Source: Naegleria gruberi (taxonomy: Eukaryota). From it: a stretch of DNA of 64,000 nucleotides. The stretch lies in NCBI GenBank assembly GCA_000004985.1, contig GG738902.1. One strand, 5' to 3'. The notes beneath the pieces are model-generated. The model saw only the letters and a list, made by a program, of their open reading frames with translations, made no database searches and had not been told where the DNA came from. Both the position numbers and the translations under genes were made by a program. Positions 1-64,000 of this stretch are shown one piece after another (positions within the stretch are counted from its first letter, which is position 1; every line of letters starts with the position of its first letter).

Positions 1-984
1 TATGCCAAAACTGAAGTAATTAGTCCAGAGAAAGTGGACGAAAGAAAAGAAAGTTCTGTAATTGTGAAAGGAGCTTCGGGATACAAGTGTATTTTGCCAC
101 CAACCGAAACTAACAAGCAATTTTTCGCTGTTGGTGAGAATTATTATAGTGGCAGTTCGGAAATGTTGAAATTTATTTGTGAATATTTAAAGAGACGAAA
201 CTTGGTGCAAGAAATTATTCCAAAATCAAGAAAGATGATGAAGAGATTAATATACGAAACTCATTTGATGGAAATGGTGGGATTGAGAGATGCAGTGATG
301 AAAAGATATGCCAATTCCTTGATTGATAATCAGATATATTTTGGTGGACCACAAATCAAGAAAAATAGACGATTTGTTATTCGAATCGGATTAATTCGAA
401 AGGCAATTATCGAATATTGCAAAAGAAAACCGCCTTCTTTCATCAACAATTTGGATACACCACTCAGGGCTGCCTTATTTAATATTCGAAATGAATTAAG
501 AGGGGATGCACTTTTTCTATTTATCAATTTACACGATCAACAGATATTGAGAGAAATTTCTAGAGAAATTGTTTCGAATCTGCCACAATATCTTTCTAAT
601 ATTGGAAATTCTTCAGATCTTTCAAAAATGATGAAGGAGAAATTAGCAGAAACAGTTTACAAAATGTTACAACGATATGGAAACAAAGAAATTAGTACTA
701 CAATCTCTCTTGAACTGGTAGCCTCAGTATTATCAGAAAACAAAAAACTTTTCAATAACTATGAAAATTGTTTCACCAATCATTCAACCAGACCAATGCT
801 TGGATGTTTTGGATTTATCAAGAACATGCCAAAACCACTTTACAATGCAATGATTAAGAAATTATTTGAGAGAAGTGGTGAAATCCGGATCCTTTGCCAC
901 AATCACCAAATAAGTGCAAACGCGAAAGAAAAGTTTGAAAAAATGTTTTCATTAAGATTGGATCGATTTCTGAAGAAATTGTAA
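1..984 (+). CDS. Hypothetical protein, 5'-partial. The frame is open to the window start; the ORF track reports 34..984.
   Basis: The long ORF has no in-frame stop back to position 1, and its codon usage matches neighbouring genes. No recognisable domain is visible by eye. Confidence 0.4.
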   Translation, partial: YAKTEVISPEKVDERKESSVIVKGASGYKCILPPTETNKQFFAVGENYYSGSSEMLKFICEYLKRRNLVQEIIPKSRKMMKRLIYETHLMEMVGLRDAVMKRYANSLIDNQIYFGGPQIKKNRRFVIRIGLIRKAIIEYCKRKPPSFINNLDTPLRAALFNIRNELRGDALFLFINLHDQQILREISREIVSNLPQYLSNIGNSSDLSKMMKEKLAETVYKMLQRYGNKEISTTISLELVASVLSENKKLFNNYENCFTNHSTRPMLGCFGFIKNMPKPLYNAMIKKLFERSGEIRILCHNHQISANAKEKFEKMFSLRLDRFLKKL

Positions 985-1212
985 ACTAAAGTTTTTTTAA
1001 ACTATTCACAATAAAACTGATTCAATTGTAGCATTTGAACCAAATACAAGTAAAATGTTAGCTAACATTTGATAAGGTAGGTTCAATTGACTTTGAAACA
1101 TTTGACAGTGCTTCCTTTTCGAATATCAAACAAGCAAATTATTATCAAATCACAGAACTTCACAATATAGAGGATTTTGCTGTTAATAATCAAAATTTGT
1201 ATTGTACAATGG

Positions 1213-2049
1213 TTATTGAACAAATGGTTCAAAACCAAACTGAGTCATTCCCTTGTGCATAATATTTAATTCTATTGTCACCTCTCCTCCAACACTTTCA
1301 GTCCTGGTTACCTCTCTTCCTTCACCTTTACAAACCATTGTCGAGTCGAAATATTCTGGGGCCACTCCCTTTACGGAACCAATCCATTTCTGTATTAAGG
1401 ATGTACTTTGAGGTTTAAACAGTTTAACTTTCAGACTGTGTTTTCCAGCTCCGATTGGTACTTGACACCATCCATATCCGATAATCTTTTGCTTTCCAGT
1501 TCCTTCTTGAACAACAAGACACAACTTTGGCCATCCATAAGGATTTGTACTTCTAAAACAAATCTCCAGAGGGAAATTCCAAATATACTTTGAGTTGAAT
1601 CCTCTTGGCCTCATTGCAACCTGTGTCACACCACTTTCCAAGCTTACTCCTTCTCCAGTTGTTCTTGCAATTTCCCAATCTTGCCCATAAACAAATTGAA
1701 AACTACACGAAATATTCATATTGCCAGGAAATTCTGCATGACTTATTACACCATTCACAATCACATAAAACGATGAAGTGGCATTATTATTTTGAACTGA
1801 TGTATAATTATTATTCATGGTTGTATTATTGAGGGTGATATTTGTTGTATTCAAATTGATGCTATTCATCGGATCAAGATTATTTACACTTGTTGATAAA
1901 ATACTACTCGCTGAGGTTTCTATAATGTTGTTTGCTGCTTCAATATTTTCCGATATTATTGGCTGTTTATTTGGTCTGCCGAGCATACCTGCCGTACTTG
2001 GTCGTGAACTAACACCTGCTGGCTTTGAGCTTGATGGTCTATTGAGCAT
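1213..2049 (-). CDS. B9D1: B9 domain-containing protein 1 (B9D1, MKS/ciliary transition-zone module), with a roughly 100-aa Asn/Ser-rich N-terminal extension.
   Basis: ATG start at 2047-2049. The C-terminal 180 aa align by eye along the whole B9 domain of B9D1 (FVYGQDW, NFPLEICFRSTNPYGWPKL, GYGW..VP...GKH, KGEGREVTRTESVG). Confidence 0.8.
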   Translation of the reverse strand: MLNRPSSSKPAGVSSRPSTAGMLGRPNKQPIISENIEAANNIIETSASSILSTSVNNLDPMNSINLNTTNITLNNTTMNNNYTSVQNNNATSSFYVIVNGVISHAEFPGNMNISCSFQFVYGQDWEIARTTGEGVSLESGVTQVAMRPRGFNSKYIWNFPLEICFRSTNPYGWPKLCLVVQEGTGKQKIIGYGWCQVPIGAGKHSLKVKLFKPQSTSLIQKWIGSVKGVAPEYFDSTMVCKGEGREVTRTESVGGEVTIELNIMHKGMTQFGFEPFVQ

Positions 2050-2471
2050 TTTTTTTAAGGAATTGTTTGGATTTTGTGTAGATTTTTGGCGGGAAAGTCT
2101 AATAATACAACACTCCTCAAACGTTCTCAGATTCTAGTTTGAAGTAAATGGTTATACCTGTTTGTTTTACAGTCAGAAGATTGGATTGTTTGAGAATAGT
2201 TGGGAAACATTGGATTCCATCTGCTGTGAAAGATTCTATAAAAGAAATTAAAGTATATCTTTCAAAAGACGAAGTAACTATTTTAAGGGAAGGCGAGGTT
2301 TACCATTTGTCTAAATAATTATGACAAAGAATGTACGTTGGTTCATATGTACTAAAATGAGCATGCTTTGTGTTTTGAAAATTAGAACCAATTCCATCCA
2401 GTAAATAACAAGTTTGAAACTAAACATTGCAAACAGAGAAAAACAGTAAGGTTAATCCAAATCAAAAAAAA

Positions 2472-3842
2472 ATGTCCGAAAAACAACCTTCATCAAACTC
2501 TTCAAACAACAATAACACAAAGCATGATAGTAATAATAGTAATAATAATAACGACAATGGAATGACCAATAAGATTGGACATAAACAATTCATCTTGGAA
2601 AAACCCATCGATACAATATTTACAACAAGTAATTCTTCATCAAGAAGTTTCATAACACCACTAACACCAGAACAACAGGAAAGGTTGAAAATGATCGATC
2701 CAAAGCAGGCTATGATGTTGTATTTTGTTACAAGTACATTCTTTTCACGTCTGTTTGCTCATCCATTGGACAGAATTTCAACCATTCTCCGAACACAACA
2801 TGTTCTTCCAAATGCGTATGGTACAAGCTTTTATACAAATTTGCCAACAGCAGTATCTTCATCATTGGTACAACCACAGCAACAGGCTCCTTTTAGAGGT
2901 GCCATTGATGCTTTGAAAAAACTTCCAAAGGATAGAACATTGTGGAGAGGATTGGCTCCCGATGTTTATGGGTAGGTTCCATATAAACTATGGATTTTAA
3001 TATTTGGATTAACATTTGGAAATTGGATTTTTATTAATCTGGAAATTTATTATTATGGATTTTTTAATATTTAATTAAATCAATTTGGATTTATTAATAT
3101 TTCGGAAAGTCGCTTATGTGCAAAAGTAGTGGAATTACAATTTGCAGATGAAATTAACAACTTTATTCAACCTTGGATGGGAACTCTTGTAGAACAAGAT
3201 CCAAACGATCCAAGAAAGAAACTTTTAAATACAAAGGTGTTGGCTACCTCTGTAATATCTGGTGCTGTTGCATCCTTCCTTATTTCTTATCCATTCAGTG
3301 TTGTTTCAACAAGAATGCAATCCAATTTAATTCCACTCCATGAAGTGAAATATAATATGGATTGGCAAATGGTGAACAAGACCAACTTTTCCAATGTATG
3401 GCAATCATTTAAATCAATCTATCAATTTGAAGGAATAAGAGGATTCTATACTGGTTTATCAGCTGCTGTATCTGGTCTTGCTGTTTATAGAGGCATCTAT
3501 TTTGCCTTATTCGATTCATTGAGACGATTGGGAATGAGTGACAATTATTCATTGAGTGAGAAATTCTTATATAGTCAAGGTTGTATATTCACTGCTGGTC
3601 TCAGTGCTTATCCTTTCCGTCTCATTGGTGATCGATTGAAAGCTCAAGCTGTCTTTAGAAAATTATACACGGAGGAGGAAACTCAGCTATTCTATAGAGG
3701 AACTTTGGATGCCATGAAAAAGATTTACCAACAAGAGGGAATTAGAGGATATTACAGAGGATTTGTTTTTTCATTGGGCACAAGTTATGCAGGTGCCATC
3801 TTACTAAGCATGTTTGTTGCCCTTGGATCGAGACAATTTTAA
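2472..3842 (+). CDS. Mitochondrial carrier family (SLC25) protein with an Asn/Ser-rich N-terminus. Two exons: 2472..2971 and 3110..3842, with a 138-nt phase-2 GT-AG intron at 2972..3109.
   Basis: The first ATG with an A-rich context is at 2472 (the ORF-track start at 2427 is TTG). Three carrier repeat signatures are present: HPLDRISTILRTQ, YPFSVVSTRMQ and YPFRLIGDRLKAQ. GIRGFYTGLSAAVSGLAVYRGIYFALFD and GIRGYYRGFVFSLGTSYAGAILLSMF are typical odd-helix motifs. Joining the donor GTAGGT (2972) to the acceptor AG (3108-3109) gives WRGLAPDVYGRLCAKVVELQFADE, which fits the carrier consensus after the WRG motif. Confidence 0.7.
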
Positions 3843-3988
3843 CTGTCACCCTTTAGCAAATGTTCCACAAGATCAGTAGATAAATAATAATTAATTGTAC
3901 AAAACAAATTTCATGAATGGATCAACAACAATAACAGTACTGATTAAAATAGTATTAAGGTTAGCAAAAATTTTATTGAGGGAATAAC

Positions 3989-4870
3989 TTATTCAGTCTT
4001 CTTTACATCAGTCTTCTTCCTCTTATAACTTTGAATATAAAAGTTCAAGAACAAGGCCAAGAAGGCAGCAACAGTCAAGTCAACCAAGAAGAATGGATAA
4101 TAATTACCAGCACAAGTTTGGTTATCTCCATACTTGAACCACAACCAAACCTTTGGAACAACCAAATCAAAAACAAATTGAATAATTTGCATTCTGGTAA
4201 TCCATGGCTTGATAACATTCAAACAACCTGGAGTAAAGATTGGAGAATTCTTAACAGTACAAACATAAAAGTAGAAATACATGATAACGTGAACACCAGC
4301 ATTCAAAGTTGAAGGGAACCACATCATTTGTGACTTTTCCAAAATGACATACCAACACAATAATAAGGTAATCATGTGATGGAAGGTATGCAAGAAAGTC
4401 AAACTCTTACACTTGATCATTAAAAAGACAGTATCTAACAATTCATAATATTTGGACAAGTAGAAAATGTACAACCAGAAAGGAACTGCACCCTTTCCCA
4501 TTCTATTAGGAACATCACAAGTTAAGGCAGAGAGTTTTTCCATAAAGCTAGCTTCTGGAATTTCATTAACAACTTCAACAGCTTCACCAACAAATCCCAA
4601 AACCATGATCAAACTCAACACACTGAGGAAAATATTGTGGAATTTAATGAACATTTCCAAGAGTGGATGTTTCATTGGTGTATTATTTCTAACCTTTTTC
4701 ATATACAGTGGAAGTAAATAAAGAGACAATCCATAACCAACAACAGCTGTTGCTGGATAGATCCAGTGAGATATTGGTGCTTCATTGTAAATGTACTTGA
4801 AATCGTGAATGTACTGGGACATTCCTTCACCATTAGGAATGAATTGTAAAAGTCTATCGATGAACACCAT
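3989..4870 (-). CDS. ELO-family fatty acid elongase (3-keto-acyl-CoA synthase) with a C-terminal di-lysine KKTE.
   Basis: All four ELO motifs are present: KYYELLDTV (KxxExxDT), HTFHHM (HxxHH), HVIMYFYFY (HxxMYxYY) and TRMQIIQFV (TxxQxxQ). There are multiple TM helices. The ORF-track start at 4975 is TTG; the first ATG is at 4868-4870 (MVFIDRL...). Confidence 0.85.
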   Translation of the reverse strand: MVFIDRLLQFIPNGEGMSQYIHDFKYIYNEAPISHWIYPATAVVGYGLSLYLLPLYMKKVRNNTPMKHPLLEMFIKFHNIFLSVLSLIMVLGFVGEAVEVVNEIPEASFMEKLSALTCDVPNRMGKGAVPFWLYIFYLSKYYELLDTVFLMIKCKSLTFLHTFHHMITLLLCWYVILEKSQMMWFPSTLNAGVHVIMYFYFYVCTVKNSPIFTPGCLNVIKPWITRMQIIQFVFDLVVPKVWLWFKYGDNQTCAGNYYPFFLVDLTVAAFLALFLNFYIQSYKRKKTDVKKTE

Positions 4871-6028
4871 ACTGATTCGAGATGATGATGAATATAAGAG
4901 TGGGTGTTGAGTGTGTTGGTTTTTTTCAAAAGTTTGAGCATACAGTCTTTGCACCAACCAGCCTTTATGGTTCAAACAACAACAAGATCATCTTCACAGC
5001 CTCATTGGAAATTTTCAATAATTGAAACATCATCAACAAGGTGATGCTTGAAGCTGTTGTTTTTTGATTTTTACTCCAACAACGGATCCTACAAATTGAA
5101 AAGTCCAAAATTGTGCGGTATGAAGCAATTTGTGTTATTAGGAAGTAAATAATATTGATAAGGTGGACGAGAATGGTGGAGGATCATTGATTGAGGATTA
5201 TATGATGATTATTTTAATAATTAATATTGATCATCTTGTGTTGAATATTAATGTCGATTTTGTTGAGGTCTGAAGCCTAATTGAACCGTAATTAAAATGG
5301 ATGTTCACCACGCCTGTTGCCGATCCGATTTGTAATACTAGACAAACTCTTATTAAATAAATAGGCATGACCATCATCAATGCACAATAATAATTTAATA
5401 TACGATCGTCATGATGATGATGATGCAACTTTAACGTTGATGATGATGAGCATGGAAGGATGAAAGTTCTCCTGACGCGTGAATTTCAAAATGTGTATTT
5501 ACTTTTGAAACTTCGTTAATAATAATAACAGAGAATTAAATAGTGGAATATCAACGGTACTATTATAATCTGTTATTGATAATTTATTGTAAGGAAATTG
5601 AATTCAAATTGTAAGGTGGAGCAAATTTTCACACAGTACCAACTTGCTTCCATTATCGGTCTATTTTGATTTTGTCCGTTAGAGTGAAATTCCACCATTT
5701 GGAAAATTTTATTATTTGGGATTGTGAAATTTGACAGTGGTCACAGACCTTTTTTGTGGTTGTATAATAACTAGTAATTTACAGTAATGATAAGGTTGTT
5801 TGACTTTGAGGTGGAGTAAGGATGTCCTTCATGAGTGTCCTTACTTGTCGAACAAGGCATTTCGGTCACAAATGATTTTCAATACCAAGACTGCAAATAT
5901 TACTTGTGAAAATAAGAAAAGGTGATAGATGTGTTTAGCCTAAAGGTTTAGGTCTGAAAACAGATTAGGATAATTTTCTTCAATTCGAATTAAAAAAATA
6001 CCATTGAGATTGACCATCAAACGTCAAT

Positions 6029-7348
6029 ATGACTGAACAACAAACAGTGTTAATTGATGATCTTCAATTAATTTCAAATCAATTTCCATGTGGTGATATT
6101 CTTTGGGAAATTTTATCATTTTGTAATGATTTTACATTTATTGTAATGAATTGTGCACTAGTTTCCAAACAGTGGTACCATGTCATTTTGGAAAGATGTA
6201 AACTCTCATTAACCTGCAATTCGGATCAGAAATTGAAGGGAAAATTTCTTGAAAGAGTTTCAAATTTCACAGTTAAAAAGAATGAAGAAGGAAATTTGTT
6301 TAATTGTCAAATTTTTGAATGTTTGAAGAATTTGACAAGAATTGATATCAGTGATAATGAAATTAGCGATGAAAGGGTTAAGCATTTTGGTAATTTGACT
6401 CATTTGACAAATCTTGTAATTAATTGTAACGACATTGGTGTAGAGGGAGCTAAATGTCTTTGTCAACTGAATCAATTAACAAGGCTTAATATTGGAAACA
6501 ACAGTCTTGAGACTGAAGGTGCTAAATACATTAGTGAACTGAAGAATTTGACCAAACTTGATATCGCTCGCAACTGTATTGGTGATAGAGGTGCTCAATT
6601 TATTACTGAAATGAAACAACTGACTTCTCTAAACCTTAACAGGAATGGAATTGAATATTTAGGAGCAAAATTTATTAGTGAAATGTATCAATTAACGAGT
6701 CTTGATATCAGTAACAATGACATTGGTTCTGAAGGAGCTAAACAAATTAGCAAACTCGACCAATTGACCAAACTATATATTTACGATAATAATATTGGTG
6801 ATGAAGGAGCTATGCACATTAGCGAAATGAAACAACTAACTAATCTCGATATTAGCAGGAATGATATTGACTCAGAAGGTGCCAAATCCATATGTGAACT
6901 CTATCAATTAACAAATCTCAATATTTGTTCGAATTACATTGGTGAAACAGGTGCCAAGCATATCAGTGAAATGAATAATTTGACCATTCTTGAAATTGGC
7001 AGTAATGAAATTGGATCTGAAGGAGCGTATCATATCAGCAGAATGCACCAATTGACTAGGCTCATGATTTTTGCTAATGATATTGGAGAAAAAGGGGCCA
7101 AACATGTTTCTGAGATGAAACAATTAACTAAACTCGATATTTATGATAATAATATTGGTGATGAGGGAACTATACACATTAGCGAAATGAAACAATTAAC
7201 CTACCTCGATGTTTCAGCCAATAATATTGGTCACGAAGGTGCTGAATATATTAGGAAATTGAATCGATTGACATTTCTTAATGTTCACTATAATTCATTC
7301 AGTGATAGTGAATCAGAACTTATAGAAAAGGAGTTAATGAAGGATTAA
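6029..7348 (+). CDS. F-box / RNI-like leucine-rich-repeat protein (about 13 repeats of 24 aa).
   Basis: The N-terminus is F-box-like (DILWEILSFCNDFTFIVMNCALVSKQWYHVI). It is followed by regular repeats of the form L(T)xLxIxxNxIGxEGAKxISEMKQ. Confidence 0.75.
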   Translation: MTEQQTVLIDDLQLISNQFPCGDILWEILSFCNDFTFIVMNCALVSKQWYHVILERCKLSLTCNSDQKLKGKFLERVSNFTVKKNEEGNLFNCQIFECLKNLTRIDISDNEISDERVKHFGNLTHLTNLVINCNDIGVEGAKCLCQLNQLTRLNIGNNSLETEGAKYISELKNLTKLDIARNCIGDRGAQFITEMKQLTSLNLNRNGIEYLGAKFISEMYQLTSLDISNNDIGSEGAKQISKLDQLTKLYIYDNNIGDEGAMHISEMKQLTNLDISRNDIDSEGAKSICELYQLTNLNICSNYIGETGAKHISEMNNLTILEIGSNEIGSEGAYHISRMHQLTRLMIFANDIGEKGAKHVSEMKQLTKLDIYDNNIGDEGTIHISEMKQLTYLDVSANNIGHEGAEYIRKLNRLTFLNVHYNSFSDSESELIEKELMKD

Positions 7349-7564
7349 CATGAATAAAAATTACTAATCTTAATTATTTACGGTAATATTGAACAAAGAT
7401 TGTAAAAGTGTTGTTTAATGTAATTGGAAGGAATGTGGAATTTGAGACGGATTAAGGATAACACCCAAGTCGAAAGTGGTCGCATTCTTTTCCTTTCACT
7501 GAAATTCTTGTTGTCAACTTTTACTGACAAGTGACAGCAACATAATTAAAAAAAATAGCAATAA

Positions 7565-8647
7565 ATGAACAATTACGATGTAAGTTTCGTCTACCAACCA
7601 TCTCATCATCCAACATGATTTCATCATCTCATCCACAGTTCGATTCCATCAACAAGGAAAGCAAAAAACAAGTGTAAGTTCAAATTTGAATCACAAGTCC
7701 AATATAATGTTGAAATAATATTCACAAACAGTGCTTGTCGTATCGTTGTCGGTGTTTGCATCCTTGGTTGCTGTATCTTTGCTGTCATTGCTGCTGTCGT
7801 CTTGGCTGCAGTCTTCTTCCCAAGAAGTCCAAATATTGTTAGTCAGTATGTATATATATATTAGAATCATTCATCATTCTCATCATCATATTTTGTTGTT
7901 GATTGGAATATCATCATCTTTATCGGAATGATATTAGACAATTGTATTTTACTCAATTTTCAGTGGATTTTTGTCCTGCTCAAAGTAAGAGCAATAATTC
8001 GGCATGTTGTGTTGGAAGTTCGTGTACCTTTTCCTATAATAATGCAACATTGGGTATTGCTTCGTATTTTGTGGTGCGAGCTACGAATGGTAACTTGTTT
8101 AATATATCATTGAATGCGTAGGTTTTATGATAATTTGATGATGAAATATTAATTCTTGATGGATGATGATGGTGTGGATTTTATGTATTGATGTGATAAT
8201 TGATGATTTTAGAGTCAAGATTGAAATCATGTATGGATCGGAAGTGATCGGTTCGAGTGCTTCGGAGAGTTATCCTGTTGGTCCACAAACTACTCAAGGT
8301 TTGTACTCATTGAAAATTACTTTATTCCTTAATTAATTAATTAATTCAATTTAAATTTAATAATTTTATTTGAAAATACAAATAATAATGTGGAATGAAA
8401 TGTAGATGTTAATGTACCAATTATATGGAAATCTTCTCTGAGTAGTAATGTAATGAAATCAATCATGTGCCAACTCACAGGTAATAACAATGCCTTACCT
8501 TATACATTCACGTTAAGTATGGGTTCAGTGACTTACTTCCTCAATACATTTGCATTCTCAAGTCAAACAGCAAGTCTTCAAGCTTCCATAGATGTTTGCT
8601 CATCCAATTGTAAAGTACAATACTACTCTTCAATGTGTCCAACCTAA
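7565..8647 (+). CDS. Six-exon gene for a type-II single-pass membrane protein with a LEA_2 / NDR1-HIN1-like (WHy) ectodomain (tentative). Exons: 7565..7579, 7639..7673, 7732..7841, 7964..8117, 8210..8306 and 8409..8647.
   Basis: All five introns are GT..AG: GTAAGT at 7580, GTAAGT at 7674, GTCAGT at 7842, GTAGGT at 8118 and GTTTGT at 8307. The exon phases chain without stops to give MNNYD-FDSINKESKKQ-V-ACRIVVGVCILGCCIFAVIAAVVLAAVFFPRSPNIV-MDFCPAQ...LNA-AVKIEIMYGSEVIG...-DVNVPIIW...SSMCPT*. A TM helix followed by FFPRSPNIVMD resembles the LEA_2 start (FRPKDPSFSVD). The 15-nt first exon is followed directly by GTAAGT. Confidence 0.45.
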
Positions 8648-9065
8648 TGATATAGTCATTCACATGTGGACATGAAATTTAATAAAAATTCAAGAAAACA
8701 ATCTTTTTCTCAATGTTGGAATACATGAAAATTAAGAACTTGTAAGTCCCAATTAATGTAAATTCCTTGTCTGATTTGGCGAGATATGTTACAATGGAAA
8801 AATTCATTAAAATTCATCTGCGTCTCACTTTACTGGTCAGAACTTCTCCCGCCAAATCGTAAACGAGTAACCAATCATAACTGTTACGCTTGAAAAATTT
8901 ACTTTAGAAAAAAAAAACTCAATTCTCTCCCCTCTACACTCTTTCAGTTGTTGTTGCAACAAATTTTTATCGTAGTGAGGGTTTTTATATATTTTGTATA
9001 GTTCATCATCCAAATCCAAATCATCATCAACCACCTTACTTACTATATTATTTATTAAATCGAGA

Positions 9066-12000
9066 ATGGGTTGCGGAAATTCAAAATCAACACTCGGTGT
9101 AGTTGAGACCGTCGAAGAAAAACCAAAACAACAAGCCACTGTCAATAACACCACTAATACTACCACTGCTGTCATGACAGGAACACTTGAACCAGAGGCA
9201 CCAAAGAAGAAGGATGGTTTCTGTTACTTCTTTGGTCTTGACAGTCAAACTAAGGAAAACCTCACTGAAGGGAATAAGGATATGAAGGAACTACTTGGAG
9301 GAAAAGGTGCTAACTTGTGCGAAATGTGCAATTTAGGTATTAATGTTCCTCCTGGATTTACTGTTTCTACAGAAGCCTGTGAACACTTTAGCCAGCTTCA
9401 TAACCTTGCTACTTCAGCAGGAGAAGAAGGAGCTGAAAAAAAGAATCTCACTTTACCAGAAAACATTCAAACACAAGTCGACGAATATCTCAAAAAATTG
9501 GAACAAGCAACTGGAAAGAAATTTACCGATTCATATGAAAATGATACAGATAAGGTTCTCTTAATTTCTGTGAGATCAGGAGCTGCCATTTCAATGCCTG
9601 GAATGATGGACACTATTCTTAACCTTGGTATTTGTGACAAGAATATTACTCAACTCGTTAAAAACTTTGGTGGAAATGAAAAATTCGCTTGGGATTCATA
9701 TCGTAGTCTCGTTCAAATGTTCGGTGAAGTTGTCATGTCAGTCAAGCCAGAACATTTCGAAGACAATATCAAAAAGCAAAAGGAAAAGAGAGGTATTACT
9801 CATGATTCTGAATTGAATTTGGAAGAAATTCAACAAATCGTTCAAGATCACAAACTTACTATTTTCGAACAAACTGGAGGTGAAGACTTCCCACAAGATG
9901 TTCGTCAACAATTGTACAGAGCTATTATTGCTGTCTTTAACTCATGGCACAATAAGCGTGCTGTGCAATATAGAAAGATTCACAACATTACTGGTCTTAA
10001 GGGAACTGCTGTAAATATTCAATCCATGGTCTTTGGTAATGTTGATGAACGTTCATGTTCTGGTGTCTGTTTCAGTAGAAATCCTTCAACAGGTGAAAAT
10101 CTATTCTATGGTGAATATATGATTCAAGCACAAGGTGAAGCTATTGTTGCTGGTCAAAGAACTCCAGAAAAGATTGAAACCTTGGCTACTAACTTCCCAG
10201 AATGTAACACTAGTTTGAAGGAAATCAGTACCAAATTGGAAAAGCACTTTAAGGATGTCCAAGATATGGAATTCACAATTGAACAAAATACTCTCTATAT
10301 GTTGCAATGCAGAAATGGTAAAAAGACAATTCAAGCTTCTCTCAAGATTTACTGTGACATGATAGATGAAGGTCTTATCAATGAAAGAGAAGCCATCTCA
10401 AAGATTGATGCTACTCAACTCAACCAAATGCTCCATCCATTCTTGGATGATTCTGAAAAGGCTCATCACGAACCTTTGGCAACTGGTTTACCAGCAAGTC
10501 CTGGTGCTGTAGTTGGTAGAATTGCTTTCACCAGTGAACAAGCCATTAAAATGTCTGAAACCAGAAAGGAAGATGGTGATGTCATCTTGGTCAGAGAACA
10601 AACAAGCACTGAAGATTTGGCTGGTATGCATGCTTCTCAAGGTTTCTTGACTACTAATGGTGGTCTTACTTCTCATGCTGCTGTTGTTTCTCGTCAACAA
10701 GGTAAATGCTGTGTAAGTGGATGTAGCTTGCTTTATGTCACTAGTGAAGAATCTTGTACAATTAATGGAACCCTCTTTAATCAAGGTGATATTATTACTA
10801 TTGATGGTTCAACTGGTAATGTCTACGGTAAGGCTCTCAAGACAACTAGACCAGGTATTTCTCAACCTGACTTTGTCAGAATTATGGATATTGAAAAGAA
10901 GTACAGAACTATGAGTGTCTATGCTAACGCTGATACATCTGTCGATGCTCATAAGGCTGTTGAATTCGGTGCTGAAGGTATTGGATTGTGTAGAACTGAG
11001 CACATGTTCTTTGAAAAGACAAGAATAGTTGACATGAGAAGAATGATTGTTGCCTCCACCACAGAAAAGAGACAAGAAGCTATTAATGTTCTCAAAGATT
11101 ATCAACGTTCTGATTTCCTTTCCCTCTTCCATGCTATGGAAGGAAAGAAGGTCACTATTAGATTGTTAGATCCTCCACTTCACGAATTTTTACCAGAAGA
11201 TCCACAAGAAATTGAAGAATTGGCTTTGGCTCTTGGTGAATCTGTTAAGGATGTTACCCTTACTGTCTCTCAACTCAAGGAAAAGAATCCAATGTTGGGT
11301 CATCGTGGTTGTAGATTGGGTATTACCTTCCCCGAGATTACTCAAATGCAAGTTGAAGCCATTTTTGAAGCTGCTATTGATGCTACTCATAAGGGCGAAG
11401 TTGTTGTTGATATTATGGTTCCATTAGTTCAATCTGTTCAAGAACTTGTCAACCAAAAGGAAATTATTGAAAAAGTTGCTTCATCATTGTTTGCCAAGCA
11501 TGAAGACAGAAAATATCTCATTCATTACAGAGTTGGTTGTATGATTGAAACTCCAAGAGCTGTTTTGATGGCTAAAGAACTTGCTGGTGTTGCTGATTTC
11601 TTCAGTATTGGAAGTAATGACTTGACTCAAATGACCTTTGGTTTCAGTAGAGACGACAGTGGTAAATTCCTTAAATATTATCTCGAACGTGACTTGATTG
11701 AAAATGATCCATTCGAAGTTTTGGATACAGAAGGTGTTGGAAAGATTATTCAACTCACTGTCCAAACTGGTAGAGAAGCAAAGAATGGTTTGACTGTTGG
11801 TTTGTGCGGTGAACATGGTGGTGAATCTCACTCTGTTAAATTCTTGTACCAATGCGGTCTTTCATATGTCAGTTGTTCACCTTATAGAATTCCAATCGCT
11901 AGACTTTCTGCTGCTCAAGAATCTGTCAAGAATTGGAGAAATGTTATTTGTGTTAATGGTGGTCCAGGATCAGGAAAGGGCACACAATGTGCCAAACTTG

Positions 12001-12491
12001 TTGAAAAGTATGGTTTTATCCATTATAGTACAGGTGATTTGTTGAGAGCTGAAGCTGCTAAGGATACAGAACAGGGTAGAATGATCTCGTCATACATTAA
12101 GGAAGGTAAGATTGTGCCTGGTGCTGTTACTCTTGGTTTGTTAAGAAATGCTATTTTGAACCATCCTAAAAAGGATGCTACGTTCTTGATCGATGGCTTC
12201 CCAAGAGAAATGCAACAAGCTGTTGACTTTGAAGCTCATGTCTGTAAATTCAAGTTTGTCCTCTTCTTTGATTGTCCAGAAGAAATTTTGGAACAAAGAT
12301 TGTTAGAAAGAGGTAAGACGAGTGGTAGATCTGATGACAATGCCGAAAGTATTAAGAAGAGATTCAAGACCTATAGCGACCAAACAATGCCAGTTATTGG
12401 ATACTTTAAGAAGACTGATAGAGTCAAGACAATTGATAGTTCAAAGACACAAGAAGAAGTGTTTGCTGAAGTATGCAAATTATTTGATTAA
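9066..12491 (+). CDS. Pyruvate phosphate dikinase (PPDK) fused in frame to a C-terminal adenylate / UMP-CMP (NMP) kinase domain. The N-terminus carries the acylation-type motif MGCGNSKS.
   Basis: The ORF is uninterrupted (1165 aa from 8994; 1142 aa from the in-frame ATG at 9066). PPDK hallmarks: GGKGANLCEM, TGGLTSHAAVVSRQQGKCCVSGC (phospho-His domain), GLCRTEHMFF, FFSIGSNDLTQMTFGFSRDD, GLCGEHGG and the PPDK C-terminus CSPYRIPIARLSAAQ. Without any stop it continues into ICVNGGPGSGKGTQC (P-loop) ... LIDGFPRE ... FVLFFDCPEE ... RGKTSGRSDDN ... KKRFKTY, a complete short-type NMP kinase from about nt 11926 to 12491. Confidence 0.85.
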   Translation: MGCGNSKSTLGVVETVEEKPKQQATVNNTTNTTTAVMTGTLEPEAPKKKDGFCYFFGLDSQTKENLTEGNKDMKELLGGKGANLCEMCNLGINVPPGFTVSTEACEHFSQLHNLATSAGEEGAEKKNLTLPENIQTQVDEYLKKLEQATGKKFTDSYENDTDKVLLISVRSGAAISMPGMMDTILNLGICDKNITQLVKNFGGNEKFAWDSYRSLVQMFGEVVMSVKPEHFEDNIKKQKEKRGITHDSELNLEEIQQIVQDHKLTIFEQTGGEDFPQDVRQQLYRAIIAVFNSWHNKRAVQYRKIHNITGLKGTAVNIQSMVFGNVDERSCSGVCFSRNPSTGENLFYGEYMIQAQGEAIVAGQRTPEKIETLATNFPECNTSLKEISTKLEKHFKDVQDMEFTIEQNTLYMLQCRNGKKTIQASLKIYCDMIDEGLINEREAISKIDATQLNQMLHPFLDDSEKAHHEPLATGLPASPGAVVGRIAFTSEQAIKMSETRKEDGDVILVREQTSTEDLAGMHASQGFLTTNGGLTSHAAVVSRQQGKCCVSGCSLLYVTSEESCTINGTLFNQGDIITIDGSTGNVYGKALKTTRPGISQPDFVRIMDIEKKYRTMSVYANADTSVDAHKAVEFGAEGIGLCRTEHMFFEKTRIVDMRRMIVASTTEKRQEAINVLKDYQRSDFLSLFHAMEGKKVTIRLLDPPLHEFLPEDPQEIEELALALGESVKDVTLTVSQLKEKNPMLGHRGCRLGITFPEITQMQVEAIFEAAIDATHKGEVVVDIMVPLVQSVQELVNQKEIIEKVASSLFAKHEDRKYLIHYRVGCMIETPRAVLMAKELAGVADFFSIGSNDLTQMTFGFSRDDSGKFLKYYLERDLIENDPFEVLDTEGVGKIIQLTVQTGREAKNGLTVGLCGEHGGESHSVKFLYQCGLSYVSCSPYRIPIARLSAAQESVKNWRNVICVNGGPGSGKGTQCAKLVEKYGFIHYSTGDLLRAEAAKDTEQGRMISSYIKEGKIVPGAVTLGLLRNAILNHPKKDATFLIDGFPREMQQAVDFEAHVCKFKFVLFFDCPEEILEQRLLERGKTSGRSDDNAESIKKRFKTYSDQTMPVIGYFKKTDRVKTIDSSKTQEEVFAEVCKLFD

Positions 12492-12514
12492 ATGTAAATA
12501 AATATATAAATATT

Positions 12515-13390
12515 CTAATTTCCATACGTCTCTGCAAACTTTTGAAGTAAATATTGGTAAGCTGTTTTGTTAACAGATTCAATAAAAAACTCCTTGTCTG
12601 GTTGTCCAAAGAATGCAATACTATACCTATCTGATTCATAATTAGACAGGACAACTTGATGAGGAACACTCTTATATTCTTGATCAGTCCATTCTTGCAT
12701 CAAATCTCCACAATTTACAATAATGGCATCTTTAACACAAGGTGCATCAATCATTTCATTAGTGATTCGGTCCAAAACTTTCAAACCACCTGTACTATCC
12801 TGACATAACAATGTTATTGAACCATAGTCAGAGTGAATTCCACATCCATTACTAAATTTTGGAGCACTTGAATCAAGTTTAGGATAATGTAAATATCTCA
12901 AACTATGTTCCATTTCAGAGTGAGCCAGAGCAAAATCATCCGTTTGTTTACTCAATCCTCTCTGTAAATCACCCAATAATTCAATCAATAGACCATGCAA
13001 TTCCAAGAATAGTTTCTTTGAAAATTCCTCAAATCCCTTAACAGAACCATGTTCATCTTCATTAGGAAAATAAACTTTTCCATAATCTACATCCGACTTG
13101 GACATTCGAACATTGTAAGCCTCCTTCAGATCAATGTCCTTTCCATTTAATTTCTCACTATTCGTACTAATGTAACCACTTTCTCCCTTCACTGTATGAA
13201 GTTCTTGTTTCACTTGTTTCGGCAATTCAAAAAACAGTTTTGAAAATTCAAAAGCTTGATCAATTAATGGAATTAATGGATGATCAACAAGATAGAAAAA
13301 TCCGATACTGTTCAGGGCATGTTTAATTTCGTCCAATCTCGTGTCGCTGTTGTATGAAATGATGGGAATTAAAGTTTCGTTTGGTTTCAT
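12515..13390 (-). CDS. 2-oxoglutarate/Fe(II)-dependent dioxygenase family protein.
   Basis: H-x-D...H facial triad (GIHSDYGSITLL; SVPHQVV) and the RxS 2OG-binding motif (DRYSIAFF). The ORF-track start at 13432 is GTG; the first ATG, in an A-rich context, is at 13388-13390. The 3' end lies 23 bp from the PPDK stop (convergent). Confidence 0.7.
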   Translation of the reverse strand: MKPNETLIPIISYNSDTRLDEIKHALNSIGFFYLVDHPLIPLIDQAFEFSKLFFELPKQVKQELHTVKGESGYISTNSEKLNGKDIDLKEAYNVRMSKSDVDYGKVYFPNEDEHGSVKGFEEFSKKLFLELHGLLIELLGDLQRGLSKQTDDFALAHSEMEHSLRYLHYPKLDSSAPKFSNGCGIHSDYGSITLLCQDSTGGLKVLDRITNEMIDAPCVKDAIIVNCGDLMQEWTDQEYKSVPHQVVLSNYESDRYSIAFFGQPDKEFFIESVNKTAYQYLLQKFAETYGN

Positions 13391-13676
13391 TTTTTTGAGT
13401 TTCGTAAGGTAGGTACTTTCCCAAGTCCACACATAACTTGGTTAAAATTCACAGATTTCTTCAATAAATCTTTATTAGAAAGTTCCTTTCCTCAACATTT
13501 TCATCCAATTATTGAAGGGAAGATTTGGCGCCAAAAAATTTCCGGATATTGTAAACTGGTTCTGCTGGTTGCAAAGCATTTTTCCAGCAAAACAAAAGTT
13601 TGTGTTTTCTACCAACTGACAAACCTATTTAAGACGAAACCAATTCGAAACACCACTAAACAAAAACAACAAAAAA

Positions 13677-14900
13677 ATGCCAAAACGTGATTCAGCAAGC
13701 AACAAAGAACAAGTAGTAGAAAACTCAACCGCCACAACTTCAAGACCACCCAACAAGAAACGCAAATCTTCAAGTCAACCAACTTGTGCTGCTTTGGATT
13801 ATTCGATTGAAGAATTGAGAAAACTCATCAATATTACATTATTCACCAGAAGAATGGACAATGATGAGAATGAAAAGAATGCAAAGGATTGGAAACAATG
13901 GAATGAATGCAAAGATGCAGAACTCAATCTATTCGAAAGTAATTCTCGTCTCGTACGAAAGGTTTCTCATATTACGGATTTTGATTTGAGTGAACAATCT
14001 GCTTCTAAAATACGTTTAGGCATTCGAGTTGATAACAAAACAAACATGGATCTGGAAATGCAAGTTTTCATTGATGAAAAAAAGATGAAATCGAGATGTT
14101 GTGAGAGAAATGCCGAAACTTTTATCATTTCCGAAAGGTCAAATCCCCAAACAGTTCATCCATTCATCCTTAAGAAACATGAACAAGCTGAGGACGAAAC
14201 TGAAATTGATAAGGAAGTTCTCAAAAAATTGGGAAGTGTCAAGTTTAAATTTTTCAAAACTAAAGTGACTCGAAAGAATTCCATTTCAATTAATCGTCAT
14301 TTTGAAATCGATAATGAAAATATCAAAATTAAGAGTAGCATGTTGAAGGAAGCTCCAATGTCACTTGGTTTGGGGGAGGGAATCAAGTCAGAGGTTAAAA
14401 GGGGAAGAACGTTAAGTTCATTGAAGGATTTAGTTTTGGAATGTGAAATTAAGTATACTAATCAAATAGGATATTTATTGGAATTGAGGAAGAATGGTAT
14501 TGAATTGGAACCTGCAAATAATAGAGTTCAAGCTACTTCTTCTTCTGCAGATTCAAGTCTTGATGTTATTGAACTATCAGATAGTGAAGAAGAAACTAAT
14601 TTGCCTCCAATTGGAAATTCAACCTCAACTCCATTGTTAAAAGTCTATGAAAATATCACTGAAACGATTCAAGATATTTCTAAAATGGAAGTTGAGGACT
14701 TGTTAAAGTTCATTAAGCGTACAGATGAAAAGTTATTTAATGTAGCCGAAACCCTTTTCAAAGAACATGAAATTAATGGACGTGCCTTTTTGAGTCTCCC
14801 CTCCTCTACAAGCAGTATGCTCGCTTTAGGATTAAAAATTGGATCCCGAGCTAAAATAGAACAAATTATTAAGCAAATTCAACACAATCCACAAAATTGA
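13677..14900 (+). CDS. Basic/NLS-containing protein with a C-terminal SAM (sterile alpha motif)-like domain.
   Basis: The ATG is in an A-rich context. A KKRK NLS-like tract is present. The C-terminal ~65 aa (VEDLLKFIKRTDEKLFNVAETLFKEHEINGRAFLSLPSSTSSMLALGLKIGSRAKIEQIIKQI) fit the SAM pattern. Confidence 0.45.
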   Translation: MPKRDSASNKEQVVENSTATTSRPPNKKRKSSSQPTCAALDYSIEELRKLINITLFTRRMDNDENEKNAKDWKQWNECKDAELNLFESNSRLVRKVSHITDFDLSEQSASKIRLGIRVDNKTNMDLEMQVFIDEKKMKSRCCERNAETFIISERSNPQTVHPFILKKHEQAEDETEIDKEVLKKLGSVKFKFFKTKVTRKNSISINRHFEIDNENIKIKSSMLKEAPMSLGLGEGIKSEVKRGRTLSSLKDLVLECEIKYTNQIGYLLELRKNGIELEPANNRVQATSSSADSSLDVIELSDSEEETNLPPIGNSTSTPLLKVYENITETIQDISKMEVEDLLKFIKRTDEKLFNVAETLFKEHEINGRAFLSLPSSTSSMLALGLKIGSRAKIEQIIKQIQHNPQN

Positions 14901-14918
14901 AAATAAATATATCTATAT

Positions 14919-15959
14919 TTATTCATGCCAAGTTACATTGGGTCTCCATTTGAGGTAGACATTTTGATGATAATCCTGTGAAGCTTGTTGAGATAGCTCA
15001 ACATGTTGATAATCACTCATGAAACTCGTTTGTGCAACTCTTTGAAATGGTTGAATTTTGTTCACACGTTTATGTCTGTACGATGAATGAACACAGGATA
15101 AATAATCCTCCCACATTGCCTTTTCCTTTTCATTGAGTTGAACAGAGTTTGAATTGAGTAGTATTTGAGAGAGTCCATGAATTTGAATTCCTGGTTGATA
15201 ATCAGTATCGTCAAAGAGTGTGCATTCTCTATAATTGAGAATTTGCTGACCATTGAATCCATCATTGTCGAATTTAAAAGGTGTTCCATCATCTCTGAAC
15301 ATGATGAATGTAAATTTGTGATTGAGTGGTGCAATTAAGTCTCGTTTCAACATATTTCCCAATCCCCATCCTTTGAATTTCATTTTCATGAATTGGAGTT
15401 GGCTTATGGTTAGTGATTCTTCTAGAAATGATAGAGGATTTTGGCAGTCTCTCTTTCTAATATTCAATCCGAAACAGAACAGAAATTTGAAATGGAAATG
15501 TTCTTTCCAACTCATTGATTTAATTTCTGGAGAGGCAAACTTTTCCAATATTGATTCGATATCATTCTTTTTTGCTGCTGATGAGCCACATAAATAGTCC
15601 AGTTTATGCAACATTCGGTCAATCTCTGAAAAATCAACAAATTGTTTCGGTGCAGTTGACTGAACTGGTTGTTGTTCATCATCATCAATAGGACGATAAT
15701 AAATCTCCCCTTCAGTGCCATTTCCCAACACTTCTCTATAGTATAGTTTTGCAAATTTTTCACTTTCAATGAATTTCCGCCAACTTTTGCAAACTATTCT
15801 TGGATCGAAAAAGAGGAAAGCAGGTGGAAGAAACAATAAAATTTCATAGAGAATTGGTTCATGATCAAACCAGCAATAGTGCTGGGCAGCAGTATCAACA
15901 ACGCGTTGATAGGTCATTTTTTTTGGAAACTCCTTTCGTCTGATTTTGGTACGAATCAT
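14919..15959 (-). CDS. F-box domain protein.
   Basis: N-terminal F-box-like segment (EPILYEILLFLPPAFLFFDPRIVCKSWRKFIESEKFAKLYY). The stop lies 18 bp from the stop of the SAM gene (convergent). Confidence 0.55.
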   Translation of the reverse strand: MIRTKIRRKEFPKKMTYQRVVDTAAQHYCWFDHEPILYEILLFLPPAFLFFDPRIVCKSWRKFIESEKFAKLYYREVLGNGTEGEIYYRPIDDDEQQPVQSTAPKQFVDFSEIDRMLHKLDYLCGSSAAKKNDIESILEKFASPEIKSMSWKEHFHFKFLFCFGLNIRKRDCQNPLSFLEESLTISQLQFMKMKFKGWGLGNMLKRDLIAPLNHKFTFIMFRDDGTPFKFDNDGFNGQQILNYRECTLFDDTDYQPGIQIHGLSQILLNSNSVQLNEKEKAMWEDYLSCVHSSYRHKRVNKIQPFQRVAQTSFMSDYQHVELSQQASQDYHQNVYLKWRPNVTWHE

Positions 15960-17536
15960 TAAATTAATTGTGTAAAGTTAATTATTTATTAATTATTCAT
16001 CATGTTGAATTTAGTATAATATTGCACATGGTAAAAAAGTGATGAAATTTTCATGTAAGAAACTGACTCGTAGCTCTCTTCTAAAGAGGAAATTTCCCTT
16101 TCTGTATAATTATTCGATTTGATAATTCGTCCTAGAAGGAACTTTCTATTCGAAACAAGTGATCAAAACAAACACCATCTGCAGCTATCGTGCCACCAGT
16201 TCACAACTCAAACTGTCAATTCAACAACTGAAATAACAATCATCCTATCCAACAAGCAACCAATTCACAGCAATAAAAACAAATTCTTCTCCTTTGTGTG
16301 TTAACATATGTGAAAATTATGAATCAATTATATTGACCAAACTCCATTATCAAAGTATCAGATGATATTCAAACCTCTGTGTTTTCATAGTTTTCGTTGT
16401 GTCTTTTGAAAACCATGTTAAACTCTAAAAATAAACACCAAAAAAAAATTGTTATTCACATTTTCACGCGCACTGCTGCTGAACACACAACAATTTTTGA
16501 ATCCCTTTGAGAGTTGTTGAAACTTGCAAGTTGATTTTTGAAAAGTTTGAACACTGTGTGCACTGTTCAGCATATATAGTACCAATATATTGACACATTT
16601 GTTGGTCCGGAAAAATCATTTCATCATTGTATTGATCAATTTTTAGATCATCATCACGGAGAGAGCAAAATATCATATCTCAAGTTGAAAATCATCAACC
16701 AAGTTTGCGTAAGTTTAAGGCTTTTCCAAATCGTGTATATTTATTGATAATCTATGATAATCTGCTTTTTCAAAATCAAATCATATTATAATAATATCAA
16801 ACATATGTTGCTGATGATTAACAACAATAATAATAACAATATTTGAAATTCTACTTATATTTAACCTCTCTATATGTGTGTATTCCTCTATAACGCGGAT
16901 CATATTGTTGTTGTGATGATATATATCTTGTTGTTTGTGTTGTGTGCACAATGTTCTATTTCATACTAAATTGTACTAAATAATCAATTTCTCCTACTTT
17001 CTATCCATACACAATTATTACCTAAACTATATAAATTCAATATATAACCATTATAATAATACTATTTCTACTAATTTTACTACTTTATTATACGAACAAT
17101 ACGAATAATAACAATGGACCACCCGTGAATATTTACCTCATCCTCTCAACTAATATTTGGCTATCAAAAAACATCTAAAATTTCCTCATCATTATCATTT
17201 TAAAAAAAAACGGATCAATCAGAACTTCTCCCTGTCATTCAATAATTTGATAGTTGTTGTTGTTGTTTGAAGATAAAGCTTTTGCTAATAGAATCTCTAG
17301 TTGTATATAGTTAGTTCGTTTCAAGGATTTGTGGATTAACAACACAAAGAACGAGTTGAAAAAACTGTTTTATAGTAATCGTACAGAAGAATTGAATTGT
17401 AACTTGTTGAATATAACAAGAACAATAACATATTCTTACAATATATAATTTATAACAAGAACAACATTTGAGGATCAAATTGTTACTTTGCGAGAATAAC
17501 TTGTTTTTACTACTCTAATTAAAACAAGAGAATATA

Positions 17537-19588
17537 ATGTTGACCAATCATGGAAAATCCGATAATTCATCTTCAGATGTTCTGACGATAGGTAATAATA
17601 ACAACATGTATATCCATTCTGGAGGAGATGATTATTATTTACCTCCATCAGCTGAAAGAGATGACTCTTCAGTTCATTCTGGATCGGAGAGGAATGATTC
17701 ATCCATGTTGGGTAGTATACCTGAAGATATCGATGATGATAATCTTGGTATCAAGGAATATGGAAGTTTTGCACCACAGTCAAAACAAGATTTCTCCTCT
17801 CCAGTATCTTTGAGACCTCCAGTTAGATTCCCTACACCTACTGTCCCTCTGCCACCTTCTCGTCCACCAACTCTCCAATCTCTCTCTAACCCAAGACCTT
17901 CACTCCCACCATCTGTTGCTAATACTACTAATGCAATTTCAACACCATCCCAACAATATCCATCAAGTCCTTCCAATACATTCCAAGAATTCGTATCAGG
18001 TGAAGAATACAAGAGACCTGTTATTCTTTCTCCATATGATGATTCACATTTCCATCTTGTTGATGAAAAGAGCCGAGTTAAACAATCGTCGCCTCCTAAA
18101 AAAGCAACCACTTCAACAAGTACCACATCAAAGACAACCAATTCAAGTACTACTAGTAACAGTATTAATTCTACAAATCATACATCTGCTGCTGTTACTT
18201 CAGTTAAATCATCTAATGGAACAACAACAACATTTGAGCCAAAAAACAATCAAGTAGGTCTAAAGACACTGCTGGCTCAAAAACAACAACAAATGCAACA
18301 ACAAAAAGAAGACAAAATGGAAACTGATGAAAAAACAAAGGAAGATAAGAAGGAAGAAAAGGTCAAGGAAGAAAAGCCTAAAAAAACCACTAAGACATCA
18401 AAGAAAAAATCTAAGAAGGATTCAGATTCAGAATCGGAATATGTGGATGAATCGGAATCAGATGAATCAGATAAAAAACCATCTAAAAAGACTAAAAAGA
18501 AGGAAAAGATTAAGAAACCAACCAAACCAAAAACAACCAAAAAGGAAACTAAAAAAGAGGAAGAGAAAAAGGAAACTAAAAAGGAAACTAAAAAGGAAAC
18601 CAAAAAGGAAACCAGATCAAGTAAGAAGGATATTACTATTCCAAGTCCTAAGCGAACACTAGATCCGAGTGGTTCAGAGAATGAAACCAACGGAGGTGAT
18701 GAGCCAAAATCTAAAAAGAATAAGATTACATCATCAATAATTGATGAACCAATTACTGCTACTATTACTACTAAACCTAGTGTGGAGACAATTAGTGCTC
18801 CTGTTGTAAAAACTACAAGTCAAATTGTTAAAGAGAAATTAGAGGCCAGAAAGTCTCAAACCAGACCAAACGAAGATCCTCCAAAGAAGAAATCTGAAAC
18901 AAAACAAACTCTTGCCAAGAAACAAAAACATACTGCTGATGATAAGATGAAACAAAAGAAGAGTTCAGAGGCAATTTCGTACTATCTGAGAGCAGGTATC
19001 TTGTTTAGTGAAGGTGCTCACTTTTCAAAGGAAGCTTATTTGATTTCATCCAAGGAAAACAAACAAACTTATTTCTTTGATGCAGTCAATTTACTACAAC
19101 AAACTGTTGCCTACTTGAAACAAATTGCTAAAATGGCTCTTCAACATGGTGAAATTCAAAAGGCTGCTCTCACTCATCTGCTGTTATTCACAACTGTGAA
19201 AGTGTGGTTCAAGCTGAAATCAGAAACAATTGTAAAGTATAAGAATTATTTAATGGCAAAAGTTAATGAATTGGGAGGAGCCTCAACAGGCAATAGTCAA
19301 TCAACTTCTCCAGCTGTGACATCCCCTCAATCAGTCTCGACTCCTTCACCAATTCATAGCTCCATGAATGCTACAGAAGGTATTCAGAAAAAGGAAGTGG
19401 AAAAACTTTGTAAAGAATTAGACGTTGTTTCCCAACTTGCTGAACAAGAAGATAATTTAAATCTTCAACTCAAGAACTTTGCTGTATACAGAGAAGATTC
19501 CGAACTAATGATTCGTGTCTATCAGGGAGATCTCATGTTTGTCACAATGTTCATTGAAGAAGAATTGATAAAACTAGATGTGTTTTAA
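17537..19588 (+). CDS. Low-complexity Ser/Thr/Pro- and Lys/Glu-rich protein (acidic SDSESE tracts and 4-5 tandem KKET repeats) with a structured C-terminal domain of unknown function.
   Basis: 683-aa ORF. A 12-nt periodic repeat (aaaaaggaaacy) lies at about 18571-18618. The domain is unidentified. Confidence 0.5.
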   Translation: MLTNHGKSDNSSSDVLTIGNNNNMYIHSGGDDYYLPPSAERDDSSVHSGSERNDSSMLGSIPEDIDDDNLGIKEYGSFAPQSKQDFSSPVSLRPPVRFPTPTVPLPPSRPPTLQSLSNPRPSLPPSVANTTNAISTPSQQYPSSPSNTFQEFVSGEEYKRPVILSPYDDSHFHLVDEKSRVKQSSPPKKATTSTSTTSKTTNSSTTSNSINSTNHTSAAVTSVKSSNGTTTTFEPKNNQVGLKTLLAQKQQQMQQQKEDKMETDEKTKEDKKEEKVKEEKPKKTTKTSKKKSKKDSDSESEYVDESESDESDKKPSKKTKKKEKIKKPTKPKTTKKETKKEEEKKETKKETKKETKKETRSSKKDITIPSPKRTLDPSGSENETNGGDEPKSKKNKITSSIIDEPITATITTKPSVETISAPVVKTTSQIVKEKLEARKSQTRPNEDPPKKKSETKQTLAKKQKHTADDKMKQKKSSEAISYYLRAGILFSEGAHFSKEAYLISSKENKQTYFFDAVNLLQQTVAYLKQIAKMALQHGEIQKAALTHLLLFTTVKVWFKLKSETIVKYKNYLMAKVNELGGASTGNSQSTSPAVTSPQSVSTPSPIHSSMNATEGIQKKEVEKLCKELDVVSQLAEQEDNLNLQLKNFAVYREDSELMIRVYQGDLMFVTMFIEEELIKLDVF

Positions 19589-19705
19589 CAATCCAATAAC
19601 AATACATTCAATAACTTATTTAAATGCAACAATAAATATATAAGATGATTTATTATTATTATGTTGACATTCAATTTAATAATAAATCAAGGTTTGCTTT
19701 CTCTA

Positions 19706-20389
19706 TTAATGAGCTAAACACTTCTCCAAAGTTGGACAATAACTTGGAACCTTGAAAACATCAGCATCTACCTTCTCTGTTTGATCATAATATACAACTT
19801 GCTCATTACCAGTGAATGTAAAAGTATTCACATTCAAAATCCAACATTTTCCACTCTCAATTCGCTCATCATTAAAAACCCAATATTCAGCATCTTGTCC
19901 ATACTTGTTAACAGCTTCAATTCTATTGGCATTATATTGACCAATCTTTCCCTTTGTAATCTTTCCACTCTTTGGAACACAAGATGGTTGCCACTTGCTT
20001 GGATCTGTATTCACTTTCACACATGAACAAATACCTTCGAATGGCACACGATATTCTACACTAATTGTTTCACTAACTTTGAAATCCCACAATGTGAATG
20101 AGTAAACCTTACCAGAGATTGAAAATGAACCGGATTGTCTGATCTTTCCAAGATTGTAATCACCAAAGAAGGAAGAAGAACCTTCAGAAAGAGCCAAAGT
20201 TTGGTTGACATCATTTATGGCCACAATGTTGAAGGATGAGTTGTAGGAGTGGACATTTGGTAAGCAACAATAGTTGTTGTTGCCTTGTTGGTCCATTTGA
20301 CTTTCCAATAGTTTGAAAGAATCGAATGCAGTCAAAAAAGAAACAAGAGTCAAGATGATGAATGAAACAGCAAGAGCTTGTACGTGCAT
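19706..20389 (-). CDS. Secreted protein with an N-terminal signal peptide; possibly ependymin-related (tentative).
   Basis: Hydrophobic N-terminus MHVQALAVSFIILTLVSFLTA, conserved Cys residues, and a C-terminal VFKVPSYCPTLEKC that resembles the ependymin-family C-terminus. The assignment is by eye only. Confidence 0.35.
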   Translation of the reverse strand: MHVQALAVSFIILTLVSFLTAFDSFKLLESQMDQQGNNNYCCLPNVHSYNSSFNIVAINDVNQTLALSEGSSSFFGDYNLGKIRQSGSFSISGKVYSFTLWDFKVSETISVEYRVPFEGICSCVKVNTDPSKWQPSCVPKSGKITKGKIGQYNANRIEAVNKYGQDAEYWVFNDERIESGKCWILNVNTFTFTGNEQVVYYDQTEKVDADVFKVPSYCPTLEKCLAH

Positions 20390-20520
20390 TTTTTTCTAGT
20401 CAACTGAAATATAACGACCACTCCCAATCAGCACAACACACCATCAAATTACAATCTAATAAAATTAGATGAAAGCTCAACAAATAATTTTACAAAACAC
20501 AAAACAATTAATTAAAAAAA

Positions 20521-21105
20521 ATGCCAAAACGTAAAGCTGCTGCCCCATCATCCACACAAACTCTAGAACCGTCATCAAATAAAAAGAAAAAATCGGAAGA
20601 GAAGGTTGAATTGCTGAATAAAATATTGAATGCACTCGAGGAAAATAATGCATTACAAAAAGCCTTGCTCCGACATCTAGGAGGAAAAGTTCCTGCTCTT
20701 CCTTCATCATCAACAGCCAATTCAAATTCAACAAATAGGACTGCAGCAGTTAATTCAGTTTGTGAAAGTAGTGAAAGTAGTGATGAAGATGAAATAGTTA
20801 GTGATGATGTTGCAATATCATCAAAACGTTCGACTATTAAAACAACTTGTCCATGGACAGGTTCAAATCTGCAAGAACCTGTTCAATCTAAGAAATGTAA
20901 ACACGTATATGAAAAGGCAGTGGCTTTCGCAAAATTGAGAACTGGAGGGGGTTATTTTGAATGTCCTATTATTGGTTGTAAGGAATGCAGAATTACTATA
21001 GTAGACCTTGTGGAAAGTCCATCCCTTGCTTTACAAATCAGAAAGGAAATTAAGAGAAAAGAAGAAGAAAAGAGAAAAAAGGCAGAAAGTTCTGAGGATT
21101 GTTGA
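20521..21105 (+). CDS. SP-RING (Nse2/Mms21-like) zinc-finger protein; putative SUMO E3 of the SMC5/6 complex.
   Basis: CPWTGSNLQEPVQSKKCKHVYEKAVAFAKL...ECPIIGCKECRITIVDLVESPSL matches the SP-RING pattern C-P-x-[ST]...C-x-H-x-[FY]...C-P-x-x-G-C. It is preceded by a helical Lys-rich N-terminus. Confidence 0.5.
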   Translation: MPKRKAAAPSSTQTLEPSSNKKKKSEEKVELLNKILNALEENNALQKALLRHLGGKVPALPSSSTANSNSTNRTAAVNSVCESSESSDEDEIVSDDVAISSKRSTIKTTCPWTGSNLQEPVQSKKCKHVYEKAVAFAKLRTGGGYFECPIIGCKECRITIVDLVESPSLALQIRKEIKRKEEEKRKKAESSEDC

Positions 21106-21258
21106 ATTTTAAAATCCACAACCTATATTTTAATTCGTGAAACTGAAAGAAGATTGAGGATTAATTGAGGAATTGGTGAATACAAAATATTTATTCAAGG
21201 GAATTGTGGAATTTTATTTAAAAGGATATTCAACTTGACAATTAGTTTGTGGAATCAT

Positions 21259-22095
21259 TTAATTAAGTTGGGAAGCAAGCATGGTATCTTTCAATTCGAG
21301 GGCCTTTTTCTTATTGAGAGATTTTACCAAATAATTTCCACATACCACCAAGTTATCTAAATCTCTAATCCATTGAGTGTTTCTCAACAGTTGGTACGAG
21401 GAATCAGTGAGTAAATTTCCTTGCAAATTTAACCTCTTGACATGCTCGAATTTGTTTGACTCACAGAGAATTTTCAAACCCTCATCACCAATAAAGGTAT
21501 TCACCAATTCGAGACGTTTCAAATTTACAAGATATGGAGATTGAACGAGTGATTTAACACTTTTAGGACCGAAATCTGGATTATTGTGAATAATTAGAGT
21601 TTCGAGAGTTAAAAGTTTCGAACAATTTGCTAGCATCCCAAACGAGTCTGGACTAATATTCGAGCAAAACAGTTCTAATTCTTTCACATTTGTTAGGAAT
21701 GGGCTTTCAACAAGGGCTACTATTGCCGCATCATCAAAATCCATTCTGCCAAATCTGAGACTTGTGATATTTCTGCACTTTTCTGAATTCAAAAAGTGTT
21801 GCAACACTTCTAACGTTAATCCACTCGAGGACTGAATTTCCAATCTATTGAAATCTTGTGTTAAAAGAAGAGGTAGATGATTCTCTTGATTGATAATTAG
21901 TGAGAGGTCAACTTTAACTTTCTTCTCACAGGAATTTAATTTCTTAATCCTTGGTAAAGAAGGTGGCGATGAAGGACATGATGATGTCGAAGATGAAGCA
22001 ATGGATACGTTATCTGGTTGTGTGGCTTGATCAGTTTCCTTCTTTACACTTTTGTTCAATTTTCTTGGTTTCTTGCTGGTGAGTTGTTTTGGCAT
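21259..22095 (-). CDS. Leucine-rich-repeat (RNI-like) protein with a basic N-terminus.
   Basis: Repeated L..L.L..N.I.D.G..L motifs (NLKRLELVNTFIGDEGLKILC; RLNLQGNLLTDSSYQLL). Confidence 0.55.
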   Translation of the reverse strand: MPKQLTSKKPRKLNKSVKKETDQATQPDNVSIASSSTSSCPSSPPSLPRIKKLNSCEKKVKVDLSLIINQENHLPLLLTQDFNRLEIQSSSGLTLEVLQHFLNSEKCRNITSLRFGRMDFDDAAIVALVESPFLTNVKELELFCSNISPDSFGMLANCSKLLTLETLIIHNNPDFGPKSVKSLVQSPYLVNLKRLELVNTFIGDEGLKILCESNKFEHVKRLNLQGNLLTDSSYQLLRNTQWIRDLDNLVVCGNYLVKSLNKKKALELKDTMLASQLN

Positions 22096-22837
22096 TTTTT
22101 TTATGAGTGGAAAAATTATTTTTAGATTTGAAGTGTTGCTTTTAACAAGCTGCTAACGAAAATTTATGTTTTTTCGAGCTAAACACATCAATCAAAAAAT
22201 TCAATTTGAATAAAACATTGTTTTACAGTTATTTTCAATGTTTCTTTAAACAAGAATATTCTTGTCTATTTGATCTGTTAGTACTATTATGAAATAACTT
22301 AAAATTTAACTCTCGGAACTTCAACATGTCTTCCTAACGAATTCGTGTGGTGAACATTCCGAAACTTTCCTTTACACAAAACAACATGTTATTCAAGACA
22401 GAAAGTTCTTGTATTCCAATGTGTTCTTAAATACATTGCAAAGAAGATTTACATTCATGAGAAGAAAGCAACTACAATGAACGTTGGAAGGATTTCAATG
22501 ATATACAGTTCAATTAAGCTTCAATTAACTTTAAAATAGATTCTAATAACATTGAAAACTATCTTGTAACAAAGATACCCAAATTAGAGTTTGACCTCCA
22601 GGAAATTATTTCCAAACAACTGCAATAATATTGAAAAATGGTTCAAAAGAATCAGATTATAATAATTTTCTCTCTGTTATCCAAGCTTGAGGTGTTTTAA
22701 ATTACTCCTTGCGGCATTTCAACAACTGACCTTGCCTTACAACTCCATCTCCGTCTCCTTCTATCATTCGCATAATTGGCTTCTAAACTGAGTCAAGTCA
22801 ACTATGCCAAAAAAATCCATCAAAAAAAAAATTGAGA

Positions 22838-23464
22838 ATGAACAAACGCTTAACACTTTTATCTTTGTTCTTGCTATGCTTGTTAATAAGCATGTCACTT
22901 GTTCAACATGTCAACTCTTCTCGACCAAACTGTGCTGAGCCTCTCAACACACAAAACTCTGGTTCTTCAGATTCGTTTGGAAGGAAAACTCTTCAAGCAG
23001 CTGATCAAGATGTCAAGTTGTTGAACAATAAAGAGGGCATAACCTCTCTTCTCATTGATAGTATGGCCAGAAATGCAATGGCTCAATTATCTCCAAGTGT
23101 TTTCAATGGTGTTCTAGGCCCAACCAATAAGTACATTCCACTTGTTACATTTGAAGCACATGCAAATGCCAAATGTTATGCATGTCAAGTGGATTGTTTG
23201 AAAAAGTGGAAAGGATTAACGGAGAGAGCTCTTTTCAAATCATGTAAATATAGATATTTCTATTATGGATGTGATAGACCATGTTATGGAAGTCATACTG
23301 CTTCACAGAAGGATACTGCTGATATGATTGCTATTTGTTATGTTAGGAATAATTGCAGATTTGGAAATGTATTGCTTGATTATGCTAAAAAGTATAAGAA
23401 GAAGGCAATGAGTTCTATTGTGTGGGATATTGGAACAGCTGCTCAAAATACTAGAGCTGATTAG
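22838..23464 (+). CDS. Secreted cysteine-rich protein of unknown function.
   Basis: Signal peptide MNKRLTLLSLFLLCLLISMSLVQHVNS and about 10 Cys in the mature part. The ORF-track start at 22832 is TTG; the ATG is at 22838. Confidence 0.45.
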   Translation: MNKRLTLLSLFLLCLLISMSLVQHVNSSRPNCAEPLNTQNSGSSDSFGRKTLQAADQDVKLLNNKEGITSLLIDSMARNAMAQLSPSVFNGVLGPTNKYIPLVTFEAHANAKCYACQVDCLKKWKGLTERALFKSCKYRYFYYGCDRPCYGSHTASQKDTADMIAICYVRNNCRFGNVLLDYAKKYKKKAMSSIVWDIGTAAQNTRAD

Positions 23465-23654
23465 TTTTGATATTCTTTGATTTCGAATAAATAGTTGGAA
23501 ATGAATTTATTCTAATCTCTGTTCTGATACACGAATTATTTCGGTCAAATATTGAGAGTATAGGTGTGATAGTAGTTGATTCTTTTCAAATATTGTTCAT
23601 AATCCTTAAAGAAAATAGGAAACTGTTCCATGTAAAATTGTAATTGTTTCAAAA

Positions 23655-26071
23655 TTACTCAAACTCCCTTGTAAATATTCCAGAAAGATCTTGTTCTGAT
23701 AAAAAGGAACTACTCTCCCAAAATAGTGGATTCTCAAATCCTGTAATACCAACAGACGAGTAGTCTTCTGGTTGAGTAGGTGTAACTTCAATATTCAGTT
23801 GTGTATTTAGTGGAATGTCAATAGGAGTAGGTTGTACACTCACAACACGTCTAACTCTTATCAGAGACAAGTATTGTTCCATGTCTGCAAGAAGGTCCTT
23901 AAAGAAAAGCTCAACAAACTTGTATCGTTTTTTCATCAAATTAAAAGCTCTCATATCCTTCTCAAGAATATCGAAATAATCAATTCCGTTATATCTGAAA
24001 TCTGTACTTTGGCTTGAAATTAGTGTTTTGACAATTTGTAAATGCACATTGGTTGCCTTGGCTACACAGACAAGAGTTTCTATAGGGAAGAGTGGAAACC
24101 AAGCATGTTGCGTTATTTCTGTAATTTCCAAAGCTGCCTTCTCCATAATATCCCTAACAGTTGGATTGTGTGATTTAGATAGAATTGAAATTCTCAGTGA
24201 GTTTGCAATTAGAGTAAATATTGGATCAACTAGTTCTTCATACTCAGGTCCTACAATTCACTTGTTCAGATATTTGTTTTATAATGAAACTTACCATATG
24301 AAAAACATGCAAGAGCAGGACTCTTTGTTGGAGTGTCTATCAATCCTTTGGCCACCTTTTTGATATTCTCCACACACATTTGGACAACACTCCAAATTTC
24401 AAAACAATTTTCACTATTAACTTCTCTAGTCACTACACCGATCCATTCCTCTGGAAATTTATCCATTGTAAAGAAGCTATAAATATCAGGCAATCTTCTG
24501 AGGAATTCTTTCAAGTCCAAACGATTCAAATCATCTCCCAATACATTGTTAAAATAAAATACAAGATTTTCCAAATTTCTCTCACAGTCTGTCATAGTAG
24601 CTCTCTTCTCCTCGCCACTGAGTTGCGTCTTGACATAGTACTGGAGAATTTGCATGTAGAATTTTGCATTTTCGTATCTTCCAACCCAGCCTTCATACGA
24701 GGCCAAATTACCATAAGTTGCTGCAATATGATAGCTTTGAATTTGGTCAAACATTTTAGAAAGTGCCTTTTTGGCTCTTTGAGCTGTCTTTTCTGCTAGC
24801 TCAGCGAGTCCATATCTACATTCACACAATGCTCTCACCGATAAGAAGAGAGGGAACATTTCCTTCTTGTTGCTCTTTTCTCCTTCGATATCATTTGGTG
24901 TTGTAATGTAATTTTCCAATTCTTCCTTGCTCACCAATGGACATCCATCACATGCAATATCAAAATAAAAGTCAATCACATTTCTCTTACTGAGATGACC
25001 AACTTCTTCCACATTATCACTATCGGAATCACTATTTTTTTCTGCAATATTATTGTTGGTGGTTGAATGGTATGGTTTGAATTTTGGATCATTCGAAACT
25101 ACACCATCCTTTGGTTTGAATGAGGTAACTCCTTTCTTTTTCTTTCTCTTCTTTTTTTCCTCAGTTCCCTTGATTGCATTCCTCTTTGATTCTCTATAAA
25201 TACATTCCACAGATCGTTGTGTACATGCTGTACAACATGGCAATTTCTTATCTGTAATATTATGGTGAATTTTAAAATCAACAAATAATAAAATACCTAC
25301 CACTATTAAGGATTTAAAATTAAAATGTTATTTAGATTATTTACATACCATTTTCTATTAAATAGTTAATAATATGAAGATTAAAAACACATACCGATGC
25401 TGCTTTCTACAAGGCTCACAGGCAATTGGAAAGAATTCAGTATTATCGTCTGTTGCAGCTGTTTGATTTGGTGAGCCAGTCTTTTCGTTACCTTCTGAAC
25501 CATTACTACTGCTACTACTCGATTGGCCATTAATAACATTAGTTGATAAATTAATATTTTGATTTGGAATAAATCCTCTATTATTATTTACAAAATTCAA
25601 ATATTCTTGTTGTCTTTGTTGGAAAAGCAATCCGAAACTGTTTGGATTCATTCCTCCCAATAATTGTTGCTGCATTAATATTTGTTGAAGACTTGGATTG
25701 TGATTATTCATCATTAATTGTTGATTTACAGGATTCATTGCAGGTTGTTGATTATTTACAGAAGAAATCGATGGATCTTGAACAGTTTCCCAACCAGAAG
25801 CAGAATTTCCTAAAGACTTTCCGAGTGATGATAAAAATCCACCATTATTTCCACTACTTGTATTATCATTACCTAAATTTGAAAGGAAATTCATTGATGA
25901 TCCACTATTACTATTATTCATCATCATCATATTATTCATCAATACATTATTCATCATCAACTGGTGCTGAGACGTTGCCGAATAGCTTTGATTATTACTA
26001 TTCATTTCAAACGTTTGTTTGGTGTTGTTATTTGTTGGTTCCGAGTTGTCTTGATGATTTAACGGACGCAT
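23655..26071 (-). CDS. Zn(II)2Cys6 zinc-cluster transcription factor, paralog A. It has at least 5 exons, including 6-nt and 2-nt micro-exons inside the Zn-cluster coding region. Poly-Asn/Met N-terminus.
   Basis: Exon 1 runs 26071..25395 and ends ...CEPCRKQH-cg. GT-AG mini-introns (40, 46 and 49 nt) flank the micro-exons AAAATG (25354..25349) and TG (25302..25301). The next exon starts at 25251. Joined, they give C-EP-C-RKQHRK-C-DKKLPC-C-TA-C-TQRSVE-C, a canonical C-x2-C-x6-C-x6-C-x2-C-x6-C. A further GTAAGT intron lies at about 24150-24265. The downstream domains are paralogous to gene B (FPLFPIETLVCVAKATNVHLQIVK..IDYFDILEKD). Confidence 0.65.
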
Positions 26072-26640
26072 TTTTTTCTTTTAGAATTTAAAATTTCCCG
26101 CTACAAAAATGTTAAACACTTCAAAATTGGAATTAAAATTTTGTAATATTGTACCAAATAAATATGTTTAATCAAATTCCATTCTTGTAATTCATATCCT
26201 TTTGTTGTACAGCTTCACCAAGTCAACCAATAGACAATATTTGAACGATTCCACTTATTTTTTTCTATCAGGAAAATGCTTGAACAGAATCCTCAAATAA
26301 TGATGAAGGAATGAGATCATAAATGAGTTTGAAGAATTGTCTTTCCACTCAGTATCATCATGTTATCAATACTGAGATCAACATGCTTAGTAGAGGTGGA
26401 GAATAATAAAATTGAAATACCAGCAGCACTTTGGAGGACCTCCATTCGATTCTTGCTCCAATCGTGCTCTTTTTTGTCTCTTGTTCTCAATTATCAATGT
26501 GCGCTCAATTTCCGACGCAAGAATCAAAAAAAAAAAAGACGTTTTCCGTTCGCTCGTCCGTGATGCTTTAGAAACAAGCAACAGATAACAACACTGTAAA
26601 AAAGAAGAATTTGTGGCGTTTTGAGAAAGAGAAGGAAAGA

Positions 26641-29207
26641 ATGAATTCGTCATCAACATCACCACAACAGGCTCCTCCTCAAGGCTTTGGAAGTTTTCCT
26701 TCCTCCCCTAACAATAACATGTATACACAGCCTCAGCAACAACAATATTCTTCCTATAATAATAGTTTAAATAGTAGTAATAGTACTAATAACAACATGA
26801 TGATGATGAATAGTGTCCACCATCATCAGCCTCTTCCTTCATCTCCTTATAATCAACATCATCATGTGGCATCTCAATCAAACACCTCACAACAGCAACA
26901 GTATTATGATAATAACAATAATTATCAGGAATATAATAGACCACCGAATAATAATAACATGAATCATTCATCATCGATGAATAATGGTACGATGATTTCA
27001 CTTCCTAGTCAAAATTCCTCCTATCAGACGTCACCATCACAATATGGCAACAGTAATAACAATAACTTTATTTATAATATTCCACCACCATCCACACCAC
27101 AGCAACCACCACCTCAACAAAATTATCATAATGGAATGCAAGGAATGAGTAGTAGTTCATATCAATTTGCGAATAGTAATGGAATGCACAATAGAATGAA
27201 TAATCAAAATGTGTCACCACCCATGAATCAACAACAAAATCTCGAATCAAGTCCAGAAGAAAATTCGTCATCACCAAATGCTGAGCAATTGGGAAATTCG
27301 GATTTTCATCCCATCGCCTGTATAAATTGCAGAAAGCAACACAAACAATGGTAAGTTTAGTTATATTTGGAATTAAATCGATAACATTTTATAGTGGTAA
27401 GTATTAAATAAGAGAAATTGATTATTTAATGTTTCGGATATATAATTTAAACCTATCAGATAAGAAATTACCAAGTTGTCAACGATGTATTTCGAAAGGT
27501 ATAACTTGTGAATATAAAACGCCTAGAAGAATGAGATATCCAAATCAGTCGAAACAAAAACAACAGCAACAGTCAACTGAGGAACAGCAACAATCAGAAC
27601 CAAAGAAGAAGAAAAAGAAAACCGACTCGAAAGATAACCTAACACCAAAATCAAACTCTCCTCTCGATCCAGAAAATGTTTGTGCTCCAAATACAACTCT
27701 CACTAGCAGATTCCCTCAAACTCTCTCAAAAAAGAATATTATTGATATTTATTATAGCATGATATGCGATCACTTTATATTTATTGAAAAACCAGTATTG
27801 GAAAAGTATATTCTTTCCAAGAGTAATAGTGAAGATGTGGATGATTCAGAATTACCACTCAAGAAGGAAATGCAGACATTCTTCTTCTCTGTGACAGCAC
27901 TAGTGGAACAACGTATGGGAATGGGAGATTTATCTGAAAAATCAGCAAAGAAGGCTAGAGATTGTCTTTCTAAACTTTTTGATGAAATGAATAACTTTGT
28001 AGTTGCCTGTTCGTATGCAAATTTGGGATCATATGAGATTGGATCAGGACGAGTCAAACTATCCAGGTTCTATTTCCATAATGCCAAGTTTTACTTTGAA
28101 AGTTTGGACGATTCTGAAAAGTCAAGGTTATCAGAGCATGAAAAGGCTCTCCAAAAATACTTGACATCAGTGGAAATTGTAAATGCAGATAATGATCTAG
28201 GAATTTCAGCCATGATACATGACATGCCAAAAGTTTTTCATTTCACCACAGGACATCACTTACCTCAAGAAATTGTTAAAGCAACTCAACAAGAGGTCAG
28301 TCCTTCGAATTGTTTGGACTATCTCAAGATTGTGGAAATGATTGCCTCGTACTTGAACAAGTATTTCAGAGGTATGGCCACTAAAACTAGAGGAGAAAAG
28401 GAAATGGAAATGTATGACAAGGGTAGTAATCTCTGCCAAGGTTTACTAATGAACGGATTACGTGTAGGTGTCTTGACTAAGGCAGGGTATGGCAAGGATC
28501 TTATTGAAGAGTCTTCTTTGAGAATTACGTATGCGTCCGAGAGTGAATTTTTTCCATTCCTTCCTGTTATTGTAATTCCACACGTTGCTCTCGCTGCCCG
28601 TATTCACTTACAAATTGTAAAAAAGATTGAAAATGGTACCAGACAAAATCATCAGAAAGGGCTCACTTTCCAAAATACCGTTGGACCTATTGATTATTTT
28701 GATATTCTGGCAAAAGATTACAGATCACTCATTATTCTCTCTAAAAGATTTAAGAGAGTGTCGGTATGTTACGGTTCTCTCCTTGATGAAATTAAAGAGA
28801 TTTTAGGTAGGAGAGTTGAAGCTCAGCAAAACAACGACACCACCTCGACAAATAACTCTAATACTGTTACTACCCCAATTGCAGATGATGCACTCTTACA
28901 GCCACTTTCCTTAGACTCTTCCAGCCTGCCTCCACTGTCCTTCCTTCTAGGTTCTATGAATGATAATCCTTCACTACCTCAATCTTCAAGCTCTCAAAAA
29001 TCAACCCTTGATGGATATGCTTCCAACAATTTACAACAAAGCATTTTCAATTCAATAATTCAATCTCCAATCAAATCACCCTCACAACAACAAGAGTTGT
29101 ACTTTGCTGATCCATTCTTTACACACGAAGATTTACAACAAATATTTTCTCCACATACGTATGGCGATTTTGAGGATGTATCAGAATATAGTTTTAATGT
29201 GAAATAA
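26641..29207 (+). CDS. Zn(II)2Cys6 zinc-cluster transcription factor, paralog B. It is divergent (head to head) with A. Exons: 26641..27350, a micro-exon at 27395..27396 (TG), and 27459..29207.
   Basis: Exon 1 ends CINCRKQHKQ-tg|GTAAGT. The unit TAG|TG|GTAAGT is conserved with gene A. Exon 3 starts at ATAAG after CCTATCAG. Joined, they give C-IN-C-RKQHKQ-C-DKKLPS-C-QR-C-ISKGIT-C. The middle and C-terminal regions align with A and C. The ORF-track start at 26611 is TTG; the ATG is at 26641. Confidence 0.65.
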
Positions 29208-29555
29208 ATTAGTTCCTTTCCCATATAATATCTCTATTGTTCTTCCACGTATTTGGCTACATATTCAGGATAGCATGGCAATCTATCTCCTAGCATAACG
29301 TGGTGATTACCAGTTTGAGTTTCAGCTGTTGGTTCAAAGACTGGTTCCAAAGGCTTTTCCACAAATACTTCGTGATCTTTCTTAACTGGTAATTCTTCCT
29401 TCTTTTCTTCAACAACTGGTGTTTCTGTAATTGTTTCTTCCTTCTTTTCTTCAACTGGTGCTTCTACAACTTGAGTAGTTTCCACAGAAATTGGTGGTAC
29501 TTGTTCAATTGAACAAATAAATGGAATTGTTTCTTGAATTAACTTTTTACAATTT

Positions 29556-31460
29556 TCAACTTGATAATTCAATCAGGTAAATTCCAATTTGAACTTTTTT
29601 AGGAATAAATTGTTGTAATTCAACAGTTTCGTTTCCAAGGCTCTCCATGATTTTTCTTAATAATTCATAAATTTCAATAATTTCACTTAATTCATCCTTA
29701 TTTAACAATTGAATGTCAGTTAAATATTCTTGATTCAAATATGTTTTGATAAATTCATCCAATACTATTAACTTCTCTTCCAATTCTTGAATATATTTGG
29801 TCAATTTCATTAAAAAATTCTCCGATTTAATGCTTTCTACCATACAAGTCATGTTTAACTTTAGTTCATCAACTTGTGAACTTTCTTGTTCAAGTTTCAA
29901 TTCATTAGCATGTTCAAAACAATTCTTTAACTTTTCACAAATTTCCAAATATTCTTTTTGAAATTCATTTTCTAATACAGTACATAAAACCTTAATTGCA
30001 TTGATTTGTGAATTGGATTGAGTTTCTTCTTGTCTTTCAATATTTGTTTCTTGTGTTTCGTCTTGTTCTTTAATATTTTCGTCTTGTTTTTCGAGAGTTT
30101 CTTGATTTTCATCATGTTTTTCCTCTTGTTGTTCGAGAGTTTCTTGGTTTTCATCATGTTTTTCAAGTGGTTCTTGTTTTTCAAGAATTTCTTTCTTAAT
30201 TTTATCTTTTTCAACTTTTTCATTCAATTCCTTCTTAATTTTGGAAATTTCCTTTCCGTTGACTTTCCATAAATTGTTAATTTTAATATTTGGTGATTGA
30301 AGTAATAATTTAACAATTTCTAAACGTCCTTTTTCACATGCAATATGTAATGGAGACTAATAAATATTTAAAAATGTTGTAATTATTATTACTTACTTCC
30401 TATTATGGTAATGTTTAAAATAAGTATTAAATACAAACCATCTAAATAATAATGTAAAATATTTTAAATATTTAATTCTTACATGCTACGAGGAAATAAT
30501 TAATAAATTAATTATTAATTTACATACTTCCTAAAATAGATAAATAATTTAATTGGTTAATTACTCACTTTCTAATAACAAAGTTGGCAAATTAATTTCA
30601 ATATTTAATAATACTAACTTCCTATTAAAAAAATTAATATTAAATATTAAAAATACTAACAATCTAAAAAAATGTAAATATTTAAAATTGTTTAAAAACT
30701 TACAACTCTCTAAAACAAATATACACGTAATTTAATTAGTAGAGACTTACTTGCTAATAAAAATATTAATTTAAGATTATATTACTTAAATTACATACTT
30801 CCTAATAAGGAACTTGTTCATAAATAAAGAATTTAATACTTACTCCCTAATAATATTAACATTAAATAGTTATAAGTGAAATACTAACTTTCTAATAAAT
30901 TATTTTATAAATAACTAAGTATTAAATACTTACATGCTAATAAAATGCTAATTTAATACAAAATTACCAAATTTAGAATACTTACATACTAAAAATAGTA
31001 TTATTTTTATATTTTTTAATATTAAATTACTTACAGTCTGAAAATATTATTATTACAATGCTAGCAACACTTACAAACTAATAGCATTAAATATAAATAA
31101 TTAATTATTCAATTCCTTACATACTAATTAATTATTTAGTATTTTACAATATTTCCTTAAATACTTACTTTCTACAATCATACCCATTTAGATCTTATTA
31201 AACAATTGATATTCTACTCACATACTACTCAATTTTAAATATTTATAATGTTAATATTAAATAGTACTTACTCCCTTATTCACATCAAGTCCTCCACAAT
31301 TCAACAATAACTTGACAATTTCCAAATGTCCCCTCTCACAAGCCATGTACAACAATGTCTTATTCCGATCAGATTCATTTACCTTCGTTGGCTTGAAATA
31401 CTTTTTAAACTCGGCAACGTTTCCACTATTTGCAGCATCTACAAGATGAGGAGAGAGCAT
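29556..31460 (-). CDS. Ankyrin-repeat protein with a long Glu/Lys-rich coiled-coil C-terminus. The first coding exon is 31460..31272, the last is 30356..29556, and about 915 bp of intron between them carries the tandem splice-site array.
   Basis: The ATG is in an A-rich context. Exon 1 is MLSPHLVDAANSG...TLLYMACERGHLEIVKLLLNCGGLDVNKG|GTAAGT, an ANK repeat ending in phase 0. The last exon is TTAG|SPLHIACEKGRLEIVKLLLQSPNIKIN..., the second ANK repeat entering in phase 0, followed by an E/K-rich helical region. The downstream ORF 29234..29572 (-1 frame; PVEEKKEE repeats) may be a continuation across a frameshift or an unrecognised intron. Confidence 0.6.
30380..31240 (-). repeat. Tandem array of about 20 diverged ~45-bp units, each carrying (on the minus strand) a 3' splice site YTAG, then 3 nt (6 nt in one unit), then a consensus 5' splice site GTAAGT / GTATGT / GTGAGT.
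   Basis: On the plus strand the recurring core is aaTACTTAC-NNN-CTAATAA. On the minus strand the units read TAATAG|GAA|GTAAGT, CGTAG|CAT|GTAAGA, TTTTAG|GAA|GTATGT, TTAG|AAA|GTGAGT and so on. All inter-signal spacers are multiples of 3 and none is a stop codon. Confidence 0.7.
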
Positions 31461-31611
31461 TTTGATGTTTGGTGTTGTTTTGTTTTTTTTGAATGAAATT
31501 TTCTTTTTATCACCATATTAAGGCCTTAATGAAAGTTCATTATGGTTTGGGAACTTGTAATTTCTAGAAGTTGCGTTTGGAGTTTAATTAGAATGTTTAA
31601 AAATTGAAGTA

Positions 31612-33585
31612 TTAATCAGAATCACCAGAATATGATTCATAATCATCGGTTGAAATCATTTCTTGTTCGCGTGGTAAACCATTAATGTAATCGGCATAAT
31701 CTACTCGCAAATATTTGACTAAATGGAAAAATTGAGATCGTAGCATGGTGTTACCTTGAACGAACTCTCGTGCTTCGATTTCTACACTATTACAGTTAAT
31801 TTCTAGTAAACGGATAGCTAGCTCAATTATTCCTGTTTGTATCAGGGCAAGATTCCTCTTATTTTCAATGTCAAAATTAAGAACTTTCAGTGTTTTAGTT
31901 TTGGCTAAAGTAAAGTTGACTGCCTTATCAATATCCAATAGAGCTATTAAACCTGCAAAAATGTAAATGGAACGTTTCTCCAACATTGCTCGCATTAAAA
32001 TTTCTACTAGCTTTTCAAGATTAGGTGGCTTAATTCCTTTCACAATATAGTCACAAACTAAATTGATGAGGCAGTTATTATTTAGTGGAATCCAAGAGTT
32101 TTTGATAGCCAAGCTATAAATAAATTCCATATTTGATACCGCATTGCTTATAGGTTCAATAGCGTCATACATTTGATATGAAACAAGTACTCTTGCTGGT
32201 CCAGTTAGTTCATTATTTGATCTGAAATAGAAGAGTAATAAATCCGAAATGACTTTCCTTATGTTATCATCCAAAAGTTGTTTCTCTGAAAGCAGTTGGT
32301 GTATGCGTAAACATAGAACCAATCGACCAGCCATTGTTTCTGGAAGTACGGTTTTCCAAGTTATAAATCCAGGTATTAAAGATTTAACAGCTAGCACCAT
32401 CCTTTCCGTCATTCCTAATATTATTAAAATGGTTTCTATGAATTTGAAATACTCAGATTCAAGTGGATATTTTACAATATTAGAAATTATACTTGTCAAT
32501 TCGTCATCCTTAATCATCTTGTTAGTTAATTCCATTGTAGCACACAAAAAATTAAGAAATGGTTCAACATCCTCAGGTGTTTCCACTTTAAATTCAATCG
32601 TACCGTTGTAAATTACTTCCAAACATGACTGATCGAGCATAATTTGGTCCAAATGATATGGTAAACCTAGTAATAAAATTTTTCTAATGGAATATGGAGC
32701 ATTTTCGAGAATCTCTTTGATATAGAAATTTCCGAATGTTTCATCGCTGAAAAGGGCACATTTCATGGCTATTTCTCGTAAATCTAACAACTCTGTAGCA
32801 TCCCCAATAATTCTAAAATAATGTGCAATGAATGCACTAAATTTGAGTTTTTCAACAACTTTCAAAGCTTTTCTTAATCTTTGATTGTGTTCTTCATTTC
32901 GTTCCAAATCACTAATAGCATCAAACTCTTGATTTAGAAAAGCAAATGTTGGAAACGGACAACTATGAGCATAGATTCGGAGTATGTCTATTAAATTCTC
33001 ATCTGGTTCTACGTCAATTCTTTCATATAATAGTTGGAATAAGTTTTGCAACATTGGTTCATTTTTGGTTGTACGAACAATTCTAAGGTCTGCATACTTT
33101 GAAAGTAATTTTTTTTCTCTTGTTGTCCATTTTGGACACATTGCCTTGTCATTCCAATATTTTTCATTATAATGTGACAAGAAATCAATTAACTTGATGT
33201 AAAAAACATGAGAAAGAGTAGCACCTTCAGTATTCATACACGCCCAGACAGCATGAAAATACCAATACGGTACCACATGTTCATACTTAGTATTTGGAAA
33301 CAGAAAATTGTCCCTTGTCTCCTTATAGTCATCCAAAAATCGATAAACCAACTGGCCAGCACCACCAAGGTTGATCACTTTAAATAAATTTGTAATATCA
33401 TCATCGTCACTCCAAGAAATTTCCGTAAATGTTTCTTCATCTTCCATCATGTCATTTTGAACAATATCACACAACAGTTCATAGCTTGTGTAAATGTCTC
33501 CCCCAGGCAGCTCATCGGACAGTTGTGACTTGTGCAAATGTTCCTTCAGAGCATCACGGTTAGGTCCATCACGAAGTTTGAACAT
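31612..33585 (-). CDS. Hypothetical protein (657 aa), predominantly helical, with an acidic C-terminal tail.
   Basis: Long ORF with an ATG start and neighbour-like codon usage. No recognisable domain. Confidence 0.5.
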   Translation of the reverse strand: MFKLRDGPNRDALKEHLHKSQLSDELPGGDIYTSYELLCDIVQNDMMEDEETFTEISWSDDDDITNLFKVINLGGAGQLVYRFLDDYKETRDNFLFPNTKYEHVVPYWYFHAVWACMNTEGATLSHVFYIKLIDFLSHYNEKYWNDKAMCPKWTTREKKLLSKYADLRIVRTTKNEPMLQNLFQLLYERIDVEPDENLIDILRIYAHSCPFPTFAFLNQEFDAISDLERNEEHNQRLRKALKVVEKLKFSAFIAHYFRIIGDATELLDLREIAMKCALFSDETFGNFYIKEILENAPYSIRKILLLGLPYHLDQIMLDQSCLEVIYNGTIEFKVETPEDVEPFLNFLCATMELTNKMIKDDELTSIISNIVKYPLESEYFKFIETILIILGMTERMVLAVKSLIPGFITWKTVLPETMAGRLVLCLRIHQLLSEKQLLDDNIRKVISDLLLFYFRSNNELTGPARVLVSYQMYDAIEPISNAVSNMEFIYSLAIKNSWIPLNNNCLINLVCDYIVKGIKPPNLEKLVEILMRAMLEKRSIYIFAGLIALLDIDKAVNFTLAKTKTLKVLNFDIENKRNLALIQTGIIELAIRLLEINCNSVEIEAREFVQGNTMLRSQFFHLVKYLRVDYADYINGLPREQEMISTDDYESYSGDSD

Positions 33586-34241
33586 TTTTTTTCTTATTAA
33601 AATTAGTTAAATATTATTAAATAAATAAGTTTGGAGCTATTTGGTTTTTTGGTGACAATATAATGTTACGCCACCGAAGCTCCAACTCAGAAAAATTTTC
33701 AAAATTCAAAGTAAAATTGTGTTTGTGTTATTAGAGTGTTAATAATTAAATACTGTCGGTTTCAATCCCTTATCGTTTACGCAGACTTTTTATTGATGGT
33801 GCGATTTTATTATTGGTAAACAACTCAAGCAGGAACTATTCTAATCATTCAAAAAATTATTCATATTGGTGTGGGTGTAATTAAGTTGGGGGGGCTACGT
33901 GCAGTTAAGAACAACTAGATCTGATGCTCTATTCAGTCTGTGTAATGTTACTTTTGGTTGCAACGAAGGAATGGAATTTTCTAATTATTTTGAATGTATC
34001 TGTCTAGAATCCAAAGTGAAACCTTTTCCAAGATTAAATAAAACAACTTTGGATTATTTAATAACAATTATTCCTTCGTCCCAATTAATATCAATCTCAA
34101 AAAGAGGAAAATCCAATGTATTACTGTATATCATCAAGTTGTGTCAATCATCCCACCTTTATTTATTGAGATAATCAGCTGGCTTCCAGTTTTTCTAAAA
34201 TGCACTAATATGGCAATGCTTATTTTGACTTTTCAAAAAAA

Positions 34242-34643
34242 ATGACCAAAAATTGTAAAAGAAAAGGAGTTATTATTGATGAATTAACGTATGAAGGATC
34301 ATCAAAACCAAAGGATTTCTGTTGTGTTTGTAAATCCAAACATGATACAGTTATTTGGAAGAAGGGTTCCTTTACACTCACTCCTTTAGCATTAAAGATG
34401 GCTTCACTTATGAAAAATTGTGTCATTGATGGCAATTTATGTGGAAATGTTTGTTGTAATGCAGCGTATGTGGAAATATGTAATTATTACAAGTCTCCAA
34501 TAGGGAAAGGAAAGGCAGATTCACTAAAAACCATCAAGGATCCCATCTGGAAAACTGATAACAAAATTCGAAAACCGAAATTCGAAATTGTTAAATCGCA
34601 AAGAACACTTGTACCAATTTTACTTTACTATTTTATTCAATGA
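34242..34643 (+). CDS. Small Cys-rich hypothetical protein (133 aa).
   Basis: The ORF has an ATG in an A-rich context and about 10 Cys. Weak support. Confidence 0.25.
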   Translation: MTKNCKRKGVIIDELTYEGSSKPKDFCCVCKSKHDTVIWKKGSFTLTPLALKMASLMKNCVIDGNLCGNVCCNAAYVEICNYYKSPIGKGKADSLKTIKDPIWKTDNKIRKPKFEIVKSQRTLVPILLYYFIQ

Positions 34644-34926
34644 ATAAGGGATGAAAAACATTCATTAGAAGAAGATAGATTCCCAGTAATATATTCTCTC
34701 TCTGTACAATTTATTATTTCAATATCTGTCAAGTTAATTGAGATAGAAGGTTTTTCATTAGCTCATACCAAAATAGCTGGAGTTGAACTTCCTTGAAAAA
34801 GAAGTCTGGAAATTCCAGGAAAGAATTTGGAACAAAAATCTTTCCTAGAAAATCCAGAGAAAAATCTTTCCGGCTACATTACCAAAAGGGTCAATCATCT
34901 CTCTACCAGCAGCCAATTCGAATCCT

Positions 34927-37083
34927 TTGACCAAACTATTCAATAATATTGAGGAACAATTTAGTAGTAAACAACTCTCCAAAAGAGAACAACGAAAAAC
35001 ATCTCAACTCAACGTTAATGATCCTAAATTTTGTGAGTTGGATATTGAAATCGTTCTTAAGTGTTTTCCAGAAATTAAACCTGCAAGCTTTATTTTAGAA
35101 ACCATATTACAGGAACAAAATGAGTATCCTCTTGATGTACGTTATATGGTAGCATTAGCAGTGGCCAAATATGATGTTGGAACTCAAAATATTTATGATA
35201 TTGTCAAATTAGTTGGTAATTTGCCAGAGTTTGGTAATTTAAAATTACGCGATGCCATGAATTCTGACACAGTAATAAGATGTATTGTTGAGATTGGATT
35301 ATGTGTTAAAGTTGCACTTTCTTTAATCCTAAGTGAATCTTTGGATTTGTTGTGGTCTTGTGATGAAACAGAGGATCATTATAGAAGATTTCTTGCCATT
35401 ACAGCACATGGAATGTTGAAAGACAAACCCTGGCATTTTGTTCTTGGTTTATCCGAAATTAGTGATCATGCCAGCGTAAATATTGGTTGCAAATCTGGAA
35501 TATTGACACAATTCAATAATCAAAGAAGACTGGATTATAAAGAAACTGATCCTTATGGTGTCACAGTATTGGAAGATTGTATATTTTTGAGTTGTGCTGA
35601 TCATACGGTTGCTTTAGCGGCTAAAAGAGCTCACAAGCAAATGGCAGAGATATGCAAGGAGTTTAAAGTATATGATCCAACAAAAATTCCTCCGTGCTAT
35701 CTTAGTATTATTCATTACATTACTTCCGTGATATCATCTAAGTTCAGAACTACTTCCAAAAACAAATATCTTGCATTCGAAAGTAAGTGGAAATTAAAAA
35801 GTAGACCAATGGTCTGTGTAGATGAAATAAGATATTGCTCAGTTGATATTGTAGCAAACTTGATTGTTGAGAGATTATATTTTTTTAAAAGTATTAGAAG
35901 ATACATCACTGACAAAAAGTTGTATGAGGTATTGATGTTATTGGATAGAAAAGAAATAGTGATGATGTTGTGTGTTAGTTCTTGCATGTGGACATCTCTT
36001 TACTCCAAATATATGAAGAGTGGTTCCATTATTTCCTCTTCCAGTTATTATTTGGAATATTTGGAAAAGCTTACAGCTATCATTTCAAATCCAAATAATT
36101 ATTCCTATATATTGAATGTAACTTTTGAAATAACACCAGAGTTATTTCGGGAATATTATAACTCAACTAAATCCTTAACTTTGAATATTCCTTCACTAAT
36201 ATCAGGTCAAATAGAATATGAAAATAATATCTTGCCACTCAATCAATTTGAAGAGCAAATTGGTAAAAGCCTTGTTCAAAATAGAGCTATAGAACAAGAC
36301 AAAGTTGCAGTTCTGATATTAGAAGAGTCGTCAGAAGATAATATAGAGCATGTAGATATTAGTTGCATTGGTAATGTTCAAGAAAACCTATTTATGAGGT
36401 TCGGTGAAGCAATCATCTCTGGAAATGTTACTTCCTTAGTGGATTATATTACCAAAAATAATTATGCTACAGAAAAGTTGTACTCAGATTTCATTACAGC
36501 AACAAATAGATTGTGTGAAAGAACATTCTCCACTGTGAAATATGCTCTTGATGATAATTCTAGAACCAGAGCACTGGTAATCGAGTCAATAATATTAGTC
36601 AGGCAATTTCCATTAGACTTGAATGTCAGTAGCTTTTCTCCATTATTTGAATTCAAAAAGAAAGCTAGAGTATTGCTAGATTCACAACAAACAAGAAAAG
36701 AGATCGCCTCGGAGAAGGTGGTCATTGAATTAAAACAGGCTGAAGAAGAATCCCAAAAAGTAGCAAAGAAGCACTCTCAACAGTTAGAAGGAGAGTTGAC
36801 AGATCAATTATTGAGAGTATGTGGAATAACATTAGATACCAATCTCAAACCTTATACTAACAAATGGTACGCATTGGTAGTAGATAAAATTAAAAAACAC
36901 TACAATGGAAAGAAGAAGAAGAAATGGAGGAAAACTTTTCGGAAAAAGAGTGATTATGTACAATTTTTGGCACAAATTGCACTTGAAGAGGAGAATAGAT
37001 TGTGGAGAGAAGGGTTGCCATCATCACAGTCTGATTACTCACAACAAAATGCGTTCACAATCGAGGAACCAAGTACACAATGA
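34927..37083 (+). CDS. Hypothetical protein (about 718 aa). The 5' end is uncertain.
   Basis: The ORF is open from 34927 (TTG) but the first in-frame ATG is at 35146. The N-terminal 73 codons look protein-like, so an upstream spliced exon is possible. Confidence 0.45.
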   Translation: MTKLFNNIEEQFSSKQLSKREQRKTSQLNVNDPKFCELDIEIVLKCFPEIKPASFILETILQEQNEYPLDVRYMVALAVAKYDVGTQNIYDIVKLVGNLPEFGNLKLRDAMNSDTVIRCIVEIGLCVKVALSLILSESLDLLWSCDETEDHYRRFLAITAHGMLKDKPWHFVLGLSEISDHASVNIGCKSGILTQFNNQRRLDYKETDPYGVTVLEDCIFLSCADHTVALAAKRAHKQMAEICKEFKVYDPTKIPPCYLSIIHYITSVISSKFRTTSKNKYLAFESKWKLKSRPMVCVDEIRYCSVDIVANLIVERLYFFKSIRRYITDKKLYEVLMLLDRKEIVMMLCVSSCMWTSLYSKYMKSGSIISSSSYYLEYLEKLTAIISNPNNYSYILNVTFEITPELFREYYNSTKSLTLNIPSLISGQIEYENNILPLNQFEEQIGKSLVQNRAIEQDKVAVLILEESSEDNIEHVDISCIGNVQENLFMRFGEAIISGNVTSLVDYITKNNYATEKLYSDFITATNRLCERTFSTVKYALDDNSRTRALVIESIILVRQFPLDLNVSSFSPLFEFKKKARVLLDSQQTRKEIASEKVVIELKQAEEESQKVAKKHSQQLEGELTDQLLRVCGITLDTNLKPYTNKWYALVVDKIKKHYNGKKKKKWRKTFRKKSDYVQFLAQIALEEENRLWREGLPSSQSDYSQQNAFTIEEPSTQ

Positions 37084-37171
37084 TGTTTTTGTTTTTTTTT
37101 AATAAAATTTTACAACAAAAATGCGCACCAATCAAATTACTGGCGTAACATTAGTGACAATACTTTACGTT

Positions 37172-38068
37172 TTATAACAAATCTATTGAAGATACCAGTG
37201 AATTGTACATGAATAAAAACATTTCATCACTCAGTTTGGAGGAATCAGCACCAAATTCACTGAGTGTTTTCAGGGCAATATTGTGTTTGGTTTTGATTAA
37301 TGATGCTGAAAGTTTTACAGAGAGAGGAATTAATATTTCTCTCAGTTTGGCAACATTTGAATCTGAAATATTATTCTTCATCCAATATAATGCAAATTCC
37401 AATAATTTCATCTCACCAAACACAACCTTTTGATCCTGATATTCCTCAATAAAACCAAGCATCATACTCTCATCAAAATAATTAATATACATTGATAACT
37501 TCCAGGAACTTGTAAACTTGGTTTTTAATCTGGTTTCCATCTCTGGGATTGCAAAAGTTTTAGCCAAATAGTACAATTTGAAAAAGTGTTGCACATAATC
37601 ACCATCTACCAACTTGTCAAGAAGAAAGTTTGTCAATTTAGGAATTCCCATCAAAATTGAAAGCCTAATCGCATCAATAACATTATCCAAAGAATGATCG
37701 AGCAAATGGTCCCTCTCCTCTGCTTCGTACAAATAGAGCATTACATATTCAAAAGCCTCTCTATTATACACTTTGAGATCAACTTGAATTGTTTTTGATT
37801 GATTTTCATCGGAGGTGATGATCATTGCATCGGAATGTTCTTCCTTCTTTTCATCATCATGATTAGTTGTTATATTATTATTATTATTACTAGTAATATT
37901 AGAATTATTTGTTGATGATTGTTGCGTTAACTTTTCTAAAAAGTAAAGAGAAGAGACAATTATTGAAGAGTGAGCATAATATTTGATCGGATCAGATAAA
38001 AGTTGTGGAAAGAGTAATACTACGTTATGATCACTTTCATTATTGAATTTCAACTCTTGTGAAGACAT
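37172..38068 (-). CDS. BTB/POZ domain protein.
   Basis: N-terminal BTB-like fold (HNVVLLFPQLLSDPIKYYAHSSIIVSSLYFLEKL ... VDLKVYNREAFEYVMLYLYEAE), followed by a helical BACK-like region. Confidence 0.5.
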   Translation of the reverse strand: MSSQELKFNNESDHNVVLLFPQLLSDPIKYYAHSSIIVSSLYFLEKLTQQSSTNNSNITSNNNNNITTNHDDEKKEEHSDAMIITSDENQSKTIQVDLKVYNREAFEYVMLYLYEAEERDHLLDHSLDNVIDAIRLSILMGIPKLTNFLLDKLVDGDYVQHFFKLYYLAKTFAIPEMETRLKTKFTSSWKLSMYINYFDESMMLGFIEEYQDQKVVFGEMKLLEFALYWMKNNISDSNVAKLREILIPLSVKLSASLIKTKHNIALKTLSEFGADSSKLSDEMFLFMYNSLVSSIDLL

Positions 38069-38154
38069 TTTTTTTAATTAAAATTATTATCCGTATTATT
38101 TTAATAATTAATGAAAATGTTAATTGTAAAGTATTTAAAAATATTTAAAAAAAA

Positions 38155-39675
38155 ATGAGCGGTCAATCTGTGGTGATTACTCTGGTTGATCATCCTCAAC
38201 AGGACCATCAATATTTATTTAATCTTCTCTTTCAAAAGATGCAACACCAAATCAAAGGCTTTGTCCGTTGGTTTGAAAGGCGGGAAAATATTTTAAATGA
38301 AATTCGAGTAAATAATAATAATCGTGATGATGATCATGATGAATATTTCATTCCGAAACCCTTCTCTGTATGGATTGAAAAGGAGGAAAATTTAAAGAAA
38401 GAAATGGGTTTTTTACCAATTGAATTTTCGTTGGATAATGCAAGTCTGGTGGCTTATACGATTGTTGCAACTCTTTTCTCATTGTCGTCCAATATGTTTG
38501 AAATTGTCGTATTCAACAAGAATGAATGTACTAGTGAGAGGAGTGAAGGATTTCTTCTCACGAGCCTACTTTTAGATCAAAATGAGGAGGAGTTTATTGA
38601 AAGTTTTCCCAATGAATTGATTGGTTCGAAAGAATTTATGAAGAAAGCTGTCGAAATGTGTGGAACTATTGTTAGGTGTGAGTGTTTGAATAAGGAGTTT
38701 TTGCAGGATCGTGATTTTGTGTTAAGGGCTGTGAATAATGCACCAATTTCCCTCTTGGAAGAGATTCCACTTCAATATAGAAATGATGATGAGATTGTTT
38801 TTAAGAGTTGTTCATTCATCCCAGCATGGGATGCAGAATTAATGTCAGATCGTTTAAAGAGCGACAAATCTTTCCTTTTAAAGGTGATTGAGAACGATCC
38901 TCCCATCTTTAAGTGTATTAGTCCAGAACTAAAAACCGATACAGATTTCATTATGGAATGCCTTGATAGGGCTGGCACTACGCTATTTGATTACATTCCC
39001 GACTGGATTTTAGAATCAATCGTTAAGGATATCAATATATTGAAATCAGTTTCCTCCAAACGATTTATAAGGGATTATTTTGCACGAGCTGCCTCTAAAT
39101 TCCTCCCCCATGAAGTAATTATTGAACTTTCCAATGACAGAGAGTTTGCCTATCAATGCATTAAGAATCAATCAACAGCTGCTTCATTCTTCTCACCAGA
39201 TATTAGAAAAGAAATAGAATTTATCAAACTATCCAAGAATTTGAACATTGCCCCAGATAAGACAGTATTAGATCGTGAATTCCTGAAAGAAATGTATAGC
39301 TTGGACATTCAAAATTTCCACTACATGCCAGACGAGCTCAAGAATAACAAAACCTTTGTTTTGGAGTTGATGGAAATCAATGGATTAGGTTTGGAATTTC
39401 TCTCTTCTTCCCTAAGAACTGATCATGACATTATCCAACGAGCAATTCAACAAAATGGTTCCTCCCTCAATGTTGCCCTAACTAAAGAAAGACGAAACAA
39501 GAAACTTCAAGAAATGGCAACCGAAACTAGTGGCTATTTCGAATATTTACATGCTGACAACATGAAATTCTGGAAACACTTTAATTTAAGATTGGAGAAG
39601 GAGTACTTTGGATTTGACATTCCCAAACGTTTTTGTTCAGTAGCAGCGTTACACAAAAAGTACCAACTTGATTGA
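38155..39675 (+). CDS. Repeat protein with DUF4116-like repeats (tentative).
   Basis: About 40-aa repeats of the pattern L+xD+xFvLxAVxxnxxxLxYxxxEL+xD (LQDRDFVLRAVNNAPISLLEEIP; LKSDKSFLLKVIENDPPIFKCISPELKTDTDFIMECL; LKNNKTFVLELMEINGLGLEFLSSSLRTDHDIIQRAIQQNGSSL). Confidence 0.45.
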   Translation: MSGQSVVITLVDHPQQDHQYLFNLLFQKMQHQIKGFVRWFERRENILNEIRVNNNNRDDDHDEYFIPKPFSVWIEKEENLKKEMGFLPIEFSLDNASLVAYTIVATLFSLSSNMFEIVVFNKNECTSERSEGFLLTSLLLDQNEEEFIESFPNELIGSKEFMKKAVEMCGTIVRCECLNKEFLQDRDFVLRAVNNAPISLLEEIPLQYRNDDEIVFKSCSFIPAWDAELMSDRLKSDKSFLLKVIENDPPIFKCISPELKTDTDFIMECLDRAGTTLFDYIPDWILESIVKDINILKSVSSKRFIRDYFARAASKFLPHEVIIELSNDREFAYQCIKNQSTAASFFSPDIRKEIEFIKLSKNLNIAPDKTVLDREFLKEMYSLDIQNFHYMPDELKNNKTFVLELMEINGLGLEFLSSSLRTDHDIIQRAIQQNGSSLNVALTKERRNKKLQEMATETSGYFEYLHADNMKFWKHFNLRLEKEYFGFDIPKRFCSVAALHKKYQLD

Positions 39676-39828
39676 ATCATCGAGTACGAAACTTCCTTAC
39701 CAATGCTTATGTGCGAAGATAGAGCTCTATTGATCAGATTCAGTTCCCGTTAAAGACTCAATTATTACTTTTACGTCATTTGTCAGATATCTCTGTTCTC
39801 CCAAGAAATTGAAAAAAAAAACATTCAA

Positions 39829-40911
39829 ATGGAAGAGTGTAACATCATCATTGAACCTTTTGCCTATGGCCTCGATAACAGCTCTGCTTTATCTACAACA
39901 ACTAGAAATGTTCATTATTTTTCTCTGAGCGCCTACGGTGTGACCATGTTGATGGCCATAGCACTGTTATTATTTATGGCAGTGTTACTTGTTAGGAAAG
40001 GTCATTCTATGGTTTCGAACAAAAAGTTGCTGTACCTCTTGACCATCTTTTTGAATATTATTCAGGTTGTGGCCATAATGTCAGGAGTTGGACATTCGGT
40101 GAGCAAGTTGACAAATGCTGCAGAGGTGGTTGGTCAGGCCTTTTTCATGATTCACTACGAGACGATTATTATAACATTATTCTTATCAATTATTTGCCAG
40201 AGTATGACAACAAAGGTTTTCTATACTGTTTATTTTGTTGGAAAGAGAAGAACAAAGCTCCAGACCTTTCTTAAACATTATGCAATTATCAATGCAATTA
40301 TTTGGACTATTTTGGTTTCCTTGTTAGTGATAACAATCTTTTTCACCTTGATGGCATACTACTTTCCTGGTGTGAATCAGGAAATTGCCAAAGATGCTGC
40401 TGTTGATAGGTTTTATGTTGATGCTGCTGTTGGTTGTTTTTACATTATTTCTGTAACTGTCACAGGAAGTGTCAATATTGCTTTGGTTGTTTATCTTATC
40501 AGATCAATCAGGGAGTCAGCTGCTAGATGTGGGCTTAAACCAAGTGAAGAACAGAACACTGCATCTAAAAAATTAATTGCTATCAGTATTAGTCAATTAT
40601 TTCTTGGAATTGGAATGGGATTAACAACATTTTTATTCATTTTAGGATTATTGGATTATATTGCATTTGCAGTTGCAAGTCACTTGCAAAGAATACTGGT
40701 ATTCGTTTATTCTTTGTTGGTAGTTTTCACTTTTGGGCCTCTGGATGATTTGAATAAGCACCTTTCCTCAAATTCTCAACTTAAAACCATTGCTTCTCCA
40801 ACTTCTCCACAAAGAGCAAAAACCAAATCAGAATCACCAGAAACTGAATTGAAAGGATTTGATATTGCATCACCCTCAATCAACCATTCAAATGTTGTTA
40901 GTAGTGTTTAA
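39829..40911 (+). CDS. Seven-transmembrane receptor-like (GPCR-like) membrane protein.
   Basis: Seven hydrophobic helices with loop spacing typical of 7TM receptors, and a Ser/Pro-rich cytoplasmic tail. Confidence 0.5.
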   Translation: MEECNIIIEPFAYGLDNSSALSTTTRNVHYFSLSAYGVTMLMAIALLLFMAVLLVRKGHSMVSNKKLLYLLTIFLNIIQVVAIMSGVGHSVSKLTNAAEVVGQAFFMIHYETIIITLFLSIICQSMTTKVFYTVYFVGKRRTKLQTFLKHYAIINAIIWTILVSLLVITIFFTLMAYYFPGVNQEIAKDAAVDRFYVDAAVGCFYIISVTVTGSVNIALVVYLIRSIRESAARCGLKPSEEQNTASKKLIAISISQLFLGIGMGLTTFLFILGLLDYIAFAVASHLQRILVFVYSLLVVFTFGPLDDLNKHLSSNSQLKTIASPTSPQRAKTKSESPETELKGFDIASPSINHSNVVSSV

Positions 40912-40941
40912 TCAATTTTGGAAACTATGAAACTTCCTTTA

Positions 40942-43900
40942 TTAATCAGCTAATTGCCTATTAGATGGTTTGATTTTAGTGGAAATTTCCCACAAATCTT
41001 CATCTGAATGATGAATAAGACGAGGCAATTCCTCAGTAAAGACGAATTGAAGATAGGCCAATTCTTGGAAGTCATAATTGAGACACAATTGTTGTAGGGA
41101 AGCAACACGCTCCAATGTCTTGAGGAGAATTCTCATCATCTTGTAATTAATTACCTTCTTGTTTGGACTTTTTGGATGGTCTAACAGTGGTTTGTTACCT
41201 TCCTTTGTGAATAAAACTTGACTTTGAAAGCTTCCTAAATATGGAACACATGGTAATTGTTTTTCTGACAAACTGTCATACATGGCAGCAATTTCCTTCG
41301 AATTGATAACCTTCTTTTGACAATCTTCCAATTCTTGATAAAGTTTGTGAACTTCCTTATTGTCTTCATAAAGCTCCTTGATTCTATAGACAGAGGTGGA
41401 TCTGAGAGCTCCTAACAATGCCATAAATCCGAAAAAGTTGTTTTGTTGATAGCATGACTGAGCTGAACACAAGACTTTTGTGAAAACCTTCTTTCTATCT
41501 CTGTCATTTGTTTGAACAAGTACCATTTCGTTCGCCCAATGTTGAACCAGTTTGAAATGCTCTTGCATGAATAGAATATTACTGCTGTACTTTTCTCTAA
41601 TTTCCTTATCCTTGCTTTCAATATAGTAAAATTCGTAAGGTTTGATTTTGAGGAAGAATTTAGCCTCCAATAGAGTAAGTTGATGAGCAATCTCGTTGGA
41701 AGGCCAAGCTACAATATCAAAAGTAATTTTGAACGGATTGGTAATACGTTGAGTAGTAAAGTACAATTCTCTATCGTGATTCCACTTTGACATTGGAATT
41801 TGTGGAGTGGATACCATTTGAAGTGTCAATCCTTTTGGAAGAATGAGTGTCTTGTCTGTTGATTGATCTCCATCTTGTCCAGGGCTTGTAATGTTACAAC
41901 GAGAGCCTGAAGATGCCTGAATGGACAAGACATTCAATAAGAGGGCATTTTGAATCTTGGCAATACTGGAACTGCTACTATCTGACATGTGTTCAATTTC
42001 CCGCATGAAATTAATACTCTTTGCAATACTTAAATTGTTAAAAGCATAAAAACCATCCTTGATTAATCTGGCTGCTGTTCTTTCTAAATTAATCTTGGCA
42101 ATAAACAAATTGTCCTTCTTGGAGGAGTCCATCTTTGATTGTTGATTCAAGTGTTTGTACTTGGAAATGAGAATATCAATAATGTGCTCTGGAGAACTAA
42201 ATAAATTATATGTCAAGTAGAACATTTGAGAAAAGTTTTCAGTATTTTCAATATCATTCTCTGGATTAAATCCTAAAATCTTATTAATGGATGCTTCCAA
42301 TGTTGCTGCCTTGAGAGATTTAGATTCCAAATCGACAATGTAGTCCTCAGGTTCGGCTTCATTAATATTGCTAATGGAAGATGCCTCTATTCTACTCAAA
42401 TATTCACTCAATAAAATATCACTACAGTTAGCACAGTGTGCTCTGAACACATCTGTATCATAGTCCAAGTCGTTTGCATCTGGACAAAAGACCAACAAGC
42501 TGTGAGATTTTTCCATGAACATTAATAAAGCAATGAGTAATCTAAACTTGTTTTCCTTCTTTAAGAATTTCATAGACAAGTCTCTTGAATTACTAATTTC
42601 ATGAACACTGATTCTCTCAGCAAAGTTGGTAATAAGCTCTGTCATGACACTTTTAACCATTATAAAGCAAGTATTACCATCATGTCTTAAAAGTGAGTGA
42701 ATGACTGTGTGTCGAATGAGTTGAATTAGTTTGTATAATAGTGCCTCAACAGTATCATCATCTGCTGCACTATCTGAAACATTTTCCAAAACAGAAATCA
42801 AGTGCTTGGTCATACCTCCTTCCTTTCCTATAAATAAGTTAAAGATTAAATAGACCACAATTTGATAAGATTTGCTAACAAAGTCAAGCTTTTTGGATTG
42901 TTGTTCAGATCTCTCTTTTGAAATACCTCTGAATGAAAGTACAACATTCTTGAAAAACTTTAAAACGTAAAATATAATACTAATGTCATTCAGATCGTTA
43001 GCAAAATAGAGGGTCTTTTTCTTCCACCACTCAATCAAGGTATCTCTATTACAATTTCTCATGGTCCACAACATGATAGTACTCAGAATAATATTAATTT
43101 CGTTGAATTGTTTGAGTTTGAGCAAAAGTTCTTCTCCTTTGGTAAAGAAGTTGTCAACTAATGAATTAAATAAAATTCCAATGACTCGCTCACGTTGTTC
43201 CCTCGATTGATATCTTTCATCATAATCAATCTTGATGAAAAGATCAAGGAAATATTTGGCTGTCTTGAAAATTATCTTTTCATTGCCAGCCTCAATTGAT
43301 TCCAAGAAGAAAGTAATGAGCTTGCTTACGAATGCGTTTTCCTTTCCAGCAGTGTCCAAATCCCAAATAGAGTGATAATCTGTAATAATAGCCAAAGATT
43401 CACTCAATAATCTAGAAGCAGTATCCTTGGAAGTGCATCGATTTACCTTTTTACAATAAAAATCAAAAACACCAGCCGATTCAGAATACCCCAAAAATGG
43501 AATTAAATCTCTGATAAATAGAGCAATATTTCTGTTACAGTAAACTACCAAATTATTGTTAGCTGCATTGTTGGTACCTAACAGTTTTTCCATTCCTTCA
43601 AAAAGTAATTGGATAAGACTCTTTGAAAGTTGAATAAGATCTGCCTCTTCATAATTTTTAACACCTTTGGATTGTGCAACAAGGAGACTCTTAATAGCCA
43701 TATCGAAAATAAACCAAGAATATCTGCATGACTCTGATTCAACACTGATATCGTCTTGTTGCTTTTGCTCCTTGCTATGCATGTAGAGAATGAATAAACT
43801 CAACAATTTGCAATGTAAAGTTTCATAATTAAATACATATTTCACATATCCAGAGAAAAATCTATTACCACGAGAGCTATTTCCACACAAGTCATGGAAG

Positions 43901-46900
43901 TGGTTCATACAAGTTACCAAGGCATCAAATGTTCTCACCTGAAGGTCTGATCTAATCTTCTCATGAGTAGCTATATCCTTGACGAATTGGTCACTATCGG
44001 AATAGTTCAGAATTTCTAGAAGAATATCAAATATCAAGTACATGTATGGCATACACAAGCTGAAATCTATCAATACAATCTTGTTGTATAAGTGATAAAC
44101 AATATATTCTAGAATGGCTGATTTTTGAAGAGATGTACTCTTTGTAAATGCATTATAAGCAGCAAATAATAATTGCAATCTTTCATCGGGTGGTTGAATA
44201 GTAGAGACAAGATTTGCATCAATTTTGAGTTTGGCTTTTTCAGTAAGTTTGTTAGACATCAAGTCCTTCTCACTGGCTGACAAGTAACCAGGATTTAGTT
44301 TTGAATAAATCATCAATGTCTCATTAGTAACACTTTGTCTAATTGCCATATAATTCACAAGTAAATCACCAAATATTGTCTTATCTGCTTCATAGACAGA
44401 ATTCTTTGCTGCCAATGGTAAGAAGGCATAACCAAGAATGTTTCTATTAGAAGAACCGAAATGAGCATTTCTAATATCTAGGGAGTCCATATATTTTTGA
44501 ACTTTACCTTTAGAATCCTCAACATCAATACTGTAGAATGTAAATAACAAGTGATGGCCTGCAGTAATGTTTTCAGAGGTGAGTCCCAACAAGTCAACCT
44601 TAATTTCATCAACAAAGTGTACATTTTTCTTTGTATTGTTGGCGAGACTGGAGAATTGATATCTTTGTAGTTTGTTATTGTATTTTCCAATCAATCGTTT
44701 CAACATTTTGCTCTCAGTATTGGTAGTAGAGATAAAATCTTCTGGAGATGGCTTAGAGAGATCATTTTCTCTTACAGCCACTTCAATTAGTAAATGTTTA
44801 CATGATTTAACTCCTCCCAACCGAGCAAACTTTAAATGAATGTACATCATGTTCTTATAGACCATATTTGGATATCTTGATTTTGTCCAAGGAATTTCTT
44901 CAATAATATCTTCATTCATTTCCTCTTCTAGCATTAAATTGGATTTGTTTCTTCTCTTTTGTGATTCTGTACTTCTACGGTGAGGTGAATCTGGACGGAA
45001 TGGGTCTGTCCTCTCTTCATCCCAGAAATCCAATGAGAATGTATCATCCTCAATGTAACTAGATTGTTTAGTGAGAGTTGAACGAGAGAATGAACTCTTC
45101 CAATCCTTTTCCAATCTCGACTCGATAGTAACTTTACCTTTGATATGGTAAGCTTGAAGTCCGTTGTGTGAACTCTGAGGATCCAAATGTTTCAATAGAG
45201 TGATAATGTTAAATGTTTCAATATTGGCATCCACAATGATTGGATAAAACCTTTCCAAAACAATCTTATTAAAATTCAAATCAATCTTGGTGTCATCAAT
45301 ATTTTCCGAGAAGAAGGATGAGCTCATTGAGTTTGAGGCTGTATTGCTGAAACTATTATTTAAACTTGTACCTTTCTTTTGTGCGAAAAGTTTACAAAAT
45401 CCTAGCAAGAAGGACTGTTCAAAGTGAGCTAAAGTTTTCCTTCTCTCATCATTAGTATTATTCTTCCTGTCCTTTGAAGAACCTCCAAGTTCTTCTGCGG
45501 CCTCTTGTACTGTACTATGGGGAGCAATTCGTCTCACAACAAGAACACAATAAACTTGATCATGTGGATAACTAACATGGAAAGTTTTTTCTTGCACAAT
45601 TGTTGGAGGCATTCTCAAATGTTCTTGTGCAGATGGAGGAAGAGTTGAAAGTTGAGCCTCCGTGAGGAAATTAAAATACCAGTCCTCACTAATCTTCCTC
45701 TCAGTCTTGCAATCATACAACGAAAGGGAGAATGTGAATAATTCTCTCGAATCAACCATCAATGAAAAATCAGACACAGACAGAGTAATAGTAATCTTGC
45801 TCTTGACAGGAAACTCGAGAGATGGCAATGTCCTATGGCACAGAATTAAATCCAAAGGTTTGTACTCATAGTATGGTTTGAGAAGCATCATTAACCTCTC
45901 TTCCAGAATTTCATTCTTGATATTCATGTCAGCAGCTGTTGGAGCACTACTCAAGATTGCATTTCCAAATTTGGCAGACAATCTTCTATTTCCGTTAACT
46001 GAATATGTGAGCTCGTTGATAAATGTAACCATTTCATCATTTAAATTTTCCTTGGTAAGATCCTCCAATTTTCTTTCCTCTGTATTAATATCAATTTCGG
46101 CATAGATATCAGCCGTCTTGATATCATTAATCGATTGAGAAATGCTGACATTAGCAGAAGAAGAATTGCCTTCTCTAGGTGAAGTTTTTGGAGTATTGGA
46201 ATCATCCTGTTGTTGTTTGTTCCAAAATCCTGAAAATCTCATTGAAAGAGTCTTTTGTCTTCTCTCTTGTTTGTCAACTTTTCCAACATCCAATTTTAGA
46301 CTACTCTTATTATTATCATTACTTTCACTCATTAAATCACTTTCACTCTTCTTCTTTTTCAAAGATGACAATGCACCCTTGATTGCCTTTCCAATAGATC
46401 CTTGTCTAGTGAGTCCCTTTCCACTTCCGTTTGCATTTTCCATATAACTGTGAGGTAGTGGACTAGAATCTCCAAATATTGCCTCTTGACTTCTTTCATC
46501 TTCCAATTCTCGAATGGCTGATAAATGTTTCAAGAAGGAATCACCTCTACCTCGTTTAATTGATTGAGATGACAAGGCAATACTAGATAAAGTCTGAGAG
46601 GGAGGAGAAGAAGGTTGTTGTCTGGAAGAAGTGATTGAAAGAGGAGCAACTTGTTGTTCATCATAACCTAGAGGATTCTTACTCCTGAATGGAGGTAATA
46701 TTTGTTTATATTGACAGTCTTCATTCAAATCCCAAACGTATTCAAAATAGCAAGCTCTCGACAGGGCACTATTATGAAATGCATTAGATGTTGGAGAAGT
46801 TGGTGGTATATTTAAACCATTATTTGCTGCAATTGTTGCTGATTGATCAAGAGCAGAGAGTGCTGTTTCCGAATTTGAAGTTCTAATAAGTTGTGAAAGC

Positions 46901-47808
46901 ATTGAATTGTTAGTATTGCTATTATTGCTGTTAGAAGAACGTTTTGGAGTTTGATTGAGAGATGAACTTGTAGAGGAAGGAGGTGTTGGTGAAAAGGAAG
47001 AAAACGAAGGACTCTTCTTGTATGATGATTGTTGAGTTTGTTGCTGAATGGTATTAAGTGATAATGGCCACACATACATCTTTTCAAAGTGTTTCATCAT
47101 TCCGTGTGGAACAGCATGATGTAATCGATACAATATCGAATCATCACTCAGTGGAGCCGATTGTCCCATCATTAATTGTGGAGAGAATACATTAAATTCC
47201 TCATCATTCTCCATCATCACTCCCATAGAATTTAAATTATTATCCTCATCTTCCGTTAGAATGGTCGTACTCGTATTGCTATTATTTGTTTGACTCGATC
47301 GAGTTGCCGAGTTATTGTTGTTATTGTTTTGTTCTTGGGCAGATAAATTATTTGTTGCCGCCACATAAAATTGATTTGCCGTAAATAACGAAGCAGAGGG
47401 AATGATCAAATTGGAGGGAAAATCAAAACTTGTTTGTGGTTTGTGTACTGAAGAGTTTGTTGTTGTTGATGATGAAGATATTGTATTATTGTTAGAATTG
47501 GTGGTCCAAAATTGATGATATAAATTATTAGAGGGGAAGACTTTAGGAGTAACCGATGCTGTTGTTGCTGATGCTGATACTGTTGATGATGAAACATTAT
47601 TCATCATTATTGTATTATTATTTGGAAGGGAGAGAAGTAGACTGGGACATTTGTAGTAGAATGATGGATAGGAACCAGATGGTTTCAATCTGCTATTACA
47701 TTCGACAATGTATGGATACATTGTTTTGTATGAATTGTTATCTATTTGATGTTCATTAGGTGATGATGGTGATATAATGGGTGAACCAATTGTGATGTTT
47801 GGTTGCAT
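40942..47808 (-). CDS. Large (2288 aa) Ras guanine-nucleotide exchange factor: a C-terminal RasGEF (CDC25-homology) domain with an upstream REM-like region, and a long Asn/Ser-rich N-terminal part of unknown function.
   Basis: The C-terminal ~300 aa carry the CDC25 signatures IAHQLTLLEAKFFLKIKPYEF, NNFFGFMALLGALRSTSVYRI and CVPYLGSFQSQVLFTKEGN. The ORF is uninterrupted and starts with ATG. Confidence 0.8.
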   Translation of the reverse strand: MQPNITIGSPIISPSSPNEHQIDNNSYKTMYPYIVECNSRLKPSGSYPSFYYKCPSLLLSLPNNNTIMMNNVSSSTVSASATTASVTPKVFPSNNLYHQFWTTNSNNNTISSSSTTTNSSVHKPQTSFDFPSNLIIPSASLFTANQFYVAATNNLSAQEQNNNNNNSATRSSQTNNSNTSTTILTEDEDNNLNSMGVMMENDEEFNVFSPQLMMGQSAPLSDDSILYRLHHAVPHGMMKHFEKMYVWPLSLNTIQQQTQQSSYKKSPSFSSFSPTPPSSTSSSLNQTPKRSSNSNNSNTNNSMLSQLIRTSNSETALSALDQSATIAANNGLNIPPTSPTSNAFHNSALSRACYFEYVWDLNEDCQYKQILPPFRSKNPLGYDEQQVAPLSITSSRQQPSSPPSQTLSSIALSSQSIKRGRGDSFLKHLSAIRELEDERSQEAIFGDSSPLPHSYMENANGSGKGLTRQGSIGKAIKGALSSLKKKKSESDLMSESNDNNKSSLKLDVGKVDKQERRQKTLSMRFSGFWNKQQQDDSNTPKTSPREGNSSSANVSISQSINDIKTADIYAEIDINTEERKLEDLTKENLNDEMVTFINELTYSVNGNRRLSAKFGNAILSSAPTAADMNIKNEILEERLMMLLKPYYEYKPLDLILCHRTLPSLEFPVKSKITITLSVSDFSLMVDSRELFTFSLSLYDCKTERKISEDWYFNFLTEAQLSTLPPSAQEHLRMPPTIVQEKTFHVSYPHDQVYCVLVVRRIAPHSTVQEAAEELGGSSKDRKNNTNDERRKTLAHFEQSFLLGFCKLFAQKKGTSLNNSFSNTASNSMSSSFFSENIDDTKIDLNFNKIVLERFYPIIVDANIETFNIITLLKHLDPQSSHNGLQAYHIKGKVTIESRLEKDWKSSFSRSTLTKQSSYIEDDTFSLDFWDEERTDPFRPDSPHRRSTESQKRRNKSNLMLEEEMNEDIIEEIPWTKSRYPNMVYKNMMYIHLKFARLGGVKSCKHLLIEVAVRENDLSKPSPEDFISTTNTESKMLKRLIGKYNNKLQRYQFSSLANNTKKNVHFVDEIKVDLLGLTSENITAGHHLLFTFYSIDVEDSKGKVQKYMDSLDIRNAHFGSSNRNILGYAFLPLAAKNSVYEADKTIFGDLLVNYMAIRQSVTNETLMIYSKLNPGYLSASEKDLMSNKLTEKAKLKIDANLVSTIQPPDERLQLLFAAYNAFTKSTSLQKSAILEYIVYHLYNKIVLIDFSLCMPYMYLIFDILLEILNYSDSDQFVKDIATHEKIRSDLQVRTFDALVTCMNHFHDLCGNSSRGNRFFSGYVKYVFNYETLHCKLLSLFILYMHSKEQKQQDDISVESESCRYSWFIFDMAIKSLLVAQSKGVKNYEEADLIQLSKSLIQLLFEGMEKLLGTNNAANNNLVVYCNRNIALFIRDLIPFLGYSESAGVFDFYCKKVNRCTSKDTASRLLSESLAIITDYHSIWDLDTAGKENAFVSKLITFFLESIEAGNEKIIFKTAKYFLDLFIKIDYDERYQSREQRERVIGILFNSLVDNFFTKGEELLLKLKQFNEINIILSTIMLWTMRNCNRDTLIEWWKKKTLYFANDLNDISIIFYVLKFFKNVVLSFRGISKERSEQQSKKLDFVSKSYQIVVYLIFNLFIGKEGGMTKHLISVLENVSDSAADDDTVEALLYKLIQLIRHTVIHSLLRHDGNTCFIMVKSVMTELITNFAERISVHEISNSRDLSMKFLKKENKFRLLIALLMFMEKSHSLLVFCPDANDLDYDTDVFRAHCANCSDILLSEYLSRIEASSISNINEAEPEDYIVDLESKSLKAATLEASINKILGFNPENDIENTENFSQMFYLTYNLFSSPEHIIDILISKYKHLNQQSKMDSSKKDNLFIAKINLERTAARLIKDGFYAFNNLSIAKSINFMREIEHMSDSSSSSIAKIQNALLLNVLSIQASSGSRCNITSPGQDGDQSTDKTLILPKGLTLQMVSTPQIPMSKWNHDRELYFTTQRITNPFKITFDIVAWPSNEIAHQLTLLEAKFFLKIKPYEFYYIESKDKEIREKYSSNILFMQEHFKLVQHWANEMVLVQTNDRDRKKVFTKVLCSAQSCYQQNNFFGFMALLGALRSTSVYRIKELYEDNKEVHKLYQELEDCQKKVINSKEIAAMYDSLSEKQLPCVPYLGSFQSQVLFTKEGNKPLLDHPKSPNKKVINYKMMRILLKTLERVASLQQLCLNYDFQELAYLQFVFTEELPRLIHHSDEDLWEISTKIKPSNRQLAD

Positions 47809-48096
47809 CTCTGGTGTTGGAAAGGAAGTGGTGTTTGCCTTTTTGTTTTGTGGTGAGGAAACTCAAAGCAACAAACCTGTCAAATGTCTGTGAAATTATG
47901 AAATGGCTTTTTGTTCTTTTCATGATGAAGAGAATCATACACTCTAATAAGAAACTTCTCTGTCTTGCGCTGAATGTAACCGTTATGAAATTGAAAAGAT
48001 AATGAAATTTAATAAATATAATAATTAAAAAAAATAGCGCGAATACATTGGTGCATGTTCTTTCGTTTATTTTTATTAGAAACTGATGTGAATTAT

Positions 48097-49782
48097 TTAT
48101 TGTCTTGTTTCAAAGTCAATGAGGTATGGTTCAAAGACTGTTCTAGTAACAATATAAGTTTCTGGAACGGCATCTTGTGCTTCTTCCAGACCTTTAGGTA
48201 CCTTTAGTCTATAATTCTTCAACAAAAAGACAAGAATTAACTTCATCTCCAACAAGGCCATTCTCTTACCAATGCAATCTCTTGGTCCAATCGAGAATGG
48301 AAGAATACCATCACTTCCGAAATCAATATTCAACTCTCCCATAGGTCCTTTTCCATATGTTTCTCCAGTTTCATTCTCACCAACTTCATCAGAAGTAGCA
48401 GCTGCAGTACTTGTACTCTTCTTATCCATGAATCTGTATGGATCAAAGTCATCGTGTCCTTCCTTTGCATAATAATGTTGTGAAAAGTAAGAGATGGTTA
48501 CAGAGGTTCCTTGAGGATAATGAACTCCATTGATGAAATCTCCCTTCTTACTATTGATAACTCTGGCACCACCACCGACTGGTGTCTTGGTTCTGAGTAC
48601 TTCCTTGATGAATGAAGTGAGGAGAGGCAACTTGTTGGTAATGAGTTCAAAGGAAATATCATCAGCATGTTTAATTTCTTGGTCAATTTCTCTGACAACT
48701 TCATCTTGGAATTGTTGATTCTTGGCAAGCATTCTTAACATGAAATTGAGAGAGGCAGAACTTGTCTCGAATCCAGCAAAGAATACTATAAAAATTGCAG
48801 ATAACAATTCATCTCTTGACAATTTTTCATCTTCACTACTGGCAGCTGCTGATGATTTCAATAACAAGGTAAGTAAATCTTCATCATCCTTTTGAATGAA
48901 TTCATTAGAATCCATTTCCTTTTGTTTCTTATCAATCATAGTCAAGGTAGCTACTTTGAATCTTTCCTTGGCATCTCTAAATCTCTTGAAAATTCCAAAT
49001 GGAGCATATTCAAACAGAAACTTTGGCATTACAAAGGTATAGATTAAACCAGTCAACAAGTCAGTAACCCAATCGTGCAATTCATCTCTATACTTGGCTC
49101 CATTATCAAAAATTCCAACATCATAATCAAAGGCAACTCTGTTAATAACATTCAAAGTGATGGATTTAAATTCATTGGTAACATTGACCTTTCTAATAGA
49201 TCCATCTGTTTCACTTCCATAAATTGACTTCCAAAAGTTTAACATTTTCTTAGTTTCTTCCAAAGTAACTCTAAATACATTCTTCAAGTGAGAACTGCTA
49301 CTAAAGATTGGATTAGCCATAGTTCTATGCTTTTTCCAAAGTGGATTTGAAGAATCTGCAGAGAACATGTTTGGTCCAAATAGACCAACTGGTGCCAAAC
49401 TTTCTCCTTTGGAAATTGTCTTGTACTTTTTCACAAGAATTTCCTTGATTAAAGCTTGATCTCTGGCAACAAGAATTTGACAACTGCCACCCATTTGAAC
49501 CTTAACCACTTTGGCATTTGGATTCTTCTTGAATGCTTCCAAAGTACATTCATATTGATTGTGTACGTAAATTCTCTTCTTTACAAGTGCATCTAACACA
49601 GCTGGTAAAAAGCTGACATAACCTGGAGTATCCTTGAATTTAATATAGGTTTTCAAGAAGGAAATGGTATGAAGAATTAGCAAGAGGGCAAATAATCCCA
49701 CAATTACCATCAAGAGATTCCAGATTGATAATTGGAACCATCCCGATGATAGTGATGATACCACTGTTGATGTTGTTTCCAT
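48097..49782 (-). CDS. Cytochrome P450 with an N-terminal membrane anchor and an acidic/Thr-rich insertion before the haem loop.
   Basis: FSIGPRDCIGKRMALLEM (FxxGxRxCxG haem-binding loop), EVLRTKTP (ExxR), AGFETSSASL (I-helix A/G-G-x-E-T-S) and a hydrophobic N-terminus. Confidence 0.85.
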   Translation of the reverse strand: METTSTVVSSLSSGWFQLSIWNLLMVIVGLFALLLILHTISFLKTYIKFKDTPGYVSFLPAVLDALVKKRIYVHNQYECTLEAFKKNPNAKVVKVQMGGSCQILVARDQALIKEILVKKYKTISKGESLAPVGLFGPNMFSADSSNPLWKKHRTMANPIFSSSSHLKNVFRVTLEETKKMLNFWKSIYGSETDGSIRKVNVTNEFKSITLNVINRVAFDYDVGIFDNGAKYRDELHDWVTDLLTGLIYTFVMPKFLFEYAPFGIFKRFRDAKERFKVATLTMIDKKQKEMDSNEFIQKDDEDLLTLLLKSSAAASSEDEKLSRDELLSAIFIVFFAGFETSSASLNFMLRMLAKNQQFQDEVVREIDQEIKHADDISFELITNKLPLLTSFIKEVLRTKTPVGGGARVINSKKGDFINGVHYPQGTSVTISYFSQHYYAKEGHDDFDPYRFMDKKSTSTAAATSDEVGENETGETYGKGPMGELNIDFGSDGILPFSIGPRDCIGKRMALLEMKLILVFLLKNYRLKVPKGLEEAQDAVPETYIVTRTVFEPYLIDFETRQ

Positions 49783-51615
49783 TGTTAATTCTCTCTATTG
49801 ATTCTTTGAGAGAGATTTGTTGTTTTTTTGTGTTGAATTTTAATACTTGATATTGTCCCGACAACTTGAAGATAATAGAAATGCAACAACGTAGTAGCAA
49901 GAGGAATTGCGCATGGCTGCCAAAAAGTTGTAGAGGAGAACAAATGTGGAAGAATGAGCGAATTAGGAACGTTGAACGAATTGATCCTATTGGTTGTTTC
50001 TGTTTCGAGCTGGCGGAATAGGAGTAGGGCTATTGATTTCCTAAAAGAATACATTATCCAAAATTCAATAGCATGATCTGTTGTATTACAGTGCTATTAC
50101 AATGTTTTAATTTGTAAAGAACAGAAATAATATATTGCACTTATTAACGTATGCTGGAAAGTTTTAATTTATGACAATCAATTTTGGGAACCTTCACACA
50201 ATTAAAATAGATTTGGATACCAGTCAACTAGTAACCTATGATAGTCAGGTGTATAAACCTTCATTGATCTGAATGAAGATTGAGTATGAAAAATTGATTC
50301 AATACCGAGAGAAGGAACACTGACTCATTCTTTCAAAGAGAAAGATCCTCTAATAGTAGGCATGTAAGAAGCAACGTTCTTAATTCTCATTCTACCAATT
50401 TGGCTAAAAATTTATCAAGCTTAGTTGTGAGTGTTCGAGTTGATCATTTGGATAGTCAAGATAATCATGACTTCAGTCACAATTGATACTAAGTATCAAA
50501 AAGGAACGCGAACCCAAGAAATGCAACTCGGATACTGGTATCAAAAAAGAATTATGGAAAATTGGATATTTGAAATTTCTGTAAAGCAATGGTTAAAAGT
50601 TGAGAATTTGAGGAAAGGTGCTTAAATGTAATAAAATTCAATAGTCCTAAAATGAAAAAAAATGTTAATCCTGTTCCAATTTCAATACGATGGTTATCAA
50701 ATGTTGTGCAACACTGAATTTAACACCAGTAGCATCATAAAATATTGGATTTGAAATTATGTTAACATGTACTTGAGTTGGTTAATTATCGGTTAGTAGT
50801 TCAAGCTCAACTTTAGAGAAGCAATTGAATTGGTAAACAAGGCACATTTAGGACAATGTTGCAACAAGACGCATAATAACTTCTTGACTCTTGTCCGCTA
50901 AAAAATGGCTCTAAACACTCCTTCACCCTATACTTTGTGTTGAAAGTTCCTCACTGGAATATCAAGGCCTTTGCGGAAACGTTGAACAACTTCCATCCCG
51001 TTCCACGAGGAATTTTAACCACCAAATTGTTTAGATTTTGCACACCTGAAACAATTTGTAGATTGAACGGAACTGCAGAATGCTATTGATTGCTTTTCAA
51101 TTTTGGAAAGGATCTGAAGCTCGTTTGAGCTTTTTCTCCAAGCAGGTATGAAAATTTTTACGGTGGAGATTGATTACCATCTCTACCATTATAGAGCTCG
51201 GTTCCTCTGCTCCCATAGGAAACAATCCAATATCATTGAATCCTCGTGTGGCAGTCTCATCTCAATCAAATCACCAACATGCTGAACAACAAGACTACCT
51301 CACAGCAAATTAGCGGTATGATTTGGTATGGCTCGGACCCCAGTATCGCATACTGAGGTCGACTTTGTATCGCTTGGCATTTTTCTTGCAAGCCATGATT
51401 CAGCTGGCAACACAAAACGGGTGAACTGCATACTATTATTTGTTGTGTATCAAGGACAAGCTTGGAGAACGATACTTCGTCCCCCACTTCTATTTCTGAA
51501 ATCGTGTGAGAAATTGGACGCACTTTTTCTAATTCACCGATAATTAAACTGTATCAAGTCCGCCAAGGATTTTTCAATATCCAATTAGAGACAGTTTACA
51601 ATCTCACAAAAAAAA

Positions 51616-53314
51616 ATGTCCAACAATAATACTGCAGTGCCTCCCTCATCACCGGTAGTTGAGGATGGTGACGACGAATTGAACTTATCTTCCATTTCCT
51701 GTGAATCGTGCAGACGCGCTCACAAACGTTGTGATCGTCTCCTTCCATCGTGTTCTAAATGTCTCTCTAAGAAAATTGAGTGTAATGTAAGAATATTACA
51801 AAAATGATTCAAATATTTAATGCCGATAATTATATATTGACACAATAGTATGTGGAACCTAAAAAAAGAGGAAAGGCCTCCGAAGCATATAAAAAGAATA
51901 AGAAACTAAAACAAGAAAAACCACAAGAGGTTGGACAAATTGTTGATTATTACTTTACATTTGTTAGTGCTGGACATCCAGTGATTTCCAAAGCCATATT
52001 GGAATATTTTATTGTGGAATACTTGTCACAGTTGGAGAATGGAGAGAATGTTGAGTTTAGCCCCAATGAATTTATTCACACACGAGAGGAATTGAATTAT
52101 TTACATTTATTTTTCTTATCTATCAAGTCAATTTATTATCAATTTACTTTTGAACAGCAATCAGCCAGTGAAGTGATGAAATTGTGTGAAAAACGGTTGG
52201 GAAAGTATTTGACACAATCATTTCATTTCTATATTTATGGAACATGTCAATTGATTGCTATTTATTATAGTGGAGTTGGAGATTTTGCAAAGGTTACTTT
52301 TTATGATGCTTTGGTGAATTTCTATATCCATCATTATGTTAAAAACACAGCAGATCAGTTTGAAAAGAACTTGGAAAGAAGAGCAGCTTTTTTTTGCCAA
52401 TACACAGGTGAATTGGAAACTGACGCCGTTTCATCATTTATTGAACGAGTACCTAAAATATTTGAGGTTTCAGTTGATCAAAAGTTGGAAAATTTACTAG
52501 TTCCAGGAGCCTTGGAGTATTTGAGGGTTGCTCCTGTCACCCTTCAAAACTATGAATTTTTCAAGCAGGTACTAGATTTTGTTTTCAAAGTGGTTGAACA
52601 ATTTAGAACGGAATTATGTAAAAAGATGCCAGATTGTATTTCAGATAGGTATATCAAGTATTCTGAGATGTGTAGAAACTTGATCTACTTTGGTTTTCAA
52701 ATGAGGTATTTGGTAAAGTTACCAAGTTTATCGAATGATTTAGAAGAGGTAGCTCTCAAGATTTCATGCCTTACAGAATCCGAATACTTCAAGTAAGTTT
52801 TTATTGGTTTGGAGATTTTCTAAACGAGAGAAATAGATGCTGCTCTGCTGAAATGATTGGAAGTGTGAGAAGTGCTGCAGAACTACATTTGGATATTTGC
52901 AAACAAATAGAAAATGGAATAAGGGAAAACAATTCACCACTTGTGACATCAACAGGAAAAGTGTTGAATATTGACTATTTCTCAATATTGGAAATGGATT
53001 TGAAAGCATTGACGTGTTTGGAAAGGAAATTCAAAAGAGTTTCAACTACCTGTGGAGAAATGATCAAGCAAATTAATATTACATTACAGAACCATTATTC
53101 CAAACAGGCCAATGTACTATCGTCCACTGCCCAAGCACTTAGTTTACCTGCTCTTGTTGTCTCTCATCGAAATACCACTCCACAACTCAACGCCATTACT
53201 GAAGGTGATGATAAATGGATATCCTTGTTGAAATATCTTGAAGCCATCAAGCAAAGAATTGGAAATCAAACAGATGAGGACACCTTTTTAGATTTTGAAC
53301 AACTCCTCAGGTAA
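51616..53314 (+). CDS. Zn(II)2Cys6 zinc-cluster transcription factor, paralog C. Three exons: 51616..51789, 51849..52795 and 52855..53314.
   Basis: The Zn cluster CESCRRAHKRCDRLLPSCSKCLSKKIECN is intact in exon 1, followed by a GTAAGA intron and then a basic region (YVEPKKRGKASEAYKKNKK). A second GTAAGT intron is in phase 2 (ttcaa|gtaagt ... aatag|a). The C-terminal region (LDICKQIENG..NIDYFSILEMD..KRVSTTCG) is paralogous to genes A and B. Confidence 0.65.
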
Positions 53315-53535
53315 AATAAAACAAAATTTGACCAACAGTTGCAACTTCAATTCATTCACAAACAAATCTTCTTAATAATTATGATCCTATGCTAAGCTAA
53401 TATCCTGACCATGACACTGTAAACAGTTTTACAGATTTTTAGAATGAGTACTTCCCTGTCACATAATAGTTGGTCAATTAGTACCTCCTTAATTCAAAAT
53501 TGTGTATATGGCTCATCTGAGTTTGAATGGAAATA

Positions 53536-54756
53536 TTAGATGTGATTAAATAAAATCTCTACATCAGATAATCTTTGTTCTCTACATTTCCAAAATAACC
53601 TCTCCTGCATTTCTCTTTCAAATTGTTCTGGTTTTCTATTGCCATTCAAGAGACAAGGAGAAATGAATGTGTTTTTCGAATTATGATCTAATATTCTCTC
53701 CAATACACTATTCACTTCTTCCATTTCTGTAGTATTCACAATATGAAAGGAATGAATCTTGTTAAATTCCATCTCATTTTCGAAATCCAAATAATGAGAA
53801 ACTATGGAATTAACAACCTTCTTCAGCTCATGCTTATTAATAATGTCTTTAAATTCAGGTCTCATTTTGAAATTTCCCAAATTAATTGAATGTCCTTTTT
53901 GTAATTTCTTAATTAGAATATCTGGTTTTGTAAAGATTACAATTTTCCTTGCTCTTCTTAAAAAATTCGAATTTATCAATTCTCCTAGCAACATTTTCGA
54001 TTCTTGCATCCTCAAAGTTCGTGCGTCCTCAACTGTATATTGATCTAGCTCCGCAAGTGATACCAATAAAATGGCAAGTGATTGACCATTGAAACAATTA
54101 ATCCATTTCTTTCTTTGACTTCTAGATCCTCCCACATTCTTAACAAGAATGTTATTGTATTTGAAATCTCGTACTCCCATTGAACTTGTATAGGATAAAG
54201 CCATAGGAAAGAATTCACTTTTTGATTTAATTCTGGAAATTAATTCTTCTAAATTTTCCAAAATTAGTAAGTTCATTACAATGTTAGGATCTTTGATATT
54301 TTCGGAAATGTTAGGACTGATTGCATTCCATTTAGTTTCGAATGATTCTCTAAAAAATGGAATATTCCAAATATACATCAACAATCCACAATAATCAAAT
54401 TCTGAAATTTGTGAATCATCAATATTTGATTTATCATTCAAATTCTCCAAACATGGTCCGAAACTCTTTGGAATCATGTCGATTATTCTATTCCTTTCAC
54501 TTTCTTCCAAAATAGTCCACAATCTTTTAATCATCAGGGAGCAAACTATTTGTAAATCATGATTAAACTCATCTCGATTCGAATAGTTTCGATTCTTCCT
54601 CAAAATACGTTCAATCATATAATAAAACGTTGAAGTTCCACTATCAGCTGTTCCCAAAATAATCCATTCATCTTCAGTTGATAATAACTGCTCTTGGTGA
54701 ATTGTTATTGTTGACTTTCCGATATCTGGTTTAGTACGTGATGACTTCGAGCCCAT
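53536..54756 (-). CDS. Heterotrimeric G-protein alpha-subunit-like protein with degenerate nucleotide-binding and catalytic motifs (candidate pseudo-GTPase). The N-terminus is MGSKSS (N-myristoylation consensus).
   Basis: Collinear with G-alpha by eye. G1 is ILGTADSGTST where the consensus is GAGESGKST (Lys to Thr). G3 is NVGGSRSQRKKWINCF where the consensus is DVGGQRSERKKWIHCF (Asp to Asn; the catalytic Gln to Ser). G4 is FTKPD where the consensus is NKxD. G5 is IVNTTE where the consensus is TCATDT. Confidence 0.65.
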   Translation of the reverse strand: MGSKSSRTKPDIGKSTITIHQEQLLSTEDEWIILGTADSGTSTFYYMIERILRKNRNYSNRDEFNHDLQIVCSLMIKRLWTILEESERNRIIDMIPKSFGPCLENLNDKSNIDDSQISEFDYCGLLMYIWNIPFFRESFETKWNAISPNISENIKDPNIVMNLLILENLEELISRIKSKSEFFPMALSYTSSMGVRDFKYNNILVKNVGGSRSQRKKWINCFNGQSLAILLVSLAELDQYTVEDARTLRMQESKMLLGELINSNFLRRARKIVIFTKPDILIKKLQKGHSINLGNFKMRPEFKDIINKHELKKVVNSIVSHYLDFENEMEFNKIHSFHIVNTTEMEEVNSVLERILDHNSKNTFISPCLLNGNRKPEQFEREMQERLFWKCREQRLSDVEILFNHI

Positions 54757-54863
54757 TTTTTTAAAGTTATTTGATGGTTACAGTGCGTTCTAGTTCACAT
54801 ACTAGCTAATTTTCACATTTTTACAACAATAAAAAACATTGTCGATCATTTTAATAAAAAAAA

Positions 54864-55200
54864 ATGAGCAAACGAACAAGAATTGCACTGGCCGATTTAT
54901 CCGAAATTAATAACAACAAGAAAAAATTGATCATTTCATGGAACAATTTTCCAATATTTTCGGATGATGTAATTTTTGAAATTGTTTCATTCATTGAAAC
55001 AATTGAAATATCTAAATCTTTCCCATAACTTTATTTATGCAAGAGGAGCAATAGCAATTAGTGACTTGGAGCAATTGACTCATCTTGATTTGGTGTCATC
55101 CAATAGTATTCATGATACTCCACGTTATAAGAAATCATTTAACGAATTTAAACAGTTGAAAACTCTTAATATTTCAATTCAATTTCATCAAAGACGCTAA
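54864..55200 (+). pseudogene. Truncated and frameshifted F-box/LRR gene fragment: an F-box-like N-terminus (54864..55028), then a +1 shift into three LRRs (54976..55200).
   Basis: MSKRTRIALADLSEINNNKKKLIISWNNFPIFSDDVIFEIVSFIETIEISKSFP* overlaps out of frame with LKQLKYLNLSHNFIYARGAIAISDLEQLTHLDL... It resembles the 6029..7348 family but is only about 110 aa and has no continuous frame. Confidence 0.4.
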
Positions 55201-55426
55201 TGAGAATAGCTGAATCGACACAATTCAAATTGGCTAATTCAATTATTTATCGTTATTAATTGGTAGATGTGGATTCTTTTATTGTAAAGTATTTTCAATA
55301 TTCCTTTCAAATCACGATTTCAAAATAACCAAATCATTTTCAATCAATATCTTAAACTATAACCAATCACAGTTGACTTTAATCAATCAAAATCATCAAA
55401 TTCAAAACAGATCAACAACTAAAAAA

Positions 55427-56407
55427 ATGATCAAACTCTCCACTCGTCTCCCCAAAGGATTTCTCTCCACAACCTTCAAAAAAACTTCCAATCCTCATCA
55501 CCGATCATTAATTTCCACTTTAAGAAAATTCACATCATCACCAACAAACGAACGCAAATTTCACAACAACTTGATTTCTCCTCTTCGTTCCTCCAATAAT
55601 AACAAATTACATAATTTCGGAGATGCTGATGAAAATGGTGCTGAAAATGACAAGGTGAGGAACAAGAAAAGAATTGGAGAATTGAATGATCTGTTAGAAT
55701 TTAATCCAAATTTCACAGATGCCTTGATTGAAAGATCAAAATGTTATGAAGGGTTGAGTGAATGGAAACTTGCAAGTGCTGATCTAGAGAAGGTTTTAGA
55801 GATTGAACCAAATAGAGATGATATTGTTTCACATTTGGAACAATTATATTGGTTTTATATACAAAAGGAGAATTACAATGTTAAATTGGCTAATAATTAT
55901 TTGGAAAGAGCATTTGAAATTGTTTCGAATAATGCAGTTCAAGTGCCATTTTCATATTATAGGTCACTTTATTCCATCTGTTATGAATTGGAACAGTTTG
56001 AAAAGGCTATTTCTTATGCAACAAAGGGAATTAAATCGATTGAGTCAACTGGACCAATTGAAATTGGAAGTAAGGAAGCTGATGATTTGGCTGCATTGTT
56101 ATGTAGAAGAGGAAGTGTATTGATTACAAAGTTTAAAATGATTGAACGTGGAAGACAAGATTTAGAACGAGCTCTCTCATTAGCTTCCTCAAAATACGAA
56201 CCTCTAGTTCTCATGTTAGATTCTTTCAAATATTTAAAGAACCACGATCTAGTTATGGAGACGTACAATTTAGTGAAAGAACTCGAAAAGAAGGAGACTA
56301 GAACGGATGAGAAAACCTTATTAGAATATCAAAGGGTTTGGTTAGGATTCAGAGTTGATTTATTTGGGTTGTTTAAGAGATTACTTAGTGAAGATTCATA
56401 TCATTGA
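55427..56407 (+). CDS. TPR-like helical-repeat protein with a basic Ser/Thr-rich N-terminal presequence (possibly organellar). It is the last gene before the subtelomere.
   Basis: The first ATG, in an A-rich context, is at 55427 (the ORF-track start at 55373 is TTG). Paired amphipathic helices with TPR-like spacing. The assignment is by eye. Confidence 0.45.
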   Translation: MIKLSTRLPKGFLSTTFKKTSNPHHRSLISTLRKFTSSPTNERKFHNNLISPLRSSNNNKLHNFGDADENGAENDKVRNKKRIGELNDLLEFNPNFTDALIERSKCYEGLSEWKLASADLEKVLEIEPNRDDIVSHLEQLYWFYIQKENYNVKLANNYLERAFEIVSNNAVQVPFSYYRSLYSICYELEQFEKAISYATKGIKSIESTGPIEIGSKEADDLAALLCRRGSVLITKFKMIERGRQDLERALSLASSKYEPLVLMLDSFKYLKNHDLVMETYNLVKELEKKETRTDEKTLLEYQRVWLGFRVDLFGLFKRLLSEDSYH

Positions 56408-56588
56408 TTATATTTCTTATCATCTATAAATGATGTAAATTTGATGGTTTCATTTCTTATATTGATAGATATATAAAGGTCAGGTCAGAACTAACTTTTG
56501 TATTATGGACTTTGAGAAGTCAAATGTTTGGGACGTGAATCTACTCATTAGATTGAATAGGTATTGCTAATAAAGTAACATTTCATTG

Positions 56589-57780
56589 ATTTATTGATTA
56601 TAACGGTCAAATTGAGTTGAATGGAAGTGATTCTAATGTTGATTCATCGTGGAATGGGTAGTTTCGCCACGAAGTGGTGCAACTACCAACCTTTGTAGAT
56701 TGAATCAGGTTGATTTGCATGCAATATGAAATATCTAGCATTATCAAGAGTGATTATTCACCAATTCAATGATCAATATTCAATAATCGGTTTGATTTCA
56801 ATCAATAGCTTGATCAACAAGCTTTGAATATTAATATTCCAGTAATTAACGGCAGTCTATTTTTAAATTTAATCAAAGACCATATTTAGTAGCTTGACTT
56901 TTATGATCTGGAAACTATCTAGATGTGTTCTATATTGAATAATCTATTTGAAAATGAGATGAATTAACTCTTCTATTGAGTTTTATTGGTATTGGATGCT
57001 ATTACGGTTATAATAATCTACACAGAAATGACTCTTCAAATATAAACTGTACTACAATGTATGAGAAACATAATGGTGGTGGAATTAATCAATAACTCGT
57101 TGAAATGACTGAGATGGAATGTAAACTATGGTCTATTTGTCATGTAATGGTGACTAGACAGTGTCAATTTCATCAAATTATTTCAAACTGATTACAATCA
57201 ATAAAAACCCGTTCTATACATCAAACATGTCATATAGAATGAGTTCCAACATTTAATATTGTGAACTGACTCTGTTGGATACCATCTCTATAAATATAAC
57301 AAGATGAAAAGTGCCAATACTCAATTTCACATGTATGTTACTATGGAGAGTCATCATTATATCATATAGATAGGTAATATTTCAAGTTTCAGTGGAATTG
57401 ACTGTCTAGATATTGAGATGTGTTTACTAAGGTTGATGAAGTGTCACCTTCACTGAATCCTGACATGAATATAACAATTGAACATACTATTCTTGTGTCA
57501 ATAATTCATTATTCAATGATTGTGATATGATGGTAAAATTTAATTTTGGAAATATAATTCTTCCCTATTGACAACCTTAGATGTTCCTTAGTTGACTTGA
57601 AGATATTGAGCCATCAACATGAAACTTTCTCAGATTGTTGTCCTCATCAAGGGAAGTGTATTCATGTTTGACACTTGTATGATGTTTTGTAAATTGACTG
57701 AGATGGTATACATTCTATATGTTGAAATGTGACAATATGATAGATTGTTATTATTATCATACTGAATTCAATTATAACAG
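56589..57780. repeat. Subtelomeric segmental duplicate A1 (about 1.2 kb; roughly 90% identical to A2 at 58549..59600).
   Basis: Direct comparison: ttattgattataacggtcaaattgagttgaatggaagtga ... gttgaaatgtgacaat recurs after the first N gap, with scattered substitutions and one roughly 130-bp indel. Confidence 0.8.
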
Positions 57781-58498
57781 ACTAAAATTGATACCATATA
57801 TACAATAGTGTGATAAAACATATCTGGTTAAGTTACAGGATGATTGGATGTACTTTCACTGAGCTGGAGTGTTCACTAGGATATATATAGTGTTAACATT
57901 AAACATTTACTGATTAATTTTATGAAAGTAGTTTGAAATGTTTCTAAACTATTGTAGATGTATTTAATTGATATATAGACTATGTGGTATCAATTCTAGA
58001 CTTTTTATATGTAAAATGAGTGAGTTGGAGTATAATCTATGATATCATGTCAAATGTCTATAGTAAATTGATAGAGTTGACAACTCGACATCTACTGAAC
58101 CAATATTCATGAAATTGATACCACATACTAATTAGAGTGTCTGCATACCATGATATCAATTTCAGTGAAATTGGAGTTGTTTCTGGACCCTTCAGATTTC
58201 CATCCATTCTCCTGACAAATCACCATGTACTATCTACTGGATACATTTCTTGAAATGAAAACATATAATTTGATGAAAGTACACTTTATTTGAGATGTAG
58301 AACACGATATTATCATTTATTTTGAGATTGGTAACTTTTCCTATAGAGTGTAATCCTTAATTGTCTTAATTGACTAAAAGAGGTCAAGGAGAGATTTCAA
58401 ATCATAAAATAAATTATATTTTCGAGATTTACTATCGATTTCCAATCGATTGATATGTATTTTGTAGATTGACGAAGTGGTTCTCTATTGAAGATTCC

Positions 58499-58548
58499 NN
58501 NNNNNNNNNNNNNNNNNNNNNNNNNNNNNNNNNNNNNNNNNNNNNNNN
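58499..58548. other. Scaffold gap (50 N).
   Basis: Run of N characters. Confidence 0.99.
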
Positions 58549-59600
58549 TTATTGATTATAACGGTCAAATTGAGTTGAATGGAAGTGAATCACATGTTGA
58601 TTCATCGTGGATGGGTAGTTTCGCCACGAAGTGGTGCAACTACCAACCTTTGTAGATTGAATCAGGTTGATTTGAATGCAATATGAATAAGTAACATTAT
58701 CAAGAGTGATTATTCACCAATTCAATGATCAATATTCAATAATCGGTTTGATTTCAATCAATAGCTTGATCAACAAGCTTTGAATTATTATTCCAGTAAT
58801 TAACGGCAGTCTATTTTTAAATTTAATCAAAGACCATATATAGTAGCCAGAAATCACTCTTGAAATATAAACTGTACTACAATGTATGAGAAACATAATG
58901 GTGGTGGAATTAATCAATAACTCGTTGAAATGACTGAGATGGAATGTAAACTATGGTCTATTTGTCATGTAGTGGTGACTAGACAGTGTCAATTTCATCA
59001 AATTATTTCAAACCGATTACATTCAATAAAAAACCGTTCTATACATCAAACATGCCATACAGTATGAGTTTCAATATTTAATATCGTGAACTGACTCTGT
59101 TGGATACCATCTCTATAAATATAACAAGATGAAAAGTGTCAACATTCAATTACACATGCATGTAACTATGAAGAGTCATCATTATATCATCTAGATAGGT
59201 AATATTTCAAGTTTCAGTGGAATTGACTGTCTACATATTGAGATGTGTATACTAAGGCTGAAGAAGTGTCACCTTCACTGATTACTGACATGAATATGAC
59301 AATTGAATATATTATTGTTGCATAAATAATTCATTGTTCAATGATTATGATATGATGGTAAAATTTAATTTTGGAATTAAGATACTTCCCTATTCATTAC
59401 CTTAGATGTTCCTTAGATGACTTGAAGATATTGAGCCATGAATATGAAACTTTCTCAGATTGTTCTCCTCATGAAGGGAAGTGTATTCATATTAGATACT
59501 TGTATTATATTTTGTAAACTGACTGAGATGGTATATAATCTATATGTTGAAATGTGACAATTTGACAGATTGTTATTATTATCATATTGAATTCAATTCT
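58549..59600. repeat. Subtelomeric segmental duplicate A2. It starts at the gap edge and ends at the junction with the gene-fragment/telomere-seed.
   Basis: See A1. The copy diverges from A1 after gaattcaatt. Confidence 0.8.
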
Positions 59601-59603
59601 AGT

Positions 59604-59690
59604 GGGTTTGGTTAGGATTCAGAGTTGATTTATTTGGGTTATTTAAGAGATTACTTAGTGAAGATTTTGGTTTGGGTTTGGGTTTGGGTT
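59604..59690 (+). repeat. A 63-bp duplicate of the 3' end of the TPR gene (a copy of 56335..56397 with 1 mismatch), joined directly to a short interstitial (TTTGGG)4 telomere-repeat block (59666..59690).
   Basis: gggtttggttaggattcagagttgatttatttgggttRtttaagagattacttagtgaagatt is followed by ttggtttgggtttgggtttgggtt. Confidence 0.85.
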
Positions 59691-61016
59691 AGACGAAAAC
59701 CCATCGACGACTAACGAACGGCCAATATTGAGTATCTGAATTTCATATATGTCATTCAAATATAAATAAAAAGCTTATATTGTAACGAAGCAGTCATATC
59801 TCAAAGTAGTTATAGAGATAATCAACTCTGATAAAATAAAAGTTAGGTTTTCCCGGTATTACTCTATGAATATGGAGATCGCCGGTCTGGATTAAATATA
59901 TGTAGTAGATATAAATATGAGTTGACTATATTCGCAAATAAATTTGAAAAATATCATTGCGTTCAAAAATAATAAGGCACTTCCTGAAATATTAAGATAT
60001 TTACCCTAGTAGGTCTAAAATTTCAAAGTTGGGTTGAAATGTAAATTTTAGTATATTGTAGATATATATATGAATAGATGATATTATGAATTAATCATGT
60101 TGAATCGGTGTATTTAATAAGTTACAACATGTCTAAAAATTAACTTTTCAACATTTATTGTACTATAATATGAATGTTATTACAATCATCACTAATCTCA
60201 TATATATGATGTATAATGATGATATTCACATTGTAGAAGTGTTGGAAGTATAATATATGATATCCTTAGTATACTGTACTCATTCTACCTTAATTGACCA
60301 AGATATTGAGCCATACTATGGAAACACTATACCAATTTATTAAACTTGTTAATATTTTAGTAAATATCAAATATAATCATATATAATTGAAATAATTATT
60401 ATTTGATCCATATTCAGACTGTAGGAAGTCTACTTGTGTGAAATTGACAATATCGGTTATTGAAGGATGAATATCTTACATGACTTAATTCCACTCATTG
60501 ATACATGTCTAATTATCGTATTTTATGATATGTAATTGAAATAATTGAAATCTATCATATATTTAGGGAGATAACCAATTAGGATGAGAGTAGGGGAAGT
60601 TACGCTTACTATTTACCAGGTAAACACTTTCAATAGGGACCCATATATTTTATTTGATAATATCGTATATATATGCATTTTATCGACAAATAATTGGTAT
60701 CATGGTTTTATATCCTATATTATCAATTTGGGAAATGTTGCAATGTCTAATCTCAATAGAAATATTGCCATAATACCAATTATTGATTATATATCATGAA
60801 ACTGATATTATTGACTCTAATTGATGTTTATATGAATATATGATTGAAATATTTGATTTTTGACATTTCTTAATGACATGGATAGTTCACTAAGGTAGTG
60901 ACTTTGCCATATGACAACTGTCTAAGATGATATTGAAATCATTCCTAAATTGATATTATGATAGTATTAGATGATTATAACACGATAGTAATGAATTGGA
61001 AGTGATTCTTACCATT

Positions 61017-62068
61017 TATGACATGTAAGAATGTTACCTTTGATCAATTGGACCACTAGCTTGACAGATATCCCATTTATATAGATATTGATTTCTATCA
61101 CTCAGAAACGTTACCAATATCATTTATAAGAGTAGTGGTATGATATTCTATCTTGTTGTACTTCTTGGTATTGACTTGTCATATTGTCATGAGTAGTTGC
61201 TGACATGGTTAAATGACATGAAAAGTGAATGAAGTCCAAATGATATGAAATTGATAAGAACCTCATTATATGATGTTAATAACATATTGTATCAATTTGG
61301 TAATGAATCTCATTGTCCTTAGGGTACTTCCCTATTGAGGTACCTTAATTGACTATCTCAATATTTAATATGTGATATGATATTTATTTCAATTGTATCA
61401 TGTTATATATGTAATTTGAAGCATTTTGATATAAGTTTTGATATTTAAATATGATTTAATAGATATCATATATAGCAACTCTTAGTTTTTCAAAATTGAC
61501 TTTGAGATACTCTAATTGACCATATATATATGACCAATTAATGAAACTAATATCAATCGACTAGATTTTCAATTGTGAACACAATGGTATCAACAGTTAT
61601 ATGATTCATGATAGTTTAAAATTGCGTTGGTCATCTAAGGATAGGTCATTAAGGTTTGAATGAATTGATATGAAATTCAATACCAATTATTGATATACCA
61701 TGATTTATTGATCTATATATGATATTATAATTGAAATATTTTAAAATTAATATCATTTGACTATTTTGACATTCATAATTCTCATGATTACACTCCTGAC
61801 ATGTTGGATGATTTCATATTGTCTTGAAACTGATATACTAGTGTTTGTACACCACTAGTAAGGTACTGTATCAGTTTCATGATGATCTGTATAGTGGATG
61901 TAATTGTCACATCCCTGTAGGTGTCAAGTAGATCAGCCAAGTACCATGTATGATATGGATGATCTTCAAAATCAAATAGATATATTTAATTATCATGTAT
62001 AGATGTATTAGAAGTGAATTGAAGTGGAAAAGATTTCTATCTTCAGTGTTAGTATAGGTCAGTTGACA
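61017..62068. repeat. Subtelomeric duplicate B1 (1052 bp, essentially identical to B2). It is followed immediately by an interstitial telomere array.
   Basis: tatgacatgtaagaatgttacctttgatcaattggacc ... cttcagtgttagtataggtcagttgaca is present twice with the same length. Confidence 0.85.
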
Positions 62069-62212
62069 GGGTTTGGGTTTGGGTTTGGGTTTGGGTTTGG
62101 GTTTGGGTTTGGGTTTGGGTTTGGGTTTGGGTTTGGGTTTGGGTTTGGGTTGGGTTTGGGTTTGGGTTTGGGTTTGGGTTTGGGTTTGGGTTGGGTTTGG
62201 GTTTGGGTTTGG
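62069..62212 (+). repeat. Interstitial (TTTGGG)n telomere-repeat array (about 24 units), running into an N gap.
   Basis: Perfect gggttt hexamers with occasional gggtt variants; the G-rich strand is on the + strand. Confidence 0.9.
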
Positions 62213-62262
62213 NNNNNNNNNNNNNNNNNNNNNNNNNNNNNNNNNNNNNNNNNNNNNNNNNN
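62213..62262. other. Scaffold gap (50 N), with a further single N at 62264.
   Basis: Run of N characters. Confidence 0.99.
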
Positions 62263-62264
62263 TN

Positions 62265-63316
62265 TATGACATGTAAGAATGTTACCTTTGATCAATTGGA
62301 CCACTAGCTTGACAGATATCCCATTTATATAGATATTGATTTCTATCACTCAGAAACGTTACCAATATCATTTATAAGAGTAGTGGTATGATATTCTATC
62401 TTGTTGTACTTCTTGGTATTGACTTGTCATATTGTCATGAGTAGTTGCTGACATGGTTAAATGACATGAAAAGTGAATGAAGTCCAAATGATATGAAATT
62501 GATAAGAACCTCATTATATGATGTTAATAACATATTGTATCAATTTGGTAATGAATCTCATTGTCCTTAGGGTACTTCCCTATTGAGGTACCTTAATTGA
62601 CTATCTCAATATTTAATATGTGATATGATATTTATTTCAATTGTATCATGTTATATATGTAATTTGAAGCATTTTGATATAAGTTTTGATATTTAAATAT
62701 GATTTAATAGATATCATATATAGCAACTCTTAGTTTTTCAAAATTGACTTTGAGATACTCTAATTGACCATATATATATGACCAATTAATGAAACTAATA
62801 TCAATCGACTAGATTTTCAATTGTGAACACAATGGTATCAACAGTTATATGATTCATGATAGTTTAAAATTGCGTTGGTCATCTAAGGATAGGTCATTAA
62901 GGTTTGAATGAATTGATATGAAATTCAATACCAATTATTGATATACCATGATTTATTGATCTATATATGATATTATAATTGAAATATTTTAAAATTAATA
63001 TCATTTGACTATTTTGACATTCATAATTCTCATGATTACACTCCTGACATGTTGGATGATTTCATATTGTCTTGAAACTGATATACTAGTGTTTGTACAC
63101 CACTAGTAAGGTACTGTATCAGTTTCATGATGATCTGTATAGTGGATGTAATTGTCACATCCCTGTAGGTGTCAAGTAGATCAGCCAAGTACCATGTATG
63201 ATATGGATGATCTTCAAAATCAAATAGATATATTTAATTATCATGTATAGATGTATTAGAAGTGAATTGAAGTGGAAAAGATTTCTATCTTCAGTGTTAG
63301 TATAGGTCAGTTGACA
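62265..63316. repeat. Subtelomeric duplicate B2. Unlike B1 it continues into 314 bp of unique AT-rich DNA before the terminal telomere array.
   Basis: See B1. Confidence 0.85.
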
Positions 63317-63630
63317 AGTTGAATAGTAAACATCCTGAAATGATACCAAAGTATTTGAAATTGATATATATTGTTATTAACATGATTTAAAAGGTGATAT
63401 ATTGATTTGAAATGATTTTGAAATGTTTTCATTGATATTCTAATTGTCTAATCTATTATATGAAATTAACTTATATAAGTCATTATAATGATGTAATATT
63501 ATGTTATATTATGATTATATATTCAATTTGGAGTATATTGATATATAATATATTGATTTATAATGAGTATTTATTGAGATAATTAATTAAGAAGAATAAA
63601 AGTCAAAAGGTTGGGTCTGACCTTAGTCGT

Positions 63631-64000
63631 GGGTTTTGGTTTGGGTTTGGGTTTGGGTTTGGGTTTGGGTTTGGGTTGGGTTTGGGTTTGGGTTTGGGTT
63701 TGGGTTTGGGTTTGGGTTTGGGTTTGGGTTTGGGTTTGGGTTTGGGTTTGGGTTTGGGTTTGGGTTTGGGTTTGGGTTTGGGTTTGGGTTTGGGTTTGGG
63801 TGTTTGGGTTTGGGTTTGGGTTTGGGTTTGGGTTTGGGTTTGGGTTTGGGTTTGGGTTTGGGTTGGGTTTGGGTTTGGGTTTGGGTTTGGGTTTGGGTTT
63901 GGGTTTGGGTTTGGGTTTGGGTTTGGGTTTGGGTTTGGGTTTGGGTTTGGGTTTGGGTTTGGGTTTGGGTCCGGGTTTGGGTTTGGGTTTGGGTTTGGGT
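63631..64000 (+). repeat. Terminal telomere array (TTTGGG)n, about 60 units, with the G-rich strand running 5'->3' toward the window end. Variants: GGGTT (one T missing) several times, GGGTGTTTGGG near 63800, and GGGTCCGGGTTT near 63968.
   Basis: Uninterrupted hexamer array to the last base of the window, so this is the right-hand chromosome or contig end. Confidence 0.9.

What the first reader, a model, noticed from the sequence alone, without database searches (positions are those of the whole stretch)
61017..63630. Two identical 1052-bp subtelomeric copies, one ending directly in a telomere array and a gap, the other extending 314 bp further to the terminal telomere
B1 (61017..62068) is followed immediately by about 24 TTTGGG repeats and then a 50-N gap. 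B2 (62265..63316) starts at the gap, is essentially 100% identical, and continues through 314 bp of unique sequence to the terminal array. This is what one would see if two alternative chromosome-end haplotypes, or two telomere-addition points, had been concatenated by scaffolding. It could also be a real tandem duplication containing an interstitial telomere tract. Either way the true chromosome end structure is ambiguous. Spurious ORFs made of PK/GF dipeptides and X residues arise here.
Basis: seen in the sequence. Interest (0 to 1): 0.5.

Follow-up and report, generated by a model that had tools for sequence, protein, structure and literature searches.

The report
Chromosome end assembled twice by scaffolding
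The two identical 1 kb copies at this Naegleria gruberi chromosome end are most likely one stretch of DNA assembled twice, because the sequencing reads split there into a shorter and a 313-bp-longer version of the end; this is a draft-assembly artefact, not a new genome feature.

Summary
61017-62068 and 62265-63316 are 1052/1052 identical. Copy 1 runs straight into 24 TTTGGG units and a 50-N gap. Copy 2 begins at the gap edge, then continues through 313 bp into a telomere array of at least 371 bp.

The window is the end of a Naegleria gruberi scaffold from the Sanger draft, and TTTGGG is that species' candidate telomere repeat.

The two copies lie on separate contigs, and no sequence path links telomere tract 1 to copy 2. 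Copy 2's left edge is a contig end (T-N-T), not a biological junction. Both gaps in the window are exactly 50 N. True repeats nearby are only 92-98% identical.

Best reading (about 0.7): one locus was assembled twice because reads fork at 62068 into "telomere" or "313 bp more, then telomere". The scaffolder then laid the two overlapping contigs in tandem.

The shorter end probably reflects a truncated, telomerase-healed homologue or subclone, since its junction is regular from the first repeat unit. That step is inferred.

A real tandem duplication around an interstitial telomere tract is not excluded (about 0.1). Only reads can settle it.

A genuine fossil interstitial telomere tract at 59665-59690 was noticed nearby. 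Interest is low.

The parts
61015..62068 (+). Copy B1: the subterminal 1054 bp of contig B (58549-62212). AT-rich and non-coding.
   Evidence: Identical to 62263-63316 apart from one N. Has no Pfam, Rfam or tRNA match.
62069..62212 (+). Telomere tract 1: 24 units of TTTGGG (two are TTGGG), G-rich strand pointing outward. It ends contig B at the gap. The junction ACA|GGGTTTGGG is regular from the first unit.
   Evidence: TTTGGG is the candidate N. gruberi telomere repeat (PMC3622300).
62213..62262 (.). Scaffold gap of exactly 50 N. A single N follows at 62264.
   Evidence: The only other gap in the window (58499-58548) is also exactly 50 N.
62263..63316 (+). Copy B2: the first 1054 bp of contig C. 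It starts at the contig edge with T-N-T.
63317..63629 (+). Distal 313 bp, present only in the longer version of the end.
   Evidence: No clear copy was found elsewhere in the window; the best local alignment scored 56 and was not tested against shuffles.
63630..64000 (+). Terminal telomere array of at least 371 bp, running to the end of the window. It starts with irregular units (TGGG, TTTTGG) and then becomes regular TTTGGG.
59665..59690 (+). Short interstitial telomere tract inside contig B: TTTTGG, three TTTGGG, then TT. It has sequence on both sides, so it is a real internal tract and a fossil of an earlier end event.
   Evidence: It is 26/26 identical to 63634-63659.
59604..59666 (+). A 63-bp copy (62/63 identical) of 56334-56396, which lies near the 3' end of the last ORF. 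It directly abuts the interstitial telomere tract.
58549..59601 (+). The start of contig B is a 92-96% copy of 56591-57776, with a 129-bp indel. It begins exactly at the first 50-N gap.
58499..58548 (.). First scaffold gap, 50 N.
55427..56407 (+). Last clear gene before the end, a TPR-like ORF. Everything distal to it (about 56.4-63.6 kb) is gene-free subtelomere with lower GC.

Best explanation
The tandem duplication is not in the genome. It is one locus assembled twice.

In the DNA that was sequenced, a Naegleria gruberi Sanger shotgun, molecules of this chromosome end came in two versions that are identical up to window position 62068 (= 63316). A longer version carries 313 more bases and then its telomere. 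A shorter version has TTTGGG repeats joined directly to position 62068.

The assembler met a fork at that point. One branch, B plus telomere, stayed in contig B. The reads of the other branch formed the small contig C, which reaches about 1 kb back into the shared sequence. Mate pairs then placed contig C 'after' contig B, and the unmerged overlap was written as a placeholder 50-N gap. This created an apparent repeat with a 1248-bp period and an apparent interstitial telomere.

What is shown: the fork, the contig and gap layout, and the 100% identity.

What is inferred: the negative true gap, and the biology of the shorter version. That version is most likely a terminal truncation healed by telomerase on one homologue of this polyploid, heterozygous strain, or in part of the culture. 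The longer version would then be ancestral.
For: - Organism and data type. An ORF in the window is 100% identical over 406 aa to an N. gruberi predicted protein on a 305,921-bp record. The N. gruberi NEG-M assembly is Sanger-based (PMC9928731 Table 1). TTTGGG is the species' candidate telomere repeat (PMC3622300).
- Layout. The window has only two gaps, both exactly 50 N, which gives three contigs.
- Separate contigs. The two copies lie on different contigs. Copy 2 starts at the very first base of contig C with a low-quality T-N-T and no telomere repeats. Nothing therefore connects telomere tract 1 to copy 2.
- Identity. The copies are 1052/1052 identical. The other repeats in the same subtelomere are 92.2%, 95.7% and 98.4% identical, so a true duplication here would have to be extremely recent.
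- Contig end. Tract 1 has the outward G-strand orientation, carries no non-telomeric sequence after it, and stops after only 144 bp. A physical DNA end would look like this.
- Junction types. The short-form junction is regular from the first unit (ACA|GGGTTTGGG). The terminal junction, and the fossil interstitial tract, both start with an irregular TTTTGG unit. This fits a young healed end beside an older native end.
- Base rate. [quoted passage not shown] The same paper notes that duplications on separate contigs, unlike those inside one contig, lack an unambiguous read path (PMC2864568).
- Source of two forms. Naegleria is described as mainly a heterozygous diploid (PMC9928731). A 2026 preprint cites an SNP-frequency-based ploidy analysis of N. 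gruberi and counts about 160 kinetochore foci. Several homologues that could differ at their ends are therefore present.
Against: - No reads, depth or mate-pair data could be examined, so the fork and the negative gap are inferred from the consensus alone.
- The assembler's gap-size convention could not be verified. If every gap is written as 50 N regardless of estimate, the gap length carries no information.
- The homology of copy 2 runs into the gap, so a longer real duplication hidden by the gap gives the same picture.
- This chromosome end does contain one genuine interstitial telomere tract (59665-59690). Internal tracts are therefore possible here, and this one could even have templated a real duplication.
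- The short-form junction shows no G/T-rich seed or microhomology (ACA|GGG against ACA|AGT). That is neutral to slightly unfavourable for telomerase healing.
- The short form could rest on a single chimeric clone.
Confidence: 0.7

Rival explanations
1. The tandem duplication is real. The chromosome truly reads B, then an interstitial (TTTGGG)n tract, then a second copy of the subtelomere including B, then 313 bp, then the telomere.

A concrete route exists. The telomere of a truncated end (B plus TTTGGG repeats) invaded the short interstitial tract at 59665-59690 on a sister or homologue. Break-induced replication then copied 59691 to the end. This would duplicate 2378 bp, of which about 1.3 kb would be hidden in the gap.
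For: - Copy 2's homology runs to the contig edge and could continue into the gap.
- An interstitial telomere tract in the same orientation exists 1.3 kb upstream of B1 and could serve as the invasion site.
- The subtelomere has other duplicated blocks.
- From general knowledge, yeast Y' elements are arranged as tandem subtelomeric units separated by internal telomere tracts.
Against: - No sequence crosses from tract 1 into anything else. Contig B ends after 144 bp of repeats, and contig C begins without repeats.
- Identity is 100% over 1052 bp, against 92-98% for the real repeats nearby.
- The gap is the same 50-N value as the other gap, not about 1.3 kb or more.
- Contig B reads straight through the 26-bp tract at 59665-59690 with no sign of a second fork there.
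- Nearby overlapping contigs in Sanger drafts are overwhelmingly mis-assemblies.
Confidence: 0.1
2. Contig C belongs to a different chromosome end. B would be a subtelomeric element shared at near-identity by two or more ends. The scaffolder would have attached a contig from another end, or from a recently exchanged one, to this scaffold.
For: - Subtelomeres commonly share recently exchanged blocks (general knowledge).
- This subtelomere contains duplicated segments.
- A distal gene has an 80% paralogue on another scaffold.
Against: - No other copy of B, or of the 313-bp segment, exists in the 64 kb available.
- Identity of 100% over 1054 bp is simpler to explain as the same locus.
- The rest of the genome could not be searched: N. 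gruberi is absent from the contig index and from the metagenome collection.
Confidence: 0.1
3. The short form is a laboratory artefact. A chimeric plasmid insert or chimeric read joined a telomeric fragment to position 62068. Only the long end would then exist, and the duplication would still be an assembly artefact.
For: - The junction has no microhomology or seed.
- The tract is short, 144 bp, and ends a contig. A single chimeric clone would be enough to create the fork.
Against: - The repeats are in the correct outward orientation, although that is only a 1-in-2 chance.
- They carry TTGGG variant units like the terminal array.
- Nothing non-telomeric follows them.
- Chimeric clones are a small minority in such libraries (general knowledge).
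Confidence: 0.1

Closest known systems
False segmental duplications from unmerged haplotype contigs ('duplicated overlapping contigs', Kelley & Salzberg 2010, PMC2864568)
   Same: Both involve a Sanger WGS draft of a heterozygous genome. Two neighbouring contigs in one scaffold share near-identical sequence up to a contig end, are separated by a gap, and give the illusion of a recent tandem duplication.
   Different: Here the overlap itself is 100% identical. Merging was blocked by a structural fork, telomere against 313 bp of further sequence, rather than by SNP or indel divergence. In addition, contig B carries a 144-bp telomere tail beyond the overlap.
Chromosome breakage with de novo telomere addition ('healing'), e.g. 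subtelomeric truncations in cultured Plasmodium falciparum, yeast, and human terminal deletions (general knowledge)
   Same: Telomere repeats are joined directly to unique sequence that continues in the intact version. The repeats are regular from the first unit and in the correct orientation.
   Different: Only 313 bp of gene-free DNA is lost and no phenotype is expected. No seed or microhomology is visible. That both forms exist in the cells is inferred from an assembly, not demonstrated.
Tandem subtelomeric elements separated by internal telomere tracts (S. cerevisiae Y' arrays; general knowledge)
   Same: The scaffold as written has this architecture: unit, telomere tract, unit, telomere.
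   Different: In yeast the internal tracts are sequenced through and the units are dispersed over many ends. Here the junction from tract to second unit is a gap, and no other copies could be examined.
Multiple telomere-addition sites of ciliate macronuclear chromosomes (Paramecium uses TTGGGG/TTTGGG; general knowledge)
   Same: Both show a TTTGGG repeat and alternative telomere positions a few hundred bp apart at one end.
   Different: This is not a ciliate. Long ORFs are open under the standard code and a gene is 100% identical to N. gruberi. Nothing suggests programmed fragmentation.

Membership tests
False duplication from unmerged overlapping contigs (assembly artefact) | The two copies lie on separate, neighbouring contigs of one scaffold, separated by a gap | tested here: met
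   Contig B is 58549-62212, the gap is 62213-62262, and contig C is 62263-64000.
False duplication from unmerged overlapping contigs (assembly artefact) | The alignment runs to the contig ends facing the gap | tested here: inconclusive
   Met for contig C, where the match starts at its first base (62263). Contig B has a 144-bp telomere tail beyond the match, which is the fork itself.
False duplication from unmerged overlapping contigs (assembly artefact) | Near-identity of the copies, higher than that of genuine local repeats | tested here: met
   1052/1052 identical, against 92.2-98.4% for the other repeats in 56-60 kb.
False duplication from unmerged overlapping contigs (assembly artefact) | Mate-pair distances fit better when the contigs are merged, and read depth is single-copy | not testable with these tools
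   No reads or mate pairs are available. N. gruberi is absent from the contig index.
Terminal telomere array of N. gruberi | Tandem array of the species' repeat (TTTGGG) with the G-rich strand running 5'-3' toward the end | tested here: met
   Tracts at 62069-62212 (24.3 copies) and 63630-64000 (61.8 copies). Repeat identity is from PMC3622300.
Terminal telomere array of N. gruberi | The array lies at the physical end of the molecule, with nothing distal to it | tested here: inconclusive
   Both tracts end a contig or the window with no distal sequence. However, tract 1 is followed by a gap plus contig C in the scaffold, and the window stops inside tract 2.
De novo telomere addition (healed terminal truncation) | Repeats are joined directly to unique sequence that continues uninterrupted in the intact version | tested here: met
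   62068|GGGTTTGGG against 63316|AGTTGAATAG.
De novo telomere addition (healed terminal truncation) | Short G/T-rich seed or microhomology to the repeat at the addition site (usual, not obligatory) | tested here: not met
   The last shared bases are GTTGACA, and the next base differs (G against A). There is no overlap with TTTGGG.
De novo telomere addition (healed terminal truncation) | Both the truncated and the intact molecules are demonstrably present in the cells | not testable with these tools
   This needs reads, Southern or Bal31 analysis, or telomere-anchored PCR.
True tandem duplication containing an interstitial telomere tract | A continuous sequence path runs from the internal tract into the second copy | tested here: not met
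   Tract 1 runs into 50 N, and contig C starts with no telomere repeat. By contrast, the genuine interstitial tract at 59665-59690 is flanked by sequence on both sides within one contig.

The most novel reading that the evidence does not exclude
The scaffold is right and the structure is real. A truncated end (B plus TTTGGG repeats) used its telomere to invade the fossil interstitial tract at 59665-59690 and copied 59691 to the terminus by break-induced replication. This left a very recent 2.4-kb tandem subtelomeric duplication around a long internal telomere tract.

Two further signs would then fit a history of repeated breakage, fusion and healing at this Naegleria end. One is the 63-bp gene fragment plus telomere tract at 59604-59690. 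The other is the inverted junction-like motif just after that tract. Together they would be the first glimpse of subtelomere dynamics in Heterolobosea.
Probability: 0.1. Interest if true: 0.4.

Novelty: not a real feature. Interest (0 to 1): 0.15.

Why it matters
The main value is as a correction.

- In this widely used draft, the last roughly 1.25 kb unit (copy, telomere tract and gap) should be collapsed.
- The 'interstitial telomere' at 62069-62212 should not be counted as one.
- The dipeptide/X ORFs across it are spurious.

If the shorter end is real, it is a small documented case of telomere-position heterogeneity in Naegleria. Telomere biology in this lineage is almost unstudied: the repeat itself is only a candidate from a genome survey. 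The phenomenon itself is well known from other eukaryotes.

Tried and rejected
- Ciliate macronuclear origin. TTTGGG is also a Paramecium repeat, but long ORFs are open under the standard code and a gene matches N. gruberi at 100%. Rejected.
- Independent assemblies of the locus. Exact-protein look-ups for the two distal genes and for the paralogue found nothing on record.
- Metagenome scans. A 25-mer ending at the fork and a 29-mer spanning the terminal junction both gave no match.
- Function in B or the distal segment. There is no Rfam family, no tRNA and no Pfam hit for the short ORFs. This is gene-free, lower-GC subtelomere.
- Further homology. Sensitive local alignments were run between contig A's tail, contig B's unique part, B and the 313-bp segment. 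The scores were low, 28-56, and no clear further homology was seen; these scores were not themselves tested against shuffles.
- Head-to-head fusion fossil after the interstitial tract. Only a short motif resemblance was found, reached by 11 of 1000 shuffles. It is kept as a note, not a claim.
- Literature on Naegleria chromosome ends. Nothing was found beyond the repeat survey. The review PMC4929615 is not held, and no paper found described how this assembly writes its gaps.

Full report
**What is in the sequence**

The region was read directly and compared by script and by BLAST. Window 61017-62068 and 62265-63316 are each 1052 nt and identical at every position.

The match really starts two bases earlier. 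61015-61017 (TTT) lies opposite 62263-62265 (T-N-T). It is cut on the left by a run of exactly 50 N (62213-62262).

The copies part at one precise point. After 62068 the first copy continues GGGTTTGGG, and after 63316 the second continues AGTTGAATAG.

The tract after copy 1 (62069-62212, 144 bp) has 24.3 copies of a 6-nt unit. Parsed, it is 13 TTTGGG, one TTGGG, 6 TTTGGG, one TTGGG, 2 TTTGGG and a final unit cut by the gap.

Copy 2 is followed by 313 bp with no clear counterpart in the window (best local score 56, not tested against shuffles). An array of 61.8 units then follows (63630-64000) and runs to the last base of the window.

The 314 bp is 313 bp by my count of where the array begins.

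**Where the window comes from**

Long ORFs are open under the standard genetic code: 2306, 1170 and 744 codons, and so on. GC is 33%.

Pfam finds eukaryotic signalling and metabolic genes:
- a DOCK-C2 plus RasGEF protein
- a PPDK fused to adenylate kinase
- a P450
- a G-alpha subunit

The G-alpha ORF (53536-54756, minus strand) is 100% identical over its full 406 aa to an NCBI 'predicted protein [Naegleria gruberi]' on a 305,921-bp record. The window is therefore the last 64 kb of an N. gruberi scaffold.

Three points from the literature matter here:
- A telomere survey names TTTGGG as the candidate telomere repeat of N. gruberi, found in the genome sequence (PMC3622300).
- The NEG-M assembly is Sanger-based, and Naegleria is described as mainly a heterozygous diploid (PMC9928731).
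- A 2026 preprint counts about 160 kinetochore foci in interphase nuclei. It calls this consistent with the karyotyping and SNP-frequency ploidy analysis of the genome paper.

This rules out my first thought, a Paramecium-like macronuclear chromosome, which also uses TTTGGG.

**Contig anatomy**

The window has only two gaps, both exactly 50 N: 58499-58548 and 62213-62262. The end of the scaffold is therefore three contigs:
- Contig A runs to 58498.
- Contig B is 58549-62212.
- Contig C is 62263-64000.

The two copies are on different contigs. Contig B ends in telomere repeats. Contig C begins, with an ambiguous base at its second position, inside sequence already present in contig B. It has no telomere repeat at its start.

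No sequence therefore connects tract 1 to copy 2. The left limit of the 'duplication' is a contig end, not a biological junction.

**Why I read it as one locus assembled twice**

1. Identity is 100% over 1052 nt. The genuine repeats in the same subtelomere are 92.2%, 95.7% and 98.4% identical.
2. The picture is what a fork in the read graph produces. Reads agree up to 62068 and then go either into telomere or into 313 more bases. One branch stays with the main contig. The reads of the other branch form a small contig (at least 1738 bp here) that reaches about a kilobase back into the shared sequence, which is a plausible reach for a few overlapping Sanger reads (read length from general knowledge).
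3. Both gaps are the same round number. This suggests a placeholder for a non-positive distance estimate. It is an inference, because I could not verify the assembler's convention.
4. Tract 1 has the outward orientation, has nothing after it, and stops after only 144 bp. That is expected if clones ended at a physical DNA end. If the tract were an internal tract of moderate length, reads would be expected to cross it.
5. There is a published base rate. [quoted passage not shown] The same paper points out that duplications inside one contig have an unambiguous read path, whereas those on separate contigs do not (PMC2864568).

**What the fork means biologically (inferred)**

If both branches are real, the sequenced DNA held two versions of this end with telomeres 313 bp apart.

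The long-form junction begins with irregular units, TGGG and TTTTGG, before becoming regular. The short-form junction is regular from its first unit, ACA|GGGTTTGGG. This fits an older native junction in the long form. The short form would then be a young, telomerase-made junction: a 313-bp terminal truncation that was healed.

With several homologues per nucleus, a difference between homologues is the simplest source. A subclone in the culture is also possible.

There is no G/T-rich seed or microhomology at the site. This is neutral to mildly unfavourable, and it leaves room for a chimeric clone.

**Rivals**

*A real tandem duplication (about 0.1).* This is not excluded, because copy 2's homology runs into the gap. 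A concrete mechanism exists. The short form's telomere could invade the interstitial tract at 59665-59690, and replication could copy from 59691 to the end. That predicts a 2378-bp duplication with about 1.3 kb hidden in the gap.

Four things count against it:
- the 50-N gap
- the absence of any crossing sequence
- the perfect identity
- contig B reading straight through the 26-bp tract with no sign of a second fork there

*A chimeric clone creating the short junction (about 0.1).* This would still make the duplication an artefact.

**Surroundings**

The last clear gene is a TPR-like ORF ending at 56407. Distal to it GC falls to 27-30%, and nothing matches Rfam, tRNA or Pfam.

Contig B starts, exactly at the first gap, with a 92-96% copy of 56591-57776. 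That copy carries a 129-bp indel, and its identity decays distally from 96% to 79%. It is either a diverged haplotig laid in tandem by the same process or a true subtelomeric paralogue.

Directly after it comes a 63-bp copy (62/63) of 56334-56396, which lies near the 3' end of the TPR ORF. That copy abuts a 26-bp telomere tract, TTTTGG (TTTGGG)3 TT. The tract is identical to the start of the terminal array and has ordinary sequence on both sides within one contig. This one is a genuine interstitial telomere tract, probably a fossil of an earlier healing or capture event.

The bases just after it (ACGAAAACCCATCGACGACTAA) resemble the reverse complement of the terminal junction (TTAGTCGTGGGTTTT). 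The 8-mer and its complement each occur once in 64 kb, and both lie within 20 nt of a telomere tract. A short alignment of this quality is reached by 11 of 1000 shuffles, so this is only a hint.

**Comparison with known things, and verdict**

As a sequence feature, this belongs with false duplications from unmerged overlapping contigs. It differs only in that a structural fork at a telomere, rather than SNP divergence, prevented merging.

The inferred biology, a terminal truncation with de novo telomere addition, is a well-known kind of event. The scaffold as written mimics yeast-like unit-tract-unit subtelomeres, but the defining continuous path from the tract into the second unit is missing.

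I rate the duplication as not a real genomic feature (about 0.9 summed over the artefact explanations, 0.7 for the specific two-ends fork). Interest is low. Reads, an outward-facing PCR or a telomere-anchored PCR would settle it.

Noticed in passing
window 59604-59714: A genuine interstitial telomere tract, TTTTGG (TTTGGG)3 TT, lies at 59665-59690 inside one contig. It sits directly after a 63-bp copy (62/63) of 56334-56396, near the 3' end of the last ORF; that copy itself starts with telomere-like GGGTTTGG. The bases after the tract resemble the reverse complement of the terminal junction motif TTAGTCGTGGGTTTT, though 11 of 1000 shuffles reach the score. It looks like a fossil of an earlier break, healing or end-fusion event.
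   Followed up: partly
window 56591-57776 vs 58549-59601 (gap 58499-58548): The contig after the first 50-N gap begins exactly with a 92-96% copy of sequence 2 kb upstream. The copy has a 129-bp indel, and identity decays distally from 96% to 79%. It is either a diverged haplotig laid in tandem, the same artefact class as the main finding, or a true subtelomeric paralogue.
   Followed up: partly
window 62069, 63630 and 59665: The three telomere junctions are of two types. The contig-B junction is regular from the first unit. The terminal array and the interstitial tract both start with an irregular TTTTGG unit. Variant units (TTGGG, a TG insertion, TCCGGG) are scattered in the arrays.
   Followed up: partly
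window 53536-54756 (-): The G-alpha gene near the chromosome end has an 80%-identical paralogue on a different N. gruberi scaffold (358,576 bp). This may be part of a larger duplicated block between chromosome regions.
   Followed up: no
window 8994-12491 (+): A single 1165-aa ORF combines a complete pyruvate phosphate dikinase (PPDK_N, the mobile domain and the PEP-binding domain) with a C-terminal adenylate kinase domain. This would be a fusion of two enzymes linked through AMP.
   Followed up: no
window 40942-47808 (-): A 2288-aa intron-free ORF combines a DOCK-type C2 domain (982-1209) with a C-terminal RasGEF domain (2039-2226). Two different small-GTPase exchange-factor modules sit in one protein.
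   Followed up: no
window 56408-63629: The distal 7 kb has no ORF of 100 aa or more. Its GC is 27-30%, against 33-36% in most of the gene-dense remainder of the window. It is a short gene-free subtelomere.
   Followed up: partly
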